Shown here in pieces: positions 1 to 64,000 of a stretch of DNA of 64,000 nt. Origin of the DNA: an uncultured Acidobacteriota bacterium (lineage in GTDB: Bacteria; Acidobacteriota; Vicinamibacteria; Vicinamibacterales; 2-12-FULL-66-21); NCBI GenBank assembly GCA_963750935.1, contig CAVVSR010000004.1, positions 20,829-84,828 of the forward strand, given 5' to 3'. How positions within the stretch are numbered: position 1 is the first letter of the stretch; the number at the start of each line of letters is the position of its first letter. A program made the position numbers and the translations under genes. The notes below the pieces were generated by a model that had not been told where the DNA came from, searched no databases, and saw nothing but the letters and a program-made list of their open reading frames with translations.

Positions 1-1008
1 ACCTACCACGACTTCGACGACATCGTCGGCGAGGGCGCGGCGCTTCGGCTGGCGCTGACCCGCCTCGGACAGGTGGCGCCGATGCACGCGTCGGTACTGC
101 TGCTGGGCGAGACCGGCACCGGCAAGGAGCTGTTCGCGCGGGCGATCCACGCGCGCAGCCGCCGGCGGACCCGGGCGCTGGTGCGGGTCAACTGCGCGGC
201 GCTGCCGCCGACGCTGGTCGAGAGCGAGTTGTTCGGCCACGAGAAGGGCTCGTTCACCGGGGCGGTCTCGATGCGGCAGGGACGCTTCGAGCTGGCCGAC
301 GGCGGCACGATCTTCCTCGACGAGATCGGCGATCTGCAGCCGGAGATCCAGGCCAAGCTGCTGCGCGTGCTGCAGGAAGGGGAATTCGAGCGCGTCGGCT
401 CATCGCGCACGCAGAAGGTGGACGTGCGGGTGATCGCCGCGACGCACCGCGACCTCGAGGCCGATGTGGCCAGCGGCCGGTTCCGCGCCGACCTCTACTA
501 CCGCCTGAGCGTGTTCCCGATCTACCTGCCGGCGCTCCGCGAGCGGGTCGAAGACATTCCGTCGCTGGTGTGGTTCTTCATCCAGCGCCATCAACGTGAC
601 CTCGGGCGAAAGATCACCAAGGTGCCGGTGGCGGTGATGGCGGCGCTGCAGCAGCCGGCGTGGCCGGGCAACGTCCGCGAGCTGGAAAACGTGGTCGAGC
701 GGGCCATGATCCAGTCGACCGGGGACACGCTGATGCTCGACGAGACGTTCGGACGACCGAGGCGCCCATCGGCGGCCGGCGCGGCCGGCACCGGCGACAG
801 CCTCGACTCGGTCCAGCGCGCGCACATCGAGGCCGTGCTGCTCGACTGCGGCTGGCGCATCAACGGCCGCCAGAACGCGGCCGAGCGGCTCGGCCTCCAT
901 CCCAACACCCTGCGCTTCCGGATGAAGAAGCTGGGGATCGTGTGTCCGGACCGCGCCGCGCGACGCGGCCACGCGTCGATGCGGGGCGGGGCCGAAGCCG
1001 GTGCTTGA
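1..1008 (+). CDS. Sigma-54-dependent transcriptional activator (NtrC/FhlA-type AAA+ plus HTH), 5' truncated by the window edge
   Basis: Frame is open from base 1. Walker [24 protein letters not shown] (GAFTGA variant), Walker [15 protein letters not shown], and C-terminal [23 protein letters not shown]. Confidence 0.95.
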
Positions 1009-1050
1009 CCGGGGCGACGCGGGGCGAGTTCGCCCCGGAGGCGCCGGTCC
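1008..1050. terminator. GC-rich hairpin between convergent genes
   Basis: gaccgg...cggggcga-gt-tcgccccg...ccggtc inverted repeat directly after both stop codons. Confidence 0.45.
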
Positions 1051-1052
1051 AG

Positions 1053-1985
1053 CTATCGGGAAACGGCCGGAATGCGGTATTTGGCCATCACCACGGTGGC
1101 ATCGTCTTCCGTCCCGCGCGTGAACGCGAGATCGACCAGCGCCCGGCACTGGTCCTCGATGCGGCGAGGCTGCGACAGGAACTCCGCGATCGACTCGTCG
1201 TCCAGCGCGTTGGTCACGCCGTCCGTGCACAGCAGGACCGTGTCGTTGTCGTGCAGGCCCAGTCGGTCGACCTGCACTGACGGAAGGCCCTCGCCGGCGC
1301 CGATGGCGTCGGTGAGGATGGCGCCCAGATCGCTGGCTGGCACCACCGGCACCGGTCCGGTCGACTCGCGCAGGTGCTGCTCGACGGTGTGATCGCGGGT
1401 CAATTGCGTCAGCTCGCCGTCGCGATACAAGTAGGCGCGCGAGTGGCCGACGTGCGCGTAGAACAGTTCGTCGCCGGCGCTGAACGCCGCGGTCAGGGTC
1501 GAGCACATACCGGCGAACAGCGGGCTGGCGCGGCTGTGCCGCTGGACGGCCTCGGCGGCGCGCTGGTAGAACCACTCCGCCCGCTCCATGATCTCTTCCG
1601 CGACCCGGCCGTCCACGCGCAGGTTCCACTTCCCGAAATGCAGCGCCAGGTGCGCAATGGCGCTGATCGCGACCCGGCTGGCCAGCCCGCCCGCACCCAT
1701 GTTGCCGGCGCCGTCGGCGACCAGCATCGCATAGCCGTGTTCCTCGAACGGCCGCGGGACGTCCGCCTGCGGCAGGCTGGTCGTGATGACTTCCTGGTTC
1801 CGGCCAAGGTGCATGATCAACATGTGGTCTTCGTTGGTCGGCCGGTGCGGCGCCCCGCGCGAGTACGCGCCGAACTCGATCTGCACCAGCGAAGACAGGG
1901 GCGGCCCGCCGCTGCCGGGCAGCCCGTATGAAATGCGGCCGCGGCGCTCCGCGGCGGCCGATTGGTCGAAGGTCCACTCCGTCAT
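1053..1985 (-). CDS. PP2C/PPM-family Ser/Thr protein phosphatase
   Basis: Motifs NED, LVADG, HVG(H)SRAY, LTRDH, LLCTDG and EDDAT. Confidence 0.9.
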   Translation of the reverse strand: MTEWTFDQSAAAERRGRISYGLPGSGGPPLSSLVQIEFGAYSRGAPHRPTNEDHMLIMHLGRNQEVITTSLPQADVPRPFEEHGYAMLVADGAGNMGAGGLASRVAISAIAHLALHFGKWNLRVDGRVAEEIMERAEWFYQRAAEAVQRHSRASPLFAGMCSTLTAAFSAGDELFYAHVGHSRAYLYRDGELTQLTRDHTVEQHLRESTGPVPVVPASDLGAILTDAIGAGEGLPSVQVDRLGLHDNDTVLLCTDGVTNALDDESIAEFLSQPRRIEDQCRALVDLAFTRGTEDDATVVMAKYRIPAVSR

Positions 1986-2015
1986 CTGACGCCTGCTTTC
2001 GAATGCGTGCGAACC

Positions 2016-3359
2016 CTACGCCACCATCTGGGGTGCCTGCTTCGACTCGGTCAACCGCTTGTACTGGTGGCCAACGCGCCACGCCAGCACCAGCCAGGCC
2101 AGGACGATCACGGCGTTCACGGCCGCGAACCCGCGCGGCTGCAGCGTGACCACCGCCGTGCCGACGAACACCAGGCCGGCCGACAGCACGTCGCCCATCC
2201 TCACGAAGAACGAGTCGATGGCCTGCTTCGCGCTGAACTTCTGTTCGTAGGTGCAGGGCAGGAACAGCATGTTACGCACGGTGTTGTTCAGCGAGTAGTC
2301 GGTCGAGTTCTCGACGACCTTGGACGCCAGCACCGCCATCAGCACCGGATAGAACACGAGGATGTTGTAGGCCCCGAGCGAAATCAGCGGCAGGATCATC
2401 ACCGCCCACGGGATGTCCAGGTACTTCACCACCCGCGCCACGACGAACAGCTGCATCAACAGCCCGAGGATGTTCACCAGCGTGAAGTACTTCGAATAGA
2501 AGTCGCCGATCAGCTGCCCCTCGGTCAGACCGTTGGCCTGCCCCGAGGCCACCGCCTGCGAGGCCGTCTCCTTGACGATGCTGCCGAGGATGTATTCGCC
2601 GGTGGTGTTGACCCAGTTCAGCAACATGAGCATCAGCGCCATGTAGAGCAGGTAGCGGGTGCGAAACACCATGGTGAACGCGTTGGTGCCGGAGGGCGCG
2701 GCCGCCGCGGCCGTGGCCGCTGCCGGCCGCCGCCTCCCTGCCTCGCGGCGGTCGACCACGTTGGTGATGAACAGCTGCAGCAGCAGGACTGCGGCGCCGA
2801 CCAGCATCAGCTGGTAGACGCCGAGCGGCTCGATCAGCCGATCCGCCGTCCGGGCGCCAACCACGGCGCCGAGCGACGCCCCGAATCCCACGATCACGAA
2901 CAGGCGCAGCCCCTCCTCCTTCGAGTAGACGTCGTTGGCGAAGGACCAGAACTGCGCGACGATCATCAGGTTGAAGATGCCGATCCACATGAAATAGACG
3001 ATCGCGAGCGGCACCGCGAACTGCGCCAGCACGTAGAAGACGACCAGGCAGGCGATGAAGAACCCCGTGACCACGTTGATCAGCCGCATCCGCGCAAACC
3101 GTGAGACCATGCGCCCGTACAGCGGCACGACGAAGGCGAGCAGCACGACCTGGCCGGCCGACATGTAGGTCTTCAGCTCGGCCGACCCCTCGCCGAGGAT
3201 CAGCGCCTCGCGCACCGGCTTCAGGACGTAGTACGCCATCAGGATCAGGAACACGTCGAGCGCGAGCAGCAGCGCAGTCGGTCCCTCGCCCGGACGCACC
3301 TCCGTGAACACACCCAGAAACCGGTCCAGCGGTGAACGCGCGGACGTTGCAGCCGTCAT
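2016..3359 (-). CDS. Npt/TLC (ATP:ADP antiporter-like) nucleotide transporter family, MFS fold
   Basis: YYVLKPVREAL, FWSFANDVY...RLF, STDYSLNNTVRNMLFLP and KFSAKQAIDSFFVRMGD motifs; about 12 TM segments. Confidence 0.85.
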   Translation of the reverse strand: MTAATSARSPLDRFLGVFTEVRPGEGPTALLLALDVFLILMAYYVLKPVREALILGEGSAELKTYMSAGQVVLLAFVVPLYGRMVSRFARMRLINVVTGFFIACLVVFYVLAQFAVPLAIVYFMWIGIFNLMIVAQFWSFANDVYSKEEGLRLFVIVGFGASLGAVVGARTADRLIEPLGVYQLMLVGAAVLLLQLFITNVVDRREAGRRRPAAATAAAAAPSGTNAFTMVFRTRYLLYMALMLMLLNWVNTTGEYILGSIVKETASQAVASGQANGLTEGQLIGDFYSKYFTLVNILGLLMQLFVVARVVKYLDIPWAVMILPLISLGAYNILVFYPVLMAVLASKVVENSTDYSLNNTVRNMLFLPCTYEQKFSAKQAIDSFFVRMGDVLSAGLVFVGTAVVTLQPRGFAAVNAVIVLAWLVLAWRVGHQYKRLTESKQAPQMVA

Positions 3360-3362
3360 GTC

Positions 3363-5504
3363 CTACTCCACCCAGTGCAGCACGTTGCGGATGATCGACC
3401 AGCGCTCCGGACGCCCGGCGGGATCGCGGCCGAGGATCCAATACTGGTAGAGCGCGTCAAGCGTGCCGTCCTTCCGCTTGAGGTCGATCCAGGTGTTGAT
3501 GAAGGTCGCGAACGCCTGGTCGCGCCGCGCGATCGGAAACGCGAGCGGCACCTTGACCAGACCCGGCTCGGGCACCACGACCGAGTACGCGGGATACAGC
3601 AGCGTCCACGCCGAGCCGCGCTCGGCCGGCAGCGCCATCGCCTCGATCTGCGGCTTCAACTCGAGCGTCGCGGCGATGCCGGTCATCGGCCGCAGCGTGG
3701 CGCGTGGCAGGTGGAGCCGCAGCTGCTCGATGTAGTACGGGACGTTGGGCACGTCGATGGTGATGGCGCCGAGCGACCGGATGCCGTCCCAGGTCTCGAA
3801 CCGCGCCCGCGACGCGTCCGGGACGACGAAGGCCAGCGTCTCGTCGAGATAGGGGCTCGACAGCGTGGTGCGGCTGGCGCGATCGGTAGTCACCGCAACG
3901 CCCGACATCACGATGTCGCAGTAACCTCGGGCCAGCTCCGCGTCGAGCTGCTCGCGCTCCACCGCCACCAGGTCGAGCCGCACGCCGAGCTCGTTCGCCA
4001 GCCGGTGGGCCAGCTCGATGTCGAAGCCGACCAGCTCCTGCCGGCGGTTGAAGAACGCGAACGGCAACGCGTCCGGAAGAAAGCCAACGCGCAGGCGTCC
4101 GCGCGATCGAATCGCCTCGAGCTGGCCGGCGCCATCGGCGTCCGGCGGCATCGAGATCGCGGTGCGATGGACGTCGGCGGGATCCGCCTGTCGGGACAGG
4201 TGCATGGCCGACAGCACCTGGTCCTTGGTGTAGCGCTGATCCAGGACGCTGGCGAACAGCACCCGGGCGCCGCCGATCACCGCAACCGTGAGCACCGTGG
4301 TGACGGCGGCGTATTTGATCAGGGGCCGCCGCTGCCAGCGCAGCGACCCGGTCATCGCACAGGCGCCGAGCAGCGCCACGGTCACGGTGTGCATCGCCGC
4401 GACCAGCGTGCCGAACCGGGAGTTCACGACGCCGCTCGCGAGGAACAACTGGAAGGTATCGACCGGAATCCTGAACAGGTCGAGCAGGAACGGCACCGCC
4501 ACGTTCAGGCTGCCGAAGAAGGTGACCAGGCCGGTGAGGGCGAGACGCGGATAGTCGGAGACGCGGACGACCGCGTCGGCGAACCAGCCGGCGAACAGCA
4601 CGAAGCTGATCGACAGCAGCTTCCCGGTGTGCGGAAAGTTGAAGGACGCCGGCACGATGACGCTGGGCAGCGCCGCGGTGACCGGATCGGCCGACGCGTG
4701 CCGCTCGAGCAGCGTCCGGGCGGCCTCGGTCAGGACCGGCAGGACGATGAACAGGTCGCCGGCGACGAAGGCGGTCAGCAGCGCGTTCCTCGTGAACGCG
4801 AAGATGTCGACGACGGGAATCGGCGTGAGCGCGGCGACCAGGCCCGGCAGCACCCACAGGCTGACCAGCAGCGCGACGCCGACGTAGGCAATCAGATACA
4901 CCTGCAGCCGACCGAGCTGCTCGAGGCTGAGCGTACCGGCGGCGGTGGCGGCGATCGCGAACAGCCCGTACGGCGTCAGCCGGGCCACGAACCTGGTCGC
5001 GCGCGACAGCGCATCGTGGGCGACGGCGAGCACGTCGAGGAGCACCTGCTTGCGCTCGACGCCAATCAGCGCCGCGCCGAGCACGACCGAGAACAGCACC
5101 ACCGCGGGCACCGCGTTGTTGGCGAGCGAGTGGAACGGGTTCGAGGGGATGTAGAGATCGACGAAGTTGAACGGCGCTGGCCGCTCGACCAGGGTCGTGC
5201 TGAAGAACGCGGCGTTCTGCACGTCCGGGAACGTCAGCGGAATCAGGAACGTGAACACCAGCGCCACCAGCCACAAGCCGGCCAGCACGGCGCCGGTGCG
5301 GATCCCGAGCGTCCGTGCATCTTCGTAGCGCAGCGCGCCGAGGCTGCCGATGATCGACACCGTCACGAACGGCAGCACGGTCATCTGCAGCAGCTTGACG
5401 AAGCCGTCCGCGGCCCATTTCAGCACGGCCGCGCGCTCGCCGAGGAACAGGCCGACGAGCACGCCCGCCGCCAGGCCAGCGAGGATGCGGTTCGAGAAGG
5501 TCAT
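3363..5504 (-). CDS. Dicarboxylate/amino acid:cation symporter (DAACS) fused to a C-terminal periplasmic substrate-binding domain (SBP family 3)
   Basis: FVKLLQMTVLP, YIPSNPFHSLAN and LTPYGLFAI in the TM region; C-terminal GRLRVG..PFAF..GFDIELA..LA PBP2 signature. Confidence 0.9.
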   Translation of the reverse strand: MTFSNRILAGLAAGVLVGLFLGERAAVLKWAADGFVKLLQMTVLPFVTVSIIGSLGALRYEDARTLGIRTGAVLAGLWLVALVFTFLIPLTFPDVQNAAFFSTTLVERPAPFNFVDLYIPSNPFHSLANNAVPAVVLFSVVLGAALIGVERKQVLLDVLAVAHDALSRATRFVARLTPYGLFAIAATAAGTLSLEQLGRLQVYLIAYVGVALLVSLWVLPGLVAALTPIPVVDIFAFTRNALLTAFVAGDLFIVLPVLTEAARTLLERHASADPVTAALPSVIVPASFNFPHTGKLLSISFVLFAGWFADAVVRVSDYPRLALTGLVTFFGSLNVAVPFLLDLFRIPVDTFQLFLASGVVNSRFGTLVAAMHTVTVALLGACAMTGSLRWQRRPLIKYAAVTTVLTVAVIGGARVLFASVLDQRYTKDQVLSAMHLSRQADPADVHRTAISMPPDADGAGQLEAIRSRGRLRVGFLPDALPFAFFNRRQELVGFDIELAHRLANELGVRLDLVAVEREQLDAELARGYCDIVMSGVAVTTDRASRTTLSSPYLDETLAFVVPDASRARFETWDGIRSLGAITIDVPNVPYYIEQLRLHLPRATLRPMTGIAATLELKPQIEAMALPAERGSAWTLLYPAYSVVVPEPGLVKVPLAFPIARRDQAFATFINTWIDLKRKDGTLDALYQYWILGRDPAGRPERWSIIRNVLHWVE

Positions 5505-5621
5505 CGTGACAACGCGGCAGACCTAGCAAGAACGCCGCCGCGCCTCGCATCCGGCCAGATCGTCCCCGTGCGCATGGGGTGGACGGGCGCGAGCGTTGCC
5601 ACCGCTGGCCGTCACGCGCAG

Positions 5622-5894
5622 TCACCACATGCCGTGACGTACCCGCGACGGCGACTCGAGCTGCAGCTGGATATAGCCCGGCACCCCGGCGAGCGTCGCG
5701 CCCTGCGCCCGCACGCGCTGCAAGGCCTCCAGGCCCGCCGCGTCGACTGACAGCAGGTCGGAGAGATCCAGCACCAAGGGACCGGGCTGGGCGCAGGCCT
5801 TCAGCATCTCCGGCACCTGGGCTTCACCGAGACGGCCCGCGAGCCGGACGATCCGCCGCCCCTCCTCCTGCTCGATGCCGATCCAGCACTCCAC
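5622..5894 (-). CDS. Small STAS-domain protein
   Basis: VRLAGRL...LVLDLSDLLSVDAAGLEAL. The likely start is GTG at 5894; the longer 6458 ORF start is not credible. Confidence 0.75.
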   Translation of the reverse strand: MECWIGIEQEEGRRIVRLAGRLGEAQVPEMLKACAQPGPLVLDLSDLLSVDAAGLEALQRVRAQGATLAGVPGYIQLQLESPSRVRHGMW

Positions 5895-5907
5895 GATCGG
5901 CAACGTT

Positions 5908-5923
5908 CGCAAGAGTGACGCCG
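5908..5923 (-). promoter_or_regulatory. Putative sigma-54 (-24/-12) promoter
   Basis: Minus strand CGGCGTCACTCTTGCG is GG-N10-GC with TTGC, about 14 nt upstream of the STAS start. Confidence 0.5.
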
Positions 5924-6231
5924 TCAGCGTCACGACGACCGCGGTCGTCGCAAAGTGGCGAGGACGCGCCGGTTTCACGCACGACGGCGTTGGCGCCGCC
6001 GCCCGGTCGCTCACCTCGATCACGGCAGGCTGTGATCGAGGTTCCGAATCCTTGGCACGGCCGTAAGCCGCCCCATCGTTCACGCCCGTAATTCGCGGCG
6101 TGATCGCTGGCTCGCGGCCTCGCGGCGCGTCGCCTGACGCTGCTCCTTCGCGGGACCATCTCTTGCAGCGCACACCGCAGCGGTTGGCTGCTGCAGATTC
6201 ATGCATCGAATGTGGATTTTCGGAGGCAGGC

Positions 6232-6405
6232 ATGATCGAGTTCGGCACCTCTCGAGTGATCCTGGGCGTGATCGGCTGCAGCCTGATCGCGGGGCTCGCC
6301 TCGGCCCAGAAGCTCAAGGTGGAAACGCAGCGGATCCAGCGGATCAACGAAGCGATCACCAAGGTGTTTGAGCGCGACCCGGTGAAACTGGCCCGCAAGC
6401 GCTGA
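6232..6405 (+). pseudogene. Small exported protein, possibly an internally deleted DUF4136-like gene remnant
   Basis: GGAGG RBS, signal peptide ending ASA-QKLKVET, then directly a C-terminal-like QRINEAITKVFERDPVK. Confidence 0.4.
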
Positions 6406-6422
6406 GCGGCCCGTCCCTCCAC

Positions 6423-8010
6423 ATGCCCATCGAGCCCCGCGCGTCCGCCTCGTATCACCAGGTCGCCGCGTTGCTGCTGCTTGCCGCGGCGACGATGGCC
6501 TGCGCGAACGAGCCGTCGTCCGCACCCGCAGCCACGAGCGCGCCCGCGGCGAGTTCGGCGGCGTCACCCGCGACCGGATCAGCGGGGCCGGCGGCGTCGA
6601 CGCCTGATGCGCCGATTCCCAACACACCCTCGCCGTACGATGCGCTCCCCGAAGCGGTGCGATCGTTGATCGACCGGCCGTTCACCGGTGATCTCGACAG
6701 CATGATCGCGCGCCGGGCGATTCGCGTCGGCGTCACCTTCAACCGCACGCACTACTTCATCGACCGCGGCCAGGAGCGAGGGCTCACCTACGAGGCCCTC
6801 AAATCGTTCGAGCAGGGCCTGAACGCCGATCTCAAGACCGGCAACCTCAAGGTGCACGTGGTGATCGTGCCGATGTCGCGCGACCTGCTGTATCCGTCGC
6901 TCTCGACCGGCAAGATCGACATGGTCGCGGCGATGGTGACCGTACGGCCCGAGCTCGAGACGCTGGTGGCGTTCTCCGAGCCGACCCGCACCAATGTCAG
7001 CGAGGTCGTGGTCACCGGGCCGGGAGCCCCGGCAATCGCCACCGTCGACGATCTCTCCGGCCGGGAAGTGTTCGTCCGCAGGACCAGTTCCTACTTCGAT
7101 TCACTGACCCGGTTGAACGTCGACTTGAAGGCGCGCGGCAAGGCGCCGGTGGTGATCAACGAGGCGCCCGACGTGCTCGAAGACGACGACGTGCTCGAGA
7201 TGGTCAACGCGGGGCTGGCGCCGATCACCATCGTGGACGACTGCCTGACGGAATTCTGGCAGCAGGTGTTCACCAGCCTGAAGGTCCATCCCGACGTCGC
7301 GGTGCGCCGCGGCGGCAACCTCGCGGTGGCGTTCCGCAAGGAGAACCCGCGGCTGCGGGAGGCCGTGAACCAGTGGCTGCGGAAGCATGGCAAGGGGGAC
7401 GTGTTCCGGGCCGTGATCGAGCGCCGATATCTCCAGAACGCGACCTACGCGAAGAACGCGGCGGCCGAGGCGGAGCGCCGGAAGTTCCGGCAGGTCATCG
7501 ATCTGTTCAAGAAGTACGGCGCGCAGTACCAGGTCGACTACCTGCTGATGGCGGCCCAGGGCTACCAGGAGTCGACGCTCGACCACAGCGTCAAGAGCCC
7601 GGTCGGCGCGATCGGGGTGATGCAGGTGATGCCCCCGACCGGGAAGCAGCTGAACGTCGGCGACATCAGGCAGCTGGAGCCGAACATCCACGCCGGCGTG
7701 AAGTACGTGCGGTTCATGATGGACGAGTACTTCAAGGACGAGCCGATGGACAACGTTGAACAAGGGGCTGATGACGTTCGCGGCCTACAACGCCGGACCC
7801 GGCCGACTGCGGCAGCTGCGGCGCGAGGCGGAGAAGCGGGGGCTCAATCCCAACGTCTGGTTCGGCAACGTCGAACGCGTCGCCTCGGAGCGGATCGGGC
7901 GCGAAACCGTCACCTACGTCAGCAACATCTACAAGTACTACGTCACCTATCGCCTGCTCAGCGCGCAGCAGGACCGGCGCGATGCCGCGAAAGCCGGTAC
8001 GCGCCGCTGA
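6423..8010 (+). CDS. MltF-like lipoprotein: SBP domain plus lytic transglycosylase (SLT); frame break at about 7756
   Basis: Lipobox TMAC, FTGDLDSM..RRAIRV, QGYQES, GAIGVMQVMP. After the shift: AAYNAGP and GRETVTYVSNIYKYY. Confidence 0.9.
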
Positions 8011-8019
8011 CCGCCGGCC

Positions 8020-8262
8020 TCAGCGCGGGACTTCCCGGCCCGACGCGTCGTGATAGTGCCCGTGCTCGGACGACCAGACCCGGCCCGACCCCGAGCTGCC
8101 TCTCGCGCTCGAGATGCCGACGATGATGGCGCCGATGATCGCGCCCGCGATCAGCAGGGCGACGAGACCGGACGGAAAGCCGTCGCGCTTCGATTCACAA
8201 CAGTGCTTGAACTTCTTGCCACTGCCGCAGGGGCAGGGCTCGTTGCGGCCTGGACGGGGCAT
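8020..8262 (-). CDS. SEC-C motif membrane protein
   Basis: [19 protein letters not shown], one TM helix, C-terminal [12 protein letters not shown]. Confidence 0.85.
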
Positions 8263-8289
8263 AGAGACGGGATTCTACTGCAGCCTGTC

Positions 8290-8380
8290 GGGATCGGTGA
8301 TCAGTGATCGGTGATCGAAGACGGCGCTCCTGGTCCAACTTTCAACTCCGACCTGATCCCGATCGATCACCGATCCCGAC
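8290..8380. repeat. GATC(G/A)GT heptamer repeats in inverted arrangement
   Basis: gggatcggtgatcagtgatcggtgatcg ... cgatcgatcaccgatccc. Confidence 0.6.
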
Positions 8381-8394
8381 CGCGTCAGCTCCGA

Positions 8395-10338
8395 TCACTT
8401 CCGCGCTTCCTGCGCGAGCGCGAAGGGGACGCCGGCAATCATGAGCGTGGCGCTTCTCGCCGGCCCCGCATTCGGCTCGACCTTGATGCGGACGTCCGCG
8501 CTGCCGGATCCCGCCGCCCCCTCGATGATCGTGGCCCACGGCACCGGGCTCGTCGCCGTCCACGAGCAGCCGTCGTCGGCCTTCACCTGCACCTTGATGT
8601 CGTCGGGACCCGGTCCGGAGTTGTAGTACTCCGGTTTGATCGTTACCGTGCACTGCCCATCCTGCGACAGCCTGAAGGCTTCGCCGGCAATCGTCAGCGT
8701 GGCGCTGCGCGGCTCGCCTGCATTGGCGCTCAGCAGGACGCGCACCGTGCCTTGGCCGGTGCCGCTGGCTCCCTCCACAATCGTGGCCCAGGTGACGGGA
8801 CTCGACGCGGTCCACTGACATGGCGCGGTCGTGTCCACCGCGATCCGCACATCGTCGGCGCCGCGACCGGCGTTGTAGCGGTCAGGCTTGACGCGATAGG
8901 AGCAAGGCGCGGCGGCAGCCTGCTCGACCGTGAAGGAGTGGCCGGCGATCGACGCCGTGCCGGTGCGGACCGCGCCGGGGTTCGCGGCCACCGCGAGACG
9001 AACCGACCCATTCCCGGTCCCCGACCCGCCGGAGGCCACCGCGATCCAGGAGGCGCCGCTCGACGTCGTCCAGGCGCAGCCCGCGGCGGTGCGCACCTCG
9101 ACCGTTACGTCTTCGGCCCGGGCCCCGACGCTACGGCCGGTCGGAGCAATGGTGTAGCTGCACGCCGCCGCAGCGGCCTGTTCGACCGTGAAGGACTGCC
9201 CCGCAATCAGCGCCGTGCCGCTCCGGGCCGCGCCGCCGTTCGCGGCCACCACCAGACGCGCTGAGCCGTTTCCTGAGCCGGATCCGCCGGACGCCACCGC
9301 GATCCACGACGCGTTGCTGGCCGCCGTCCATGCGCACCCCGGCGTCGTGCGCACCTCGACCGGCACCTCCTCGCCCGCCGCTCCGACGCTGCGGCTCGCC
9401 GGGGCGATGGTGTAGCCGCAGGCGGCCGCGGTCGCGGCTTCCTGATCGACTGTCAGCACTTGGCCAGCTACGCGTACGGTTCCTGTTCGCGCCGCCCCGG
9501 TATTGACTTGAACCTGTACTCGCACCGTGCCGTTTCCGACGCCTTTGTCCACGTCGAGCAGCCAGATCCACGGGACGTCGCTCGAGACCGTCCAGGCACA
9601 CGCGCTCGACGCGGCGGTGATCGCCACTGTCAGCGTTTCACCAGCGGCCGGCGTTGCCCTGCGCGCGGGCGCAATCACGTTGCGGCACGGCTCATCCGGC
9701 GGAGCGGACGTCCCCAGCTGTCGAACCGACAAGACCGCGCCGGCGATGGTGACACTGGCGGTTCGCGTGGCGCCCGGGTTTCGGCCGAGCACGATCCGAA
9801 TCCTCAGCGCGCCGCTGCCCTCGCTGGGTTCGACGCCAACCCACGGCTCGGAACGCTGTGCCGTCCAGGGGCAGGCGGCCGGCGCTGCAAGCGATACCTC
9901 CACGGCGCCGCCGTCAACGGCGAGCTCGACGGCGGAAGGCGTCAGGTCATAGCGGCACGGCACCGCCTCCTGGCGAACCTCAAACCGTTGCTCGTCGACG
10001 AGAACGCTCCCACGGCGTTCGGCGCCGGCCGGGTTCGGCTGAACCGAGTAGGTCAGCGTCGCAGGTCCCTGTCCCTGACCGGTGTTCAACGAAATCCACG
10101 ACGATTCGACTCGAGCCGACCACGCGCACTCGCGCTCCGTGTTGACCGTCAGCGTGCCGCTGCCTCCGGCCGCGGGGATCATCGCGGCAGCGCCGCTCAC
10201 CGTGATCGCACACCGGGTCCCCGACGGCGCCGTGACGTTGACGTTGCTCGAACTGCCGCATCCCGCCACCACGCAGGCGACGGTCAGGACGATGGCGGCA
10301 ACGAGCGTGGAGTGATGACGACGAAGGCGGGGACCCAT
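8395..10338 (-). CDS. BACON-repeat lipoprotein (about 7 tandem Ig-like repeats)
   Basis: Lipobox VVAGC; repeats of C-x-Y...C-x-W-T-A-x-S...W-I...GSGNG...N.G..R.GT..IAG..FTV.Q, about 86 aa each. Confidence 0.9.
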   Translation of the reverse strand: MGPRLRRHHSTLVAAIVLTVACVVAGCGSSSNVNVTAPSGTRCAITVSGAAAMIPAAGGSGTLTVNTERECAWSARVESSWISLNTGQGQGPATLTYSVQPNPAGAERRGSVLVDEQRFEVRQEAVPCRYDLTPSAVELAVDGGAVEVSLAAPAACPWTAQRSEPWVGVEPSEGSGALRIRIVLGRNPGATRTASVTIAGAVLSVRQLGTSAPPDEPCRNVIAPARRATPAAGETLTVAITAASSACAWTVSSDVPWIWLLDVDKGVGNGTVRVQVQVNTGAARTGTVRVAGQVLTVDQEAATAAACGYTIAPASRSVGAAGEEVPVEVRTTPGCAWTAASNASWIAVASGGSGSGNGSARLVVAANGGAARSGTALIAGQSFTVEQAAAAACSYTIAPTGRSVGARAEDVTVEVRTAAGCAWTTSSGASWIAVASGGSGTGNGSVRLAVAANPGAVRTGTASIAGHSFTVEQAAAAPCSYRVKPDRYNAGRGADDVRIAVDTTAPCQWTASSPVTWATIVEGASGTGQGTVRVLLSANAGEPRSATLTIAGEAFRLSQDGQCTVTIKPEYYNSGPGPDDIKVQVKADDGCSWTATSPVPWATIIEGAAGSGSADVRIKVEPNAGPARSATLMIAGVPFALAQEARK

Positions 10339-10482
10339 GTGCGATCGCGTGGCGCATATGCAAAATCACGGACGGCGCGCGCGGCGTCATCTGCTGCTGT
10401 CGAGGTGAACGACGCTGACGTATGATTTCGCCGGACCCGGTTCGACGGGATCATCTCCGCACGCGAATCAGGGACGCGATCG

Positions 10483-13278
10483 GTGACCTCAGAGCACACA
10501 GTGGATCAGGGGACCTCAGCGGTACCGCCGGGACTGTCCCTCGCCTTCGCGCCGCGGTATCGGCTCGAGCGAGAGCTTGGCAGCGGCGGCATGGCGACGG
10601 TCTACCTCGCACGCGACCTCAAACACGAGCGCGACGTCGCGATCAAGGTGCTCAAACGGGATGTCGCCGCGGCGGTCGGGGCCGAGCGGTTTCTCGACGA
10701 GATCAAGACCACCGCGCATCTCAAACATCCGCACATCCTCCCGCTCTTCGACTCCGGTTCGACCGACGGCACGCTGTTCTACGTCATGCCGTTCATCGAC
10801 GGCGAATCGCTGCGCGGCCGGCTGCGACGCGACCAGCGCCTGCCGATCGGGGCGACCGTGCGCATCCTCCGCGAGCTGGCCGACGCGCTGGCGCACGCCC
10901 ATGCGAAGGGGATCATCCACCGCGACGTGAAGCCGGACAACGTGCTCATCGCCGATCGCCACGTCTTCCTCGCGGACTTCGGCATCGCGCGCGCGCTGGC
11001 CGCGCACGCCGACGGCACCACGATGACCGGCACCGGGATCATGGTCGGCACGCCCGCCTACATGTCGCCGGAGCAGATCGTGTCGGGTCCGATCGATCAT
11101 CGGACCGACATCTATGCGCTGGGCGTACTCGCATACGAGCTGCTGACCGGATCGCTGCCGTTCACGGGATCCTCGCAGGAGGTCGTCGCCGCGAAACTGA
11201 CGCAGACGCCCGAACCGGTGTCGCGCCTCAGGCCCGAGGCCCCGCGTCCGCTCACGGACCTGATCATGCGGTGCCTCCACAGCGCGCCGGACCTGCGATG
11301 GCAGCGCGCGGATGATCTGCTCCCGGTGCTGGACGGTCTCAGCGGAGTCGAGACCGCGTCGGTACCGGTGGGCGGGACCCGATCGCGAGCGCGTCTTTTG
11401 TGGGCCGCCGCGGCGTTCCTGATCGTCGCCGCGATCGCGGCCGCCTGGTACACACGGACGATGACGCCGGCGCCCGAATCGGCAACGGTGTCGGGAGCCG
11501 GGTCGCTCTCCGCGTCGCCGCCAGGGTCGCTAGCCGGGTCGCTAGCCGGGTCGCTAGCAGTGACGGTCGGCAGAATCGCGCGCATTACGTCGGAGCCTGG
11601 ACTGGAGCTCGATCCGGCGATCGCCCCGGATGGCCGCACCATCGCCTATGCGGCCGGTCCGATTGGCAGCATGCGCATCTACGTCCGGCAGATCACCGGC
11701 GGCCGCATGACGCCGTTGACCGACGAGCGTTTCGTCGACGGGCAGCGCTGGCCGCAGTGGTCGTCTGACGGCGCACGTATTGCGTTTCAGGCCGGGCCGC
11801 AGCGCCTCAGCCAGCGCAGTCGATCCAGGGGCCGGCTCGATCTATCAGACGCCCGCGATCGGCGGCATCCCGACGCGGCTGTTCGGCGCGCTTCCGGGTG
11901 GCCTGGCGCTCGCGCCGTCGTGGTCGCCCGACAACGCCGAGATCGTCTTCGCCGCCGCAAACGGGTTGTCGCTCGTGCCAGCGGGCGGTGGTGGCACGCC
12001 GCGACTGCTGGTGGCGGGAACGGGCCTGCATTCACCGCGATGGTCCGCCGATCGCCGCCGGCTCGCCTACGTCAGGGGCGCGGAGATGTTCACGTTCGGC
12101 GAGGAAATGATGGGGAACGTCTCCAACGGCGCCATCGTGGTGTTCCTGCCCGCGACCGGGCAGACCGTGCAGGTGACGAGCGGCGAATGGCTCGACACCA
12201 ACCCGCAGTGGATGCCCGACAATCAGACGCTGCTGTTCATCTCGACCCGCGGCGGCGGCCGCGACGTCTACACGCTGCGCCTCACGGCGGACGCCCGGCC
12301 CGACGGCGAGCCGCAGCGCCTGACATCGGGCCTCAACGCGCACACCATTTCGCTGTCCGCCGACGCGCGGCTGCTGGCCTACGCGTCGTACAGCCCGACC
12401 GCCAACATCTGGTCGGTGCCGATCCCGGAGAAGGGCGTCGCCTCGATCGCCGATGCGCAGCAGGTCACGTTCGGGAACGAGAAGATCGAGAAGCTGGCGA
12501 TCTCGCCGGACGGCAAGTGGCTGGCCTATGACTCGGACCGCAACGGCCAGTCGGACATCTGGAAGGTGCCCCTCGCCGGGGGCGTCGCCGAGCAGGTCAC
12601 GCGCAGTCCCAATCACGAGTTCGTCAACGGCTGGTCGCCGGACGGACAGGAGATCGTGTTCCACTCGATCCGCGAACGCACGCATCGCGACGTGCTCGTC
12701 GTCGCGGCCGACGGCACGCGCACCGACGTCGTGGTCGGCACGCCTGCCGAAGAGCAGCACTCGTCGTGGGGCCCCGACGGCAACAGCATCCTCTTCGATG
12801 CCGGCGACCCCGGCGAAAGCAGTCGCTGGGAGACCTTCGTCGTGACTCGTCCACAGCGCGGCGCGGCCTGGGGCACGCCGCGACAGATCACCAAGGGTGG
12901 CAGCTCCGATCCGAAGTGGTCGCCGGACGGACGGCTGATTGCCTTCTGCGCCCACGGACAGCTGCGCCTCATCAATCCCGACGGCACGGGAGAACGCACG
13001 CTGGTCGGCGCCGGCGGCGGCGACGATCGTCAGGAGCCGGAGTATGTGGTGTGGTCGCGCGACAGCCAGACCATCTACTACAAGGCCTACGACCGCTACC
13101 GGCAGTCGGCGATCTGGTCGGTGCCGGTCTCGGGGGGCCGTCGCGGCTGCTGGTCCGCTTCGACGATCCATCACGACGCTCGCTGCGCCGCGAGTTCGAC
13201 ACCGACGGGCGGCGGTTCTACTTCACGGTCGCGAGCGACGAGAGCGATCTGTGGTCGATGGAGCTGATCCGCAAGTGA
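10483..13278 (+). CDS. Hanks-type Ser/Thr kinase with TM helix and TolB/PD40 beta-propeller; frame breaks at about 11820 and 13135
   Basis: LGSGGMATVY, VAIKVL, HRDVKPDN, DFGIA, GTPAYMSPEQ, then repeated WSPDG motifs across three frames. Confidence 0.92.
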
Positions 13279-13316
13279 GATCAGTGATCAGTGATCAGTG
13301 ATCGGTGAGCAGTGAG
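13275..13316. repeat. GTGATCA heptamer tandem repeat
   Basis: gtgagatcagtgatcagtgatcagtgatcggtgagcagtgag between convergent genes. Confidence 0.7.
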
Positions 13317-13333
13317 CGGAGGAACTTATGGAC

Positions 13334-13786
13334 TCACTCGATTCTGGCGAGGCCGATCGCGACGGTAGGGTTGGTCGGGGTAAAGGTCTTCTCCGCGGCC
13401 ACGTAGCCCGGTGCGGAGGCGCGCACCGTCAACTCGACGTCGCTGACGAGCCCCTTGAACTGAAACCCGCCGCTGTGCGCCCACGCGTCGCAGGGTGTGA
13501 CCTGCTTGACGATCTCGCCGATCCGCTGACCGCGGACGATCTCAACCGTCGCGTCAGGGATGCAGATACCGTTGGCGTCGACGACGAATCCCCACAGGAG
13601 CGTCGCGACAGAAGGCGGACCAGGTGGAACGGGCGGAACTGGTGGAGGAGCAGGGGGAACGATCTCGGGCCTGGCAGCCGGGTCTGGCGACGTTGGCGGC
13701 CTGCCCTGCTCTGAGCACGCGACGACGGTGCACAGCAGGAGGACAACCAGTCCAATCGAGGATTTCCGCCGGGGGTCAGTAAACAT
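13334..13786 (-). CDS. Lipoprotein with carboxypeptidase-regulatory-like domain
   Basis: ATG at 13786, lipobox VVAC, Pro-rich linker, LWGFVVDANG.CIPDATVEI...VRASAPGY. Confidence 0.7.
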   Translation of the reverse strand: MFTDPRRKSSIGLVVLLLCTVVACSEQGRPPTSPDPAARPEIVPPAPPPVPPVPPGPPSVATLLWGFVVDANGICIPDATVEIVRGQRIGEIVKQVTPCDAWAHSGGFQFKGLVSDVELTVRASAPGYVAAEKTFTPTNPTVAIGLARIE

Positions 13787-14012
13787 GGTGCAACCCCGTT
13801 CGAAACCATTTGGGACCGGATCTGGTCGCGAGCATACCACGCGGCGTCCCGAGTGCAACGGACGCGAGATCGACCAGGCTCGGGAGCCAGCACACGGCAC
13901 GGCGTCATCGTAATCGCGGACAAATCTGTGGCCGTTCGACAGAACCGTCAGCCGACGCGCGCAGCGTGGTAGAAAGCATGGCCCTCCGCGTTGCTCCTCC
14001 TCAGCATCCACT

Positions 14013-14999
14013 TTGCAGCAGGCCCGGCTCGTGCCGATTCGATCGCTGCTCCTCGTCACCGTCCTGCTGCAGGCCGTCCCGGGCCGGCCGCCCGAAGCGG
14101 AGTATCTGACCTCCCGCGCCGACGTCCAGGTGATGAATCGCCAGTTCGACGCCGCCGCCGCGCTCTATCGCGACGCGCTGGCCGTCTCCGCCGACTATCC
14201 GCCGGCGCGCAAGGGACTGGGACGCGTCTACGACCTCCAGCGCCAGCACGCGGAGGCCCAGGCGGAGTACCAGAGCGCCCTGCGACTGGCCAACGAGTTC
14301 GAGAGGCCCGAGATCCTGCGACAGCTCGCGATCTCGTTCGTCTTCCAGCGCCGCTACGCAGACGCCGAGCGGACCACGCACCAATGGATGGACGTGGTGA
14401 CGGCGAAGCACGGCGGCGAGCGGCCGCTCGGGTATCTCGACTTCTATGAGCTGGCGCTCGCGAAGGGCGACTTCGATGAAGCCGGTCGCGTGCTCGACAC
14501 CTTCTTCGCGTCGAGCCGGTTGCCGCAGACCGCGGCGGGCGCCGTCGATCCACAGGCGATCCTCGGCGACATCGAATGGGCCCGGGACCAAGCGATGCGA
14601 GCGATCCTGGCGGCGCGACGAGGCCGGACGGACGAAGCCAGGACGCTGCAGCGTGGCGCGGAGGCGCGGCTGGTTCCGGCACTGAAGCGGTTGCAGGCCG
14701 CCGCACCGGCCGGACTGCCCGCGAACGCGATCACGACTGAGGTCGACGAGATGATGTTCCCGGCCGGCGAGCTCGCCTTCTGGCTGGGCGACACGGCCCG
14801 CGCGATCCGCGCGATGACGCCGATGACGGTCAAGCTGCCGCGCCACCACCTGATGCTCGGGCAGGCGCACGAGAAGGAAGGGAATCTGGCCGCCGCGCGC
14901 GACGCCTATCGCCGCATCGTGGAATCGCCGGTGCTCAGCCTCGAGCTCGCCTGGGCACGTCCTCTCGCGGAGGCAAGACTCGACGCGATCGGGCGGTAG
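14013..14999 (+). CDS. Tetratricopeptide-repeat protein, probably exported
   Basis: TPR-like helices (AAALYRDAL..YPPARKGLGRVY; LGQAHEKEGNLAAARDAY) and a hydrophobic N-terminus. Confidence 0.7.
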   Translation: MQQARLVPIRSLLLVTVLLQAVPGRPPEAEYLTSRADVQVMNRQFDAAAALYRDALAVSADYPPARKGLGRVYDLQRQHAEAQAEYQSALRLANEFERPEILRQLAISFVFQRRYADAERTTHQWMDVVTAKHGGERPLGYLDFYELALAKGDFDEAGRVLDTFFASSRLPQTAAGAVDPQAILGDIEWARDQAMRAILAARRGRTDEARTLQRGAEARLVPALKRLQAAAPAGLPANAITTEVDEMMFPAGELAFWLGDTARAIRAMTPMTVKLPRHHLMLGQAHEKEGNLAAARDAYRRIVESPVLSLELAWARPLAEARLDAIGR

Positions 15000-15151
15000 G
15001 TGCTGAACCTGAACCCGTCGTGATCGGGGATCGGGGATCGGCGTTCGGGGACTCGAGTCGCCACCCCACCGCGTCAACAAACGCGCGGCTCGCGCCCCGG
15101 ACGCACGCGCGGAAAGATGCCCTCTCCGAGCACGTCGACTCCCAACTCCGA

Positions 15152-16015
15152 CTAGACGTCGCAGACCGTCACAGCCTCCCGCAGGCCTTCCATGGCGCCT
15201 CGCGTCGGGATGAACTCGTGGGCGACGTACCCGCTGTAGCCGACGTCGAGGAGCGCCTGCATCAGCGGCGCGTACCGCAGTTCCTGCGCATCGTCCAGCT
15301 CACCGCGGCCCGGGACGCCGGCCGTGTGGACATGGCCGATCAGATCCGCGCCGTACTGCCGGATCCGGCCGATGATGTCGCCGTGCATGATCTGCACGTG
15401 GTAGATGTCGAACAGCAGCTTGACGCGGGGCGATCCGACCTGACGGATGATGTCGGCGCAGTAGTCGACGTCATCACCCTGGTAACCGGGGTGGCCCTTG
15501 AAATCGTGGTCGGCGACACGAGTGTTCAGGTGTTCCAGGACGATCGTGACGCCGTGCCGCTCGGCGTCGCGCGCCAGCGCTTTGAGGCCTTTCACCGTGT
15601 TGGCGGTGGCCTCGTCGCGAGGGATCTCGCCGCTCGTCGGGTTCTCGGCATCACGCCACCTGTAGCCGGTGAACGCGATCACCGACGGCACCTTCGCCTG
15701 AGCGCACTCCTCGATCCGCCTGCGGGTGCGTGAGAGGACCTCCTCGTGGTAGCGCGGGTTGTTCAGGCCTTTCATGTAGGGCGGACCGGGCATGCCGTTG
15801 AGCGCGACGGCGCAGGTGAGTCCGGCTGATTCGAGGGTTGGCCAGTCGTCCGGGCCCACCAGATCGAGCGCCGGACAGCCGAGATCGCGAGCGGCACGGC
15901 ACACGCCCCCCAGATCCCATTTCTCGCCGAAGAGCATGTAGGGCCACGCGACGACAGCCTGCCGGATGCGGCCGTTGCGGATGGCGGGTCCTTCCTTGTC
16001 CTGCGCGTGTGTCAA
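15152..16015 (-). CDS. Hydroxypyruvate isomerase-like TIM barrel (AP endonuclease 2 family)
   Basis: LEHLN, GHPGYQGD, LLFDIYHVQIMHGD, HVHTAGVPGRGEL and GYVAHEF. Confidence 0.88.
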   Translation of the reverse strand: MTHAQDKEGPAIRNGRIRQAVVAWPYMLFGEKWDLGGVCRAARDLGCPALDLVGPDDWPTLESAGLTCAVALNGMPGPPYMKGLNNPRYHEEVLSRTRRRIEECAQAKVPSVIAFTGYRWRDAENPTSGEIPRDEATANTVKGLKALARDAERHGVTIVLEHLNTRVADHDFKGHPGYQGDDVDYCADIIRQVGSPRVKLLFDIYHVQIMHGDIIGRIRQYGADLIGHVHTAGVPGRGELDDAQELRYAPLMQALLDVGYSGYVAHEFIPTRGAMEGLREAVTVCDV

Positions 16016-16240
16016 GCGTCAACTCCCCTCTCCAGGCAACGGTACCGTACACGCCCGCGCCTGCACGACACCTCCCGCGAGGTGAAGGTCGCCAGATCGT
16101 GGATACTCTTGCGGATGAGGTGACGGGCTCGCGGTTTCTTTCGATGACCCAATCGATCCCCGCTGTCGATCTGGCGTAACGGCGTGCGTATAGAGGGTGA
16201 ACGCCGGCCTGACGCCGGCGGCATCATCCAGGAGCGCGCC

Positions 16241-16591
16241 ATGAAGCAATACCTGCTCAGCATTTACCAACCCGACGGTCCGCCGCCGGCAGATCTCGAC
16301 CTGGAAAGCATCATGCGCGACGTGCACGCCCTGCAGGACGAGATGAAGCGGGCCGGCGCGTGGGTGTTCTCAGCCGGGTTGCACCCGCCGGACACCGCCA
16401 CAGTCGTCCGCGTCCAGGATGGAGAGGTGCTGTTGACCGACGGACCCTACACCGAAGGCAAAGAGCACCTCGGGGGATTCAGCATCATCCGGGCCGCCGA
16501 TCTCGATGCGGCGCTCGACTGGGGCCGGCGGCTCGCGCGCGTGCTCACGCCGCTGGCGATCGAGGTACGCCCGTTCCAGGACGATCACTGA
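16241..16591 (+). CDS. YciI/DGPF-family protein
   Basis: GLHPPDTATVVR, TDGPYTEGKEHLGGF, IEVRPF; TGATG overlap with the sigma factor. Confidence 0.9.
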   Translation: MKQYLLSIYQPDGPPPADLDLESIMRDVHALQDEMKRAGAWVFSAGLHPPDTATVVRVQDGEVLLTDGPYTEGKEHLGGFSIIRAADLDAALDWGRRLARVLTPLAIEVRPFQDDH

Positions 16592-17823
16592 TGCCGGAGG
16601 CGCACGACCTCACCACGCAGGAGATCGAGCGTGTGTTCCGTCAGGAGTACGGTCGTGCGGTGGCCGTCCTGGTTCGCTGCTTCGGCGACATCACCATGGC
16701 GGAGGAAGCCGTCCAGGAGGCATTCGCGACAGCGCTGCAGCGCTGGCCGTCGGCCGGGATCCCACCGAGCCCTCCGGCCTGGATCATCACCACCGCGCGG
16801 AACCGCGCGATCGATCGATTTCGGCGTGACGCGTCGCGACAGGCCCGACAGTCGCAGTACGCCGCGCTGCAGCACGCCGACGAAGCGGCGGACGAGGATC
16901 TCGTGACGGACCAGCGCCTGCGCCTGATCTTCACGTGCTGTCACCCGGCGCTCGCGCAGGCCGCGCAGGTGGCCCTGACGCTGCGGCTGCTCGGCGGTCT
17001 GACGACGGCGGAGATCGCGCGGGCGTTCCTGGTGCCGGAGAGCACGATGGCGCAGCGACTCGTGCGGGCCAAGGGCAAGATTCGCGACGCCAGCATCCCG
17101 TATCGCGTGCCCGACGCCGCTGAGCTCCCGGTGCGCCTGCGGTCGGTACTCGCCGTCGTCTATCTGATCTTCAATGAAGGCTACGCCGCGAGCTCGGGGC
17201 ACCAGTTGGTCCGCGACGACCTGTCTCGCGAGGCGATTCGTCTCGGCCGGCAGCTCGCCGAGCTGATGCCGGACGAACCCGAGGTGATGGGGCTCGTCGC
17301 CCTGATGCTGCTGATCGAGTCGCGCCGTTCCGCGCGACTCACGGCCGGTGGAGATCTCGTGCTGCTGGCCGATCAGGATCGACGGCAGTGGGATCGTGCG
17401 CTGATCGCCGAGGGACAGGCGATCGTGCGCCGCTGCCTGGCGCGGAACCAGCCGGGGCCGTACCAGATCCAGGCGGCGATCAACGCCGTCCACAGCAGCG
17501 CCGCCAGTGCCGATGCTACCGACTGGCGGCAGATCCTGCAGCTCTACGATCATCTGCTGTCGGTCGCGCCCGGCCCGGTCGTCGCGCTCAATCGCGCGGT
17601 GGCGGTCGCGGAAGTCCACGGACCGCACGCGGCGCTGACCCTCATCGACGGCCTCCCGCTCGACCGCTACTATCTCTTTCACGCCATCCGCGCAGATCTC
17701 CTGCGGCGTCTCGGCCGCACTACCGAAGCGGCATCAGCCTACGAGGCGGCGATCGCGCTCAGTGGAAACGCCACCGAACGCGGCTTCCTCACCCACCGCC
17801 GCGACACGCTGCTCCATCCCTGA
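16591..17823 (+). CDS. ECF RNA polymerase sigma factor, ECF42-type with C-terminal TPR extension
   Basis: AEEAVQEAF, WIITTARNRAID, LRLIFTCCHPAL, VYLIFNEGY and GPYQIQAAI; preceded by a YciI gene. Confidence 0.92.
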   Translation: MPEAHDLTTQEIERVFRQEYGRAVAVLVRCFGDITMAEEAVQEAFATALQRWPSAGIPPSPPAWIITTARNRAIDRFRRDASRQARQSQYAALQHADEAADEDLVTDQRLRLIFTCCHPALAQAAQVALTLRLLGGLTTAEIARAFLVPESTMAQRLVRAKGKIRDASIPYRVPDAAELPVRLRSVLAVVYLIFNEGYAASSGHQLVRDDLSREAIRLGRQLAELMPDEPEVMGLVALMLLIESRRSARLTAGGDLVLLADQDRRQWDRALIAEGQAIVRRCLARNQPGPYQIQAAINAVHSSAASADATDWRQILQLYDHLLSVAPGPVVALNRAVAVAEVHGPHAALTLIDGLPLDRYYLFHAIRADLLRRLGRTTEAASAYEAAIALSGNATERGFLTHRRDTLLHP

Positions 17824-19042
17824 TCGACGCCGCGAGTCGATCGTCGAAGCCAAGGCGCCTTGCGGCTTCCGCTTCCGCTAAAGCGGCGGCGGTCGGCCGG
17901 AGCCTTGGGCGAAGGCGGAAGCCGGGAGCCACGAGTCCAGGAAGCCGCGCCTGTCGCGGCCGCCTACTGTGTGGCGACAACGTCGCCGGCCGCCCATGCG
18001 GTGGCGCGCGTTTCACGTCTCGCTGCGCGGCGTCAGCGGGTGCCGTCACCGTCGCGACAATGGCCAGCGACGTCGCGTCGCGGACCAGGACCGGCGCCGG
18101 CACCCCGGCGCGCTCGCAGATTCGCGCGAGATCGTCCTCGGCTCGCTCGATCAGCGTCCAGTCGCCCATGTACTCGATCCACACCCTGAACGGGTTGCCG
18201 CGCGCGATGTTCGTGAAGACGATCCGCCCGGCCGGCGCCAGCATCGCATGGGCGTCCGACAGGGTCCGCGCGATGAAGCGATCGGACAGGTAGTCGAACA
18301 GGCCGCCGGCCAGGATCAGGTCGAACGGCCCCTCGTCCCGGACGCGCCGCAGCACCCGGGGGACCATGCCGTGCACGAAGCGGCAGCGATCCGCGATCGG
18401 CTCGAGCTTCCCGCGTGAAAAGGCCAGCGCATCCGGATCGCTGTCGCAGAGCACGACGGTCGCGGACGCGGGCACCTGGTCGATGACGGCGCGCAGATCG
18501 GGACTGCTGCCGCAGCCGATCGACAGGATGCGGCACGGCCGCGGGCCGGCGAAGCCTGAGATGAGCGCCTGCAGCATGCACGCCGCCTGGAAGCTGACCT
18601 TGTTGCGGTGCTGTTGCGAGATCGGCGAGTTCAGCGCGTAGCTCTCGATCGCGTGTGCCAGCGTCCCGGCCGGCGCGCGGTTCTCGCCGCGGCACAGCCA
18701 TTCGATCGTTTCGAAGTCACCGGGATAGCCGCGCGGCCATTGCTGCAGGCGGGTGACGAAGGGCGACGCGCCGTGGATGTCGCGCGCGGACGCGACCATC
18801 GCCCGGATGTCGGCGTCCGGGACGCCGGCGGCCTCGCAGTGGGTCAGCGCGTCGCAGAGGTCGTGAACGATCGAGACCAGGCGATGGTAATGGCGCGGGC
18901 CGATCAGGCCGGTTCCGGCCAGGCCCTCGAGCTGCTGACAGGCGTGCGACAGGCGCGCCAGTGCGGTCCCCGGGTCGTTCTCGCGCTCATGGTCCGGGTC
19001 GAAATCCAGGGCGGTGGCATGCGGGCTCCACTTGATCGGCAT
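17789..19042 (-). CDS. Class I SAM-dependent methyltransferase, PhcB-like; 3' end uncertain
   Basis: PRGYPGDFE, HRNK, ILSIGCGS, AGGLFDYL, NPFRVWIEYMGDWTLIER; ATG at 19042 after GGAG. Confidence 0.8.
   Translation of the reverse strand: MPIKWSPHATALDFDPDHERENDPGTALARLSHACQQLEGLAGTGLIGPRHYHRLVSIVHDLCDALTHCEAAGVPDADIRAMVASARDIHGASPFVTRLQQWPRGYPGDFETIEWLCRGENRAPAGTLAHAIESYALNSPISQQHRNKVSFQAACMLQALISGFAGPRPCRILSIGCGSSPDLRAVIDQVPASATVVLCDSDPDALAFSRGKLEPIADRCRFVHGMVPRVLRRVRDEGPFDLILAGGLFDYLSDRFIARTLSDAHAMLAPAGRIVFTNIARGNPFRVWIEYMGDWTLIERAEDDLARICERAGVPAPVLVRDATSLAIVATVTAPADAAQRDVKRAPPHGRPATLSPHSRRPRQARLPGLVAPGFRLRPRLRPTAAALAEAEAARRLGFDDRLAASIRDGAACRGGG
17840..17935. repeat. REP-like palindromic element between convergent genes
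   Basis: ggcttccgcttccgctaaagcggcggcgg...gagccttgggcgaaggcggaagcc, with paired ends ggcttccgc/gcggaagcc. Confidence 0.5.
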
Positions 19043-19121
19043 CGTCGACTCCCTCCGGTGTCTCCTGTCCGGTAGACGGACAGGAGCCGGGGGTTTCCGC
19101 GACGCCCTGGATCGCCGGCTG

Positions 19122-20950
19122 TCAGCCTCCGGTGATCGCGCGACGCTCGTCGTTGAAGCCGAACGAGAAGACCGTCCCGTCCTGGGCGCCGACGTAGATC
19201 TGTCCGAGGCCGCTCCAGAAGCTGCCGGGCGACGCGAACGTCGGCATGGCCGTGCCGCTCTGCCAGAACCGCTTGCCCGAGGCGCCGTCGTAGGCGTGCA
19301 GGACCGCGCCCGTCCCGCGGCCGCCCGCGGCGGCGGGCCTGCCGGTCGCCAGCGTGAACACCACGCCATTGACGATGATCGGCGTGCCGGCCGCCGCCAG
19401 GTTGTGCGACACCCAGCCAGGCTCCAGCGACAGCGCGCCGCCGGCATCCACGATCTTCAACGCGACCACGGCGCCGGTGGTGACCGGGCCGTTGGTCGCA
19501 GGCATCCCTGCGGCGACGCGGCCCGCGAGGGGCAACAGGATCCAGGACGTGGCCGGGGCCGACGGCGTCGGCTCGCCGGCAGCGGCCTGCTGCCACGCCG
19601 CGAGCGCGTCGGCGCTGACCGTCGCGCCGGCGCCGCCCATCGGTTTCGATGCAAACAGCGGCGTCGAGTGATTGGCGCCGCCGAGCGAGGCCGAGTCCAG
19701 CAGCAGCACGCGGCCGTCCTTCGTCGCCGCGGCCACGATCTCCTTGTCGCCGTGGCGCAGGATCGTCGGCCCGGTGGCGAACTCGGCGGTCGGCGCCGTG
19801 AACCAGTCCTTCACCTGCAGTGTCTTCGGATCGAGCGCCACGATCGCGTTCGCCTTGCCGTCACCCGACGCCTGACCGGCGCCGATCGCCGCGATCAGCG
19901 TCCCGGTCGAGGTGAACGCCAGCGCGCCGACGACCGGGCCGCCGTTGGTCTTCCACGACGTGACCGGCTTGCTCTCGCTGTCGAGATCGATCGCCCACAC
20001 CGCGTCCGGCGCGCCGCCGCACCCTCCGGACGTTGCCGTATACAACATCGTGTCGACGCCAATCGGCGCCGACCATTTCGCGTTCGCCGGGAGGAATGGC
20101 GCCGGCTTCTGGATGTCCTTGCCCGACGGCAGGCCGAGCACGTGCAGCACGCCGTCGCTCGACACCACGTAGACGACACCCGACGGACGTCCGAGAAAAC
20201 CGCCCCCGCCGCCTTCCGCCGCCTTGGGCGCGCCAGGGATTCGCTCAGCCTGCCCGCGGCCACCCGCGGCAGGCGCTCCCCCGCCTCGTTGCGGTCCAGC
20301 GCCGCGGCCCGCATCTGCCGGCGCTCCGCCACGCGCACCTCCGGGTGCGGCCGCTGGCGGTGCGCTCGCGCGCGCCGCCCGGTGCGCGGCCCGCGGCCGC
20401 CGATTCGTCCCTCGACCGGCACGCCTTCACCCGGCTCACCGAGCAGCGTGCGATAGCCGACCGCACCGCGTCCGCCGCCGAAGGGATTCGCGGTTGCCGC
20501 GGTCGCCGAGGCGTCGAGCCGGACGATGCGGGTGGCGGCGGCGGTGATGCCGCCGGGACACGCCGCCGTTCCCGCCGGGACGACCACGTCGAACTGGCGC
20601 TCCCACACGGCGTAGCCGAGGTCGTTGTCGATGCCGTAGACGTTGTTCGAACTGCCCGCCACGAGCGACATCGGCACGAACAGCGTGACGCCGCTGGCCG
20701 TCACGCCCTGCGCCGGGCCGTGGACGCCGCGCGGACGGTTCTCGAGCTTCTTCTTCCACTGCAGCTCGAACCCCGGCTTCGCCATCGTCTGCGGCGAGAT
20801 CTTGTCGTCGCTGCGGATCCATGACGTCCGCTGCGCGTCGGCGAGCGCCGTCGGCCACTGCGATCCGCCGCGGCCGACCTGCGCGAACGTGACCGTTGCC
20901 GCGCAGGCGGCGGCAGCCACGGTGAAGATGACTCGATGAACCCGGCGCAT
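19122..20950 (-). CDS. Exported PQQ-type beta-propeller protein; frame break at about 20390
   Basis: Signal peptide, ADAQRTSW, FELQWK, SSDGVLH, VALDPKTLQVKDWF, LHAYDGASGKRFWQSG; Gly/Arg-rich linker. Confidence 0.8.
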
Positions 20951-20964
20951 GCGATTCTCCCGCC

Positions 20965-22554
20965 TCACCGTGCGACCCCGAAGCAATAGAGGACGCCGTC
21001 GAAGGTCGCGAGATACGCGCGGCCGTTCGCGACAGTGAGTCCGCTGAAGTGATTCCACGATTCGATCGTCGTGCCGCTCGACCAGAGCTCCTTGCCGGTC
21101 TGCGCGTCGAGCGCGTAGAGCGCGGCCTTCCTGGAATTGGGCACGCGGCGCACGGGACCCGAGCTGAGGCCGCCGCCGTAGACGCCGCCGCCAGGTTCGT
21201 CCCAGGCCCGATCCTGCACGACCTGGGTGCCGTCCTCGCCTGCCGCATACGCGAACACGACCCCGTTGGCGATGACCGCTTCATCCGCCAGATCCATGTC
21301 GCGCGACAGCCACGCCGGCGTGAGCTGCCACTTGCCGGCACGCCCTTCGAGCTTGAACGCGGCGACGCCGCCACCCTTCGGCCGCGAATGCTCGACCGGC
21401 GCCTTGAACGTCTCGCTCACCGGTCCCCAGAACGGCGCCAGCACCCACTGCGTGCCCTTCGCGTCCTGCCACGCGCCGAGCGCGCCCCAGATCCCTTTCG
21501 CGTCGAAGGCCTGCGCATCGTTGCAGATCAGCGGCGTCGTGTGCAGCGTGGTCCGGTGGTCCTCGCCGCCGAGCGCGTCGCGATCCATCAGCCAGAGGCG
21601 GCATTCCTTGGAGGTGCCGACCAGGAACTTGCGCCCCTGCGTGTCGAACGCCACCGGCGTGGTGTTGACGTCGAGGTCGCGCCGCCACAGCCAGTTCGCG
21701 TTGGGCGCGCCGAAGAAATCCACGAGCTGCAGCTGCTTGTTCGCGTCCAGCTTCACGGCGACGATGCCGTTGCCGAGCCGCCGGGTCAGCGGATCGAACA
21801 TCGCGTCGCCGGTGCCGAGGAACACGCGCCCTTCCGGATCGATCGCCGCGCCGCGCCGTCCCCAGAGGCCGCCGCCGGCGGGAATGAACGCGCTCGACCG
21901 CCGGGACGAGAGGTCGAACGAGTAGAACGCGTTGGTCAGGCCGCCGCAGCCCTGCGCCGTCGCCGTATAGATGACGCCGCCGTGCAGGTTGAGCGCATAC
22001 GGCTTGCCGCCGCCGGGGATGAACTTCTCCGCCGCGGCGATGTCCTTGCCGTCCGCGGCGTTCACCTGCCGGAGCCGGCCGTCCCACGACACCGCATACA
22101 CGGTGTACGCGCCGTCCGCCGTCCGTGCCATCGTCGGCACCGCGGTCTGGCCGCCCGGGCACAGGGTGTCGTTGGTGCCGCCGGGCTTCGCCAGCGTGCT
22201 GTCCCAGCGGCGGTGCCAGATCTGCTTGCCGGTGGCGGCGTCGATCCCGAACAGATCGTCCGACACGCCGGCGACGATCGCGATCTCGCGCGCCCCCTCC
22301 GCGGTGGTGACCCGCTCGGCGATCAGCGGCGCGAACAGGTTGTGCATCGCGCGCGGCGTGCTCTCCAGCTTGGTCTTCCACAGCAGCTTCGTCTGCCCGA
22401 CGTTGGCGGTCGAGAAGACCTTCTCGTCCCGCACCCAGCCGGTCCGCGCGCTGTCCACGCCTTCGCTGAGGATATCGGTGGCGTTCCCTGTGATCCCCGC
22501 GGCCAGGGTTGCGATCGCCACCCCCGCCACACTCCATGCGCCCGCCCGTTTCAT
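20965..22554 (-). CDS. Exported PQQ-type beta-propeller protein
   Basis: Signal peptide, DSARTGW, LLWKTKL, IDAATGKQIW, GLWGRRG, LYALDAQTGKELWSSG. Confidence 0.85.
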   Translation of the reverse strand: MKRAGAWSVAGVAIATLAAGITGNATDILSEGVDSARTGWVRDEKVFSTANVGQTKLLWKTKLESTPRAMHNLFAPLIAERVTTAEGAREIAIVAGVSDDLFGIDAATGKQIWHRRWDSTLAKPGGTNDTLCPGGQTAVPTMARTADGAYTVYAVSWDGRLRQVNAADGKDIAAAEKFIPGGGKPYALNLHGGVIYTATAQGCGGLTNAFYSFDLSSRRSSAFIPAGGGLWGRRGAAIDPEGRVFLGTGDAMFDPLTRRLGNGIVAVKLDANKQLQLVDFFGAPNANWLWRRDLDVNTTPVAFDTQGRKFLVGTSKECRLWLMDRDALGGEDHRTTLHTTPLICNDAQAFDAKGIWGALGAWQDAKGTQWVLAPFWGPVSETFKAPVEHSRPKGGGVAAFKLEGRAGKWQLTPAWLSRDMDLADEAVIANGVVFAYAAGEDGTQVVQDRAWDEPGGGVYGGGLSSGPVRRVPNSRKAALYALDAQTGKELWSSGTTIESWNHFSGLTVANGRAYLATFDGVLYCFGVAR

Positions 22555-22764
22555 GATCATCACCGGGGGATTCTCGACGATGAACGCGATCGAGGACAAG
22601 TCGGAGGCGCGGCGGCACGGTCGTCTCGTAGTGCGAACCGCGGCCCGCGGCGCCACCCCGGCGGTTCTGGCGGGCAAACAGTCGTCGAGCGCTGAAAACG
22701 GTCGCGCCTCGTCCGCGGCGGCCCGCCTTCGGCATTTCGCGGTGAGAGACGGGACACCTTCGGA

Positions 22765-22801
22765 AAGTTAAAAGTGAAAAGTCAAAAGGGAGAAGTCAAA
22801 A
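22765..22801. repeat. AAAAGT(C/G/T) heptamer tandem repeat
   Basis: aagttaaaagtgaaaagtcaaaagggagaagtcaaaa. Confidence 0.6.
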
Positions 22802-22862
22802 TGTCGCAGGCGATGGCGCACGGGTAAAGTCATACCGTGCCCATGCATCTCAGGGAGCGTCC

Positions 22863-23393
22863 ATGCTGTCGTCGATGATTCGTGTGTCCGTGGTGTTGGG
22901 GGCGGTTCTCGGCACGGCCGTCGTGCTGGCGGCGCGGCAGGGCGCGCCGCAGGTCCTCTCGGGCGAGGGGCTGCCGGACGGTCCGGGCAAGGACGTGACG
23001 GTGAAGGCCTGCGCCCCGTGCCACGAGGCGCGGCGCGCGGCGTCGGTCAGGCTGACGCGCGAGGGCTGGGCCGCCGTGATCGACGGCATGCAGAAGCGCG
23101 GCGCCAAGGTGTCGGACGAGGAGTTTCCGATCATCCTCGACTACCTCTCGACGCACTTCCTCGGTGCGGCGCTGCAACCGCTCAACCTGAACACGGCCAC
23201 CCAGATCGATCTCGAAGCAGCCGGCGGGCTGCTGCGCCGCGAAGCGGCGGCGGTCATCAAGTATCGGGAGCAGAACGGCCGCTTCACGTCGGTGGACGAC
23301 CTGAAGAAGGTGCCGGGGCTGGACTTCAAGAAGATCGAGAGCCGCAAGGACGCCGTCGTCGTGCATGGCTCCGCCGCGGGTCGAATTGCCTGA
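22863..23393 (+). CDS. Exported monoheme cytochrome c fused to a ComEA-like helix-hairpin-helix domain
   Basis: Signal peptide, LPDGPGK..CAPCH, R.T.EGW..VIDGM..RGA, then LNLNTAT...YREQNGRFTSVDDLKKVPG. Confidence 0.88.
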   Translation: MLSSMIRVSVVLGAVLGTAVVLAARQGAPQVLSGEGLPDGPGKDVTVKACAPCHEARRAASVRLTREGWAAVIDGMQKRGAKVSDEEFPIILDYLSTHFLGAALQPLNLNTATQIDLEAAGGLLRREAAAVIKYREQNGRFTSVDDLKKVPGLDFKKIESRKDAVVVHGSAAGRIA

Positions 23394-23502
23394 CGACTGT
23401 CGGCGATCGGCGATCGGTGATCGCGCGGCGCGGTCGATCGGCTAGATCGGAGCCATCGGTCGACCGGTGTGTGTCGCCTCCTACGCAACGTCGAGGCGAC
23501 GG

Positions 23503-24474
23503 CTAGCGCGGCGCCGCCGGCGCGGGCGCGTCACGCTTCGCGTGCGGCTGCACCGGCGTGTCGCTCAGGCCGAGCGACCACTTGATCGCCTCGAACATCA
23601 TGATCTGGACGTTGCGGATGTCCCAGGCCTCGGGGCTGTGCGAGAGCGAGCTGTAGACGACGCGGCCCTGGCCGTAGGTTTTGGTCCAGACCAGCGGGAA
23701 GTCGCCGTCGGCGGCCAGCTTCGACGTGGGCGCGCTCGCCGGATCGAAGCGCAGCAGCACGTCCACCTTGTCGCGCGACAGCGCCGCGGCGCGATAGAAC
23801 TCGTCGCTGTAGTCGGCGCTCGCGCCCCAGTGGCGCACGATCGGATGCGCGGGCTGCTCGTTGACCATGCGGCCAGGTCCCGTGTAGAGGTGCCCGCCGT
23901 AGGTGGCCCCCAGCATCTCGCCGAACTCCGGCCACGATTCGAACGCGGTCAGCCCGGTGTGCGCCGCGACGAAGCCCTTGCCGCTCTGCACGAACGCCAG
24001 CAGCTCCGCCTTCTGCTGATCGTCGATCGGCACGTCGCGGTGCCCGAGGAAGAAGATCCCGTCCACGTTGCTCAGGCTCGGCCCGCCGCTCGCCGGCGTG
24101 CCGTCGGTCTTCTTCGCCTGGTTGAAGATGATGTGGGAGTCGGTGCGGATGAACGTATCCCAGAGGCCGGAGTCGTAGCCGAGCCGCTCGACGATCGCCA
24201 GCGCATGCGAGGTGAAGGCGTGCTGCGCCTGGCCATTGCGGGTGTCGGCCCAGGCGAGCAGCGCCTTGCGCACGCGGGGCTGGTTGCCTCCCCGGCCGCG
24301 ACCCTGCCGGCCGCCGCCGGCGCGGCCGCCCGGTTGATCGGGAGCCTGGCCGACTCCGGCCTGTCCACCGGCCGGCGGCTGCGGACCGCGCGCGAGCGCC
24401 GTGACCGCCAGCATCAGCGCGAGGCTGACGGCCACTGCCGGAATCCCCAACGACCTTCGTGCGTGCTGCGACAT
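23503..24474 (-). CDS. Exported ThuA-like (class I glutamine amidotransferase-like) protein
   Basis: Signal peptide, LLAFVQSGKGFVAAH, DEFY, PLVWTKTYGQGRVVYSSLSH. Confidence 0.85.
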   Translation of the reverse strand: MSQHARRSLGIPAVAVSLALMLAVTALARGPQPPAGGQAGVGQAPDQPGGRAGGGRQGRGRGGNQPRVRKALLAWADTRNGQAQHAFTSHALAIVERLGYDSGLWDTFIRTDSHIIFNQAKKTDGTPASGGPSLSNVDGIFFLGHRDVPIDDQQKAELLAFVQSGKGFVAAHTGLTAFESWPEFGEMLGATYGGHLYTGPGRMVNEQPAHPIVRHWGASADYSDEFYRAAALSRDKVDVLLRFDPASAPTSKLAADGDFPLVWTKTYGQGRVVYSSLSHSPEAWDIRNVQIMMFEAIKWSLGLSDTPVQPHAKRDAPAPAAPR

Positions 24475-25046
24475 CAGCGCTTCGCCGCCTTCTCTTCGCG
24501 AACGATCTCGACCAGCGACCGCAGCCCCGCGGTATAGGAGCGCCAGCCCAGCCCCATGATCGCGCCGCGCACCGCCGGCGTCAGGATCGAGTGGCGGTGG
24601 ATCTCGTCTCGCGTGGCGAGGTTCGAGATGTGGACCTCGAGCACCGGGAACGGCATCGCCTTGATGACGTCGTGAATCGACACGCTGCTGAACGTCAACC
24701 CGGCCCCGTTGATCAACGCCCCATCCACGTCGTCGATGTGCTTCTGGAAGGTGTCGACGATCGTGCCCTCGGAGTTCGACTGCATCGCGATCAGCTCGAC
24801 GTTGAGCTCCTTGGCGAGCTCGCCGAGCCGCGCGTTGATCTGGTCGAGGGTCGTGCTGCCGTAGATCTGCGGCTCGCGGCGGCCGAGCAGGTTCAGATTG
24901 GGCCCGTGGATCACGAGCACCCGAAGCCGAGGCGCCGGCTGTATGGCTGGCTCGACGTCCGGCCCGATCCTGGCGCCGGCCGTGGTCGAGAGCGTGGCGG
25001 CGGCAAGCGCCACCAGGAGGCTCCAGCGTCGAAACGTCACACCCAT
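24474..25046 (-). CDS. aroQ: Type II 3-dehydroquinate dehydratase with N-terminal export signal
   Basis: VIHGPNLNLLGRREPQIYG, QSNSEG, EVHISN; preceded by MGVTFRRWSLLVALAAATLSTTAGA. Confidence 0.9.
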   Translation of the reverse strand: MGVTFRRWSLLVALAAATLSTTAGARIGPDVEPAIQPAPRLRVLVIHGPNLNLLGRREPQIYGSTTLDQINARLGELAKELNVELIAMQSNSEGTIVDTFQKHIDDVDGALINGAGLTFSSVSIHDVIKAMPFPVLEVHISNLATRDEIHRHSILTPAVRGAIMGLGWRSYTAGLRSLVEIVREEKAAKR

Positions 25047-25090
25047 CGATCGCTCCTTCGGTCGTTCGTTGTGTAGGGCCAGCGACATGC

Positions 25091-26193
25091 CTATCGCAGG
25101 TGGCGACGGAAGAAGTCGCGCGCGACGGCAAAGGCGCCGGCGCGGTCCTCGCGCTGCGCTTCCGGGCCGCCGCGCGGATGCTCGCGCACCTGCATGCGGA
25201 AGGGCCCGGCCACCTCGTCCAGGTCGGTCCGGTTGAAGAAGGTATGCGGCAACCCGTCGATCAACCGCAGCGTCACGTCCCGACCCGCGTCCCTCAAGGC
25301 TTCGTAGAGCAGGACGCTCTGCCCGTGCGGGACCGAGGCGTCGGCCAGGCCGTGCATGATCAGGAACGGCGGCGCGTCCTTCGTCACGTAGGTGATCGGG
25401 CTGGCCGCGCGCACACGATCCGGCACCGTCTGGACGCCAGCGCCGAGCAGGCGCGACTCCGGAGACGCTGGATCGTCATGCGGGACGGCACCGCGTCGTC
25501 CGCCGCCCGGGGGTGGCCCGGCCGCGCCGGCCGGAGGTGGAGGCCCGCTTCCTCGCTCCCCTCCTCGCTCCCCTCCTCGTCCGCCGCCGCAACGTTGATC
25601 GTCACCACCGGCTTCTGCAGCGCCGGCCGCTCCTGCTCGGTCTGTGCGTCCATGCGGTCGAAGCGGGTTGGCCCGTAGGCATCGAGCACGCACCGGACCG
25701 CGCTCGTGTGATTCAGGTTGTCGGTCCCCTCGAACGTGCCGCGAGGCGCGAGTCCCGCGACCGCCGCGAGGTGTCCGCCAGCCGACGTCCCCCACAGGCA
25801 GATCCGATCGGGATCCAGCGCGTGCGCGGCCGCGTTCGCCTTCAGCCAGCGCACCGCGGTGCGGACGTCCTCGACGTTGGCGGGGAACGTGACCGACGGC
25901 GTCAATCGGTACTCGATGGACGCCATCGCGAAACCGTCCTGCGCGAAGTAGCGCCTGAAATCCGGCCCCGTCGTGCGTGTCCCGCCAGACCAGCCGCCGC
26001 CGTGCAGGAACACGATGACCGGGATCGGCCGCCGAACCGGGGTGGCCGGCAGGTAGAGATCGAGGACCAGATCGGCGCCGCCGCGCGTGGCGTAGGTCAG
26101 CGTCCGCGGTTCGACTGGCGCCGGCTCCTGCCGCGCGGTGATCGCCACGCTGGCCAGCACCACGGCCGCGAACGCGCCGATGACGCGGCTCAA
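25091..26193 (-). CDS. Exported alpha/beta-hydrolase esterase (HGGG-type, BD-FAE/HSL-like); frame break at about 25590
   Basis: LHGGGW, GTSAGG nucleophile elbow, [22 protein letters not shown]. Confidence 0.85.
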
Positions 26194-27590
26194 ATGAAAT
26201 CCTCCGGCCGCGGCTTGAGCGCGAGCGCGCGCTGCAGCTCCGGCGTGATCTCCCGGCTGATCGGCACACCGCAGATCGCCTGCGCGTGCGCGAGCAGCGC
26301 CGCGCGATCGGACAGCGCCGACGCCGCGCCCTTCGTCCAGATCGGATCCTGCGGCGGCAGCGGCAGCTTCGCCGGGTGGACGTCGAGCGGATAGCCGTCG
26401 GGGCCACGGCCGCTCATCTGCAGCGAGCGGAACATGTCGGCGCCGCCTCGCCCGCGACCCTCGCCTCCGGCCCGAGCGCCGCCGCGGCCGTCGCCGCGAC
26501 CCTCTCCTGCACCACGACCGCGGGCTCCGCCGCCGCCGCGCGTGAAGAAGCTCTCGAAGATGCCCGGCGTCAGGAACGCCGCGAACCGGTTGTACTCCTG
26601 GTTCAGGCGGAACCCGTGCAGGTTGCGCGGCGGCGCCTGGAAGTAGTCGCCGGTGCGGAGCGGCACGGCCTTGCCGTAGGCCCAGCCCAGGGTCTCGCCG
26701 TCGACGCCGAAGAAGTTCTCGAAGTGCCGCGCGTGGAAGTGCGCGCCGACGCCGCCCCCCGGCCCGCCTTCGGTGATGATGAACAGGAACTGACCCGTGG
26801 TGTTGGCGTTGCGCGCCAGGAAGGTGTTGCCGCCGAAGCGCTCACCGCCGCCGTCGGCCAGCACGTACGGCCCAGGCGTCACCGGCAGCTGCTTGTTGGC
26901 GACGCGAACGGCGGCACCGGCAGGCGTCGCCGCCGGCGCGAGCTGGAAGTCGCCGGCATCGGCCGCACGCGCGAGACGCCCTGCCGCGATCTCGTGCGGC
27001 ACGTTCGCCGGCACCTGCGCCCCGTCCTGCCGCTCCCCCATCGCCGTGAACGCCGCGCCGACGCGATGGTTCATCGAGAACAGCGCCAGCTGCGCCCCGT
27101 CCGACTTCATCGTCCATGCATGCGGCGTCCCGGGCGGCAGGTTGGCGAAGTCCCCGCGCATCATCGTCCAGCGCTCGTCTCCGAGCTCGAACTCGATCTC
27201 GCCGCGCATCACGAGCACCGCGGCGTGGCTGCTCAGATGCGTGTGCCGCGGCATCGTCGCGCCGGTGTTGCCGGTGAACGAGGCGAGCTCGTGGACGTCG
27301 CCGGTGTCTTCGCGCCGCGCGATCCGCCGCATCACCTGACTGCCGATGCGGTGATACTCGCCGGCGTCGTTCGGCAGCACGTACATGCGCTTCTGCCCGG
27401 GCAGCTTGCCGATGACCGGCACGGCCTCGGCGCCGCTCACCTCCACCGGGTTGAGGATCTCATCGGGAATACCCGCAACCGGGGCCTGGGCGAACAGGCC
27501 CGTCGAGCGCGACAGGTGCCAGCCCGCGAGCCCGCCGCCGGCCGCCAGGGCCGCGGTGTTCATGAACCGCCGCCGATTCCACTGTCCCAT
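26190..27590 (-). CDS. Tat-exported bicupin, quercetin 2,3-dioxygenase-like
   Basis: NRRRFM Tat motif. Cupin 1: HTHLSSHA...PGTPHAW. Cupin 2: HFHARHFE...PRNLHGF. The layout resembles Bacillus QdoI. Confidence 0.75.
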
Positions 27591-27625
27591 CGCTGCCTCC
27601 TTGAAGAACGGACGTGCCGTGACGC

Positions 27626-28459
27626 TCACGGGACCGCGACGCGGTCGGCGCTTCGCCTCACGACGTCGAAGAGCTCCTCGGGCTGCCACGAGTTCGACGC
27701 GAACATCCGCATCACCCGGCCATCGTGGCCGACCACGGCCGTCGTCAGCGTATGCGTGACGAAGCCGCCCTCGGCCCGCGCAGCGACGCCGAAATATTCG
27801 GCGATGGCTTCGATCTGCGCGGCGGTGCCCGTGGCCAGCGTCCACTGCTCGAACGGATCCGGTCCCTTCAACACCGCCTGGCCGTAGTCGCGAAGCACGG
27901 CCGGCGTGTCGAATGCGGGGTCGAGGGTGATGCCGAGCACGGACACTTTGCTGCCGAAGCCTTCGTCGTTCGCGCGCTGACGCACCCGCTCGAGATGCCT
28001 GACCATGAGCGGACAGAGATCGGGCAGCGGGCACCGCGTGTAGAGGAAAGTGATGAGGAGGACGCGGCCGGCCCGTTCGCGCACCGTCACGTCGCGGCCG
28101 TGCTGATCGACCAGGCCGAAGTCGGGCAGCATCGCACCCGGCATCGCCCGGCCGCCGGCGGAGAACCGCACCGGCGCGACGGCGCCCTGCGCCGTGATCT
28201 TCACGTCCTCGAGCCAGCTGCGATCCGCGGTCACGACGAGCGTCGACACGATTCGGTCGCCCTCTCGCGGCGGCGGGCCATCGCCCGCGATCTCGAACGG
28301 CATGCTCATCGCGGGCATGAAGCCGTCCACCGCGTCGTGCGCAATGACCACGCGGCCGGCCGGGGCTTCGCGGCCGACGACCACCCCGGTCAGTTGGACG
28401 CGGCGGATCTCGGGGGATCGATCGCGTGCGCACGCGGCTGCCGAGACGATGACCATCAA
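27626..28459 (-). CDS. CusF-like copper-binding domain fused to SCO1/SenC; true start may be 28523 via a frame break
   Basis: IAHDAVDGFMPAMSMPF (CusF H/M/M), FLYTRCPLPDLCP, DPAFDTP and VTHTL. Confidence 0.85.
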   Translation of the reverse strand: MMVIVSAAACARDRSPEIRRVQLTGVVVGREAPAGRVVIAHDAVDGFMPAMSMPFEIAGDGPPPREGDRIVSTLVVTADRSWLEDVKITAQGAVAPVRFSAGGRAMPGAMLPDFGLVDQHGRDVTVRERAGRVLLITFLYTRCPLPDLCPLMVRHLERVRQRANDEGFGSKVSVLGITLDPAFDTPAVLRDYGQAVLKGPDPFEQWTLATGTAAQIEAIAEYFGVAARAEGGFVTHTLTTAVVGHDGRVMRMFASNSWQPEELFDVVRRSADRVAVP

Positions 28460-28534
28460 CGGCAGCGGCGACCGCGCCGGATGCGCGACGTCCCGGACGC
28501 GGTCGAGCGGCGCGCTTCTCCATTGCCGGATCGA

Positions 28535-30295
28535 TCACCGGTCGGCGCAGCGATACGACGCCGCGTCGGCGGCGGGGCCGCCAAGATATTTCGGGAACTG
28601 CGGGTAGGAACACAGCGGCAGCGTGCGTCCGCCGCCGGTCAGGGCGATCGACATGCCCGGAGCAGCACGCCGCTCGACCCAATCGACGAGCAGCGCAAAC
28701 CGCTCGAACGTCGTCGGCAGCGGCGTCCGCTCCAGCGGCTTGCCGGCGCCGTCGATGTCGGCAGTGCGCGCCATCAACCCGTGATTGGCCTGGGGGATGA
28801 CGAACAGCCGCGCGAACTCGTCGACGGTGCGACGCCCCATCGTGTCGAGGACCGACTGGTAGTAGTCGAGTTGGGCACCCGGCGACGCGAGCGTGTCGTC
28901 CGTGCCGATGGTGACGATCATCTTTCCGCCGCGCTTCGCGAAGGGCCGGAGATCCGGATCGGTCGAATCGAGCACCGCGGAGAGCTCCTCGCGGCGGCGG
29001 TTCCAGCGATCGCCCTCGACGTAATCGAGCGGGTTCGCGGCCAGGTCGCGCATCAGGAAGCCGGTCACGCCGAGGACGCCGAGATGGCCGTGCACCGGCG
29101 CATCCGCGGCCGCCCCTTCCTGTCCCCTGAAGCGCACGTCGGCGATGAGGCCGCTGCCGGACGGGTCGGTGTTTGGCACCCACATGCCGAAGGTCGTGGC
29201 GCGGTGCGCCAGCGGCGTCGCGAATCGATAGCGGCTGTAGACGAACTCGAGGGTCGAGATCTGCCCGTCGGTCAGGCAGGCGGCGGCGGTCGCGTCGGAC
29301 GGATTCGGATCGACGTTGTCCGGACAGCGTCTGGCGGCCCACGGCCGGCGGCCCGGTGTGCCCTGCTTGACGTCGAAGATCGCCCGGCACGCCATGTAGG
29401 CGTTGATGACGCCGTCGGTCAGGCCGTCGAGCTGATCGCACTGCCGCACGAACTCGGCGCGGATCGCGTTGGTCTTGGCGCGCGTGATCCAGTTGGCCGC
29501 CGGCTTCTCCTGAATCCGGACCAGCTCCGGCGCCAGCATCAGCGACGAGAGCCCGACGATCGGCACGTTGGCGATCACGCCGTCGTAGTCCGCGGGATAG
29601 CGCTGCGCGACGGTCAGGCCTTCGCGTCCGCCCTGCGAGGTGCCGGTGAAGTAGGTGTAGCGCGGCGCTTCGCCGTAGACGCGACGGATCAGCGCGTGCG
29701 CGGCGTCGTGCGTTTTCTTCAACTGCAGGTAGCCGAGGTTGCGGATGGCTTCCTCGTTGAGCGCCCAGTCGTTGGACGCCGGCTCGCCACTCCTGCCCCG
29801 GCCAAACGACGACTGGTGACCGGAGTCGCTGCCGTAGGTCACGAAGCCCCACTGCGCCGGCGAGCGGCCGTCGATCGGATACTGCGCGCCGCGCAGGTCC
29901 GGAACGACCCCGTTCATGCCGCCGCCACCATGCTGCACCGCACGGCGATTCCACTCGGCGGGCAGCCAGACGCGGAAGTTGATGCGCCTGGCGGAGGGCG
30001 CCTGATCGATCGGCGCCATCGATCCGTCGACCTCGCATCGTGCCGGCAGCGACTCGCTGGCCGGCACCCACTTCGGTTCGAGCAGCGTCACTGCCGACAC
30101 CGGTTCGCCGATGGCGCTCGCCGGAATCGAGTCGCCAAGCTTCGCGACCGTGCAGTCGGCTGCGGTGATCACCACGGGACGATCGCCGAAGCGCGCGGCG
30201 GCGGGCGTCGCGGCCGGCTGGGCCGACGGACTCGCCCCGCCGGCGCTGACGGCCATCGAGAGCGCGCCCGCGGCCGTCAGGAACCGGACGTTCAT
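28535..30295 (-). CDS. Exported tannase/feruloyl esterase family protein
   Basis: WLPAEWNRR..QHGGGGMNG, GSDSGH, YFTGTSQGGREG..AQRYPADYDG, PDLRPFAKRGGKMI, PLCSYP. ATG at 30295 overlaps the upstream stop. Confidence 0.9.
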   Translation of the reverse strand: MNVRFLTAAGALSMAVSAGGASPSAQPAATPAAARFGDRPVVITAADCTVAKLGDSIPASAIGEPVSAVTLLEPKWVPASESLPARCEVDGSMAPIDQAPSARRINFRVWLPAEWNRRAVQHGGGGMNGVVPDLRGAQYPIDGRSPAQWGFVTYGSDSGHQSSFGRGRSGEPASNDWALNEEAIRNLGYLQLKKTHDAAHALIRRVYGEAPRYTYFTGTSQGGREGLTVAQRYPADYDGVIANVPIVGLSSLMLAPELVRIQEKPAANWITRAKTNAIRAEFVRQCDQLDGLTDGVINAYMACRAIFDVKQGTPGRRPWAARRCPDNVDPNPSDATAAACLTDGQISTLEFVYSRYRFATPLAHRATTFGMWVPNTDPSGSGLIADVRFRGQEGAAADAPVHGHLGVLGVTGFLMRDLAANPLDYVEGDRWNRRREELSAVLDSTDPDLRPFAKRGGKMIVTIGTDDTLASPGAQLDYYQSVLDTMGRRTVDEFARLFVIPQANHGLMARTADIDGAGKPLERTPLPTTFERFALLVDWVERRAAPGMSIALTGGGRTLPLCSYPQFPKYLGGPAADAASYRCADR

Positions 30296-31894
30296 GGGTT
30301 CAGCACGAACGCGACGAGCCGGCTCCCCGCTCCCGCAATCACGTACTGCAGGCCGTCGAGCTCGTAGGTGATCGGCCCGTTGGTCACGCTGTTGCCGACG
30401 CGCGCGTTCCAGAGCGGCTCGCCGGTGGTGGCGTTGTAGGCGCCGATGCCGCCGGCCGCGGCATTGAACAGGACGTTGCCCGCGGTGGTCAGGATGCCGG
30501 AGTTGCCGCCGTAACGGGGCATGCTCCAGCGCACCTTGCCGGTCTTGTAGTCGATCGCCTTCAACTGTGGCTGCTCGGCATAGCCGCCGCGATCGGTGCC
30601 GCCCCACCCCATCGGATTGTCGCTGGCGTCGTAGATGTACCAGACGCTGAACGCCCGCGTGGCATTCACATAGAAGAGGCCGGTCTGCGGACTGAAGCTC
30701 GGGGGAAACCAGTTGGTCGCGCCCCCCTGGTTCGGGCGTGACGAGCGCGCCGGCGATCTGCGGCCGCTTCTCCGGGTTCGGAATCGGCTGCCCCTTGCCG
30801 TCGTAGTCGAGGCTCCAGTTCGTCTTGATGTACTCCGACGAGACGACCGCCTTGCCGTTGGTCCGGTCGAGCAGGAAGAAGTGGCCGTTGCGCGACGCCT
30901 GCGCGATCAGCTTGCGCGGCTGGCCGTTGATCGTGCCGTCGAAGACCACCGCCGTCTGCGTCGCGTCCCAGTCGTGCGTGTCGTGCGGCGACGACTGGAA
31001 GTACCAGACCATCTTGCCCGTGTCGGCGTCGAGCGCCACGATCGACGCGGTGAACAGGTTGGCGCCTTCGCGGTTCTTGAACGCCACCACCGGCTGCGGG
31101 TTCCCGGTCGTCACGTAGATGTGATTCAGCACGGGGTCGTAGGTGATCGGCTGCCACGTCATGCCGCCGCCGTGCTTGGCCATGTCCAGGTTCGGCCAGG
31201 TGTCGAGCCCCGGTTCGCCTTCCTTCTGCGGCGTCACGTACCAGCGCCAGATCAGGTCGCCGTTCTCCGGGCTCCGCGCTTCGAGATACGCCGGCACGTC
31301 GAGGTCGTCGCCGCTCGGCCCGAGAATCAGCTTGTCCTTCACGACCACCGGCGCGATCGAGCCGTAATACATCATCTCCAGCGAGCAGAACTCCTTGGCC
31401 CACTTCTCGACGCCGGTCTTGATGTCGAGCGCCACGAGGTTGCAGTCCGTGGTGACGAAGTACACGGTGGTGCCGTGCACGGCGACGCCGCGATTGCCGA
31501 TCAGGATGCCGCCGCGGCTGCGGGTGAACGTGTAGTGCCACAGCTCGCGGCCGGTCCGCGCCTCGACCGCATACACGTGATTCGGCGTGGTGAAGTAGAG
31601 CACCCCGCCGATCTGGAGCGGCGTCGCCTTGATCGTGCCCCCGCCCGGCAGGTCGTAGAGCCACGCCAGGCTCAGATGCTTCACGTTGGCCGCCGTGATC
31701 TTGTTCAGGCTGCTGAAGCGGCGGCCGGAATAGTCCCCGTTGTAGGTCGGCCAGGAATCGCTCGACGGCTTTTCGATCTGTGCGGTGGTCAGGCCGGCCG
31801 ACCCGCCGGCCGGCGCGGCCTGCGGCGAGGGCTGCTGTGCGGCGAGCGCCGCCGACAGGAGAACGGCGGCGCAAAGACAGGTGACGACTCTCAT
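30292..31894 (-). CDS. PQQ-dependent dehydrogenase-like protein (acido-empty-quinoprotein group A type); frame break at about 30730
   Basis: WPTYNGDYSGRRFS, IKATPL, GGGMTW, SPHDTHDWDA, QASRNG; C-terminal NGPITYELDGLQY in the next frame. Confidence 0.88.
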
Positions 31895-32831
31895 TTCAGG
31901 GTCTCCAGGTAGGCAACCAGATCGTGAATCTGCTTGTCGCTGATGCGGTCGAGCAGGTCGATGTGCGCTTGCAGCGGGACGACCCTGGTGACCTTGATGC
32001 CCGGGGTGCGACGGACGACGCGAAGCGTGCCGTCCGTTTCACGCACGGTGATGTGGAAGTCGCTCTCCTCGACCAGCACTCCGGACACCGCGGGACCGGA
32101 CGCCGGCGTCAGCGTCACGGTGACGGCGTTCCGATCGACCGGCGGAGGTGTGCCGGTCGGATTGGCCGCCGCGCCGCCGCTCCCCGGCCGCCCCGTCCGC
32201 GGCCGCGTCCGCCGCCGCCGGGGAACAGCATCCGCTGCTGCAGGTCGACCGGGACCGGGATGCGCGTCGCGATTCCCGCAAGGTTGCGGTCGGTGGCGGT
32301 ATGGCACGTCGCGCACCCGCCGTCGCCCTTGAAATACGCCTCGCCAGCCTTCGCGTCGCCGACGACGATGTCGCCGACCGTGAACAGCGGCGAGCCGCGC
32401 ATCGTGTCGTTGACGCGCTGGCGGAGGAAATTCGCCAGCCCCACCACCTCGTCGTCAGTGAACGACTCGCTCGGCTTCTTGCTCTGCGTCGGGTGACCGG
32501 CCTTCAGAAAGGGCCCGAGGACGCTGCCGGCCACGGCCGCGAACCGATCGTAGTTCACCGTCTTCGTCCGGATGATGTTCGGGCCGGTATCCGACCCGCG
32601 CGCCTGCGAGCCATGGCAGTCGATGCAATGGCTCGCCCACAACGCGCGGCCGCGATCGTGAGCCGTCTGATCGACGACCAGGCGGGGCGCCGGCTGCACC
32701 GCGGGAGTCTGGGCCGGCGGCGGTGCGCCGCGTCCTCCGCCGCCCGGAGGCCCCTGCGCCGGGAGCATGGTGACCGCACAGAACACCACGGCCACACCCA
32801 TCGAGATCCGCTGACCCACACCGATGCCCAT
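31891..32831 (-). CDS. Diheme c-type cytochrome, partner of the quinoprotein; frame break at about 32190
   Basis: GGAGG RBS, signal peptide, CIDCH, GDAKAGEAYF..CATCH, C-terminal IHDLVAYLETLK overlapping the quinoprotein start. Confidence 0.88.
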
Positions 32832-32959
32832 CCGGACTCCTCCACTGCGAACCGCGCGCGCCCCGGTTCTCTCCCACGATGACCCTGGCATGCCGGGAGC
32901 GCCGCGCTGGCGACGCGGCCCCAAGTCTACCTGCGGTTCAGCCGGGACGAAAAGCTAGT

Positions 32960-33105
32960 CGGTGCTGAGTGCTGAGTGCTTGGTGCTGAGTGCTTGGTGC
33001 TTGGTGCGGGGTGTGGGGTGTGGGGTGCGGGGTGCGGGGTGCGGGAACCTTGTCGGGATCGGTGATCAGTGATCGGTGATCCCCGATCCCCGGTCACCGA
33101 TCACG
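32960..33105. repeat. GTGCT(G/T)(A/G) and GTG(C/T)GGG heptamer array followed by a GATCGGT inverted pair
   Basis: gtgctgagtgctgagtgcttg...gtgcggggtgtgggg; gatcggtgatcagtgatcggtga...tcaccgatcac. Confidence 0.75.
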
Positions 33106-33119
33106 ACAGCATCATTCCT

Positions 33120-33569
33120 TCAGCTCCGCTGCCGCCCCCGGGCCCGCCACAGCCACCCGAGCATCGTCAGCACCGACAGGCCGACGGCGCCGCGCCGCAT
33201 CATCACGGCCGACGAGTCGGAAATGCGGCGAGACGGGTGCGCGAATCGCATCTCGCGGCCGGCCCGGCGATCGGGCTGACCACCGGCCCATTGCCAGCCC
33301 GCGGCCCATGCCGAACGGCGGGGGGAGCGTTCGTCGTGAGGGTTGTGATGAGCGGGCGCACCGGACCATCGCCCCTGCGCGCCGGCGCGCCACGCGTCCT
33401 TCCACTCGTCGACGCGCGCATCCTGGCGTGCGTAGCGCCACCGGCGCGGCCACGCCAGCAGGCCTTGAGGCACGCGGCGCCCCTGGCGGCGCGGCGTTCG
33501 ACGGTCGGTGACGGCTCGGCTTGGTTCGGTAGTAGGTGATTCGGATGAGGTCGAGGGTGTCGGCGGCAT
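33120..33569 (-). CDS. Hypothetical protein with RMF/CrpP-like motif and C-terminal TM helix
   Basis: AWRAGAQGRWSG...NPH...RSAWAAGWQWA; C-terminal AVGLSVLTMLGWLW. Confidence 0.55.
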   Translation of the reverse strand: MPPTPSTSSESPTTEPSRAVTDRRTPRRQGRRVPQGLLAWPRRWRYARQDARVDEWKDAWRAGAQGRWSGAPAHHNPHDERSPRRSAWAAGWQWAGGQPDRRAGREMRFAHPSRRISDSSAVMMRRGAVGLSVLTMLGWLWRARGRQRS

Positions 33570-33656
33570 AGCGAAGAGTCGGGTCCCTGGCAACGCTCGA
33601 TTGCTATTCCAATCCCGTTCCAGTTCTGAGCGCACGCCGATCTGAACCGCGACTCG

Positions 33657-33868
33657 CTATTTCATGACCGGCGTCACGGTCGGTCCAGGCGCCGTCGTCA
33701 CCCAACGTCCGTCGAGACGAACGACGAACTGTCCGTATCGCCGCGCCGGCCGGTGACGCGAAAGCCAACGTCGGTACCTGATAGGACGACGGGCTCGGCA
33801 AGTAGTTCCGTGACCACCTGACGCTCGCTGCCCCACGCGTATCCCGCCGCCGCGGCAACGATGAGCAT
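33657..33868 (-). pseudogene. Small exported protein, frame-broken
   Basis: MLIVAAAAGYAWG...EPVVLSGTDVGFRVTGRRGD continues in another frame as GQFVVRLDGRWV. Confidence 0.35.
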
Positions 33869-33922
33869 GATCCATGTACTCCTAATCGAGAATCCAGGGG
33901 ATTGAATCGCGGTGACAAAGGC

Positions 33923-33972
33923 GGGATCGGGAACCGGGGAGCGGGGAGCGGGGAGCGGGGAGCGGGGAGCGC
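33923..33972. repeat. GGGGAGC heptamer tandem repeat (about 5 copies)
   Basis: ggggagcggggagcggggagcggggagcggggagcg. Confidence 0.8.
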
Positions 33973-34027
33973 AGACTAGGAGACCTCATCAGCGCGGCAC
34001 ACTGATGGTGCCGTCATACTGAAGCAG

Positions 34028-34351
34028 ATGGACGCGACCCGGCTGGCACACCTCATCGAGAGCGGCGTACCGCCACTCGTGCTCGACGTCCGCTCCGCGC
34101 GGGAGTTCGACGCGGGTCACATTCGCGGCGCGCGCCATCGTCCGTTCCAGCTGACGGTCGCGGGTCTGCCCGGGGTGGGTCGTGACCAGCCGATCGTCGT
34201 CTATTGCGGCCACGGGCCGCGGGCGCAGTTCGCGGCGTGGATGCTCCGCCTGCACGGGTTCTCGCAGGTGGCCTGCCTGACGGGCCACATGGCCGAATGG
34301 CGCCGTCGCGAGCTGCCCGAAGCGAGCGGATCGCGCGCTTCGCCGCCATGA
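34028..34351 (+). CDS. Rhodanese-like domain protein
   Basis: LDVRSAREFDAGHIRGA, VVYCGHGPRA, LTGHMAEW. Confidence 0.9.
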   Translation: MDATRLAHLIESGVPPLVLDVRSAREFDAGHIRGARHRPFQLTVAGLPGVGRDQPIVVYCGHGPRAQFAAWMLRLHGFSQVACLTGHMAEWRRRELPEASGSRASPP

Positions 34352-34421
34352 GTACACGCCTCCGTCGCTGCGGCGTCCTTGCCGCGCACCTCTCGGCCGG
34401 ATGGGATAGAGTCTTGGCCAC

Positions 34422-34820
34422 ATGCCCGTCACCTGGACCATCGATTCGTCCCGTCGGCGCTCCGTCGTCGTCATCACCGACCCCTACACCATCGACGATT
34501 GGCGCGCTGCGATGAACGACGTGCTGGCGCACCCGCAGTTCGGTCCCGATTTCGATTTCCTGGTCGATCGGCGGCTCGCCACGGCGCCGACGACGGCGTA
34601 CCTGCGTCACGGGATCGACTTCATGCTCGCGCACGCGCCGCGAATCGGCCAGGTCCGCGCCGCCGCAGTGGTCGCCGACACCCCTGTCGCCCTCGGCATG
34701 TCGCACCTGGCGGCCACGATGGCCGAGATGAAGGGGGCCGCGCTCGCGCTGCGGACGTTTGCGTCGATGGAAGACGCCGAGCGCTGGCTCGCCGTGGGCG
34801 CGCCGGCCACGACCACCTGA
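34422..34820 (+). CDS. Hypothetical SpoIIAA/STAS-like alpha/beta protein
   Basis: FLVDRR, AAAVV, and the C-terminal FASMEDAERWL typical of the SpoIIAA-like family. Confidence 0.6.
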   Translation: MPVTWTIDSSRRRSVVVITDPYTIDDWRAAMNDVLAHPQFGPDFDFLVDRRLATAPTTAYLRHGIDFMLAHAPRIGQVRAAAVVADTPVALGMSHLAATMAEMKGAALALRTFASMEDAERWLAVGAPATTT

Positions 34821-34974
34821 ACTCCCAACCTCCAACTCCCAACTCCCAACTCTCAATCGGAGCCGATCGGTAGGGCAGCGCGGAAATCGCACCCAGGTAA
34901 CCGCTCGTGTCGACTTCCACCAGGCTCGTCGAAGCGTTCCGTTTGGGAGTTGGAAATTGGGAGTTGGGAGTTAG
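34820..34974. repeat. AACTCCC/GGGAGTT-armed hairpin element, copy A
   Basis: Inverted heptamer arms. The core, reverse-complemented, is ttcgacgagcctggtggaagtcgacacga, shared with copy C. Confidence 0.8.
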
Positions 34975-34981
34975 AGATTTG

Positions 34982-35161
34982 TCAGGTTTCGAGCAACGCC
35001 TGCACGATCGTGTCGATGCGCTGGAGCGCTTCTCCGGCGAGCTTGAGCCGCGCCGCGGGATCGTCGGTGAGCGAGGCTTCGAGCCGCTTCAGGCTGCTGA
35101 CCTCGCGTATCTCGCGAAGGCCCTGGGTGAGGAGCTCGACACGCGCGGCCGGATCGTCCAT
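34982..35161 (-). CDS. Small helical protein, 59 aa (not in the ORF track)
   Basis: MDDPAARVELLTQGLREIREVSSLKRLEASLTDDPAARLKLAGEALQRIDTIVQALLET; GC3-rich codons. Confidence 0.55.
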   Translation of the reverse strand: MDDPAARVELLTQGLREIREVSSLKRLEASLTDDPAARLKLAGEALQRIDTIVQALLET

Positions 35162-35312
35162 GCGGCCGATGATACTGCGACGATCCGCCGCCGGCTGGCC
35201 ATCCGTTTCGCCATTCCCCGCATCGCGATCAACGTCCCCCGGCCGGCCCGCGTCCTACGGGCGGCGGCACGCCGCTGCCATGTGCTAGCCTCCAGTCCAG
35301 GGAGATCCGCCG

Positions 35313-37757
35313 ATGCATCTGCTGTTCGACGATGTCCGTGACGCGGTCCGCAGCCTCCGCACCCAACCGAAGTTCCTGATCATCACGACGCTGACGCTGG
35401 CGCTCGGCATCGGCGCCGTGACCGCCATCTTCAGCGTCGTCAACGGCGTGCTGTTCAAGCCGCTGCCGTATCCCCACGCCGATCGCCTCGTGAACGTGTG
35501 GAGCACCGCGCCCGGCCTCAATTACGACCAGTTTCCGCTGTCGCCCGATCTGTTCCTCTTCTACCGGAAGCACAACCAGGTCTTCGAAGACATGGCGCTG
35601 ATGAACCGCCGCCGCGCCAACGTCACCGAGTCGGGATCGCCGGAAGTCGTCGACGCCCTGGTGACGACGCACAGCTACTTCGACACGCTCGGCGTCGGCT
35701 TCGCGCGCGGCCGCCCCTATACCGCCGACGAGGACCGGCCGGAGGGAGCCCGCGTCGTCGTTCTCAGCCACCGGCTGTGGACCCGGCGTTATGGCGCCGA
35801 CCCCGGACTGATCGGGCGTCCGGTCCGCATCGACGGTGAGCCCGCGCAGGTCGTCGGCATCGCGCCGGGCTGGATGGATCGGGCCGGAACGCCCGACGTC
35901 TGGATGCCGGCGCGCTTCAACGCGGCCAACCCGCCGATCGGCAGCTTCGGATGGAATGCGATCGGACGCCTGAAGGCCGGCGTGCGGCCGGAGCAGGCGG
36001 CGACACACCTCGAGCCGCTCGTCAAGCGGGCGATGAGCGACTACATCCAGAGCGACAACTACCGCGCCTTCCTGACCGACGGCCGTTATCGCCCGATCGT
36101 GCACGACATGAAGGAGGACATCATCGGCGGCGTGCGCGAGCCGCTCCTGATCCTGCTCGGCACGGTCGCGATGGTGCTGCTGGTCGCGTGCGGCAACGTC
36201 GCCAACCTGTGTCTCGTTCGGGCCGAGTCGCGGCAGCGCGAGATCGCCGTCCGCGTCGCGCTCGGCGGCAGCCGCGCCGGCCTGATTCGGAAGCTGCTCG
36301 CCGAGGCCTTCGTCCTCTCCGCGATCGGCACGCTGCTCGGGATCGCCGTCGCGGCCGCGGCTCTTCCGGTACTCCTCCGGCTGGCGCCGCAGACGATACC
36401 AAGGCTCGAACTGGTGCGCGTGGACGGGACGGTGCTGCTGTTCGCGACGGCAGCGGCCGTGCTGTCGGCGCTGCTCTTCGGACTGATACCGGCGATTCGC
36501 TACACGCGGACAAACGTGCTCGCGTCCCTGCGTCACGGCGGCCGCAGCGCCACCGATCATCCGTCGCGGCAGCGGGGCCGCCAGCTGCTGGTCGTCGCGC
36601 AAACCGCAATGGCGCTGGTGCTGCTCGTCGGCTCGGGCCTGCTGGCCCGCAGCTTCTCGCGGCTGATGTCGGCGGAACAGGGATTCACGCCAGCCAACGT
36701 CCTCTCCTTCCGCGTCGCGCTGCCGCCGACCACCTATCCCAAGTCGCCGGAAGTCGTGCGGTTCACCCAGCAGCTCGTCGATCGGCTGGCGGAGCTGCCG
36801 GGCGTCGAGGGCGCGGGCGCGACGACGGAACTGCCGGTCGCCGCGAGCACGTCGGGCACGGCGTTCGAATTCGACGGCCGCCCGGTCGAAGCCGGCCGTC
36901 TGCCGCCGCTCGTCCACTACTCGACGGTCACGCCGGGCTACTTCAAGACGCTGCAGGTCTCGCTGCTCCGCGGCGCCGACTTCGACTCGAGCGATCAGCG
37001 CGAAGGCGCGCGCACGGTCATCGTCAATCGCGCCGCGGCCAACATGTACTGGCCGGGCCAGGACGCGATCGGCAAGCGGGTGCGCGGCGCCGGCCGCGGC
37101 GCCGATCGCCCCTGGCTCGTGGTCAAGGGCGTCGTCGCGGACGTCCGCCACGAAGGCCTGCGCGAACCGCCGCGCCCGCTGATCTACTTTCCGCTCAACC
37201 CGAATGACGACGCCGCACCGCGGGCCTTCAGCTATGTCATCCGGGGACCGCGCGCGACTGGTCAGGCCGACCTGGTGCGCCAGACGGTCTGGGCGCTCAA
37301 CCCTGACCTGCCGGTGGCGTCGGTCGAAACGATGGACGCGGTGGTGGAGCGCTCGGTCACGGAGTTCTCGTTCACCATGCTCGCCCTCGGCATCGCCGCG
37401 GGCGTGTCGCTGCTGCTCGGCGCCATCGGGCTCTACGGCGTGCTGTCGTATGCGGTGAGCCTGCGGACGCGCGAGATCGGCGTGCGGCTGGCGCTCGGGG
37501 CGCCGCCGTCGCGCGTCAAGCGCGGGATCCTGGCCAACGCCGCGGCAATCACCGGCATCGGCCTCGCGATCGGCGCGCTGGGCGCGGCCGCGCTGTCGAG
37601 ATTCCTCAGCGGGCTGCTCTACGAAACGAAGCCGCTGGACCTGCCGACGTTCGCCGCGATGTCGGCGCTGCTGTTCGCGGTCGGCCTGTTCGCCGCCTAC
37701 CTGCCCGCCCGCAAGGCCGCCTCGGTCAGCCCGATGGAGGCGATGCGGGGGGAGTAA
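35313..37757 (+). CDS. ABC permease, ADOP-type duplicated MacB/FtsX
   Basis: LTLALGIGAVTAIFSVVNGVL, LLVACGNVANL, RQREIAVRVALG, RTREIGVRLALGA, YLPARKAASVSP. Confidence 0.95.
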   Translation: MHLLFDDVRDAVRSLRTQPKFLIITTLTLALGIGAVTAIFSVVNGVLFKPLPYPHADRLVNVWSTAPGLNYDQFPLSPDLFLFYRKHNQVFEDMALMNRRRANVTESGSPEVVDALVTTHSYFDTLGVGFARGRPYTADEDRPEGARVVVLSHRLWTRRYGADPGLIGRPVRIDGEPAQVVGIAPGWMDRAGTPDVWMPARFNAANPPIGSFGWNAIGRLKAGVRPEQAATHLEPLVKRAMSDYIQSDNYRAFLTDGRYRPIVHDMKEDIIGGVREPLLILLGTVAMVLLVACGNVANLCLVRAESRQREIAVRVALGGSRAGLIRKLLAEAFVLSAIGTLLGIAVAAAALPVLLRLAPQTIPRLELVRVDGTVLLFATAAAVLSALLFGLIPAIRYTRTNVLASLRHGGRSATDHPSRQRGRQLLVVAQTAMALVLLVGSGLLARSFSRLMSAEQGFTPANVLSFRVALPPTTYPKSPEVVRFTQQLVDRLAELPGVEGAGATTELPVAASTSGTAFEFDGRPVEAGRLPPLVHYSTVTPGYFKTLQVSLLRGADFDSSDQREGARTVIVNRAAANMYWPGQDAIGKRVRGAGRGADRPWLVVKGVVADVRHEGLREPPRPLIYFPLNPNDDAAPRAFSYVIRGPRATGQADLVRQTVWALNPDLPVASVETMDAVVERSVTEFSFTMLALGIAAGVSLLLGAIGLYGVLSYAVSLRTREIGVRLALGAPPSRVKRGILANAAAITGIGLAIGALGAAALSRFLSGLLYETKPLDLPTFAAMSALLFAVGLFAAYLPARKAASVSPMEAMRGE

Positions 37758-37759
37758 GT

Positions 37760-37842
37760 GGAAAGTCAGAAGTCAGAAGTCAGAAGTTAAAAGTCAAAGG
37801 AAGTCGAACTTGGGAGTTGGAAGTTTGGGAGTTGGGAGTTTG
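37760..37842. repeat. AAGTCAG plus GGGAGTT heptamer repeats (half element)
   Basis: aagtcagaagtcagaagtcagaagttaaaagtcaaa...ttgggagttggaagtttgggagttgggagtt. Confidence 0.75.
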
Positions 37843-38895
37843 TTGAGCCTCGTCCTGGCCGCCGTGTTGTCCGCGCCGCAGGCGGCACCGCCGGCCGTCG
37901 TCGAGGGGGACTTCGTCCTCCGCAACTTCCGCTTCACCTCCGGCGAGACGCTGCCGGAGTTGCGGCTGCATTATCGGACGCTCGGCACGCCGCGGAAGGA
38001 CGAGCGCGGTGTGGTGCGCAATGCGGTGCTCGTCATGCACGGCACCGGCGGCACCGGCGCGCAGTTCACCGGCGCGAACTTCGCCGGCGAGTTGTTCGGT
38101 CCGGGCCAGCCGCTCGACGCCGCGAAGTACTTCATCATCCTGCCGGACGACATCGGCCACGGCGGCTCGAGCAAGCCGAGCAACGGACTGCGCGCGAAAT
38201 TCCCTCGCTACGGCTACGTCGACATGGTCGAAGCCGAGTACCGGCTCGTCACCGAGGGGCTCGGCGTCAACCATCTCCGGCTCGCGATGGGGACGTCGAT
38301 GGGCGGGATGCACACCTGGATGTGGGCGTCGCGGTATCCCGATTTCGCCGACGCGTGGATGCCGCTGGCGAGCCTGCCGACCCAGATCTCCGGCCGCAAC
38401 CGCGCCTGGCGGCGCGTCGCGATCGACGCCATTCGGACCGATCCCGAGTGGAATGGCGGAAACTACACGGCCCAGCCGCGCGGCCTGCGCACCGCCGCGC
38501 AGATGCTGTGGCTGATGAGCAGCAACCCGATCCTGCGCCAGACCGCCGCGCCCACCCTGGCCGACGCCGACCGCGTGCTCGATCAGTACGTTGCCAACTA
38601 CGTGAAGACCGGCGATGCCAACGACATCCTCTACGCGCTCGAAGCGTCGCGCGACTACGATCCCGGTCCCGGCCTCGAGCGCATCCGCGCGCCGCTCCTG
38701 GCCATCAACTCGGCTGACGACATCATCAATCCGCCCGAGCTGCAGATCCTCGAGCGCGACATCAAACGGGTCGCGAACGGGCGCGCCATCGTGCTGCCGC
38801 TGACCGACAAGACCGCGGGACACGGCACCCACACGCTGGCCGCGGTCTGGAAGCAGTACCTCGTCGAGCTGCTCAAGAACACTGAGAGCAGATGA
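37843..38895 (+). CDS. Exported alpha/beta hydrolase, homoserine O-acetyltransferase-like fold
   Basis: FRFTSGETLPELRLHYRTLG, MGTSMGGMHTW, INSADD, GHGTH. Start is uncertain. Confidence 0.85.
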   Translation: MSLVLAAVLSAPQAAPPAVVEGDFVLRNFRFTSGETLPELRLHYRTLGTPRKDERGVVRNAVLVMHGTGGTGAQFTGANFAGELFGPGQPLDAAKYFIILPDDIGHGGSSKPSNGLRAKFPRYGYVDMVEAEYRLVTEGLGVNHLRLAMGTSMGGMHTWMWASRYPDFADAWMPLASLPTQISGRNRAWRRVAIDAIRTDPEWNGGNYTAQPRGLRTAAQMLWLMSSNPILRQTAAPTLADADRVLDQYVANYVKTGDANDILYALEASRDYDPGPGLERIRAPLLAINSADDIINPPELQILERDIKRVANGRAIVLPLTDKTAGHGTHTLAAVWKQYLVELLKNTESR

Positions 38896-38896
38896 T

Positions 38897-39119
38897 TGGT
38901 TCTGCTGGGTTCTTCAAGGTTCTACTGGGTTCTACCGGGTTCTGTCGGGTTCGGCTGGGTTCGGCTAGGTTCGGCTGGTTCGGCTAGGTTCGGCTAGGTT
39001 CGGCTGGTTCGGCTGGTTCGGGTTGGCGCGCCGCACCTCGAAAGCCCGCGGAACCTATAGAACCCATAGAACCTGGAAGAACCTGTAGAACCACATGGAA
39101 CCCTGTAGAACCCGGAACT
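38897..39119. repeat. GGTTC/GAACC 9-10-mer inverted repeat array
   Basis: ggttctactgggttctacc..ggttcggctaggttcggct then gaacctatagaacccatagaacctggaagaacctgtagaacc. Confidence 0.8.
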
Positions 39120-39136
39120 GCTAGACTTCCGCCCTG

Positions 39137-42100
39137 ATGCGTGCCCGCCACTGGATCGCGCTGCTCTCGGTGGTCGTGGCGACGGCGTCGCTGCCCGCCT
39201 TCCAGAATCAGCAGCAGCCACCGCCGCCGCGCCCGGCCGAGGCCGGGACGCGCGACCGCTATCTCAACCCCCGTGAAACCGATCTCTCGCTGGGCCTCAC
39301 CCTCGATCCCAAGGATGTGCCTGACGTGCCGCCGGTCGAGCCGGACCGCGTCCACGAGACCTTCCGCGTCAAGAAAGGCTTCCGCCTCGAGCTGGTCGCG
39401 CACGAGCCGATGGTGATCGATCCGATCCAGATGGCCTTCGACGAGGACGGCCGTCTCTACGTCGTCGAGATGCGGTGGTATCAGGCGGAGACCCGCACCG
39501 ACCTGATGTTCGACGAGCGAATCGGACGGATCCGGCTGCTCGAGGACAGCAACGGGGACGGCCGCTTCGACAAGAGCACGATCTTTGCGGACCGGCTGCG
39601 CTACCCGTCGGCGGTCCTGCCTTACGACGGCGGCGTCTTCGTGGGGCTCGAGCCCGACATCGTCTATTTCAAGGATCGCAACGGCGACGGGGTCGCGGAT
39701 TCGCGCCAGGTGGTGTTCACTGGCTTCGGCAACCAGCGCGATCGGCTCGACAGCCAGACCTTTCTGAACAGCCTGACGTGGGGCCTCGACAACCGGATTC
39801 ACGGCGCCAAGGGACACGGCGGCACGATCAGCGCGGTGTCGCCGCCGGGCGAACGGAGCGAGCCCCTCGACCTGCGCGGACGCGATTTCTCGTTCGACCC
39901 GCGCACCCGCCGGATGCGCGCCGAGAGCGGCGGCGGCAAGCAGGGCCTCAGCTTCGACGATTACGGGCGGAAGTTCGTCTGCACCGCGAACAGCGCCGTG
40001 CAGTTCCTGATGTACGAAGATCGCTACGCCGGGCGGAACACGTTCTACACGCCGCCGCGCGCGATCGCCGACATCGCGCTGGCGCCAGGCGAAACCGTCG
40101 ACCGGCAGATCGTCCACCGGATCAGCCCGGAGGATCCGTGGCGGCGGATTCGCAATCGCTGGCGCGCCGAAGGGGTCTTCGCCGGGCCGCCGCCGCAGCC
40201 GCCGACCTACCTGATCGGATCGAGCGGCGTCACGCTCTATCGCGGCCACGCCTTTCCGGCGGAGTACCGCGACAGCGTGTTCGTCGGCATCGCCGGCAAC
40301 AACCTGGTCCACCATCGCCGGCTGCGCGCCGACGGCGTCGGCTTCCGGGCGGAACGGCTCGCCGACGAATCACGGGAAGAGTTCATCGCCTCGACCGATC
40401 TGTGGTTCCGTCCGGTCGCGTTCGCGAACGCGCCGGACGGCACGCTGTACATGGCGGATCTCTACCGCGAGATCCTCGACTTCTCCGACGGCATCCCCGA
40501 ATCGATCAAGCGCTTCAAGGATCTGAACCGGGGCAACGATCGCGGACGGATCTACCGCATCGTGCCGGAGGGCTTCACCCAGACGGCGCCACCGCGCCTC
40601 GGCCGGCTCGGCACCGTGGAGCTGGTGGGACTCCTCGAGCATCCGAACGCGTGGCATCGCGAGACCGCGGCGCGGCTGCTCTACGAACGTCAGGACCGAT
40701 CGGCGATCCCGTCGCTGGCGCGGCTGGCCGAAACGTCTTCGTCTCCGCTCGGACGCCTGCATGCGCTCTACGCGCTCGACGGCCTCGACGCGCTGGCCGA
40801 GCCGTACGTACTCCGCGCGCTGGACGACGCGGACGCCGGCGTGCGGGAGCACGGCGTGCGTCTCTCGGAGAAAGTCATTGCGACGGCGGCGCGCGGCCTG
40901 TCAGACGCGTTGTGGGGCCGGCTCAAGGCCAGGATCGAGGATGCGGACCCCCGCGTCCGCTATCAGCTCGCGTTCACCCTCGGTGAGATCACGCATCCCG
41001 ATCGGCTCGAGGTGCTGCGCGCGTTGATCAAGCGGGACCTCGATCAGTCCTGGATGCACGTCGCCGCACTGTCGTCGGTGGCGGACGGCGCGGGAGAGCT
41101 GTTCACCAGCCTGGCCGCCGCGCCCGATTTCCAGCGATCCACATCGGGGCAGGCGTTTCTCGGAGAGCTGGTGCGGGTCCTCGGTCATCGGAACCGCGGA
41201 CGCGAGCTGCTCGCGGTGCTGACGTTTCTCGAGGGTGTGAAGGATCCGGCGGCGGCGTTCCCGTACTTGACCGCGTTCGCCGACGGCCTGCAGCGGGCCG
41301 ACGTGCCGCTGGCGTTGTTCCAGGGGACACTCAAGCCGATCCTCGACCACGCCGCCGCCGCGGTCCGCAGCCGCACGGTCCCGGAGGCGCGGCGCCTGCA
41401 GGCGATCGAGCTGCTCGGCCTGACGGCCCCCACGTCGGAAACGAGGACGACGTTGTTCGCGCTGGTCGGCGGCAGCGAGCCGCGACCGATTCAATCGGCG
41501 GCGATCGCTGCGCTCGCGCGCCTCGAGGGACCCGGGATCGGCGAAGAGTTCCTGCGCCGCTGGCCGGCGTTCACGCCGGCGCTGCGCCGCGAGGTCCTGC
41601 CGGTGCTGCTCGCGCGGCCCGACCGCGCGCTGGCCCTCACCAACGCGATCGAGGCCGGCATCGTGCTCCGCAACGAGTTCACGCCGACCCAGGTCGCCTT
41701 CCTGCGCGCGCACCGCAGCGCCGACATCCGCGCCCGCGCCGCCGCGATCTTCGAGCAGCCCGCCCAGAACGATCGGCGCGCCGTGGTGCAACGCTACATG
41801 GCGTCGCTGGACCTGCGCGGCAACCCCGAGCGCGGCCGCACGACCTACACCGCGCGCTGCGCCGCCTGCCATCAACCGGGACCGGACGGCGCCGCGATCG
41901 GCCCGGACGCCGAGACGCTGAAGAGCGCCGGCAAGGACGAGGTGCTGACCCACCTGATCGACCCGAACCGCACGGTCGATGCCCGCTACCGGCTGTATCA
42001 GGTGGAGACCAGCGACGGCGGCACCCTGACCGGCATCATCCAGCAGGAATCGCAGAGCACAGTGACGCTGCGCCAGCCGTTCGGCCGGACGCAGACCCTT

Positions 42101-42220
42101 CAACGCTCGGCCATCGGCCGCCTTCAGAGCCTCGAACAGTCGCTGATGCCGGACGGACTCGAAGAAGGGCTGTCGCTCCAGGACATGGCGGATCTCCTCG
42201 CGTTTCTCGCGGGGCGGTAG
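39137..42220 (+). CDS. PVC-type membrane-bound dehydrogenase-like propeller plus HEAT repeats plus heme c (CxxCH)
   Basis: GFRLELVAHEP..DPIQMAFDEDGRLYVVEM, WFRPV, RGRIYRI, HPNAWHRETA, CAACH, SLMPDGLE. Confidence 0.92.
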   Translation: MRARHWIALLSVVVATASLPAFQNQQQPPPPRPAEAGTRDRYLNPRETDLSLGLTLDPKDVPDVPPVEPDRVHETFRVKKGFRLELVAHEPMVIDPIQMAFDEDGRLYVVEMRWYQAETRTDLMFDERIGRIRLLEDSNGDGRFDKSTIFADRLRYPSAVLPYDGGVFVGLEPDIVYFKDRNGDGVADSRQVVFTGFGNQRDRLDSQTFLNSLTWGLDNRIHGAKGHGGTISAVSPPGERSEPLDLRGRDFSFDPRTRRMRAESGGGKQGLSFDDYGRKFVCTANSAVQFLMYEDRYAGRNTFYTPPRAIADIALAPGETVDRQIVHRISPEDPWRRIRNRWRAEGVFAGPPPQPPTYLIGSSGVTLYRGHAFPAEYRDSVFVGIAGNNLVHHRRLRADGVGFRAERLADESREEFIASTDLWFRPVAFANAPDGTLYMADLYREILDFSDGIPESIKRFKDLNRGNDRGRIYRIVPEGFTQTAPPRLGRLGTVELVGLLEHPNAWHRETAARLLYERQDRSAIPSLARLAETSSSPLGRLHALYALDGLDALAEPYVLRALDDADAGVREHGVRLSEKVIATAARGLSDALWGRLKARIEDADPRVRYQLAFTLGEITHPDRLEVLRALIKRDLDQSWMHVAALSSVADGAGELFTSLAAAPDFQRSTSGQAFLGELVRVLGHRNRGRELLAVLTFLEGVKDPAAAFPYLTAFADGLQRADVPLALFQGTLKPILDHAAAAVRSRTVPEARRLQAIELLGLTAPTSETRTTLFALVGGSEPRPIQSAAIAALARLEGPGIGEEFLRRWPAFTPALRREVLPVLLARPDRALALTNAIEAGIVLRNEFTPTQVAFLRAHRSADIRARAAAIFEQPAQNDRRAVVQRYMASLDLRGNPERGRTTYTARCAACHQPGPDGAAIGPDAETLKSAGKDEVLTHLIDPNRTVDARYRLYQVETSDGGTLTGIIQQESQSTVTLRQPFGRTQTLQRSAIGRLQSLEQSLMPDGLEEGLSLQDMADLLAFLAGR

Positions 42221-42231
42221 AGCGCTCGCGC

Positions 42232-42377
42232 TAACTCCCAACTCCCAATTCCCAACTCCCAAGTTGAGCCGTTCGAGCAACGGGGTGAAAGTCGGCGGTA
42301 TCAGCTGGTTCGTGCGCTTTTCACCCAGTTGTTCGAACGACTCCCCTTGGGAGTTGGGAGTTGGAAGTTGGGAGTTA
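42232..42377. repeat. AACTCCC/GGGAGTT-armed hairpin element, copy B
   Basis: Arms plus internal stem gagccgttcgagcaacggggtgaaa / tttcacccagttgttcgaacgactc. Confidence 0.8.
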
Positions 42378-42397
42378 TTCGGCCGTCGTGATCGCAC

Positions 42398-43789
42398 TCA
42401 CGGCCGAATGATGGTCCCGTCCGATCGGCGCGTCGTGCCCCAGTTGTAGTCGAAGTTCGGCGGACCGGTCGGGATCGGGAATTTCACCGCGAGCTTCTCG
42501 TCGATCTCGATGCCGAGGCCTGGGCGTTCGCCCGCGAGCATGTACCCGTTCTTGACCTCGGGGCAGCCGACGAACACTTCCTGCGTCTCCTTCGGGAAGC
42601 TTCCTCCCTCATGGACGCCGAAGTTGTAGCTGGCGAGCTCGAGCGCGAGCTGCGCGGCGTGCGCCACCGGCGAGGCATCGCCGGGTCCGTGCCACGCCGT
42701 GCGGACGCCGAAGTATTCGCAGAGCGCCGCCACCTTGCGCGCCGGGCTGAGGCCGCCGATCTGCGAGATGTGGATGCGGATGAAATCGATCAGCCGATCC
42801 TTGATGAGCGGCAGGTACTCGTGCTGCGTGTTGAACAGCTCGCCCATCGCGATCGGGATGCTGGTCTGCTGCCGCAGCAGCCGGAAATGATCGTTGTCTT
42901 CCGGCGGGAACGGATCCTCGAGGAAGAACAGGCGATACGGCTCCAGCGCCTTGCAAAGATTGATCGCCTGATTCAGGTGGATGCGTTCGTGGACGTCGTG
43001 CAGCAGCTCGACCTCGTCGCCCAGCTTGGTGCGCATGTGCTCGAAGAACTTCGGCAGCATCCGCACGTACGGTCCGGGCTCCCAGATCGCGCGCGGGTTG
43101 GTCGGCCCGATCGCCTCGCCAGGATCCCGCGCCGAGTCGGGTACCGTGCTCCGCGCACCGTAGCCCGCGTAGCCGGGCGTCGCCACCTGCACGCGCACGT
43201 GGCGGAAGCCGCGCTCCATGCCGGCGCGCGCGTTCTCTTCGACCTCGGTGAAGCTGTTGCCGCTCGCGTGGTAGTAGCAGTCGGCGCCGTGACGCACCTT
43301 GCCGCCGAGCAGCTGATAGAGGGGCATGCCGGCGCGCTTGCCCTTGATGTCCCAGAGCGCCATGTCGACGCCGCTCATCGCGTTGAACAGCACCGGGCCG
43401 TTGCGCCAGTACCAGCTCATGTAGCTCGACTGCCAGATGTCCTCGATCTCGTCGACGTTGCGGCCGGTCAGGAACGGCCTCAGATACTTGTCGATCGCCG
43501 TTTCGACGACGAGCGCGCGTTGCGTGAACGTGGCACAGCCCCAACCCACCAGGCCGGGCTCGGTGGTCTCCACCTTCACCAGCACCAGCCGGATCCGGTT
43601 GGGTGCGGTGAGGATCGTCTTGATGTCGCGGATCTTCACCGGTCCGGTCCCCTTGACCGCCTGTGCGTACGCGGGAGGGGTGGCCGGCATCGGGCCGGCC
43701 ATGGGCGCCGCCGTGAGCGGCCGGCTGCCGCCGAGCAGCGACGCGCCGCCGGCGAGTGAGAGCGATCGGATCGCAGTACGACGGTTCAT
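42398..43789 (-). CDS. Tat-exported enolase-superfamily acid-sugar dehydratase (RspA/ManD subgroup)
   Basis: MNRRTAIR, GCATFTQR, YWRNGP, DMALWDIKGK, LLHDVHE, FLEDP, AMGELF, WHGPGD, DGTIIRP. Confidence 0.9.
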   Translation of the reverse strand: MNRRTAIRSLSLAGGASLLGGSRPLTAAPMAGPMPATPPAYAQAVKGTGPVKIRDIKTILTAPNRIRLVLVKVETTEPGLVGWGCATFTQRALVVETAIDKYLRPFLTGRNVDEIEDIWQSSYMSWYWRNGPVLFNAMSGVDMALWDIKGKRAGMPLYQLLGGKVRHGADCYYHASGNSFTEVEENARAGMERGFRHVRVQVATPGYAGYGARSTVPDSARDPGEAIGPTNPRAIWEPGPYVRMLPKFFEHMRTKLGDEVELLHDVHERIHLNQAINLCKALEPYRLFFLEDPFPPEDNDHFRLLRQQTSIPIAMGELFNTQHEYLPLIKDRLIDFIRIHISQIGGLSPARKVAALCEYFGVRTAWHGPGDASPVAHAAQLALELASYNFGVHEGGSFPKETQEVFVGCPEVKNGYMLAGERPGLGIEIDEKLAVKFPIPTGPPNFDYNWGTTRRSDGTIIRP

Positions 43790-43802
43790 CGCGTTATCTC
43801 CT

Positions 43803-45337
43803 TCAGCGCTTTTCCAGGATGAAGGTTTCCCATCCACCCGGCTCCGTGCGGCTCGCATGGACTTGCCCGCCGCCGCCATCTTCCGCGCAGACGACGTTGC
43901 CCGCCTCGGTGCGGAGCGCCACCGCCGAGCCGTCACGCAGTGCCGACTCCTCGATCGCGCTGAGCCGGCCGGCCATCGCGGCAAGCTCGTCGCGCAGACC
44001 CTGAATGATCTCCCGCAGCTGCCCGATCTCCGCGGCCGTGCCGCTCGCGCTCTCGCCGCCGCCGGTGCCGCCGCTCGTGCTGCCACCGCCGCCCTCGCCG
44101 CGGAACGCGGGCGGCTTCACCCACTTGTTCGACTCGCGCCGCTGCTCCACCACCTGCCACGTCGCCGCCGCGCGATGCGGCGGATTGTTGGCGCCGGCGA
44201 TGATGTCGACGATCGGCGTCACGTCCTTGTAGGCAACCGCATCTTCGGCGACTCGGCCGGCGCCATCGATCTCGTGGCCGGTCTCGCCACCGGATTTCGA
44301 GAGCATGCCCCAGCGGGGATCGTGCTGGTGCAGCGCCCACGCGGCGCGCCAGTAGAACTCCTTGACGCTGTCGTGATCGTTCTTCTGCAGCAGGTGCGGG
44401 TGTGCGTCGTTGACCGCACGCACGATATGGAAGTGGTCCGGAATGCTCACGGGTTCATCCTCTGGCTCGTCGATCGGGTCGACCACGATCGGCTCTTCGG
44501 CTACCGGCTCGTCCTCTTCATGCTGATCGTCGCCCGGCAACAGGGTGCTGAGATCCGTCCGGGGGTCGGCGGGAGAGATATCGGCCGAACGGAGATCCCC
44601 CGGCGCCTCTGCTTCGGTGTTGGCCCACACGACGCGCGCGCGGCCGTCCGCCAGCATCACGGCGTCCGGTCGATACGTGCTCGCAAAGGGAGGCGTCAGC
44701 AGATATCCGACAACGCTGTGATGTGGATGGAAGACCAGCCGGCCACCGAGGGCCTCGCTCTGGTAGAGCACCCACCATTCGTCGTGCACCAGCACCAGCC
44801 GCGGCCAGTGCAGCGGGCCAGGCAATGTGACGATCGCTGGCAGATGCCTGGTGCGAATCTGGCCCGACTCCCGCCAGAACGCCCGTCCCTGACCAAGCAA
44901 CTGGATGTCGGATGCGTCGCCGTCCGTCAGGCGCCATCGCGTCCCGTTGCGCTCGACCACATCCCACGGTCCGTACGAGTGGTAGGCGACCTTGATCGCG
45001 ACGGCACCGTCCGGACCCACCGGGACCGAGCCCCGAGTCGGGGAAGTGCAGGCCGAGAGGAGGTGAAGACGCCATGGCCGCCGAGCCAGGCCGCCCACGT
45101 TCCACCACCCGCGTGAATGAAGTTCGCACCCAGGTTCGCCGCCGTCGAGTAGGCACCCGTGCGTTGGTCGAACGTCTGCAGGATGCATCCGCCGTCGCGG
45201 CAGATCTGATAGACAACGACATCGTCGTCTATCCACGCGGCACCGCCGGCGGGGCAGGCAATCTCACGACCGTCGATATTGACGATACCGCCGCCCACGC
45301 CGCACGCCGACTGACCACGTGAGTTCAGGCGAGGCAT
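43803..45337 (-). CDS. Multidomain hypothetical protein ending in a coiled coil plus one fascin-like repeat; two frame breaks at about 45055 and 45022
   Basis: Reading MPRLNSRG...GVFTSS / GLHFPDSGLGP / VGPDGAVAIK joins three frames; C-terminal ALRTEAGNVVCAEDGGGG...WETF. Confidence 0.65.
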
Positions 45338-45384
45338 CGCAACGTTCCGCCGGGCTCCATTTGGCGGCGCATGTTAGCACCATC

Positions 45385-45780
45385 AACGTGCTGCGTGCGT
45401 CACGTGCGACGTGCCACGTGCTACGTGCGGACGTGCTCGACGTGCTACGTGCTGTGTGCGAACGTGCCGGGCCCCTGCATCGCCTCGTCGTGGCCGTCGT
45501 GTCGTCGTGCCGTCGGCCCTTGGATCGTTGCTGTCGTTTAGCGGACGGGTAAGTGCTGCTGGGCCGGGTAGAAGGGAAACGGCGATTTCATTGAGCGATC
45601 CGCGAGAGCGGGGCACGCGGTTCCCGCGGACCAGGAGCGTCTGCGCGCAAGTGATTGTCCGTGCGGCGGCATCGGGTTTGCCAGAGCAAGTGACGCAGCG
45701 TACGTTCGCAGGCAGCACGTTGGCACGCAGCACGCGCACGTTCGCACGTTCGCACGTAGCACGTAGCACGTCGCACGTGA
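45385..45780. repeat. ACGTGC(T/G) and GCACGT heptamer arrays as inverted arms around a ~230 bp unique spacer
   Basis: 45385-45467 acgtgctgcgtgcgtcacgtgcgacgtgccacgtgctacgtg; 45698-45780 gcacgttcgcacgttcgcacgtagcacgtagcacgtcgcacgt. Confidence 0.75.
45669..45684 (-). promoter_or_regulatory. Putative sigma-54 promoter
   Basis: CTGGCAAACCCGATGC is GG-N10-GC and points toward the 45337 gene. Confidence 0.35.
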
Positions 45781-45823
45781 GGTGCGGCGCTGCTGCGACG
45801 ACGTGGCCGCGAAAGGAGCCCGC

Positions 45824-46045
45824 ATGCCGGAACAGGAAGACGAGCGAACAGCGGCGATCTGCCGTCAGGCGGCGCTGCCGATGCTGCGGCAGCGTCATCT
45901 TGCGATCGTGCCCGACGCGGCCGCGGCGCCGGACGACGCGGCATCCACCGCGGAACCGGTGACGCCATCGACGACGCTCGGGTCGGCGACCGGACCGCCC
46001 GATCGCGTCCTCGGTCCGTTCCTCTGGCTCGACCGCCTGCGGTGA
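45824..46045 (+). CDS. Small hypothetical protein
   Basis: AAGGAG RBS, ATG, 73 aa; no recognised motif. Confidence 0.4.
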   Translation: MPEQEDERTAAICRQAALPMLRQRHLAIVPDAAAAPDDAASTAEPVTPSTTLGSATGPPDRVLGPFLWLDRLR

Positions 46046-46071
46046 TCGCCGGCGTCCCTGAGAGCCGCGAG

Positions 46072-46830
46072 CTACTTGCCCTGCCAGCCGCCGTCGACGA
46101 ATATCGACTGACCGGTCAGGTAGCTCGCTTCGTCAGAGGCGAAGAACGCCGCGACGGTGCCGATCTCGCGCGGCTGTCCGGCGCGGCCGAGCGAAATCTG
46201 CGCGAGGACGCCGGGCAGCAGCGCCGGATCCTTCATCACCCACGACGTCATCGGCGTATCGATCAGGCCGGGATGGATGCAGTTCACGCGGATGCCCTGC
46301 GGCGTCATCTCGGCTGACATGTTGCGGGTCAGGGCCTCGAGCCCGAGCTTGGTCGGCGCGTAATGCGTGCGCCCGGGCAGGACCTTCGCGGCCTGGATCG
46401 ATCCGATATTGACGATGACGCCGGGGCGGGATTCGGCGATGGCGCGTCGGCAGTAGACCTGCGAGCAGAGCCAGGCGCCGCGCAGGTTCACGTCGACGAG
46501 CCTGGTCCACTGATCGTCGGTCAGCTCGAGGAACGGCACGATCGTCTCGATGCCGGCGTTGTTGACCAGGATGTCGATCGGGCCGAGCTCCTTCCACACC
46601 GTCGCGATCATCGGCTCCACTTCGGCACGGCTGGCCACGTCCGCCTTCACGACGACGGCGCGCCGCCCTTTGCCGCGAATCCCCTCGGCCACTGCCTCGG
46701 CATCCTGCATGTTGGCGACGTCGTTCACCGCGACGTCGGCGCCTTCGTCTGCGAAGACTTCGGCGATGCCGCGGCCGATGCCGCGGCATGCTCCGGTGAC
46801 GAGGGCGACTTTCCCTTTCAGCTTCGTCAT
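46072..46830 (-). CDS. Short-chain dehydrogenase/reductase
   Basis: TGACRGIG, NNAG, YAPTK, NCIHPG, TGQSIFVDGG. Confidence 0.93.
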   Translation of the reverse strand: MTKLKGKVALVTGACRGIGRGIAEVFADEGADVAVNDVANMQDAEAVAEGIRGKGRRAVVVKADVASRAEVEPMIATVWKELGPIDILVNNAGIETIVPFLELTDDQWTRLVDVNLRGAWLCSQVYCRRAIAESRPGVIVNIGSIQAAKVLPGRTHYAPTKLGLEALTRNMSAEMTPQGIRVNCIHPGLIDTPMTSWVMKDPALLPGVLAQISLGRAGQPREIGTVAAFFASDEASYLTGQSIFVDGGWQGK

Positions 46831-46872
46831 TCGATCACCGATCACCGATCACTGATCCCCGTTCACGACTTC

Positions 46873-47811
46873 TCATCCACCGAGCATTTTTCGCGAAACA
46901 GCCAGGTCCTTCACGGCCGCGGCAAGCGTGCGCTTGACGCGCTCCTGCGGCGTCGCGCCGGGGATCTCGTACTCGAAATGGAGCGAGATCGGCCCCGCGA
47001 ACGTCGCGCTCTTGAGCGCGGTCCCGAACCACGCCCAATCCACCATCCCCTCGCCCATCGGACAGTTCTCGATGCGCCAGCCCTTCTCGGACTTTGCCCA
47101 GAAGAAGTCCTTGAGCGCGATCATCTTGAGGCGCGGCAGGACGAGATGCGTCGCGGCCTTGTAGGCGCCGCCGCCCCCTTCGGCCACGGCATGGCGCGGA
47201 TCGAAGTAATAGCCCGCCCACTTGGGATCGAGGCGATCCATGGCCGGCGCGATGTCCCACAACGCGGCGCCGATGTAGGCGTTGTGATTGTGGAAGCCGA
47301 GCTCGATGCCACACTCGCGCGCCAGCGCGGTCAGGCCGGTGAGCGCCTCGCCGGTGGCCGCGAGCTGACCGCGCACGTCCGGCGACGCCGTGTAGCGCCA
47401 GTAGCCGGTCTTGAAGTAGCGCACGCCGCTCCTGGCCGCGGCCTGCAGGATCGGTTTCGCCGTCGGATGCGCAGGCGACGTGAGCTCGGTCGTGATCATC
47501 GGCACGCTCACGCCCGCAGCCCTGATCGCCTCGATCGCCTTCGGTAGATCCTCGGCGCGTTCCGGCAGCACGTGGCCTCCGGCCCTCACCGTCAGGTCGA
47601 CCCCGTCGAAGCCGGCGTCCTTGACGGCCTTGCCGAGGTCCTTCCAGTCGAGCTCCGCGAGGTGCTTCGAGAAGAAACAGAATTCCCGGCGTGCCGCGCC
47701 GGCCCCGGCGCCCTGGCGCACGGCCGCGGCGTCCGGGCGTGCGGCCGCAGCCGCCGCGATCGCGATGCCGGCGCCCGCACGAAATACGTCACGTCTGGTG
47801 AAGCTGTCCAT
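46873..47811 (-). CDS. Tat-exported sugar phosphate isomerase/epimerase TIM barrel
   Basis: FTRRDVF Tat motif, FSKHL, DLTVRAGGHV, FHNH, YFDPRH, LKDF, SLHFEY. Confidence 0.88.
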   Translation of the reverse strand: MDSFTRRDVFRAGAGIAIAAAAAARPDAAAVRQGAGAGAARREFCFFSKHLAELDWKDLGKAVKDAGFDGVDLTVRAGGHVLPERAEDLPKAIEAIRAAGVSVPMITTELTSPAHPTAKPILQAAARSGVRYFKTGYWRYTASPDVRGQLAATGEALTGLTALARECGIELGFHNHNAYIGAALWDIAPAMDRLDPKWAGYYFDPRHAVAEGGGGAYKAATHLVLPRLKMIALKDFFWAKSEKGWRIENCPMGEGMVDWAWFGTALKSATFAGPISLHFEYEIPGATPQERVKRTLAAAVKDLAVSRKMLGG

Positions 47812-47997
47812 GCCGGGGATTGTCGCAGAAATCGCCGTCGCCGGCGCGGCGCGGCCATCCGCGTGTGCGCCTCGGCGCATGACCGGCGAATTCGTCAGCC
47901 GCATGCCGATGCGGTAACTTCCGCATCCGCGGCCGACTCAACCAACAATCGGTACAAGCTGTTGATCTCTCGTCAGTTACCTCGTCACTAGTGGCAG

Positions 47998-48013
47998 GGG
48001 CACGAGGGTTGCG
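47998..48013 (+). promoter_or_regulatory. Putative sigma-54 promoter
   Basis: GGGCACGAGGGTTGCG (GGCAC-N5-TTGC), about 50 nt upstream of ATG 48062. Confidence 0.6.
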
Positions 48014-48061
48014 ACGACTCAAGGCTGACGCGCCGTGGGCGGCGCGGGGGGTGACACAGCC

Positions 48062-48635
48062 ATGAAGAAGCTCACAGTCTGGATAGCGTGCCACGGCCGT
48101 CATGCTGGTAACTGCGAACGTCGCGCTGGCGCAGGGCAAGAGCGGAGGGGTCAAGGCGAAAACCAAGATCACGACCGCGCCGGTCGCGAAGGGCGGAGCA
48201 CCCAAGGTGCAGGGCGGCGGTTCGCACGTCAAGCCGACGAAGCCGACGAAGCCGACGACGACCACGGCGAAGGCCGGCGGTACGAAGAAGTCCGCGACGT
48301 CGACGACGGTCAGCACGAAGTCGAAGTCGAGCAAGCCCGCCGGGACGAGTGAGACGACCACGGCCGTCACGCTGACGCCGGTCCAGCAGAAACTGCAGCG
48401 GAACACGAAGCTCGCGAGCAAGCTCGAGTCGAGGCTGCCGAAGGGCACCGACCTCATGACCGCCGCGGACGGCTTCAAGAATCTCGGCCAGTTCGTCGCC
48501 GCGGTCAACGCCTCCTACAACCACGATCTCGACTTCACGAAGCTCAAGACCGCCATGGTGGACGACGGGATGAGCCTCGGCCAGGCGATGAAGGAACAGC
48601 GCCCGCGAACCGTGACGAAGGACATCCGCCAGTGA
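48062..48635 (+). CDS. Exported Lys/Thr-rich hypothetical protein; frame break in the signal peptide at about 48088
   Basis: MKKLTVWIA / ..MLVTANVALAQG; GFKNLGQFVAAVNASYNHDLDFTKLK. Confidence 0.7.
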
Positions 48636-49540
48636 TCGCACGCGGCGCTCGGACTATGGCCGCCGCGATGCTGTGCTCGCTGCTCGGCGTGACGCTCGCC
48701 GCGGCGCAGGGACGCGGCAATGCCTTCGGCCACAACAAGCGGCCATCCGGTGCGGCAGCCACGTCGTCATCGTCTGCCACGGACATCGCGGTCCAGGACG
48801 GGTCGTCCATCGCCATGCCGGAAACGGGTGTGCGCGCGTTCGGATCATGGCTGGATGACGCGACGGTCATCGAGCCTGGCAGCGGCTACGTGAGCTTCTC
48901 AGCCGGCTACTGGCGCATGCCCGGCTTCACCGAGTTCGACGTTCCGGCATTCGACGTCGGCGTCGGCCTCGGACGGCGGCTGCAGGTTGGCGCCAGCGTG
49001 CCGGTCTATCACGCGCGCGAGCCAGGCGGCCCGATCTCGCGCGGCGTCGGCAATCTGGTGCTCACGGGGAAGGTGCAGTTGCGCGACCCGGCCGCTTCGC
49101 GCAGCCGCAGGCTCGGCGTTGCCGTGACGCCGATGCTCGAAGTGTCGAGCGTGGCTTCCGAACCGGGATCGAGCCGAACCAGCTGGGCCTTGCCGGCGTC
49201 CCTGGAGTGGCAAAGCCATCACTGGCGAGCCTACGGGAGCGTTGGCTACTTTTCCCGCGGCGCGATTTTTACGAGCGGCGCATTCGAATTACCCGTTTCG
49301 AATCGCACCTGGCTGACCGGCACGGTCAGTCAGTCCCGCTCGATCAAGGACGACGGCAGCGAGATGTCGGGAATTCCGAGAGTGAGGACCGACGTCAGCG
49401 GCGGCGCGACGTTCGCGGTGACCTCCACGATCGCCGTCTTCGGTTCGGCGGGCCGCACCCTGTCGCGGATCGATCCGAACCGCTCGAATCTCAGCCTGGT
49501 GGGGGGCGTGTCGATGAACTTCGCGGCCTGGCAGCCCTGA
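48632..49540 (+). CDS. Putative outer-membrane beta-barrel protein
   Basis: Signal peptide, amphipathic beta-strands, C-terminal GGVSMNF; GTGA overlap with the upstream gene. Confidence 0.6.
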   Translation: MIARGARTMAAAMLCSLLGVTLAAAQGRGNAFGHNKRPSGAAATSSSSATDIAVQDGSSIAMPETGVRAFGSWLDDATVIEPGSGYVSFSAGYWRMPGFTEFDVPAFDVGVGLGRRLQVGASVPVYHAREPGGPISRGVGNLVLTGKVQLRDPAASRSRRLGVAVTPMLEVSSVASEPGSSRTSWALPASLEWQSHHWRAYGSVGYFSRGAIFTSGAFELPVSNRTWLTGTVSQSRSIKDDGSEMSGIPRVRTDVSGGATFAVTSTIAVFGSAGRTLSRIDPNRSNLSLVGGVSMNFAAWQP

Positions 49541-49543
49541 CCT

Positions 49544-49559
49544 CGGCATTTCCCTTGCT
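49544..49559 (+). promoter_or_regulatory. Putative sigma-54 promoter
   Basis: CGGCATTTCCCTTGCT, about 30 nt upstream of GGAGG-ATG 49591. Confidence 0.6.
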
Positions 49560-49590
49560 CTGGTCTTCTCAGCTCGACAGGGAGGACGTT

Positions 49591-49779
49591 ATGAGTGGGG
49601 CCGTCGAGGCCGAACCGATTCAGGAGCGGCGGGATTCGAACGGGCAGGATTCGAACCGGCGCGCCGTCAGCCGAGGCGGGCGGCGGCAAAACGATCGGAA
49701 GTTTCCGTGGTGGCGCGGCGGTCTGGCCTTCACCGCGTTGTGTATGGCTCTTCGCTGCTGGCGCTGGGTGCGCCGATAG
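49591..49779 (+). CDS. Small Arg-rich membrane-anchored protein
   Basis: GGAGG RBS; MSGAVEAEPIQERRDSNGQDSNRRAVSRGGRRQNDRKFPWWRGGLAFTALC... Confidence 0.6.
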   Translation: MSGAVEAEPIQERRDSNGQDSNRRAVSRGGRRQNDRKFPWWRGGLAFTALCMALRCWRWVRR

Positions 49780-49968
49780 TTATCTTTCGCGCTGAACCAT
49801 CAGCGAGCCGGCCAGGTCACGGGCGTACCGCCACGCGGCGCTGGCGGACCTGACCGGTTGCTGCCAGACGAGTTCGCCGTCGCGGAAGATGCGGAGCATC
49901 CAGCCGCCGCAGTCGTCCACGAACTCGCAATAGAACTGACCTTCCCACCAGCGCAGCGCGATCTCCAT
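49780..49968 (-). CDS. Small hypothetical protein
   Basis: AGGAGG RBS, 62 aa, upstream sigma-54-like box. Confidence 0.6.
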   Translation of the reverse strand: MEIALRWWEGQFYCEFVDDCGGWMLRIFRDGELVWQQPVRSASAAWRYARDLAGSLMVQRER

Positions 49969-49986
49969 TGTGGTGCGCTGCCCTCC

Positions 49987-50002
49987 TGCAAGCTCGTCAC
50001 CA
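49987..50002 (-). promoter_or_regulatory. Putative sigma-54 promoter
   Basis: TGGTGACGAGCTTGCA is GG-N10-GC with TTGCA. Confidence 0.45.
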
Positions 50003-50100
50003 GCCGCACCGCGCGATCTGGGCCCGGATATCGGTTCAGGATGGCATACCGGTGCGACGATTCCGATACGCCGCGGAAAACTTTACACGTCAGGAGCCCG

Positions 50101-50394
50101 TCAGCTGCGTGCCGCCACCGGCGCATTGGCCGTCGTCGGATCGATGACTGCCCGGACCTCCTCGACCCGGGTGATCGGGAACTTGCCGCGCGACGCGTGC
50201 TCCCGCAGCAGCTCCTCGTTGTCGGCGAGGTAGACGCAGGTAATCGCGTTGTCGGTCACAAAGCTCTGAATCCATTGAATCTGTGGCCCCATTTGGGCCA
50301 GGACGGCGTTCGACCGCGCGGCAATTCCGCGCAGGTCGTCGGCGGTCAGCTTGCCGGCGTCGGGAATGTGTCGCTCGATCAGATACTTCGGCAT
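50101..50394 (-). CDS. DUF4242-family protein
   Basis: MPKYLIER, QWIQSFVT...CVYLADNEELLREHA..G.FP.TRVEEV; AAGGAG RBS. Confidence 0.85.
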   Translation of the reverse strand: MPKYLIERHIPDAGKLTADDLRGIAARSNAVLAQMGPQIQWIQSFVTDNAITCVYLADNEELLREHASRGKFPITRVEEVRAVIDPTTANAPVAARS

Positions 50395-50613
50395 TCGATC
50401 TCTCCTTCGGCGTTCAACACGGACCAGCATACTGCCGTGGACGATCCCAGCGTTGCCGTTGGTTCAGTTTCGCTCCATTTCGACCGATCTGTTGAGCTCA
50501 GGTCGGTAACAAAGGCGTAACGACCGGTTGAATGCGGAGCGCCCGAGGCCTATATTAGGCGCGTCGCCCGCGCCTGCGCGGGTCCATTGGGTCGGTTGGG
50601 TCGATTCGGGCTC

Positions 50614-51051
50614 ATGCTCATGACGCGCGACGAGATCTTCGCCCTCTTCGGCCGCCGCGAGGCTGCCTGGCGCGCGCACGACGCCGCGGCCCTCGCCGCC
50701 GACCACCACCCGAACGGCGTGGTCGTCAGCCCGACCGGCGGCGTACTGGAAGGGCGCGAGGCGATCGAGCACATCTACCGGGTCTGGCTCACCGCCTTTC
50801 CTGATCTGATCTTTCTCCACGAAGACGTCCTCGTTGACGACGACCGCGTCGCGGCGCTGTGCCGCGTCGCCGGCACGCACGGCGGCGAGTTCTTCGGCGT
50901 CGCGCCGACCGGACGCCGCCTCGAGATTCCGGCGGTGTTCGTCTACCGCTTCGAGCGCGGGCTGATCATGCACGAGCGCCGCATCCTGGATTTCACGGGT
51001 GTGCTGATACAGGTGGGCGTGCTTCGCGCGAAGCCTGCCGGCGGACTCTAA
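50614..51051 (+). CDS. SnoaL-like ester cyclase / NTF2-like protein
   Basis: GREAI...AFPDL, GTHGGEFFGVAPTGRRL. Confidence 0.85.
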   Translation: MLMTRDEIFALFGRREAAWRAHDAAALAADHHPNGVVVSPTGGVLEGREAIEHIYRVWLTAFPDLIFLHEDVLVDDDRVAALCRVAGTHGGEFFGVAPTGRRLEIPAVFVYRFERGLIMHERRILDFTGVLIQVGVLRAKPAGGL

Positions 51052-51058
51052 AAGAGCC

Positions 51059-51210
51059 TCAACTCCCAACCTCCAACTCCCAACGCCCAAGACGGAGCCG
51101 TTCGACGCAGCCGGGTGGAAGTCGACACGACACAGCTAAGCGTGACGGCTTCAACTCCGCTGAATCGAGCCATCCGTCTTGGGAGTTGGGAGTTGGAGGT
51201 TGGGAGTTGA
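51059..51210. repeat. AACTCCC/GGGAGTT-armed hairpin element, copy C
   Basis: 38-bp terminal inverted repeats with 1 mismatch; core ttcgacgcagccgggtggaagtcgacacga. Confidence 0.85.
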
Positions 51211-51260
51211 CGAAGTTCGAAGTTGAGAGGCGCGAGCCGAAGCCCGCGCCTCCATGCGCC

Positions 51261-54164
51261 TTAGAAGCCGACTCTGACGCCGAACCGCAGGATGCGGGGG
51301 CTGAGGTTCTGTGTCAGCTGGCCGAAGTTCGGGTTGGTCAGATTGCGCTGCCGGTTGAGCTCGGTGTTCGCGTTCATGACGTTGAACAGGTCGGCGATCA
51401 GCTGCACGTTGACCCGCTGCGTATCGAACGTCTTGGCGCCGCGCAGATCGAGGTTCCACAGGTTGTCGAAGCGGAACGTATCGATCTCCGGGGAGACCAG
51501 CACGCGCATGCTGCCGTCGAGGCCGAGCGGGGCGCTGACGAAGATCGGATAGGGATTGCCCTGCCGGCCGAACAGGTTGCCGGCGAGCTCGATGCTCCAT
51601 GGCAGCTGGTACACGCCGTTGACGTTGACCTGCCACCTGCCGTTGACGAACACGTCGCCGGATCCGCTCCCCGAGCTGCGCGGCGCGAGCGCGCCGCCGT
51701 CGACCAGCGGGCTGCTCTCGTAGCGGGTCGGGTTGCCGAGCGCGTTGCGGCGATCGCCGTCCCAGTGCTCGCGCGGATCGTTCCAGCCGAACCCGGCGCG
51801 CATCATCCAGCGATTGGACAGCCGCTTCACCAGCGACACTTCGATCCCGTTGTAGCTGGTCGAGTAGCCCTCGTAGTTGCGCAGCTCGCGGCCGTTGCCG
51901 TTCGCCGCGGCCAGGCTCTCGAGCGGCGCGTAGGTCGGATAGCTGAAGGTCGAGCCGTCGGGCAGCGTGCCGGACACGGTGCCGTTCTGGTAGTAGTCGG
52001 CGGCGGTCAGGCCTCGCCACGGAATGAACGACAAGCCATACGGATCGACGGCGCCGTTGAGGCCGACGTAGTCGCTCGAACGGCTCCAGCTGTAGTTCGC
52101 CTGCAGCGCCAGGTTCGGCGCCAGCTCGCGCTCGATGCCGAGGATGAGGCCGGTCGTCACCGGCGCCTTGAGATTCGGGCCGAAGCTGTCGGCGGACGTG
52201 ACCGCGCTGGGAGCGTCCGGGTTGAAGCCGTTGCCCGGCGCGATGAACCCGCGATCGAGCAGCACTTCGTTGCCCTGCACGAACAGGTCGTTGTTGAGAT
52301 CGACCCATGGGTAGTCGACGTAGCCGGCGCTCGCGGTGGGGTTGCTGAAGCCGATGATGGTCTCATCGAGCTGGCCGGCGTAGCGGCTGAAATTCGCGCG
52401 CAGGATCGTCTTCGGATCGAGCGCCCAGGTCGCGCCGACGCGCGGGTGCAGCGTGTTCCAGGAGAACGGCGCGTCGTAGCCGGAGAACTCGATGCCGGGC
52501 ACGAGCGCGGAGAACTCGGGGTTCGACTGCGTGCTGCTCGGCAGCGCCGATCCCGACTGGCGATCGAACCGGACGCCGGCGTCCAGCGTCAGCCGGCCGC
52601 GGCTGAAGGTGTCGCCGACATAGAAGCTCAGATACTCCGTCCGGTTGGTGCCGAGCCCCTCGCGGTAGATGCGCGCGAACTGATCGGTGGCCGATTCGTC
52701 GTTGGCCTGGATCATGTTCCCGGGCCACAGCTCCTGGCTGGTCGCGTCGTGACGCCGCCAGCCGAACCCGATCTTGAGATCGTGTGAGCCGCCGAACGCG
52801 TTGCGGAAGTGATTGGCGTCGAAGGTGAGGATCGTCTGCGGCCGCAGGAAGCGCAGCGCCCGCGTGGTGCCGAACGCCTGTCCGAGGCGCGTGCTGACCG
52901 ACGCCTGGCCGTCCAGCCCGCCGGCCGGCTCGAGGCTGAAGCCGGTGCCGTAGTACGCGAACTTCGACGACAGGAACGTGGTCGGCGTAAAGGTGTGGTT
53001 GTTCTCGAACTTGAGCAGCCCGTGCGGGCGGTTCTCCGGATAGCGGTTGCCCTGGTTCCAGGTCGCGGTCGGCGCCAGCACCTGCGCGTCGCCGGTGCCG
53101 CGGCCGAACTTCTGCTTCTCGCCGTTGAACCAGAGCACGTTGATCATGTCGCTCTCGGCCGCCTGCCAGGTGCCCTTCACGTTGTAGGTCTTGAGGATCG
53201 TGCGGTCGACCAGGTTGCCGGCCGATCGAATGAGGCGGATGTCCTGCTTCGTCCACGAGCCCCATGCCCAGGCGCGGTTCCGCAGGATCGGGCCGCCGAG
53301 ATCGAATCCGTAGTCGCTGATCTGATCGTTGTGATTCGCCGTCTCGGGCGTGACGCCGATCGCCGCGAGCTCGTCCGGCACGTTCGAGGCCTCGAGCCCA
53401 TCGCCGGTGAAGTAGCCGCGCGCGGTTCCGCGATACTGATTGGTGCCGCTCTTGACGACGAAGTTCAGGCCGGCGCCGCCGGTCTGCTGCTTCAGGCTCT
53501 GACCGGACGTCGCGATCTGGATCTCCTGGAACGCGTCGAAGTCGAAGTAGGTCGGCGAGCCGCCGGTCGCGGACATGTCGGTGATGACCACGCCGTCCAT
53601 CGTCCAGACGGTGTCGTAGCGGCTGCTGCCCTTGGACGCGAAGTTCGACTGCTGCCCGGTCTCGTTGCCGGCGATGTTCACGCGATCCATCTGCACGCCG
53701 GGGACCGTGCGCAGCAGGGCCCACGGGTCGCGCGAGGTCGGGATCTTGCTCAGCTCGTCCTGCGTGAAGTTGGTGGCCGTGCCGGTCGCGCGCGCGTCGA
53801 TGACCGGCGTGCCGCCTTCCACGGTGATGCTCTCCTGCACGGTCGCGACGCGCATGCTGAACGGGAGATCGACCGTGGCGCCGACGGCCACCAGCACGTT
53901 GTCGCGCACCAGCGTCGCGAAGCCGTTCATCTCCGCCGTCACCTTGTAGGCGCCGGGAGGCACGTTCAAGAAGCGGTAGCGCCCGTCCTCCTGCGTCACG
54001 AAGGTCAGCGTCCGATCCGGTCCGGCCATCGTGATCGTCACGCCTGGAAGCATGCCGCCCTGCTGATCCTGCACGATGCCGGTGATGGTGCCGCTCTGCT
54101 CCTGGGCCCGCGCCGGCGCGGCCAGCGCCACGGCGAGGGCGAGCAGCAAACACATTCTTCTCAT
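51261..54164 (-). CDS. Oar-like TonB-dependent receptor with carboxypeptidase-regulatory N-domain
   Basis: Signal peptide, GTITGIVQDQQGGMLPGVTI, IPTSRDPW, DFDAFQEIQI, C-terminal SPRILRFGVRVGF. Confidence 0.93.
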   Translation of the reverse strand: MRRMCLLLALAVALAAPARAQEQSGTITGIVQDQQGGMLPGVTITMAGPDRTLTFVTQEDGRYRFLNVPPGAYKVTAEMNGFATLVRDNVLVAVGATVDLPFSMRVATVQESITVEGGTPVIDARATGTATNFTQDELSKIPTSRDPWALLRTVPGVQMDRVNIAGNETGQQSNFASKGSSRYDTVWTMDGVVITDMSATGGSPTYFDFDAFQEIQIATSGQSLKQQTGGAGLNFVVKSGTNQYRGTARGYFTGDGLEASNVPDELAAIGVTPETANHNDQISDYGFDLGGPILRNRAWAWGSWTKQDIRLIRSAGNLVDRTILKTYNVKGTWQAAESDMINVLWFNGEKQKFGRGTGDAQVLAPTATWNQGNRYPENRPHGLLKFENNHTFTPTTFLSSKFAYYGTGFSLEPAGGLDGQASVSTRLGQAFGTTRALRFLRPQTILTFDANHFRNAFGGSHDLKIGFGWRRHDATSQELWPGNMIQANDESATDQFARIYREGLGTNRTEYLSFYVGDTFSRGRLTLDAGVRFDRQSGSALPSSTQSNPEFSALVPGIEFSGYDAPFSWNTLHPRVGATWALDPKTILRANFSRYAGQLDETIIGFSNPTASAGYVDYPWVDLNNDLFVQGNEVLLDRGFIAPGNGFNPDAPSAVTSADSFGPNLKAPVTTGLILGIERELAPNLALQANYSWSRSSDYVGLNGAVDPYGLSFIPWRGLTAADYYQNGTVSGTLPDGSTFSYPTYAPLESLAAANGNGRELRNYEGYSTSYNGIEVSLVKRLSNRWMMRAGFGWNDPREHWDGDRRNALGNPTRYESSPLVDGGALAPRSSGSGSGDVFVNGRWQVNVNGVYQLPWSIELAGNLFGRQGNPYPIFVSAPLGLDGSMRVLVSPEIDTFRFDNLWNLDLRGAKTFDTQRVNVQLIADLFNVMNANTELNRQRNLTNPNFGQLTQNLSPRILRFGVRVGF

Positions 54165-54280
54165 GACCCGTCTCCTTCGAATCGCTGTGTGCGCCATCTC
54201 ACGCGGAGGTGCCCGAGGACGCGCACGTGAACGGTGAGCGCGGCGCGTGACCGTGCGCGCCGGCTCGTGGCGCTGCACAG

Positions 54281-54296
54281 AGCACCCGATGTGCCA
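54281..54296 (-). promoter_or_regulatory. Putative sigma-54 promoter of the TonB receptor
   Basis: TGGCACATCGGGTGCT (TGGCAC, GG-N10-GC), about 115 nt upstream of the start. Confidence 0.6.
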
Positions 54297-54540
54297 CGCA
54301 GAGGCACGAAAGACGGCCGTATTCATTGGCATTTCATTGATGTCGCCATCCGACACTTCAAGCGATTGAAGGGCACGGCTCGCCGCGCGCACCGCGGCAC
54401 AGACCACGGCCGAGCCGAGCCATCACACCGCTCGTCTCAGTTGCAGGTGGCAGGTGGTGAGACGCCGTCCGGACGTGATGGCGTCAGGGGTGAGACGTGT
54501 GGTGGGAGGAGGTGCCGGAGGTTCAAGGAATTGAATGGGC

Positions 54541-54773
54541 GATCTACGGCACGGGAGTGCAGCCAACGGAGGAGGTACGGAGAGACTGCTGCCGGGCGCC
54601 GGCCTTTGGCCGGCGAAGACTGACGGATGAACGACCGAAAACGCAAGCGCGCAATTGGGTCGCTTGTGTTTTCGGGCGATTCATCCGGCAGTCTTGCGCG
54701 CGAAGCGCGCCCCGGCAGCTGACCGAATTTCTCCGTTGATCTTCGTTGGCTCCGTTGCTCCGTTGTTGAGATC
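54541..54773. repeat. Multi-branched palindromic element (REP/MITE-like or structured RNA)
   Basis: Central ~34-bp stem 54616-54695, side hairpins gccggcctttggccggc and gcgcgcgaagcgcgc, closing stem gctgccggg/cccggcagc. Confidence 0.7.
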
Positions 54774-54801
54774 CGATGCCTCCGTACAGCTCCGATGTCT
54801 C

Positions 54802-55674
54802 TCAGCGCGTGCCCGGGCGCTTCTCACGGGGCACGTCGACGGCGGCCTCGAACCGCTTGGCGAAGGCGGTGAACTCCGGGCGCGGGCCGCCCCAGCGCAG
54901 CTGCTCGACCGACTCGAAGAGCGGGATATACGTGCGCAGCGTCGCGAGATCGCGGAACAGGAACGCCAGATCGCGATCGCGCGCGAACGTGCGCGCCAGC
55001 GCCGCGGGGCTGGCGGCATTGACGTGCCAGGTGCGCCAGTCCTCCGGGATCGCCTCGAGGTGACCGAACCGCGCCAGCACCGCCGCGCTCGACTTCGCTC
55101 CCCAGCCAGCCAGCCCCGGGTAGCCATCGGACGAATCGCCGACCAGCGCGAGGTAGTCGGGAATCGAGACCGGCGGCACGCCGAACTTCGCCGCCACACC
55201 CGCCTCGTTCATGATGGCGTTGGTCCGGCGGTTCAACTGGACGATGCGGTCGCCGCGGACGCACTGCGCGAGATCCTTGTCAGGCGTGCAGATGATCACG
55301 CGGTCGACGTTCGCGTCCGCGGCCGCCGCCACCGCCGCCGCGGCAAGCGCGTCGTCCGCCTCGAACTCGATCATCGGCCACACCGCGACGCCGAGCGCCG
55401 ACAGCGCCTCCTCGAGCAGGCCGAACTGCGACAGCAGCAGCGGATCGACGCCCGCCCCCGTCTTGTAGCCCGGCCACATGCCGTTCCGGAACGACTCGAT
55501 CACGTGATCGGTCGCCACGCCGACATGCGTGGCGCCGCGATTGATCATGCCGAGGATCGACGTGACGACGCCGCGGACCGCACCCACTTCGTGGCCGTCG
55601 CGATCCTTGGCGGAAGGCACGGCGTAGAAGTGGCGGAACAGCTCGTAGGTGCCGTCGACCAGGTGGATGTCCAA
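54802..55674 (-). CDS. Stand-alone 5'-3' exonuclease / flap endonuclease (PolA N-domain-like)
   Basis: HLVDGTYELFR, FRN..WPGYK, EADD, TPDKDLAQ, DYLALVGDSSDGYPGLAGWGAKS. Confidence 0.92.
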   Translation of the reverse strand: MDIHLVDGTYELFRHFYAVPSAKDRDGHEVGAVRGVVTSILGMINRGATHVGVATDHVIESFRNGMWPGYKTGAGVDPLLLSQFGLLEEALSALGVAVWPMIEFEADDALAAAAVAAAADANVDRVIICTPDKDLAQCVRGDRIVQLNRRTNAIMNEAGVAAKFGVPPVSIPDYLALVGDSSDGYPGLAGWGAKSSAAVLARFGHLEAIPEDWRTWHVNAASPAALARTFARDRDLAFLFRDLATLRTYIPLFESVEQLRWGGPRPEFTAFAKRFEAAVDVPREKRPGTR

Positions 55675-55688
55675 GGGCGCCAGTATAC

Positions 55689-55772
55689 GGTGCTGGGTGC
55701 TCGGTGCTGGGTGCTGGGTGCTGGGTGCTGGGAGTGCTTGGGAGTTGGAGTTGGGAGTTGGGGGTTAGAGGT
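55689..55772. repeat. GTGCTGG plus GGGAGTT heptamer array
   Basis: ggtgctgggtgctcggtgctgggtgctgggtgctggg...ttgggagttggagttgggagttgg. Confidence 0.75.
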
Positions 55773-56960
55773 TAGACCCACTTCTCCTGCCATCCCCCGG
55801 CCGGCGGATGGGCGAACCGGGCGAGGGCGAAGCCGGAGTCGATGGCGGCGTCGCGCATGATGCCGGATGCGACCAGCTCGCCGACGGCGGGGCCGAGCTT
55901 GAAGCCGTGGCCGGATCCGCCGCCGACCAGCCACACGTTGCTGGCGGCGGGGTGGCGGTCGACGATCAGGTCGGCATCGGGCGACGCTTCGTACTGGCAG
56001 ACTTCGGAGCCGACCAGCGGGGCCGCGGCCATCGCGGGAAACCGGCGTGCCAGGTAACGGCGCATCGCCGTCACGCCGGATGGCGTCACGTCGCGTTCGG
56101 CGCTCGTCGGATCGATCGACGGCTCCGGCGCGATCGTCGGCGACCTTGAAGCCGCGGTAGGCGTTGCCGGGGACGCCATAGATCTGGTTCGCGGCGAAGT
56201 CGATCCAGGCCGGCAGCGTCGCGTCGGTGAACCGCGCGTCGCCGGCCGGCGGTCCGAAGTAATAGACCTCCTGCCGCGTCGGCGTGATCAGGTGGCCCAG
56301 CACGTCGGGGACGAGCGAGGCCAGCCAGGGACCGGCGGCACAGACGAAGACGTCGGCCTCGAGCCGCGAGCCGTCCACCAGCGCCAGCCGCCCGTCGCGG
56401 AGCGCGGCGACGTCGAGAGGATGTGCGGCCGCGGCGAGCCGGTAGGTTCCGCCTTCGCGCTGAAGCTGTGCGATCACGTCCTCGCACGCGCGGCGGGCCA
56501 TCAGGTACCCGGCCTCCGCTTCGAACATGATCGTGGCGACGTCGCGGAAATCGACCTGCGGATAACGCGCGGCGGCCTCGTCGGCGGACAGCGCGACCAG
56601 CGACCCGCCCTGCGACGCCACCGCCGCGGCAGAAGCCTCCGCGAACGCGCGCGCGGGCGCGGAGTCGTCGAACAGCCACAGCACGCCGGTCGGATGCAGG
56701 ATGCGGCGCTGCACGTGCGTCTCGAGCTCCCGCCACCGCACCAGCGCGCGCATCGTCATCTTCGTGTATTGCACGCGCGACCCATAGGTCGCACGAATGA
56801 CGCGCGTCTCGCCGCCGGAGCTCGCCCTGACGTTCCCAGGTCCCCAGGCATCGATCACGGTGACGTCAGCCCCCTGCCGCCGCAGCTCGAGCCCCGTCCA
56901 TCCGCCGAAGGCGCCGGCCCCGACGACGACGATGCGCGGGGGACGCGCGATGTGAGTCAC
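55772..56960 (-). CDS. FAD-dependent oxidoreductase, monomeric sarcosine oxidase/SolA-like; frame break at about 56122
   Basis: VVVGAGAFGG, SSGGETRVIR, AAGPW; then CQYEASPD and GGGSGHGFKLGP. Confidence 0.88.
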
Positions 56961-57136
56961 TCGGACCCGTCCCCCCGAACCACCTCGACCCAGCGGTCGC
57001 CCTGGTCGTCGGTGACGCGCACCAGCCACGGATTGCAGCACACCTCGCAATCTTGAACGAACTGCCCGCGAACGTCCGGCTCGACGTAGATCTCCCCTTC
57101 TTCGCCGCAATACGGACACGTCACCACGAACTCCAC
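56957..57136 (-). CDS. CPXCG-motif cysteine-rich protein, 59 aa (not in the ORF track)
   Basis: Hand translation: VEFVVTCPYCGEEGEIYVEPDVRGQFVQDCEVCCNPW...; GTGA overlap with the oxidase start. Confidence 0.88.
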   Translation of the reverse strand: MEFVVTCPYCGEEGEIYVEPDVRGQFVQDCEVCCNPWLVRVTDDQGDRWVEVVRGDGSE

Positions 57137-57157
57137 GACCGACCATTATCCACGGCT

Positions 57158-57310
57158 CCACGTGCGACTGACGTGCTACGTGCTACGTGCGACGTGCGAC
57201 GTGCTGCACGTGCGCACGTGTCACGTGCGCATGTGCGGCGTAAAGCACGTCGCACGCCGCACGTAAGCACGTGCGCACGAGCACGCCGTAAGCACGTCGC
57301 ACGTGCACGA
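57158..57310. repeat. ACGTGC/GCACGT heptamer palindromic array between divergent genes
   Basis: acgtgctacgtgctacgtgcgacgtgcgacgtgc ... gcacgtcgcacgccgcacgtaagcacgt. Confidence 0.8.
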
Positions 57311-57319
57311 GCCGTACCG

Positions 57320-58660
57320 TGTTGTAATCCGACTCCCCTTCTCGTCGTCGCGTTCCTCGGCGTCGTCCTGGTGGTGGTCCTGATCACCTGGGTGCGGATG
57401 CCGGCGTTCCTGGCGCTGGCGACCGGGTCGCTCGCGGTCGGCCTGGGCGCACGAATGCCGCTGCCCGACATTCCGCGCGCCTTCCAGTCGGGCGTCGGCG
57501 ACACGCTCGGATTCGTGGCGATGGTGATCGGCCTCGGCACCGTCATCGGCAAGCTGCTGGCGGAATCGGGCGGCGCGGCAGTGGTCTCGAACGCCCTCAT
57601 TCGCCTGATGGGCGAGCGCCGGCTCGATTGGGCGATGATGCTGTCCGGCTTCATCATCGGGTTGCCGGTCTTTTTCCAGGTCGGCCTCGTGCTGCTCGCG
57701 CCGGTGATGTTCACGTTGAACCGGCAGACCGGCACCCCGCTGCTGCGGCTCGGACTGCCGCTGGTCGCGGGCCTTTCGGCGGCGCATGGCCTGGTGCCGC
57801 CGCACCCCGGTCCGCTGGCCGCGATCGAGCGCCTCGGCGCCGATCCCGGCCGCACGCTTTTCTATTCTTTGCTGGTGGGCTTGCCGGTCGCGATCCTGTC
57901 AGGACCGCTGTTCACCGCGTTCGTCGCCCGGCGCGTGCAGGCGGAACCGGGCGCCATGGCGGATCAATTCGCCGGCACGCGGACCGCCGACCGCACCCCG
58001 TCGCTCGCGATCACCCTGCTCACGATCCTGATGCCGGTCCTGCTGATGCTGGCCGCGGCCCTGGCCGGGACGGTGCTGCCGCCGGGGCGCGCGCGCAGCG
58101 GCATCGAACTGGCGGGCACGCCGCTGATGGCGATGCTGCTGTCGACGCTGGTCGCGCTCGTGACGTTCGGGAAGGCCTGCGGCTTCGATCGCGATCGCAT
58201 CCTGCGCTTCGCCGAGGAGGCGCTGCCGCCGATTGCGAGCGTGCTGCTCGTCGTCGGCGCGGGCGGCGGATTCGGGCGCGTGCTCGACGTCGCCGGCGTC
58301 GACACGGCGATTGCGCAGGCGATGGGCGGGATGCAGCTGTCGCCGCTGGTCCTCGGCTGGGTGATCGCCTCGCTGCTGCGCGTCTCGGTCGGATCGGCGA
58401 CGGTCGCGGTGGTGACGGCGGCAAGCATCATCGCGCCGATCGCCGCGGCAATGCCGGGCGTGAACCGTGAGCTGCTGGTGGTGGCGATTGGCGCCGGATC
58501 GCTGATCGCCGGACACGTCAACGACGGAGGATTCTGGCTCGTGAAGGAATACCTGAACATGAGCGTGCCGCAGACGCTGAGCACGTGGACCGTGCTCGAG
58601 ACGATCGTGGCGGTCGCCGGACTCGCCGGTGTGCTGCTCCTCGCGACGGTGGTGGCGTGA
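57320..58660 (+). CDS. GntP-family gluconate:H+ symporter; start uncertain
   Basis: GKLLAESGGA, HGLVPPHPGP, GAGGGFGRVL, LRVSVGSATVA, HVNDGGFWLVKEY. Confidence 0.92.
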   Translation, partial: CCNPTPLLVVAFLGVVLVVVLITWVRMPAFLALATGSLAVGLGARMPLPDIPRAFQSGVGDTLGFVAMVIGLGTVIGKLLAESGGAAVVSNALIRLMGERRLDWAMMLSGFIIGLPVFFQVGLVLLAPVMFTLNRQTGTPLLRLGLPLVAGLSAAHGLVPPHPGPLAAIERLGADPGRTLFYSLLVGLPVAILSGPLFTAFVARRVQAEPGAMADQFAGTRTADRTPSLAITLLTILMPVLLMLAAALAGTVLPPGRARSGIELAGTPLMAMLLSTLVALVTFGKACGFDRDRILRFAEEALPPIASVLLVVGAGGGFGRVLDVAGVDTAIAQAMGGMQLSPLVLGWVIASLLRVSVGSATVAVVTAASIIAPIAAAMPGVNRELLVVAIGAGSLIAGHVNDGGFWLVKEYLNMSVPQTLSTWTVLETIVAVAGLAGVLLLATVVA

Positions 58661-59727
58661 TGCTGATCGTCGACGCCCACCTCGACCTGGCGATGAACGC
58701 GCTCGAATGGAACCGCGACCTCTCGCGGCCGATCGACGAGATCCGCGCGCGCGAGCAGCGGCTCGCCGACAAGCCGGACCGCGGCCGCGGGACCGTCTCG
58801 TTTCAGGAGATGCGGCGCGGCGGCGTCGGGCTGTGCGTCGCGACCCAGATCGCACGATACGTGGCGCCCGACAATCCGCTCAACGGCTGGCACTCGCAGG
58901 ACCAGGCCTGGGCCCAGACCCAGGGACAGCTGGCGTGGTACCGCGCCATGGAGGATCGCGGCGAGCTCGTCCAGATTCGGGACCGCGGCGCGCTCGACGC
59001 GCACGTGCAGCGCTGGGAGGCCGGCGCAGGAGAATCCCTGCCGATCGGCTACATCCTCAGCCTCGAGGGGGCCGACTCGATCGTGACGCTGACCCACCTC
59101 GAACGCGCCTACGCCAGCGGGCTGCGCGCCGTCGGGCCGGCGCACTACGGACCCGGCGTCTACGCGCAGGGCACGAACGCGTGCGGCGTCCTCGGACCGC
59201 GCGGTCACGATCTGCTGCGCGAGATGGAGCGCCTCAACATCGTGCTCGACGTCACCCACCTCTGCGACGACAGCTTTCGCGACGCGCTCGATCATTTCAA
59301 CGGACCGATCTGGGCCAGCCACTCCAACTGCCGCGCCATCGTCGATCACAACCGCCAGTTCTCCGACGATCACCTTCGCGAGCTGATTGCCCGCGGCGCG
59401 CTCATCGGCGCCGCATTCGACGCGTGGATGATCGTGCCGGGATGGACGCACGGCGTGTCGACGCCCGACGCGTCGGGGGTCACGCTCCAGACGCTCGTCA
59501 ACCACGTCGACCATATCTGCCAGATCGCCGGCAACGCCCGGCATTGCATGATCGGCTCGGATCTCGACGGCGGCTTCGGGCGCGAGCAATGCCCCGGCGA
59601 CGTCCACACCATCGCCGACCTCACCCGGTTCCTGGACGCGCTGCGCTCGCGCGGCTACAGCGAGGAGGACGTGACGGGGATCGCGCACGGCAACGTGCTG
59701 CGTTTCCTCCGCAGTGTGTGGGCGTGA
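58660..59727 (+). CDS. Membrane dipeptidase (peptidase M19)-family amidohydrolase
   Basis: DAHLD, SLEGAD, DVTHL, ASHSN, NHVDH, IGSDLDG, HGN. Confidence 0.9.
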   Translation: MLIVDAHLDLAMNALEWNRDLSRPIDEIRAREQRLADKPDRGRGTVSFQEMRRGGVGLCVATQIARYVAPDNPLNGWHSQDQAWAQTQGQLAWYRAMEDRGELVQIRDRGALDAHVQRWEAGAGESLPIGYILSLEGADSIVTLTHLERAYASGLRAVGPAHYGPGVYAQGTNACGVLGPRGHDLLREMERLNIVLDVTHLCDDSFRDALDHFNGPIWASHSNCRAIVDHNRQFSDDHLRELIARGALIGAAFDAWMIVPGWTHGVSTPDASGVTLQTLVNHVDHICQIAGNARHCMIGSDLDGGFGREQCPGDVHTIADLTRFLDALRSRGYSEEDVTGIAHGNVLRFLRSVWA

Positions 59728-59796
59728 ACTGCGGCTGGACGCGCTGATGATGTGGCCGCCGAGCGGCGTGGTCCAGAGTCGGCGCACGCCGCTCCA

Positions 59797-61002
59797 TCAC
59801 ATCGTTGCGGTCTTCGGCACGATGTCGATCTGCAGCTGGGGATCGGCCGCCGGCACGTACGACGACTCGAGCCCGAGCTCCTTGCGGACGATGTTGCAGC
59901 CCTGCGCGATGGCGGTGGCCTTGTAGAAGGCGATCTCCCGGTTGCAGCCCTGCCGCCCGAAGCCGCAGTCGCTCGAGACGATCAGCTGCTCGGGCGCGAC
60001 GTGCTGCAGGGCGGTCCGGATCGAGGTCGCGACATCCTCGGCACGGTCGGCCTGCAGCGTGCGGTGGCTGACCGCCCCGATGCACAGCTTCTTCGGCAGC
60101 TTCCCCTTGTACTGGCCGAACAGCTCGATGTCGGTGAAGTTCCGGTCGCGCGTCTCGATGGTCCAGACATCGCCGCGCATCTCGTTGAGGTACAGCTCGA
60201 AGGACGCCTTGTAGCTCGTGTCCTCCATCACCCGCTGCATGTTCGGATTGCCCCAGCAGGTATGGATCCAGATCTCGACGTCGTCCAGGCCCTGCACCTC
60301 GCGGTTGTAGCAGTCGATCATGAACCGCACCTTCTCGTCCTTCGGGCCGTAGGTGTTGGCCATGAAGTGCAGGGTCGGCTCTTCGATCTGGATGCAGCGG
60401 CAGCCGGCGTCGCGCAGCGCGAGCAGTTCCTTGTTCATGGCCACGGCCATGTCCCAGACAATCTCGCGGTTGTCCTTGTACTGGTCGGTGTGGATGTCGA
60501 GGAAGAGGCCCATGACCTGCGAGCAGCAGGTGCCGAACCGCACCGGCTTGCGCGACTTGCTCTGCGCGATCCGCCAGATCTTGGCGTAGTCGAGCGGACG
60601 GTGCTCGATCTTGCCGACGACGCGCGGCCAGCGCCAGCCGGTGTAGATCTCGTTGAGCAGCGTGCCCGGCGGGTAGCGCAGCCATGGGCTGCGGGTCTCC
60701 TCCGACTGCAGGTAGTCACCCTCGAACCCGGTCCAGCGCTGGAGGGGGTAATGGTGCCAGCTGCGGCCGCCGAAATCCTCGTCGCAGTGGAAGTCCCCGT
60801 GGGTGAGGATGTCGAGCCCGGCGCGCTCCTCGTCGCTGATGACCACGGCGAGCGCGTCCTCGAACTTCTCGCGGAAGCGCACGTCCAGCATGCAGGTGTC
60901 GAGCGGCTTGCCCCACATGCTCATGTCGAACCAGCGGGGGCGCGGCCAGGAACCGGTGACGGTGGCGGGCAGGATCAGGTCGCGGGTGATCGTCAGGGCC
61001 AT
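59797..61002 (-). CDS. Cobalamin-independent methionine synthase II-like protein (single-barrel MetE family)
   Basis: TGSWPRP, AGLDILTHGD, IQIEEP, Zn ligands HTCWGN and SDCGFG. Confidence 0.88.
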   Translation of the reverse strand: MALTITRDLILPATVTGSWPRPRWFDMSMWGKPLDTCMLDVRFREKFEDALAVVISDEERAGLDILTHGDFHCDEDFGGRSWHHYPLQRWTGFEGDYLQSEETRSPWLRYPPGTLLNEIYTGWRWPRVVGKIEHRPLDYAKIWRIAQSKSRKPVRFGTCCSQVMGLFLDIHTDQYKDNREIVWDMAVAMNKELLALRDAGCRCIQIEEPTLHFMANTYGPKDEKVRFMIDCYNREVQGLDDVEIWIHTCWGNPNMQRVMEDTSYKASFELYLNEMRGDVWTIETRDRNFTDIELFGQYKGKLPKKLCIGAVSHRTLQADRAEDVATSIRTALQHVAPEQLIVSSDCGFGRQGCNREIAFYKATAIAQGCNIVRKELGLESSYVPAADPQLQIDIVPKTATM

Positions 61003-61085
61003 GACCGCATGATACGCGAGCCCGGCGGCGGCGGCGGTACGTGCCTGCCTTGGCTTTTCGCGCACGCGTCCGTTACGATTCCGCG

Positions 61086-61273
61086 GTGGCCACGACCGTG
61101 CAGAGGGTGTCCGTGGGACTCGCATTCCTGGCTGCCCTCCTCAGCTTCGTTGCCGTGGCCGTCGAGTTCTCGCGCTCCGGCCGGCTCGCGTGTGACGCCA
61201 CTCGGCGGCGGCATGCTGATGCTCGCGCTGGGGATCAGCGGTCTCCTCCAGACTCCGCACTCCGAAGGCCTGA
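61086..61273 (+). CDS. Possible small two-TM protein, frame-broken at about 61190
   Basis: VSVGLAFLAALLSFVAVAV then, in the next frame, PLGGGMLMLALGISGLL. Confidence 0.35.
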
Positions 61274-61328
61274 CGGTCCCGTCCAGGGACGGGACCGCCC
61301 GGCGGTGCCCGATGAAAGGATGCTCTCG

Positions 61329-62106
61329 ATGCGTACGAAACTCGCGGTTCTGATCGGCGTGCTCGCGATCGTGACCGGTGTCGGCCCAACAGGCGCCGGC
61401 GCCGCCCGCGACCGTGCCGAGCTGTCCCGAGCTCGGATCCGCCCTGAACGCGCTGGTCCGCAGCGCGCGCGACTGGGCGAACCTGACGCGCTATCGCGAG
61501 GCGAACCGGACCGTGGCCGCGCCGGCGTCGAGCGACGCGCGCGTCGTCTTCATGGGCGACTCGATCACCGACGCGTGGCCGCAGGCCCGCTTCGGCGACT
61601 TCTTCACCGGCAAGCCGTACGTCGGCCGCGGCATCAGCGGCCAGACGACGCCGCAGATGCTGGTCCGGTTCCGGCAGGACGTCCTCGACCTCAAGCCGAA
61701 GGTGGTGGTCATCCTCGCCGGCACCAACGACATCGCCGGCAACACCGGGCCGATGACCAACGAGGAGATTCAGGGCAACCTGATGTCGATGGCGCAGCTC
61801 GCGAAGGCCAACGGCATCCGCGTCGTCCTGTCGAGCGTCCAGCCGGTGAGCGTGTACCACACGTCGCCGACCGGCACGCCGCAGACCACCCTGCGGCCGA
61901 TGGATCGGATCCGCGCGATCAACGACTGGATGAAGAAGTACGCGGCCGCGGAAGGGCACGTCTATCTCGACTACTTTGCCGCGATGGTCGACGACAAGGG
62001 GCTGCTCCGCGAGGACCTGAGCGCCGACGACCTCCACCCCAACGCGAAGGGATACGCCATCATGGCGCCGCTCGCCGAAGCCGCGATCAAGCAGGCGCTG
62101 CGGTGA
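61329..62106 (+). CDS. Exported SGNH/GDSL hydrolase; frame break at about 61378
   Basis: VFMGDSIT, GISGQTT, LAGTND, DDLHPN; signal MRTKLAVLIGVLAIV. Confidence 0.9.
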
Positions 62107-62143
62107 CGCGCAACCGGGAGCCTGTAGCCGCGTCGCTGCCCTG

Positions 62144-62800
62144 ATGCCGGTCAACCTGGTGCTGATCGGCCCTCCCGGCAGCGGGAAGGGCACGCAGGCG
62201 GTGCGTCTCGCGCGGCGGTACGCGATCCCCCACATCTCGACGGGCGACATCCTGCGCGAGGCGGTGCGCTCCGGCTCTCCGCTCGGCCGTGAGGTCGGCG
62301 CGCTGGTCGCGCGCGGCGAGCTGGTCAGCGACACGCTCGTCGCCGATCTCGTGCGCGAGCGCCTGGCTCAGCCCGATGCCAGGGCGGGCTGGCTGCTCGA
62401 CGGGTTTCCGCGCACGGTCGTGCAGGCCGAGGCGCTCGACGAGATCCTCGGCCACGGCCGGCTCGTGGTCGCGCTCATCGAAGTGGACGACGACGAGATC
62501 GTGCGACGGCTGGGCAGCCGGCGCGTGTGCACATCGTGCCGCCTGACACAGTCGGCGACGGATCTCGCCGACGGACAGCCCGAAGCCTGTCCCTACTGCG
62601 GCGGCGGCAGCCTGGTCCGCCGCGACGACGACACGGACGAGACCGTCCGAGCCCGGCTGGCCACCTACGCGACGTTCGCCGCCCCGGTGATCGAGTTCTA
62701 CCGCAAACGTGCCGGGTTCATCGCGATCAACGGCCTGCAGAAACCGGAAGAGGTCAGCGCCAGCCTGTTCACGGAGATCACGCGGCTCGTCAGGCCCTGA
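62144..62800 (+). CDS. adk: Adenylate kinase with Zn-type LID
   Basis: GPPGSGKGTQ, HISTGDILR, LDGFPRT, CTSC...CPYC, RRDDD. Confidence 0.93.
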   Translation: MPVNLVLIGPPGSGKGTQAVRLARRYAIPHISTGDILREAVRSGSPLGREVGALVARGELVSDTLVADLVRERLAQPDARAGWLLDGFPRTVVQAEALDEILGHGRLVVALIEVDDDEIVRRLGSRRVCTSCRLTQSATDLADGQPEACPYCGGGSLVRRDDDTDETVRARLATYATFAAPVIEFYRKRAGFIAINGLQKPEEVSASLFTEITRLVRP

Positions 62801-62833
62801 CGCGGCGCACGTGATATCGTCCCCGGCGCACCA

Positions 62834-64000
62834 ATGGACACGCAACCGGTCCGGCCGGAGGTCATCTCCAGAGTCACGAAGCGCATCATCCCCTTCGCGT
62901 TCATCTGCTATGTGGTCGCCTACATCGATCGCGTCAACATCGGCTTCGCCGCCCGCGAGCTGCAGCGCGATCTCGGCCTGAGCGCCACCGAGTACGGGAT
63001 CGGCGCCGGCCTCTTCTTCATCGGCTACTGCGTCTTCGAAGTCCCCAGCAACCTGGTGCTCGAGCGCGTCGGCGCGCGGCTGTGGATTGCCCGCATCATG
63101 ATCGTGTGGGGCCTCGTCTCGATGGCCACGATGTTCATCACGGGCGTCCGGTCGTTCTACTTCGCGCGCGTGGTGCTCGGCATCGCCGAGGCCGGCTTCT
63201 TTCCCGGCATGGTGCTGTATCTGACCTACTGGATTCCGGCCGCGGAGCGCGCCCGCACCAACGCCCTGTTCATGACGGCGGCGCCGGTCTCGGTCATCGT
63301 CGGCGCCCCGCTGTCGCACGCGATCCTCTCGCTCGACGGCTGGCTGGGGCTGCAGGGATGGCAGTGGCTGTTCGTGCTCGAAGGGTTCCCCGCCGTCGTG
63401 CTCGGGGTATTGACGCTGCGCGTGCTGACGGACCGGCCCGAGCAGGCGACCTGGCTCCCGACTGGCGATCGCGAGTGGCTGAGCCAGACGATGGCCGACG
63501 AGCGGGCGCGCCGCAACGCCACCGGGCACGTCTCGATCGGCCGCAGCCTGATCAGCGGCCGGGTCTGGCTGCTCTGCGCCGTCTACTTGATGAACACGTC
63601 GGTGACCTACGGGATCTTCCTGTGGCTGCCACGCATGCTGCAGGACACGGCGGGCTCGAGCGGCTTCCTGATCAGCGCCCTGACCGCGATTCCGTTCATC
63701 GCCGCGCTGGTGACGATGGTCCTGGTCGGACGGCATTCGGACCGCACCGGCGAGCGGAAATTGCACGTGGCGGCGTGCGCGATCACGGCGGCCGCCGGCC
63801 TGGTGCTCGCGGTCGCGTTCAAGAATCACCTCGGCCTGCTGGTGTTCGCCTTCACGATCTGCCAGATGGGCCAGCGCTCGGTCATGAGCGTGTTCTGGGC
63901 GATTCCGCCGATGCTGCTCGGGGGCGCGGCGGCGGCAGCGGGGATCGGGATGATCAACGCGATCGGCAACCTCGGCGGCTTCTTCGGCCCGACGATGATG
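62834..64000 (+). CDS. MFS transporter, anion:cation symporter family; 3' truncated by the window edge
   Basis: YIDRVNIGFA, FFIGYCVFEVPSN, AEAGFFPG, GWQWLFVLEG, GNLGGFFGP. Confidence 0.92.
   Translation, partial: MDTQPVRPEVISRVTKRIIPFAFICYVVAYIDRVNIGFAARELQRDLGLSATEYGIGAGLFFIGYCVFEVPSNLVLERVGARLWIARIMIVWGLVSMATMFITGVRSFYFARVVLGIAEAGFFPGMVLYLTYWIPAAERARTNALFMTAAPVSVIVGAPLSHAILSLDGWLGLQGWQWLFVLEGFPAVVLGVLTLRVLTDRPEQATWLPTGDREWLSQTMADERARRNATGHVSIGRSLISGRVWLLCAVYLMNTSVTYGIFLWLPRMLQDTAGSSGFLISALTAIPFIAALVTMVLVGRHSDRTGERKLHVAACAITAAAGLVLAVAFKNHLGLLVFAFTICQMGQRSVMSVFWAIPPMLLGGAAAAAGIGMINAIGNLGGFFGPTMM

Follow-up and report, generated by a model that had tools for sequence, protein, structure and literature searches.

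Do the eight tightly packed genes between positions 32831 and 23503 of this stretch of DNA, from a soil Acidobacterium, encode one periplasmic pathway, or a set of exported functions with separate histories? A first-pass annotation of the window (the whole 64,000-nucleotide stretch analysed here) had read them as a candidate system for oxidising polyphenols and quinate esters, built around an orphan quinoprotein. Pfam and NCBIfam profile searches, together with the translations, gave the following features:

32831 to 31891, minus strand: diheme cytochrome c (Pfam Cytochrom_C and CBB3; CIDCH and CATCH motifs), signal-like N-terminus
31894 to 30292, minus strand: quinoprotein (NCBIfam TIGR04528), in two reading frames
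30295 to 28535, minus strand: tannase/feruloyl-esterase/MHETase-family hydrolase (PF07519, 304 bits), signal-like N-terminus
28459 to 27626, minus strand: CusF-SCO fusion, CusF-like plus SCO1/SenC (PF02630, 74.5 bits; PF11604, 24.6 bits)
27590 to 26190, minus strand: bicupin with Tat signal and two Cupin_2 domains
26193 to 25091, minus strand: BD-FAE esterase (PF20434, 140 bits in the N-terminal part and, in another frame, 57 bits in the C-terminal part)
25046 or 25088 to 24474, minus strand: AroQ, a type II dehydroquinase with a signal-like extension at its N-terminus (PF01220, 155.6 bits)
24474 to 23503, minus strand: ThuA-family protein (PF06283, 102 bits), signal-like N-terminus
22863 to 23393, plus strand: cytochrome c-HhH (HHH_3) protein (Pfam), convergent with the operon
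22677 to 20965, minus strand: PQQ_2/BamB-like beta-propeller 1 (PF13360, 44 bits)
21058 to 19122, minus strand: beta-propeller 2, frameshifted (weak Pfam match; translations in two frames)
15152 to 16015, minus strand: xylose-isomerase-like TIM barrel, outside the finding (PF01261 match, G000:C4:36013-36660)

The run of eight co-oriented, often overlapping genes is real, the identities proposed for its members hold, and its flanks (the plus-strand cytochrome c-HhH gene and the two PQQ_2-like propellers) are as had been described. Three start/stop overlaps join its members, ATGA at the cytochrome/quinoprotein and quinoprotein/tannase boundaries and TGATG between AroQ and ThuA; a TTGA overlap is possible between bicupin and esterase, and the remaining intergenic gaps measure 0-75 nt. 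No terminator-like sites were seen on the minus strand within the run, in a scan that performed at chance level. The eight genes are probably co-transcribed as one operon. In all eight products and in the three flanking ones, a crude Kyte-Doolittle check finds a hydrophobic stretch after a basic N-terminus, in agreement with the export signals claimed earlier.

Contigs from independent metagenome assemblies bridge most of the junctions between these genes: quinoprotein/tannase (X4 record 16, 29958-30369), CusF-SCO/bicupin, esterase/AroQ and AroQ/ThuA, with the esterase-AroQ junction found again in a 99%-identical metagenome contig (L100). The tannase/CusF-SCO junction has no such independent bridge, and the match of two contigs (X4 record 14 and X7 record 32) breaks off at 28527, immediately after the stop codon of the tannase gene; this junction may be peculiar to the strain or, with lower probability, a join made in assembly.

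The contents of the run are not conserved as a whole. We compared 80 loci carrying relatives of the quinoprotein at 54-95% identity, which are kin to one another, so that counts among them are not counts of independent events. In 75 of these loci a cytochrome c homologue immediately precedes the quinoprotein, while in none do tannase, bicupin and AroQ occur within 10 kb of the quinoprotein. Even in the closest loci (L001-L008, 76-95% identity) the cytochrome and quinoprotein are the only genes in common with the window, and the three relatives that have the AroQ-ThuA pair as well as the orthologous cassette (77-94%), namely G005, G006 and G022, carry them on different contigs. Where AroQ does have a PQQ enzyme beside it, elsewhere, that enzyme is TIGR03074-like, not TIGR04528. 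Because neighbourhood conservation fails, the contigs differ and the neighbour of AroQ is TIGR03074-like, the cluster is not, as first proposed, built around the quinoprotein. We give a probability of roughly 60% to its being a mosaic, a tightly packed and probably co-transcribed run built in this lineage from four separately inherited modules: cytochrome c plus quinoprotein; tannase; CusF-SCO, bicupin and esterase; and AroQ plus ThuA. Each module is conserved separately, and the theme common to them would be the salvage of plant phenolic esters. The modules are nevertheless not wholly independent, because in G001 an 87%-identical cassette is immediately preceded by a tannase paralogue (34-47%), in G022 a tannase orthologue has a PQQ dehydrogenase and a ThuA gene as neighbours, and L002 has a decayed AroQ-ThuA pair at a distance of 8 kb from its cassette, all of which favours the earlier view.

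The quinoprotein, an 8-bladed PQQ-type dehydrogenase, belongs to TIGR04528, the 'acido-empty-quinoprotein group A'. About five copies of the cytochrome-quinoprotein pair are present in the same genome, where four of five TIGR04528 paralogues have the cytochrome directly upstream, and the two proteins would together make a self-contained periplasmic dehydrogenase and electron acceptor. The best solved-structure matches are the type II quinohemoprotein alcohol dehydrogenases 1kb0, 1kv9 and 1yiq (285, 262 and 252 bits over ~480 residues), which likewise combine a periplasmic 8-bladed PQQ propeller with electron transfer to a c-type haem. Aligned counterparts of 1kb0 residues R122, W245, N263, D308 and N394/W395 are conserved, whereas E70 is replaced by Lys, E185 by Asp and the vicinal Cys116-Cys117 pair by Gly-Ile or Gly-His-type residues; moreover, instead of forming a fused C-terminal domain, the cytochrome is a diheme protein with a gene of its own, upstream. 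Two residues after the catalytic Asp, where 1kb0 has Thr, the window protein has a second Asp. This D-W-D, part of an HDWD motif found in 83 of 85 TIGR04528 family members, aligns with the D-x-D signature of the lanthanide PQQ dehydrogenases (PedH 6zcw/6zcv, ExaF and XoxF), specifically with D-F-D of 6zcv, a motif treated in at least one report as diagnostic of lanthanide binding (PMC11996626). The lanthanide enzymes 6zcv and 6dam nevertheless score lower against the quinoprotein (238 and 201 bits), and its partner, a diheme cytochrome of roughly 310 aa, is unlike those of PedH, ExaF and XoxF. Judged by these residues, the active site seems competent for PQQ and has the D-x-D signature of lanthanide enzymes. 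The first-pass annotation had noted that pqq biosynthesis genes are missing from the window, and its point extends further: none of PqqB, PqqC and PqqE reaches its cut-off across this genome of 6.44 Mb and 90.5% completeness, a result that for PqqC comes from a search lacking a positive control. PQQ for this enzyme would need to be scavenged.

As to substrate, the usual neighbours of TIGR04528 genes are Tat-exported xylose-isomerase-like TIM barrels that resemble keto-sugar epimerases and isomerases. Such a barrel lies within 1.5 kb of the quinoprotein in 20 of the 80 loci, and a ThuA-like gene in seven; among 130 ORFs that neighbour the cassette upstream, 21 contain PF01261. The window's own genome has 34 PF01261 matches in 6.44 Mb, with one such gene within about 3 kb of each of the three TIGR04528 paralogues that score above cut-off, and the TIM barrel at 15152-16015 in the window is 39% identical to the cassette-adjacent barrel of L043. 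Because the usual neighbours are keto-sugar-isomerase-like TIM barrels and ThuA-like proteins, these associations suggest that the substrate is an alcohol of the sugar, polyol or cyclitol type. The flanking genes show occasional links to the same cassette: full-length homologues of the cytochrome c-HhH protein adjoin it in six of the 80 loci and also in L186 and L096, and homologues of propeller 1, which by score is not a dehydrogenase, occur near it in L007 and L028.

The tannase identification is firm at the level of the family, as had been claimed: the PF07519 match spans the full profile (1-490 of 490), the nearest solved structures are MHETase (143 bits) and FaeB (109 bits), and neither the tannase A nor the tannase B equivalog of NCBIfam is matched. 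The enzyme would hydrolyse aromatic esters and would be translationally coupled to the quinoprotein. In relatives its orthologues (62-67%) are located elsewhere, and its homologues adjoin PQQ dehydrogenases in two of them.

The third module is rare: the bicupin is present in three of 40 relatives and, across the phylum, in one of 300 genomes. In all three of the other bicupin-bearing genomes found (L081-L083), CusF-SCO, bicupin and esterase are adjacent, with no other window genes near them. The bicupin is a clear homologue of the Bacillus quercetinase QdoI/YxaG, in line with its earlier identification (B. subtilis structures 2h0v and 1y3t; E 3.4e-55 for 2h0v, the bicupin aligning over 292 residues, 62-353). 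It retains all four C-terminal metal ligands (HxH..E..H) and three of the four N-terminal ones, the N-terminal site having Ala in place of Glu. It differs from QdoI further in its twin-arginine signal, in a C-terminal tail of ~110 aa and in its conserved neighbours, the copper chaperone and the esterase. CusF-SCO, which may carry a lipobox (SAAAC), is a candidate copper chaperone of the periplasm, its PF11604 score lying slightly below the cut-off of 27, and the bicupin's metal would be loaded in the periplasm. The esterase is of the BD-FAE/hormone-sensitive-lipase type, with a GTSAG serine motif and a signal-like N-terminus. We suggest that the bicupin would cleave the flavonol ring to the depside 2-protocatechuoylphloroglucinol carboxylate, whose ester the esterase would then hydrolyse. 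In the fungal rutin pathway, as far as one account describes it, quercetinase yields this depside acid and an esterase is included (PMC4462102); the step order, quercetinase then esterase, fits the conserved pair, whereas the system here is bacterial and exported, and its esterase is of the BD-FAE type with a presumed substrate.

AroQ exceeds its equivalog cut-off (NF003807, 166 bits against 130) and likely starts at MGVTFRR (25046), with an N-terminal extension that is kept in orthologues L084-L086 and L108. Because AroQ is found in only 2 of 20 relatives and a type I dehydroquinase, the housekeeping enzyme of this lineage, in 20 of 20, the window's AroQ is predicted to be an accessory, signal-bearing enzyme. 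Its pairing with ThuA is well conserved: ThuA orthologues (80-88%) directly follow AroQ, among unrelated genes, in three of three relatives (G005, G006 and G022), and the pair recurs in 7 of the 10 metagenome contigs with AroQ identity of at least 60%, the other three ending just after AroQ (the pairing is seen in L101, L102, L104, L105, L108 and L109). The ThuA of rhizobia belongs to a trehalose-utilisation (3-keto-sugar) operon. The window protein has the PF06283 domain in common with it, whereas it is exported, has AroQ rather than a Gfo/Idh/MocA oxidoreductase as its partner, and finds no more than a weak best match among solved structures (E 5e-7).

In L108 the gene order is a soluble TIGR03074-like PQQ dehydrogenase, signal-bearing AroQ, ThuA, a multiheme cytochrome c, a shikimate dehydrogenase (430 bits; cut-off 235) and an MFS transporter; in L109 a TonB-dependent receptor is present and the PQQ dehydrogenase is divergent from AroQ-ThuA. 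By sequence the AroQ-neighbouring PQQ dehydrogenase is of the glucose/quinate/shikimate family, and its best match in the four genomes searched (57%) is the G022 enzyme beside ThuA and the tannase orthologue. Because AroQ-ThuA lies beside a PQQ dehydrogenase, cytochrome, shikimate dehydrogenase and transporter in these contigs, a periplasmic PQQ-linked quinate/shikimate route with exported AroQ is a reasonable idea, and in other lineages AroQ and ThuA would be part of it. The earlier periplasmic quinate proposal thus has merit for the AroQ-ThuA pair, but it carries over less readily to the window's own quinoprotein, since the PQQ enzyme in those contigs is TIGR03074-like and the TIGR04528-AroQ link is seen in 0 of 80 loci.

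Could the window nevertheless encode a version of this route, in which the TIGR04528 enzyme replaces the soluble TIGR03074-like dehydrogenase of other lineages? The esterases would free quinate or another cyclitol acid from plant esters, quinoprotein and cytochrome would oxidise it in the periplasm, AroQ would dehydrate the 3-dehydroquinate, and the bicupin would cleave the phenolic part. Use of aroQ in converting quinate to 3-dehydroshikimate is listed in one source (PMC8102297). The packing of all eight genes, a quinoprotein-tannase coupling whose junction recurs in an independent run, the L108 and L109 arrangements with their link to G022, the tannase upstream of the G001 cassette, the AroQ-ThuA remnant of L002 and the accessory character of AroQ all suit such a pathway. 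Against it stand the lack of linkage in the 80 loci, the separate contigs of the three relatives, the absence of an AroQ match in G001 and G023 (which have the quinoprotein orthologue at 76-87%), and the keto-sugar-isomerase-like neighbours. Moreover, characterised quinate dehydrogenases are TIGR03074, a family with a cut-off of 833 bits, of which the window protein reaches 144. The quinate dehydrogenase of Gluconobacter is ubiquinone-linked. Oxidation in that genus resembles the window set in placing a PQQ dehydrogenase and a type II AroQ outside the cytoplasm, but its enzyme is a membrane-anchored TIGR03074 protein, whereas that of the window is soluble with a cytochrome partner and its link to AroQ is not conserved; L108 and L109 are the closer analogues. 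We therefore regard a single integrated pathway as rather unlikely, and quinate as the TIGR04528 substrate as possible, a minority possibility.

It is distinctly unlikely that the locus arose by neutral accretion, with unrelated exported-protein genes adjacent by chance in a variable region, perhaps on separate transcripts and with no common flow of substrate. Every module is found alone in relatives, the bicupin module is rare, contigs of two runs diverge at the 3' end of the tannase gene, and the cassette's neighbours on the downstream side, 136 ORFs, are spread over 161 Pfam families, the commonest covering only 6. Chance adjacency does not sit well, however, with four-base or one-base overlaps that cross module boundaries (quinoprotein/tannase and possibly bicupin/esterase), with gaps this short, with the fit of esterase, quercetinase, tannase and AroQ to plant-phenolic chemistry, or with the recurrence elsewhere of tannase-PQQ and AroQ-PQQ adjacency. 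A mosaic of modules remains our preferred reading.

Four of the eleven genes are split by frameshifts that had gone unremarked: the cytochrome (~32203-32316, inside a Gly/Arg-rich stretch), the quinoprotein (~30733-30740), the esterase (~25480-25600, in a Gly/Glu/Arg-rich stretch) and propeller 2 (~20200-20400). The quinoprotein accordingly matches TIGR04528 in two frames, with 555 bits at profile positions 1-373 and 183 bits at 345-493, whereas the orthologue in L002, which is intact, reaches 737.5 bits and so exceeds the cut-off of 650; the cytochrome orthologue in L002 is likewise a single intact ORF, and G023 has the esterase in frame. Within the quinoprotein, contigs of three runs from three studies (X1, X4 and X7) are one base shorter, at 30733 or 30737, and give the reading of the intact orthologue. 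One X5 contig differs by 1 letter in length across 32081-32429 in the cytochrome, and one X4 contig is 11 letters shorter across 25348-25728 in the esterase, which is the spacing in L081. Because of these independent contigs and intact orthologues, the four frameshifts are most readily explained as assembly errors. That they instead mark a decaying locus, with the four split genes as pseudogenes, is highly improbable: the number of split genes and the truly decayed AroQ-ThuA pair of L002 would suit it, but there are no in-frame stops or further decay, third-position GC stays high across the split genes, every break sits in a G/C-rich, low-complexity stretch, and the length differences at the quinoprotein, cytochrome and esterase sites are not multiples of three. 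Similar splitting affects related MAG loci, in different genes.

We read this locus as a genuine mosaic built from four modules, probably transcribed together, whose plausible shared theme is the salvage of plant phenolic esters, and give this reading a probability of roughly 0.6. At a window GC of ~70%, reading frames were settled by third-position GC, Pfam, NCBIfam and translations, and these, together with the gene overlaps, bear out the following run of eight genes and its flanks as described in the first-pass annotation.

32831 to 31891, minus strand: diheme cytochrome c (module 1)
31894 to 30292, minus strand: TIGR04528 'acido-empty' quinoprotein (module 1)
30295 to 28535, minus strand: PF07519 tannase-family esterase (module 2)
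28459 to 27626, minus strand: CusF-like/SCO1 fusion (module 3)
27590 to 26190, minus strand: twin-arginine bicupin (module 3)
26193 to 25091, minus strand: BD-FAE esterase (module 3)
25046 or 25088 to 24474, minus strand: type II dehydroquinase AroQ with an N-terminal extension of ~40 residues (module 4)
24474 to 23503, minus strand: ThuA protein (module 4)

The genes are closely packed, with ATGA overlaps at the cytochrome/quinoprotein and quinoprotein/tannase junctions, a TGATG overlap at AroQ/ThuA, a possible TTGA overlap at bicupin/esterase, and gaps of 0-75 nt elsewhere in the run. Downstream come a cyt c-HhH gene in convergent orientation and a pair of BamB-like propellers. Export signals had been proposed for nearly every product, and a crude hydrophobicity script finds signal-like N-termini in all eleven (eight in the run, three flanking), the bicupin carrying an RRRF Tat motif. 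A promoter and terminator scan of the locus gave counts at chance level. Independent contigs bridge the quinoprotein/tannase, CusF-SCO/bicupin, esterase/AroQ and AroQ/ThuA junctions, joints with 20-27 letters on the shorter side having been left out of this evidence. No contig bridges tannase and CusF-SCO: at 28527, just past the tannase stop codon, contigs from two runs (records 14 and 32) cease to match the window, and in the strains behind them something other than the window's CusF-SCO follows the tannase.

Beyond this genome, the run does not hold together as a conserved eight-gene system. A quinoprotein scan of GTDB genomes gave 80 loci (54-95% identity, flanks up to 10 kb per side), and tblastn of every window protein against them placed tannase, bicupin or AroQ within those flanks in 0/80; in the eight closest loci (76-95%), the cytochrome and the quinoprotein alone are common to the window. 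These two results rule out a conserved system, and with it the conserved neighbourhood expected from the first-pass annotation. By contrast, the cytochrome lies directly upstream of the quinoprotein in 75 of the 80 loci, and two of the five misses (L034, L046) have fewer than 100 bases of contig upstream. The window's own genome (G000) carries five further TIGR04528-like paralogues, four of which have their own upstream cytochrome:

C2, 49198-50673
C12, 474726-476288
C13, 470494-472071
C6, 176484-178079
C12, 362917-364395

The cassette is thus a self-contained two-gene unit.

Its surroundings vary. By Pfam on crude gene calls, the downstream neighbours are heterogeneous (136 ORFs, 161 families, the top family in 6 ORFs), whereas among 130 upstream ORFs 21 have PF01261, the xylose-isomerase-like TIM barrel. 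Counted by locus, such a barrel occurs within 1.5 kb in 20/80 and a ThuA-like gene in 7/80; many of the cassette-adjacent TIM barrels have Tat signals, and they weakly resemble ketose epimerases, hydroxypyruvate/oxo-tetronate isomerases and inosose dehydratase. Recurrent neighbours of this kind hint at chemistry on keto-sugars or cyclitols. The 6.44 Mb own genome holds 34 PF01261 matches; three of its TIGR04528 paralogues score above the cut-off, and each has a PF01261 match within ~3 kb. Two further roles were considered and set aside. An AsbF-type dehydroshikimate dehydratase identity for the TIM barrels is unsupported, the best matches being those weak epimerase, isomerase and inosose-dehydratase types, far under their cut-offs. 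Nor is cyt c-HhH a universal third cassette member: of 44 loci with a match, 38 match through the cytochrome domain alone, at a position inside the partner cytochrome gene, towards its N-terminus, and full-length homologues adjoin the cassette in 6/80 loci. Among the closest relatives, a different ThuA-like gene precedes the cassette in L001, L002 and L006, and two 3-keto-disaccharide-hydrolase (DUF1080) genes follow it in L002, where neighbouring genes lie at 8146-9084 and 12148-13986.

Against TIGR04528, whose curated cut-off of 650 bits is for the whole protein, the two frames of the split quinoprotein gene give 555.4 bits for positions 1-373 and 182.6 for positions 345-493; the intact, 86%-identical L002 orthologue places it in the family at 737.5 bits. 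The 'empty' in the family name refers to host genomes that lack PQQ biosynthesis. In the own genome (90.5% complete), PqqB scores 39.7 bits (cut-off 245) and PqqE at most 69.5 (cut-off 381); PqqC had no match, in a search made weak by a PqqC control that matched nothing in any control genome. The methanol/ethanol family TIGR03075 (cut-off 480) is not reached by the window's N-terminal part (313.4 bits) or the L002 orthologue (410.4), and the membrane-bound quinate/shikimate/glucose dehydrogenase family TIGR03074 scores 144.5 against 832.65. The protein, of ~533 aa, has only a signal-like N-terminus and no N-terminal membrane anchor. Among solved structures it comes nearest to the type II quinohemoprotein alcohol dehydrogenases. 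Aligned with one of these, 1kb0 (285 bits), it keeps R122, W245, N263, D308 and N394/W395, whereas E70 is replaced by Lys and E185 by Asp, and the vicinal pair Cys116-Cys117, whose disulphide beside PQQ marks the methanol/ethanol family, is absent, reading G-I in the window and GGIH-like across 85 relatives. After the catalytic Asp comes W-D; the resulting HDWD, which the window protein shares, is kept in 83 of 85 family members and aligns with the D-F-D of 6zcv. The quinoprotein thus carries, in its predicted sequence, the D-x-D pattern of lanthanide-dependent PQQ dehydrogenases.

In published work, D-x-D is an indicator of lanthanide binding and 6ZCW is the lanthanide-dependent PedH (PMC11996626), many lanthanide-PQQ enzymes are predicted in Acidobacteria (2026 preprint), and the PQQ importer PqqU occurs in class Vicinamibacteria (PMC12124388). 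The quinoprotein is best read as a putative PQQ-scavenging, possibly lanthanide-dependent dehydrogenase. A full-text literature search for 'acido-empty-quinoprotein' returned no paper. Supplementary clade tables of PMC11996626 and of the 2026 preprint may already place the family within a PQQ-ADH type.

The tannase matches the entire profile (positions 1-490 of 490) at 304.4 bits (gathering score 29.8), and its orthologues (62-67%) lie in other contexts. The CusF-SCO protein matches SCO1/SenC (PF02630) at 74.5 bits (cut-off 22.8) and CusF_Ec (PF11604) at 24.6, just below 27; its cysteines are spaced C-x5-C, where the SCO spacing is C-x3-C. The bicupin is rare (3/40 relatives, 1/300 phylum genomes), and in 3/3 relatives CusF-SCO and the esterase lie on either side of it, no other window gene being nearby. 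By sequence it is plainly a homologue of QdoI/YxaG (E 3e-55), a group defined by a 3-His-1-Glu metal site in each cupin domain; against 2h0v, every ligand of the C-terminal site is in place (H-x-H, E, H), whereas the N-terminal site has three His and Ala in place of Glu. Since a quercetinase yields a depside and an esterase forms part of the fungal rutin pathway (PMC4462102), the BD-FAE enzyme may act as a depside esterase, and we infer that module 3 could be a chaperone-quercetinase-depside-esterase unit. With the chaperone as the sole pointer, the bicupin metal may be copper.

AroQ exceeds the cut-offs of PF01220 (155.6 against 23.3), NF003807 (166.2 against 130) and NF003805 (161.5 against 146) and falls under the TIGR01088 equivalog cut-off (153.8 against 169.85); its neighbour matches ThuA PF06283 at 102 bits (gathering score 33.4), the match spanning profile positions 10-208 of 209. 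Relatives carry a type II dehydroquinase in 2/20 genomes and a type I enzyme, on ORFs of ~500 aa, in 20/20 (19/19 without the unpublished G002), which makes a housekeeping role for AroQ unlikely. Type I dehydroquinase (PF01487) was not found in the 90.5%-complete own assembly, and the sole dehydroquinase found there is the signal-bearing AroQ of the window. Orthologues of AroQ (73-76%) in three relatives (G005, G006, G022) all bear a signal-like extension and are directly followed by a ThuA orthologue, with unrelated genes around. In a metagenome scan (ten contigs at identity of at least 60%), AroQ adjoins ThuA in seven; the remaining three stop right behind AroQ, and L100, which is among these, has the window's esterase-AroQ junction at 98-99% identity. 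A literature search for ThuA with dehydroquinase or PQQ found nothing relevant. In L002, at 1344-2700, AroQ and ThuA are broken by several frameshifts and substitutions, with an intact cytochrome and quinoprotein in the vicinity; this looks like real decay, not assembly error.

The first-pass annotation had joined all modules into one periplasmic quinate-ester pathway around the orphan quinoprotein, a minority reading that we consider unlikely. Part of it is borne out by PQQ dehydrogenases elsewhere. Metagenome contig L108 encodes in order (514-7118) a soluble PQQ dehydrogenase from the glucose/quinate/shikimate family (it matches TIGR03074 positions 154-782 and lacks a membrane anchor), a signal-bearing AroQ, ThuA, a QrcA/c7-like multiheme cytochrome, a shikimate dehydrogenase (430 bits to NF009201, cut-off 235) and an MFS transporter, a candidate cluster for periplasmic quinate/shikimate oxidation outside acetic acid bacteria. 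Contig L109 has a TonB-dependent receptor and the same type of dehydrogenase divergent from AroQ-ThuA. Among four genomes searched, the best match to this dehydrogenase (57%) is in G022, adjoining a ThuA-like gene and a tannase orthologue, near a second tannase, an FAD monooxygenase, a Gfo/Idh/MocA oxidoreductase and another PQQ dehydrogenase. Two each of tannase-family, ThuA and TIGR03074-like PQQ dehydrogenase genes lie in the surrounding region (L089, G022:C124:14600-34500), along with genes for an FAD aromatic-hydroxylase-type monooxygenase, the Gfo/Idh/MocA oxidoreductase, a GntR/LacI-type regulator and a HAD hydrolase. In G001, a tannase paralogue (34-47%) is directly upstream of an 87%-identical cytochrome-quinoprotein cassette, with a TIM barrel downstream.

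Combinations of a PQQ dehydrogenase with AroQ-ThuA or with tannase thus recur, mostly with a different PQQ family, and because they do, the TIGR04528 enzyme may fill the quinate-route role here; the decayed AroQ-ThuA pair 8 kb from the L002 cassette also favours the full pathway. However, the orthologous cassette and AroQ-ThuA lie on separate contigs in G005, G006 and G022, and in G001 and G023 the quinoprotein orthologue is present and the AroQ search gave no match. It is conceivable, though we hold it to be quite improbable, that outside acetic acid bacteria PQQ-dependent quinate/shikimate oxidation runs in the periplasm by a cytochrome-linked route whose downstream half is the exported AroQ-ThuA pair, that ThuA would be a new periplasmic enzyme on 3-dehydroshikimate or 3-dehydroquinate, and that here a lanthanide-type TIGR04528 quinoprotein, fed by the translationally coupled tannase-family esterase, displaced the usual TIGR03074-like dehydrogenase. 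If true, the quinate/shikimate reading of AroQ-ThuA would give the orphan quinoprotein family its first substrate. That the modules came together by neutral accretion is doubtful in our estimation. The locus also serves as a caution against taking a neatly arranged operon from a single MAG for a conserved pathway.

Four genes (cytochrome, quinoprotein, esterase, propeller 2) are split between frames, a feature that had gone unmentioned, and all four breaks fall within G/C-rich, Gly/Arg-rich, low-complexity DNA. Orthologues are single ORFs (cytochrome and 533-aa quinoprotein intact in L002, esterase in frame in G023). When Logan contigs of four runs from four studies were aligned to the locus, one base was missing at 30733 or 30737 in contigs of X1, X4 and X7; with one base removed, the quinoprotein frame gives ...VTPNQGGATNW, identical to L002. 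At the esterase break one X4 contig is 11 letters shorter, the spacing of the in-frame G023 gene, and at the cytochrome break one X5 contig differs by one letter. Related MAGs have comparable splits in other genes. Given the intact orthologues, the length differences in independent contigs and the similar splits in related MAGs, the frameshifts are very probably assembly errors, and a decaying locus, for which the four breaks would speak, is highly improbable. Gly/Arg-rich stretches (GGGRGRGRGG-like) occur in many exported proteins here, after the signal peptide or as linkers, for example in the cytochrome, ThuA, bicupin C-terminus, esterase and propeller 2, and likewise in orthologues (window 32203-32316, 27100-27000 in the bicupin tail, 25480-25600, 24300-24380 and 20200-20400); at least three of the four frameshifts lie inside them.

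All genes belong to known families; what is new is their arrangement, the contextual leads for TIGR04528 and two compact exported modules. TIGR04528 quinoproteins are abundant in soil Acidobacteriota, with about five cassettes in this genome alone, and four features now make the family open to testing: its diheme cytochrome, which is a dedicated partner; a D-x-D motif of lanthanide type that is invariant; a probable reliance on scavenged PQQ; and neighbours that recur, namely Tat-exported TIM barrels and ThuA-like proteins. The two modules set apart, a putative quercetinase exported by Tat and accompanied by a copper chaperone of its own, also putative, and a probable depside esterase, and the exported AroQ-ThuA pair, both bear on extracytoplasmic processing of plant phenolics by soil bacteria. 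Between propeller 2 and a TIM-barrel gene (15152-16015) sit genes for an ECF-type sigma factor with DUF6596 and a class I methyltransferase (16360-17823, plus strand; 17789 to ~19000, minus strand).

Follow-up and report, generated by a model that had tools for sequence, protein, structure and literature searches.

To our knowledge, the only well-described periplasmic route for quinate and its esters is that of the Acinetobacter/Gluconobacter type. QuiB of Acinetobacter is reportedly of type I, with a leader sequence added to it, and the native Gluconobacter enzyme is said to be without a signal peptide, signal sequences having been added to it by engineering. According to the available text of PMC4213383, the enzymes QuiA, QuiB and QuiC of Acinetobacter baylyi turn quinate into protocatechuate in the periplasm, and the accessible parts of two further sources place a type II dehydroquinase in the oxidative conversion of quinate by Gluconobacter, after a PQQ quinate dehydrogenase (PMC9171043; PMC8102297). 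Going by the available text of PMC8121099, the ThuAB 3-keto-disaccharide system is the only one from which ThuA is known. Searches of the literature recovered no defined biochemical reaction for ThuA or ThuA domains and, within a coverage that excludes most subscription journals, neither a naturally exported type II dehydroquinase nor a link between AroQ and ThuA.

Here an AroQ-like gene of an uncultured Acidobacteriota bacterium was analysed within a stretch of 64,000 nucleotides (the window). With the canonical AroQ enzymes of M. tuberculosis, S. coelicolor and H. pylori its product has in common a full-length PF01220 domain, the catalytic residues and the carboxylate binders. It is unlike them in its predicted signal peptide, its Phe/His dyad, a score below TIGR01088, its accessory status and its constant position beside a gene for a ThuA-like protein. 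This fixed partnership is the new point.

The AroQ-like gene, its start and its active site

The AroQ-like gene (Table 1) encodes 190 residues followed by a stop codon, with Phe119 and His150 replacing His81 and Arg112 (M. tuberculosis numbering). Every motif quoted in the first-pass annotation (GRREPQIYG, EVHISN, INGAG, (L)TFSS and RDEIHRHS) is found in the translation. The PF01220 match spans profile positions 1-137 of 138 (E 6.7e-46; 155.9 bits against a cut-off of 23.3), and the NCBIfam subfamily models NF003807 (166.4 vs 130) and NF003805 (161.8 vs 146) are also passed, the equivalog cut-off of TIGR01088 being missed (154.1 bits vs 169.85). All of the best 120 database matches share 72-99% identity with the protein, and parts of the locus were detected in soil, rhizosphere and winery metagenomes.

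Table 1. Features of the AroQ-like/ThuA-like pair and of its upstream neighbours in the window.
Feature	Position	Strand	Basis
Predicted exported ThuA-domain protein, 323 aa	23503..24474	(-)	Translation, PF06283, fold model, linkage
AroQ-like CDS	24474..25046	(-)	Translation, PF01220, mapping to solved AroQ, clade conservation
Dehydroquinase class II domain, residues 42-178	24513..24923	(-)	PF01220; same as G000:C4:45341-45751
Predicted Sec-type signal peptide, residues 1-25 (MGVTFRRWSLLVALAAATLSTTAGA)	24972..25046	(-)	Own heuristic
Shine-Dalgarno AAGGAG	25053..25058	(-)	Read from sequence
BD-FAE family alpha/beta esterase, signal-like N-terminus	25091..26193	(-)	PF20434 on both halves; tblastn with the intact L018 homologue
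Bicupin, 466 aa, twin-arginine-type N-terminus, AAGGAGG upstream	26190..27590	(-)	
SCO1/SenC-type protein, CusF-like N-terminal part	27626..28459	(-)	
Tannase/feruloyl-esterase family protein, own signal-like N-terminus	28535..30295	(-)	PF07519 E 2e-90

The N-terminal extension of about 40 residues consists of a basic RR, a hydrophobic LLVALAAATL and then AGA, after which the signal would be cleaved. By a heuristic of our own (basic n-region, hydrophobic core, small-x-small), 111 of 119 close homologues begin with a signal-like segment, and for the ThuA-like partner 104 of 119 homologues do so. This conservation, together with the Shine-Dalgarno sequence before the ATG at 25046 (spacer of 6 nt), speaks for the earlier proposal of an exported protein. 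The RR on which that proposal drew is present but not conserved, being found in only 28 of 119 homologues, and the 99%-identical protein P0003 reads FRSWS, with RS in its place. Because the twin arginine is not conserved, Sec is more likely than Tat; the protein would cross the inner membrane, probably through Sec, and act in the periplasm.

A further upstream ATG at 25088, which gives the longest ORF, is not needed, because AAGGAG precedes the ATG at 25046. A start farther downstream would leave an ordinary cytoplasmic dehydroquinase with a mis-called N-terminal extension. A GTG codon at residue 43, directly before the domain, fits such a start, as does the gene being the sole PF01220 match of an assembly in which PF01487 and PF08501 have none. 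Yet no Shine-Dalgarno sequence was seen before the GTG, and the extension keeps its signal character in the 111 homologues while its sequence drifts. Given also the related genomes considered below, a mis-called start is extremely improbable.

Alignment with the solved M. tuberculosis AroQ was gapless over about 142 residues (E ~6e-32). Pro11, Asn12, Arg19, Tyr24, Asn75, Asp88, Glu99, His101, Ile102, Ser103 and Arg108 are kept, bearing out the claim that the catalytic Arg/Tyr, Asn and His are intact; apart from His81 to Phe119 and Arg112 to His150, the swaps are Gly77 to Ala, Arg87 to His and His106 to Ala. Across 67 clade members, catalytic Tyr24, Arg19, Arg108, His101, Glu99, Asn12/Pro11 and Asp88 are invariant or at least 90% conserved, and the carboxylate/C1-OH binders Asn75 and Ser103 (here Asn113 and Ser141) are invariant. 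In the same 67-row alignment His150 is invariant and Phe119 at least 90% conserved. Of 150 library representatives, 115 have His at position 81 and 125 have Arg at position 112, and the His/Arg dyad is found in 78 of the best 80 genome loci. Judging from these alignments, the Phe119/His150 replacement in the clade is more than chance.

The catalytic roles described in the available text of PMC6011038 are those of Tyr24 as base, His101-Glu99 as acid and Asn12/Pro11 as water site, and the retention of these residues suggests that the protein is a catalytically competent type II dehydroquinase. The first-pass annotation had the two replaced residues contact the ring hydroxyls. Both do bind one, but it is specifically the C5 hydroxyl, the C4 hydroxyl being held by Asp88' (PMC6011038, available text); Arg112 also helps to lower the pKa of Tyr24 (same source). 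Since the C5-hydroxyl dyad is replaced and Arg112 is thought to tune Tyr24, kinetics or specificity may differ. The lost dyad and a partner gene that is always adjacent, often with an overlapping stop codon, could also be read as signs of a non-catalytic or scaffold derivative, e.g. a dodecameric carrier for the ThuA-like protein; however, every catalytic residue is strongly conserved, which a scaffold would not need, and this reading can hardly be maintained.

An accessory gene in a lineage with a fused AroD-AroE

A PF01220 gene occurs in 3 of 31 related genomes, the other 28 being without any, and a fused AroD-AroE is found as the housekeeping enzyme in 30 of 30 relatives (these counts take in the unpublished genome G002). 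The congeners G005 and G006 carry both the AroQ-like gene and the fused AroD-AroE. This distribution upholds the proposal of an accessory paralogue outside the shikimate pathway and, with respect to a mis-called start, the 28 genomes without PF01220 use AroD-AroE.

In the organism's own assembly (90.5% complete), the AroQ-like gene is the only PF01220 match, and no PF01487 or PF08501 match was found. ORFs of the 20-kb aroDE regions of two congeners gave no orthologue-level match in this assembly, a few matching at paralogue level (30-50% identity), and blastn of the same regions against the genome matched only a repeated gene family. As these ORFs are without orthologue-level matches, the housekeeping aroDE of this genome is most likely unassembled, which likewise weighs against the mis-called start. 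The gene is thus formally the only dehydroquinase of the assembly, but the surroundings of aroDE in the congeners are also without orthologues there. Together with the signal-like N-terminus, these comparisons support an accessory paralogue that is exported and has no part in making aromatic amino acids. In a sample of 400 further Acidobacteriota genomes the exported clade was not found; 20 of them carry AroQ at 38-45% identity.

The ThuA-like partner and the neighbouring genes

The ThuA-like protein is composed of a predicted signal peptide, a Gly/Arg/Gln-rich linker and a ThuA domain (PF06283, E 2e-29; 103.8 bits vs a cut-off of 33.4), the alignment of which shows invariant His, Asp and Glu residues. 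The best fold matches of its model (pLDDT 81.8) are uncharacterised ThuA-like and GATase1-like structures, and a sequence search of the PDB returned only the same uncharacterised ThuA-like proteins. ThuA of the ThuAB system and the structures 4jqs, 4e5v and 1t0b share PF06283 and the best superposition with it. Unlike ThuA, the partner is predicted to be exported, carries the Gly/Arg-rich linker, has no ThuB adjacent and matched no family in an NCBIfam search.

The ATG of the ThuA-like gene and the stop codon of the AroQ-like gene overlap by one base (TGATG), and overlap at this stop codon is frequent among the loci. Linkage was assessed in 162 AroQ loci, the genome and metagenome scans each being represented by their best 80 loci. 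Among the 162 loci listed, the ThuA-like gene adjoins AroQ in 8 of 11 Phe/His loci, the remaining three ending within 130 nt, and it also does so in L110 (His/His) and L111 (Gln/His). Taken together, it is adjacent in 10 of 10 evaluable variant loci vs 0 of 146 His/Arg loci among those listed. Transcript evidence consists of one 218-nt contig from a single metatranscriptome library, for which DNA carry-over is possible, lying on the ThuA-like gene (23665-23881); the run has no contig on the AroQ-like gene. Complex prediction with an AroQ-like trimer and the ThuA-like protein gave a score of 0.00, which lends no support and is evidence neither way.

The flanks of the pair differ in G005 and G006. 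In the window, the BD-FAE esterase gene lies 44 nt upstream of the AroQ-like gene and has the same orientation. Its sequence is split between two frames, the break falling between 25480 and 25591; in a related metagenome contig this interval is shorter by 11 nt, which would join the frames. Six loci have long flanks, and in three of them (the window, L018 and L110) a BD-FAE esterase adjoins the pair; in L018 the bicupin also adjoins the pair, and the SCO1/SenC-type gene is likewise found there. The tannase/feruloyl-esterase gene lies 3.5 kb upstream of the pair. A 1119-codon ORF (28535-31894) was considered as a quinoprotein-tannase fusion and rejected: its middle reads out of frame, and the tannase begins with a signal-like start of its own. 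An apparent frame break affects the quinoprotein gene as well as the esterase gene. A scan of 22500-32500 gave no promoter-like site and five terminator-like sites, all on the opposite strand and at chance level.

Quinate context and candidate substrates

At two distant loci, L110 and L111, the pair lies beside a gene for a soluble PQQ dehydrogenase. In L110 the order is BD-FAE esterase, PQQ dehydrogenase (soluble form of the TIGR03074 glucose/quinate/shikimate family, 478 bits), AroQ-like, ThuA-like, multihaem cytochrome c, shikimate-dehydrogenase family (NF009201, 431 bits) and MFS transporter. In L111, the neighbours of the pair include a PQQ dehydrogenase of 58% identity and an outer-membrane protein of the TonB type. 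No PQQ dehydrogenase of the glucose/quinate/shikimate type adjoins it in the window, L018, L100 or L101, and the nearby quinoprotein-like gene of the window matches another NCBIfam group, TIGR04528. The organism's own genome has a pcaH/pcaG-like pair and, away from this locus, a PQQ dehydrogenase sharing 50% identity with the one of L110. In the same assembly, LigB was not found, tblastn detected no QuiC-type dehydroshikimate dehydratase at E 1e-5, and NF042435 gave only partial matches of 31 bits.

L110 and L111 follow the logic of the Qui system of Acinetobacter baylyi, with a dehydroquinase predicted to work outside the cytoplasm after a PQQ dehydrogenase. They differ from it in that the dehydrogenase is soluble, not membrane-anchored, and in that a ThuA-domain protein stands in the position of QuiC, of which there is no homologue. 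The proposed role resembles that in Gluconobacter in the use of a type II enzyme and in the oxidation of quinate after a PQQ quinate dehydrogenase.

We hold it slightly better than an even chance that the gene of the pair encodes a periplasmic catabolic type II dehydroquinase that acts on quinate-derived 3-dehydroquinate and is tied to the ThuA-like protein. From the observed anatomy, conservation, accessory status and linkage of the gene we infer its export, its substrate and the order of steps. Speaking against this reading are the lack of a glucose/quinate/shikimate-type PQQ dehydrogenase next to the pair in the window, the differing flanks in G005 and G006, the replaced C5-hydroxyl binders, the score below TIGR01088 and the negative search of the assembly for a QuiC-type dehydratase. 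Plant quinate, possibly freed from its esters by neighbouring esterases, would be oxidised to 3-dehydroquinate outside the cytoplasm by a PQQ-dependent dehydrogenase, and the AroQ-like enzyme would then most likely catalyse the normal dehydration to 3-dehydroshikimate. It would be co-expressed and functionally tied with the ThuA-like protein, which would perform or assist the adjoining step. The ThuA-like protein may itself be a new enzyme acting on 3-dehydroshikimate, e.g. a dehydratase to protocatechuate replacing the TIM-barrel QuiC and making the pair a self-contained periplasmic module, which we regard as unlikely.

The same exported dehydratase might instead act on a C5-modified dehydroquinate, such as 5-O-acyl-3-dehydroquinate or a 5-deoxy or 5-amino analogue; the acylated form would arise if a periplasmic dehydrogenase oxidised chlorogenate or galloylquinate before ester cleavage. 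Among the substrate contacts it is exactly the two C5-OH binders that are replaced, with those to the C4-OH, C1-OH and carboxylate kept, and Phe with the smaller His would make this corner less polar and roomier. The main chlorogenic acid carries its acyl group on the C5 oxygen, and the BD-FAE and tannase/feruloyl esterases near the pair also fit, although they are equally compatible with hydrolysis first. Against such a substrate, L110 and L111 have His and Gln, respectively, at position 81 and yet keep the ThuA-like gene.

Enzymes with Phe81 and Tyr or His at position 112 also bear on this question. They occur in Chelatococcus, Paracoccus, Rhizobium, Shinella, Paraburkholderia, Bradyrhizobium and Terrarubrum (megaplasmid copies). 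Like the AroQ-like protein, they have both dyad positions replaced and are extra copies in catabolic settings; unlike it, they are cytoplasmic, without an extension, mostly have Tyr at position 112 and have no adjacent ThuA-like gene. A tree joining the exported and proteobacterial variants in one clade was rejected (p-AU 0.001; 42-row subset, with the group named after a first tree). In Chelatococcus, TRAP genes and AroQ(F/Y) are followed by a QuiC homologue (682 bits, full length), in Rhizobium BT04 a QuiC-like gene, AroQ(F/Y), shikimate dehydrogenase and pcaHGCD are found together, and in Paracoccus TRAP and AroQ(F/Y) genes lie between pcaHG and pcaF. A search of 401 Pseudomonadota genomes with P0152, the cytoplasmic Phe/His form, gave nothing at E 1e-45 or better, a threshold probably too strict, and the Protein Atlas returned only generic dehydroquinase clusters for it.

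Since Phe81/Tyr-His112 enzymes reside in ordinary quinate-to-protocatechuate clusters, a modified substrate is not needed; their role as read from annotated neighbours argues that these variants still act on 3-dehydroquinate. The suggestion of the first-pass annotation that Phe81/His112 implies a 5-deoxy or O-acylated substrate is therefore not borne out, and a C5-modified substrate appears possible but unlikely.

The Terrarubrum plasmid offers another setting, where a Phe/His AroQ lies amid sugar ABC transporters and a Gfo/Idh/MocA oxidoreductase, with a ThuA-domain gene 6 kb away. Such a context, and the sole known association of ThuA with 3-keto-disaccharides, would fit a pair engaged in keto-sugar metabolism, in which the AroQ-like protein performs a beta-elimination on a 3-keto-glycoside or keto-cyclitol. 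The chemistry would be formally identical, with an alpha-proton beside the C3 ketone and a leaving group on C1. However, the invariant carboxylate binders Asn75 and Ser103 point to a carboxylated substrate, L110 contains shikimate-family genes, and no Gfo/Idh/MocA (ThuB-type) gene adjoins the pair in the window, L100, L101, L110 or L111; in L018 one lies about 5 kb from it. A keto-sugar role is consequently very unlikely.

Plants supply soil with major amounts of carbon in the form of quinate and its esters (chlorogenic acids, galloylquinates). ThuA domains are common among soil bacteria and members of the PVC group, and annotation pipelines name catabolic and biosynthetic AroQ copies identically. 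A conserved type II dehydroquinase, predicted to be exported and bound by linkage to a ThuA-domain protein, is now defined. That two separate catabolic lineages have both exchanged the C5-hydroxyl dyad provides a usable marker, which could separate catabolic from biosynthetic AroQ. Through its constant link to an enzyme whose chemistry is known, the ThuA domain acquires a concrete substrate neighbourhood, and if the ThuA-like protein does act on 3-dehydroshikimate, this would be the first defined reaction of the ThuA family. Soil Acidobacteriota would, if this is true, have a route in the periplasm by which quinate esters of plants are turned into protocatechuate.

Predicted export and accessory status of the AroQ-like protein

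The ATG of the AroQ-like gene follows AAGGAG at a spacing of 6 nt, and residues 1-25 of its product resemble a signal peptide, with a basic RR, a hydrophobic LLVALAAATL core and an AGA site (see table). By a simple heuristic, a basic n-region, hydrophobic core and small-x-small site occur in 111 of 119 homologues. The RR pair itself is present in just 28 of the 119 and reads RS in one 99%-identical protein, on which grounds we read the predicted signal as Sec-type and not Tat. Among NCBIfam models two subfamily models were passed, with a score below the TIGR01088 equivalog cut-off.

Features of the AroQ-like locus (window positions unless stated)
Feature	Position	Strand	Details
Small exported protein	22863-23393	plus	c-type haem motif (CAPCH) and ComEA-like helix-hairpin-helix domain
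ThuA-like CDS	23503-24474	minus	323 residues; PF06283, E 2e-29
AroQ-like CDS	24474-25046	minus	translation, 190 residues
Class II dehydroquinase domain (PF01220)	AroQ-like residues 42-178		profile match, E 6.7e-46
BD-FAE esterase	25091-26193	minus	two frames; break between 25480 and 25591, Gly/Pro-rich stretch
Bicupin and SCO1/SenC protein	26190-28459	minus	bicupin with twin-arginine N-terminus; SCO1/SenC with CusF-like part

In 30 of 30 relatives of the same order (including the unpublished G002, as in all these counts), PF01487 and PF08501 matches lie adjacent on one contig, mostly as a single open frame of ~500 codons; this pair is a fused AroD-AroE, the housekeeping dehydroquinase of the order (~500 residues), whose two domains are joined as they are in plants. 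A frame break splits the AroD part in one of them, G004. Among these 30, PF01220 occurs only in the two congeners, G005 and G006, and since both also encode AroD-AroE, the AroQ-like gene is an addition. The exported form was found in none of a further 400 genomes sampled from the phylum. The second dehydroquinase sought following the first-pass annotation is thus present in the congeners; it was not found in the assembly containing the window (20 contigs, 90.5% complete), where the AroQ-like protein is the sole PF01220 match and neither PF01487 nor a shikimate-dehydrogenase N-domain was matched. Neither a congener's AroD-AroE (tblastn) nor ORFs of the 20-kb aroDE regions of two congeners had a match there, at orthologue level for the latter, the simplest reading being that the aroDE region falls within the tenth of the genome missing from the assembly. 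The signal-like N-termini, the rarity of PF01220 and the AroD-AroE of all 30 relatives bear out the earlier proposal of an exported, non-biosynthetic paralogue.

Replacement of the C5 corner

Gapless alignment to the solved M. tuberculosis AroQ (numbering used here) indicates that Pro11, Asn12, Arg19, Tyr24, Asn75, Asp88, Glu99, His101, Ile102, Ser103 and Arg108 are kept, while Phe119 and His150 take the places of His81 and Arg112, respectively. In PMC6011038, His81 and Arg112 are the two residues contacting the C5 hydroxyl of the substrate, Asp88' binds the C4 hydroxyl, and Asn75, Ser103 and the backbone of residues 102/103 bind the carboxylate and C1-OH; Arg112 also partly lowers the pKa of Tyr24. 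The alignment and these roles confirm that catalytic residues are intact and substrate-binding ones altered, as first noted, and narrow the rebuilding to the C5 corner alone.

The protein belongs to a conserved clade rather than being a one-off. Its best 120 matches in a large protein collection share 72-99% identity with it and span 175-208 residues; those that carry a name, few in number, come from Vicinamibacterales. In a 67-row alignment of the clade His150 is invariant, Phe119 is kept in at least 90% (exceptions His or Gln) and the catalytic residues are all invariant or nearly so. Among library representatives (n=150), 115 have His at position 81 and 125 have Arg at position 112, and 78 of the best 80 genome loci have His/Arg. 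At L112 (5001-5441), representing the cytoplasmic sister group of the exported clade, Gln replaces His81 and Arg112 is retained; the neighbours there are of housekeeping type (topoisomerase I, M20 peptidase). Even a presumably biosynthetic AroQ can thus do without His81.

The modified substrate first invoked to explain these changes does not seem to be needed, as cytoplasmic AroQ with Phe81 and Tyr112 occur in the plasmid collection inside textbook quinate/shikimate clusters. In Chelatococcus the order is TRAP transporter, this AroQ and a full-length QuiC homologue (682 bits); in Rhizobium sp. BT04, QuiC-like gene, ABC transporter, AroQ, shikimate dehydrogenase and pcaHGCD; in Paracoccus, pcaHG and pcaF enclose a TRAP transporter and the AroQ. 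The corresponding place in Rhizobium etli is taken by a His/Arg AroQ. Across PLSDB loci L208-L212 (Shinella, Paracoccus, Paraburkholderia, Chelatococcus and Rhizobium), an extra Phe81/Tyr112 AroQ lies in quinate/shikimate-to-protocatechuate clusters. Phe/His AroQ genes occur with a TRAP transporter and a xylose-isomerase-like TIM barrel in Bradyrhizobium, and with sugar transporters and Gfo/Idh/MocA in Terrarubrum, with a ThuA gene 6 kb away.

When the two trait columns were left out of the trees, the exported clade clustered with a cytoplasmic Gln/Arg group (SH-aLRT 98) and the proteobacterial variants fell into a clade of their own (support 98). The best tree uniting all variants was 77 log-likelihood units worse (p-AU 0.001; 42 of 113 rows, quick search, group named after seeing the first tree). 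At least two replacements of the C5 dyad thus seem to have occurred, both in catabolic copies, which fits a kinetic or regulatory shift as well as a substrate shift. A C5-acylated substrate such as oxidised chlorogenate is possible, because esterases adjoin the pair in three of six well-flanked loci.

The ThuA-like partner and neighbouring genes

The AroQ-like stop codon and the ThuA-like ATG share one base, and the ThuA-like protein consists of a signal-like N-terminus, a Gly/Arg/Gln-rich linker and the ThuA domain. When 162 AroQ loci (best genome and metagenome matches) were sorted by residues 81/112, a ThuA-like relative was found in none of the 146 His/Arg loci and directly adjacent in 8 of 11 Phe/His loci, in one upstream rather than downstream; in the other three the contig ends within 130 nt of the gene. 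It is also present at a His/His locus (L110, 49% identity to the window's protein) and a Gln/His locus (L111, 53%), with a four-base overlap between the two genes at each. The flanks are a MacB/FtsX permease fragment and a helicase in G005, and adenylate cyclase and an SDR in G006; the window and L018 share the BD-FAE esterase, Tat-signal bicupin and SCO1-type protein, relative to which the pair is inverted between them. The two genes are the unit, and the neighbours beyond them vary.

The ThuA-like model (pLDDT 81.8) matched only uncharacterised ThuA-like structures, and many His, Asp and Glu are invariant in its alignment. In the literature seen, ThuA figures only as a component of the ThuAB 3-keto-disaccharide dehydrogenase (PMC8121099) or as a presumed oxidoreductase. 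A 218-nt soil metatranscriptome contig (run X20, 3 mismatches) maps to the gene at 23665-23881, a weak hint of expression. The CAPCH/ComEA-like gene separates the ThuA-like gene from a gene for a beta-propeller protein.

Bicupin, SCO1/SenC and esterase, kept together in two genomes (L018 10637-14037), may form an exported system for the copper- or metal-dependent oxidation of phenolics. The esterase is intact in L018, and precisely within 25480-25591 a related metagenome contig (run X3) has 11 nt fewer, which would restore a single frame; the break reflects an assembly indel or, alternatively, a frameshift specific to the strain. A 1119-codon ORF (28535-31894, minus strand) was rejected as a fusion: its quinoprotein-like part (TIGR04528, 'acido-empty-quinoprotein group A', scores best among NCBIfam models, at 557 bits, short of its cut-off) leaves frame after ~380 residues, and the tannase/feruloyl esterase has its own signal-like start at ~30295. 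Two frame breaks within 7 kb point to indel errors in the assembly.

Quinate context and proposed role

L110, from a different organism of lower GC (55%), has the order BD-FAE esterase, soluble signal-bearing PQQ dehydrogenase, AroQ-like, ThuA-like, multihaem cytochrome c, shikimate-dehydrogenase family protein (NF009201, 431 bits) and MFS transporter. The PQQ dehydrogenase best matches TIGR03074 (glucose/quinate/shikimate; 478 bits, covering the model's periplasmic part). At L111 a dehydrogenase 58% identical to that of L110 and a TonB-type outer-membrane protein are encoded beside the pair. These layouts follow the same logic as QuiA, QuiB and QuiC, the periplasmic quinate pathway of Acinetobacter baylyi (PMC4213383). 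The window's own genome encodes, away from the pair, a PQQ dehydrogenase 50% identical to that of L110, and a pcaH/pcaG-like pair. Homology search of this genome found no QuiC-type dehydroshikimate dehydratase, and the slot directly after the dehydroquinase, held by QuiC in proteobacterial clusters, is here that of the ThuA-like gene; by analogy, our boldest reading, a guess, is that the ThuA-like protein might convert dehydroshikimate.

A search of the available literature returned no description of a naturally exported type II dehydroquinase or of an AroQ-ThuA link. From its sequence and setting, the AroQ-like protein is predicted to be a type II dehydroquinase that is exported, serves catabolism and is tied to a partner with a ThuA domain. 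Residues 81 and 112 could mark catabolic AroQ copies, which carry the same annotation as biosynthetic ones.
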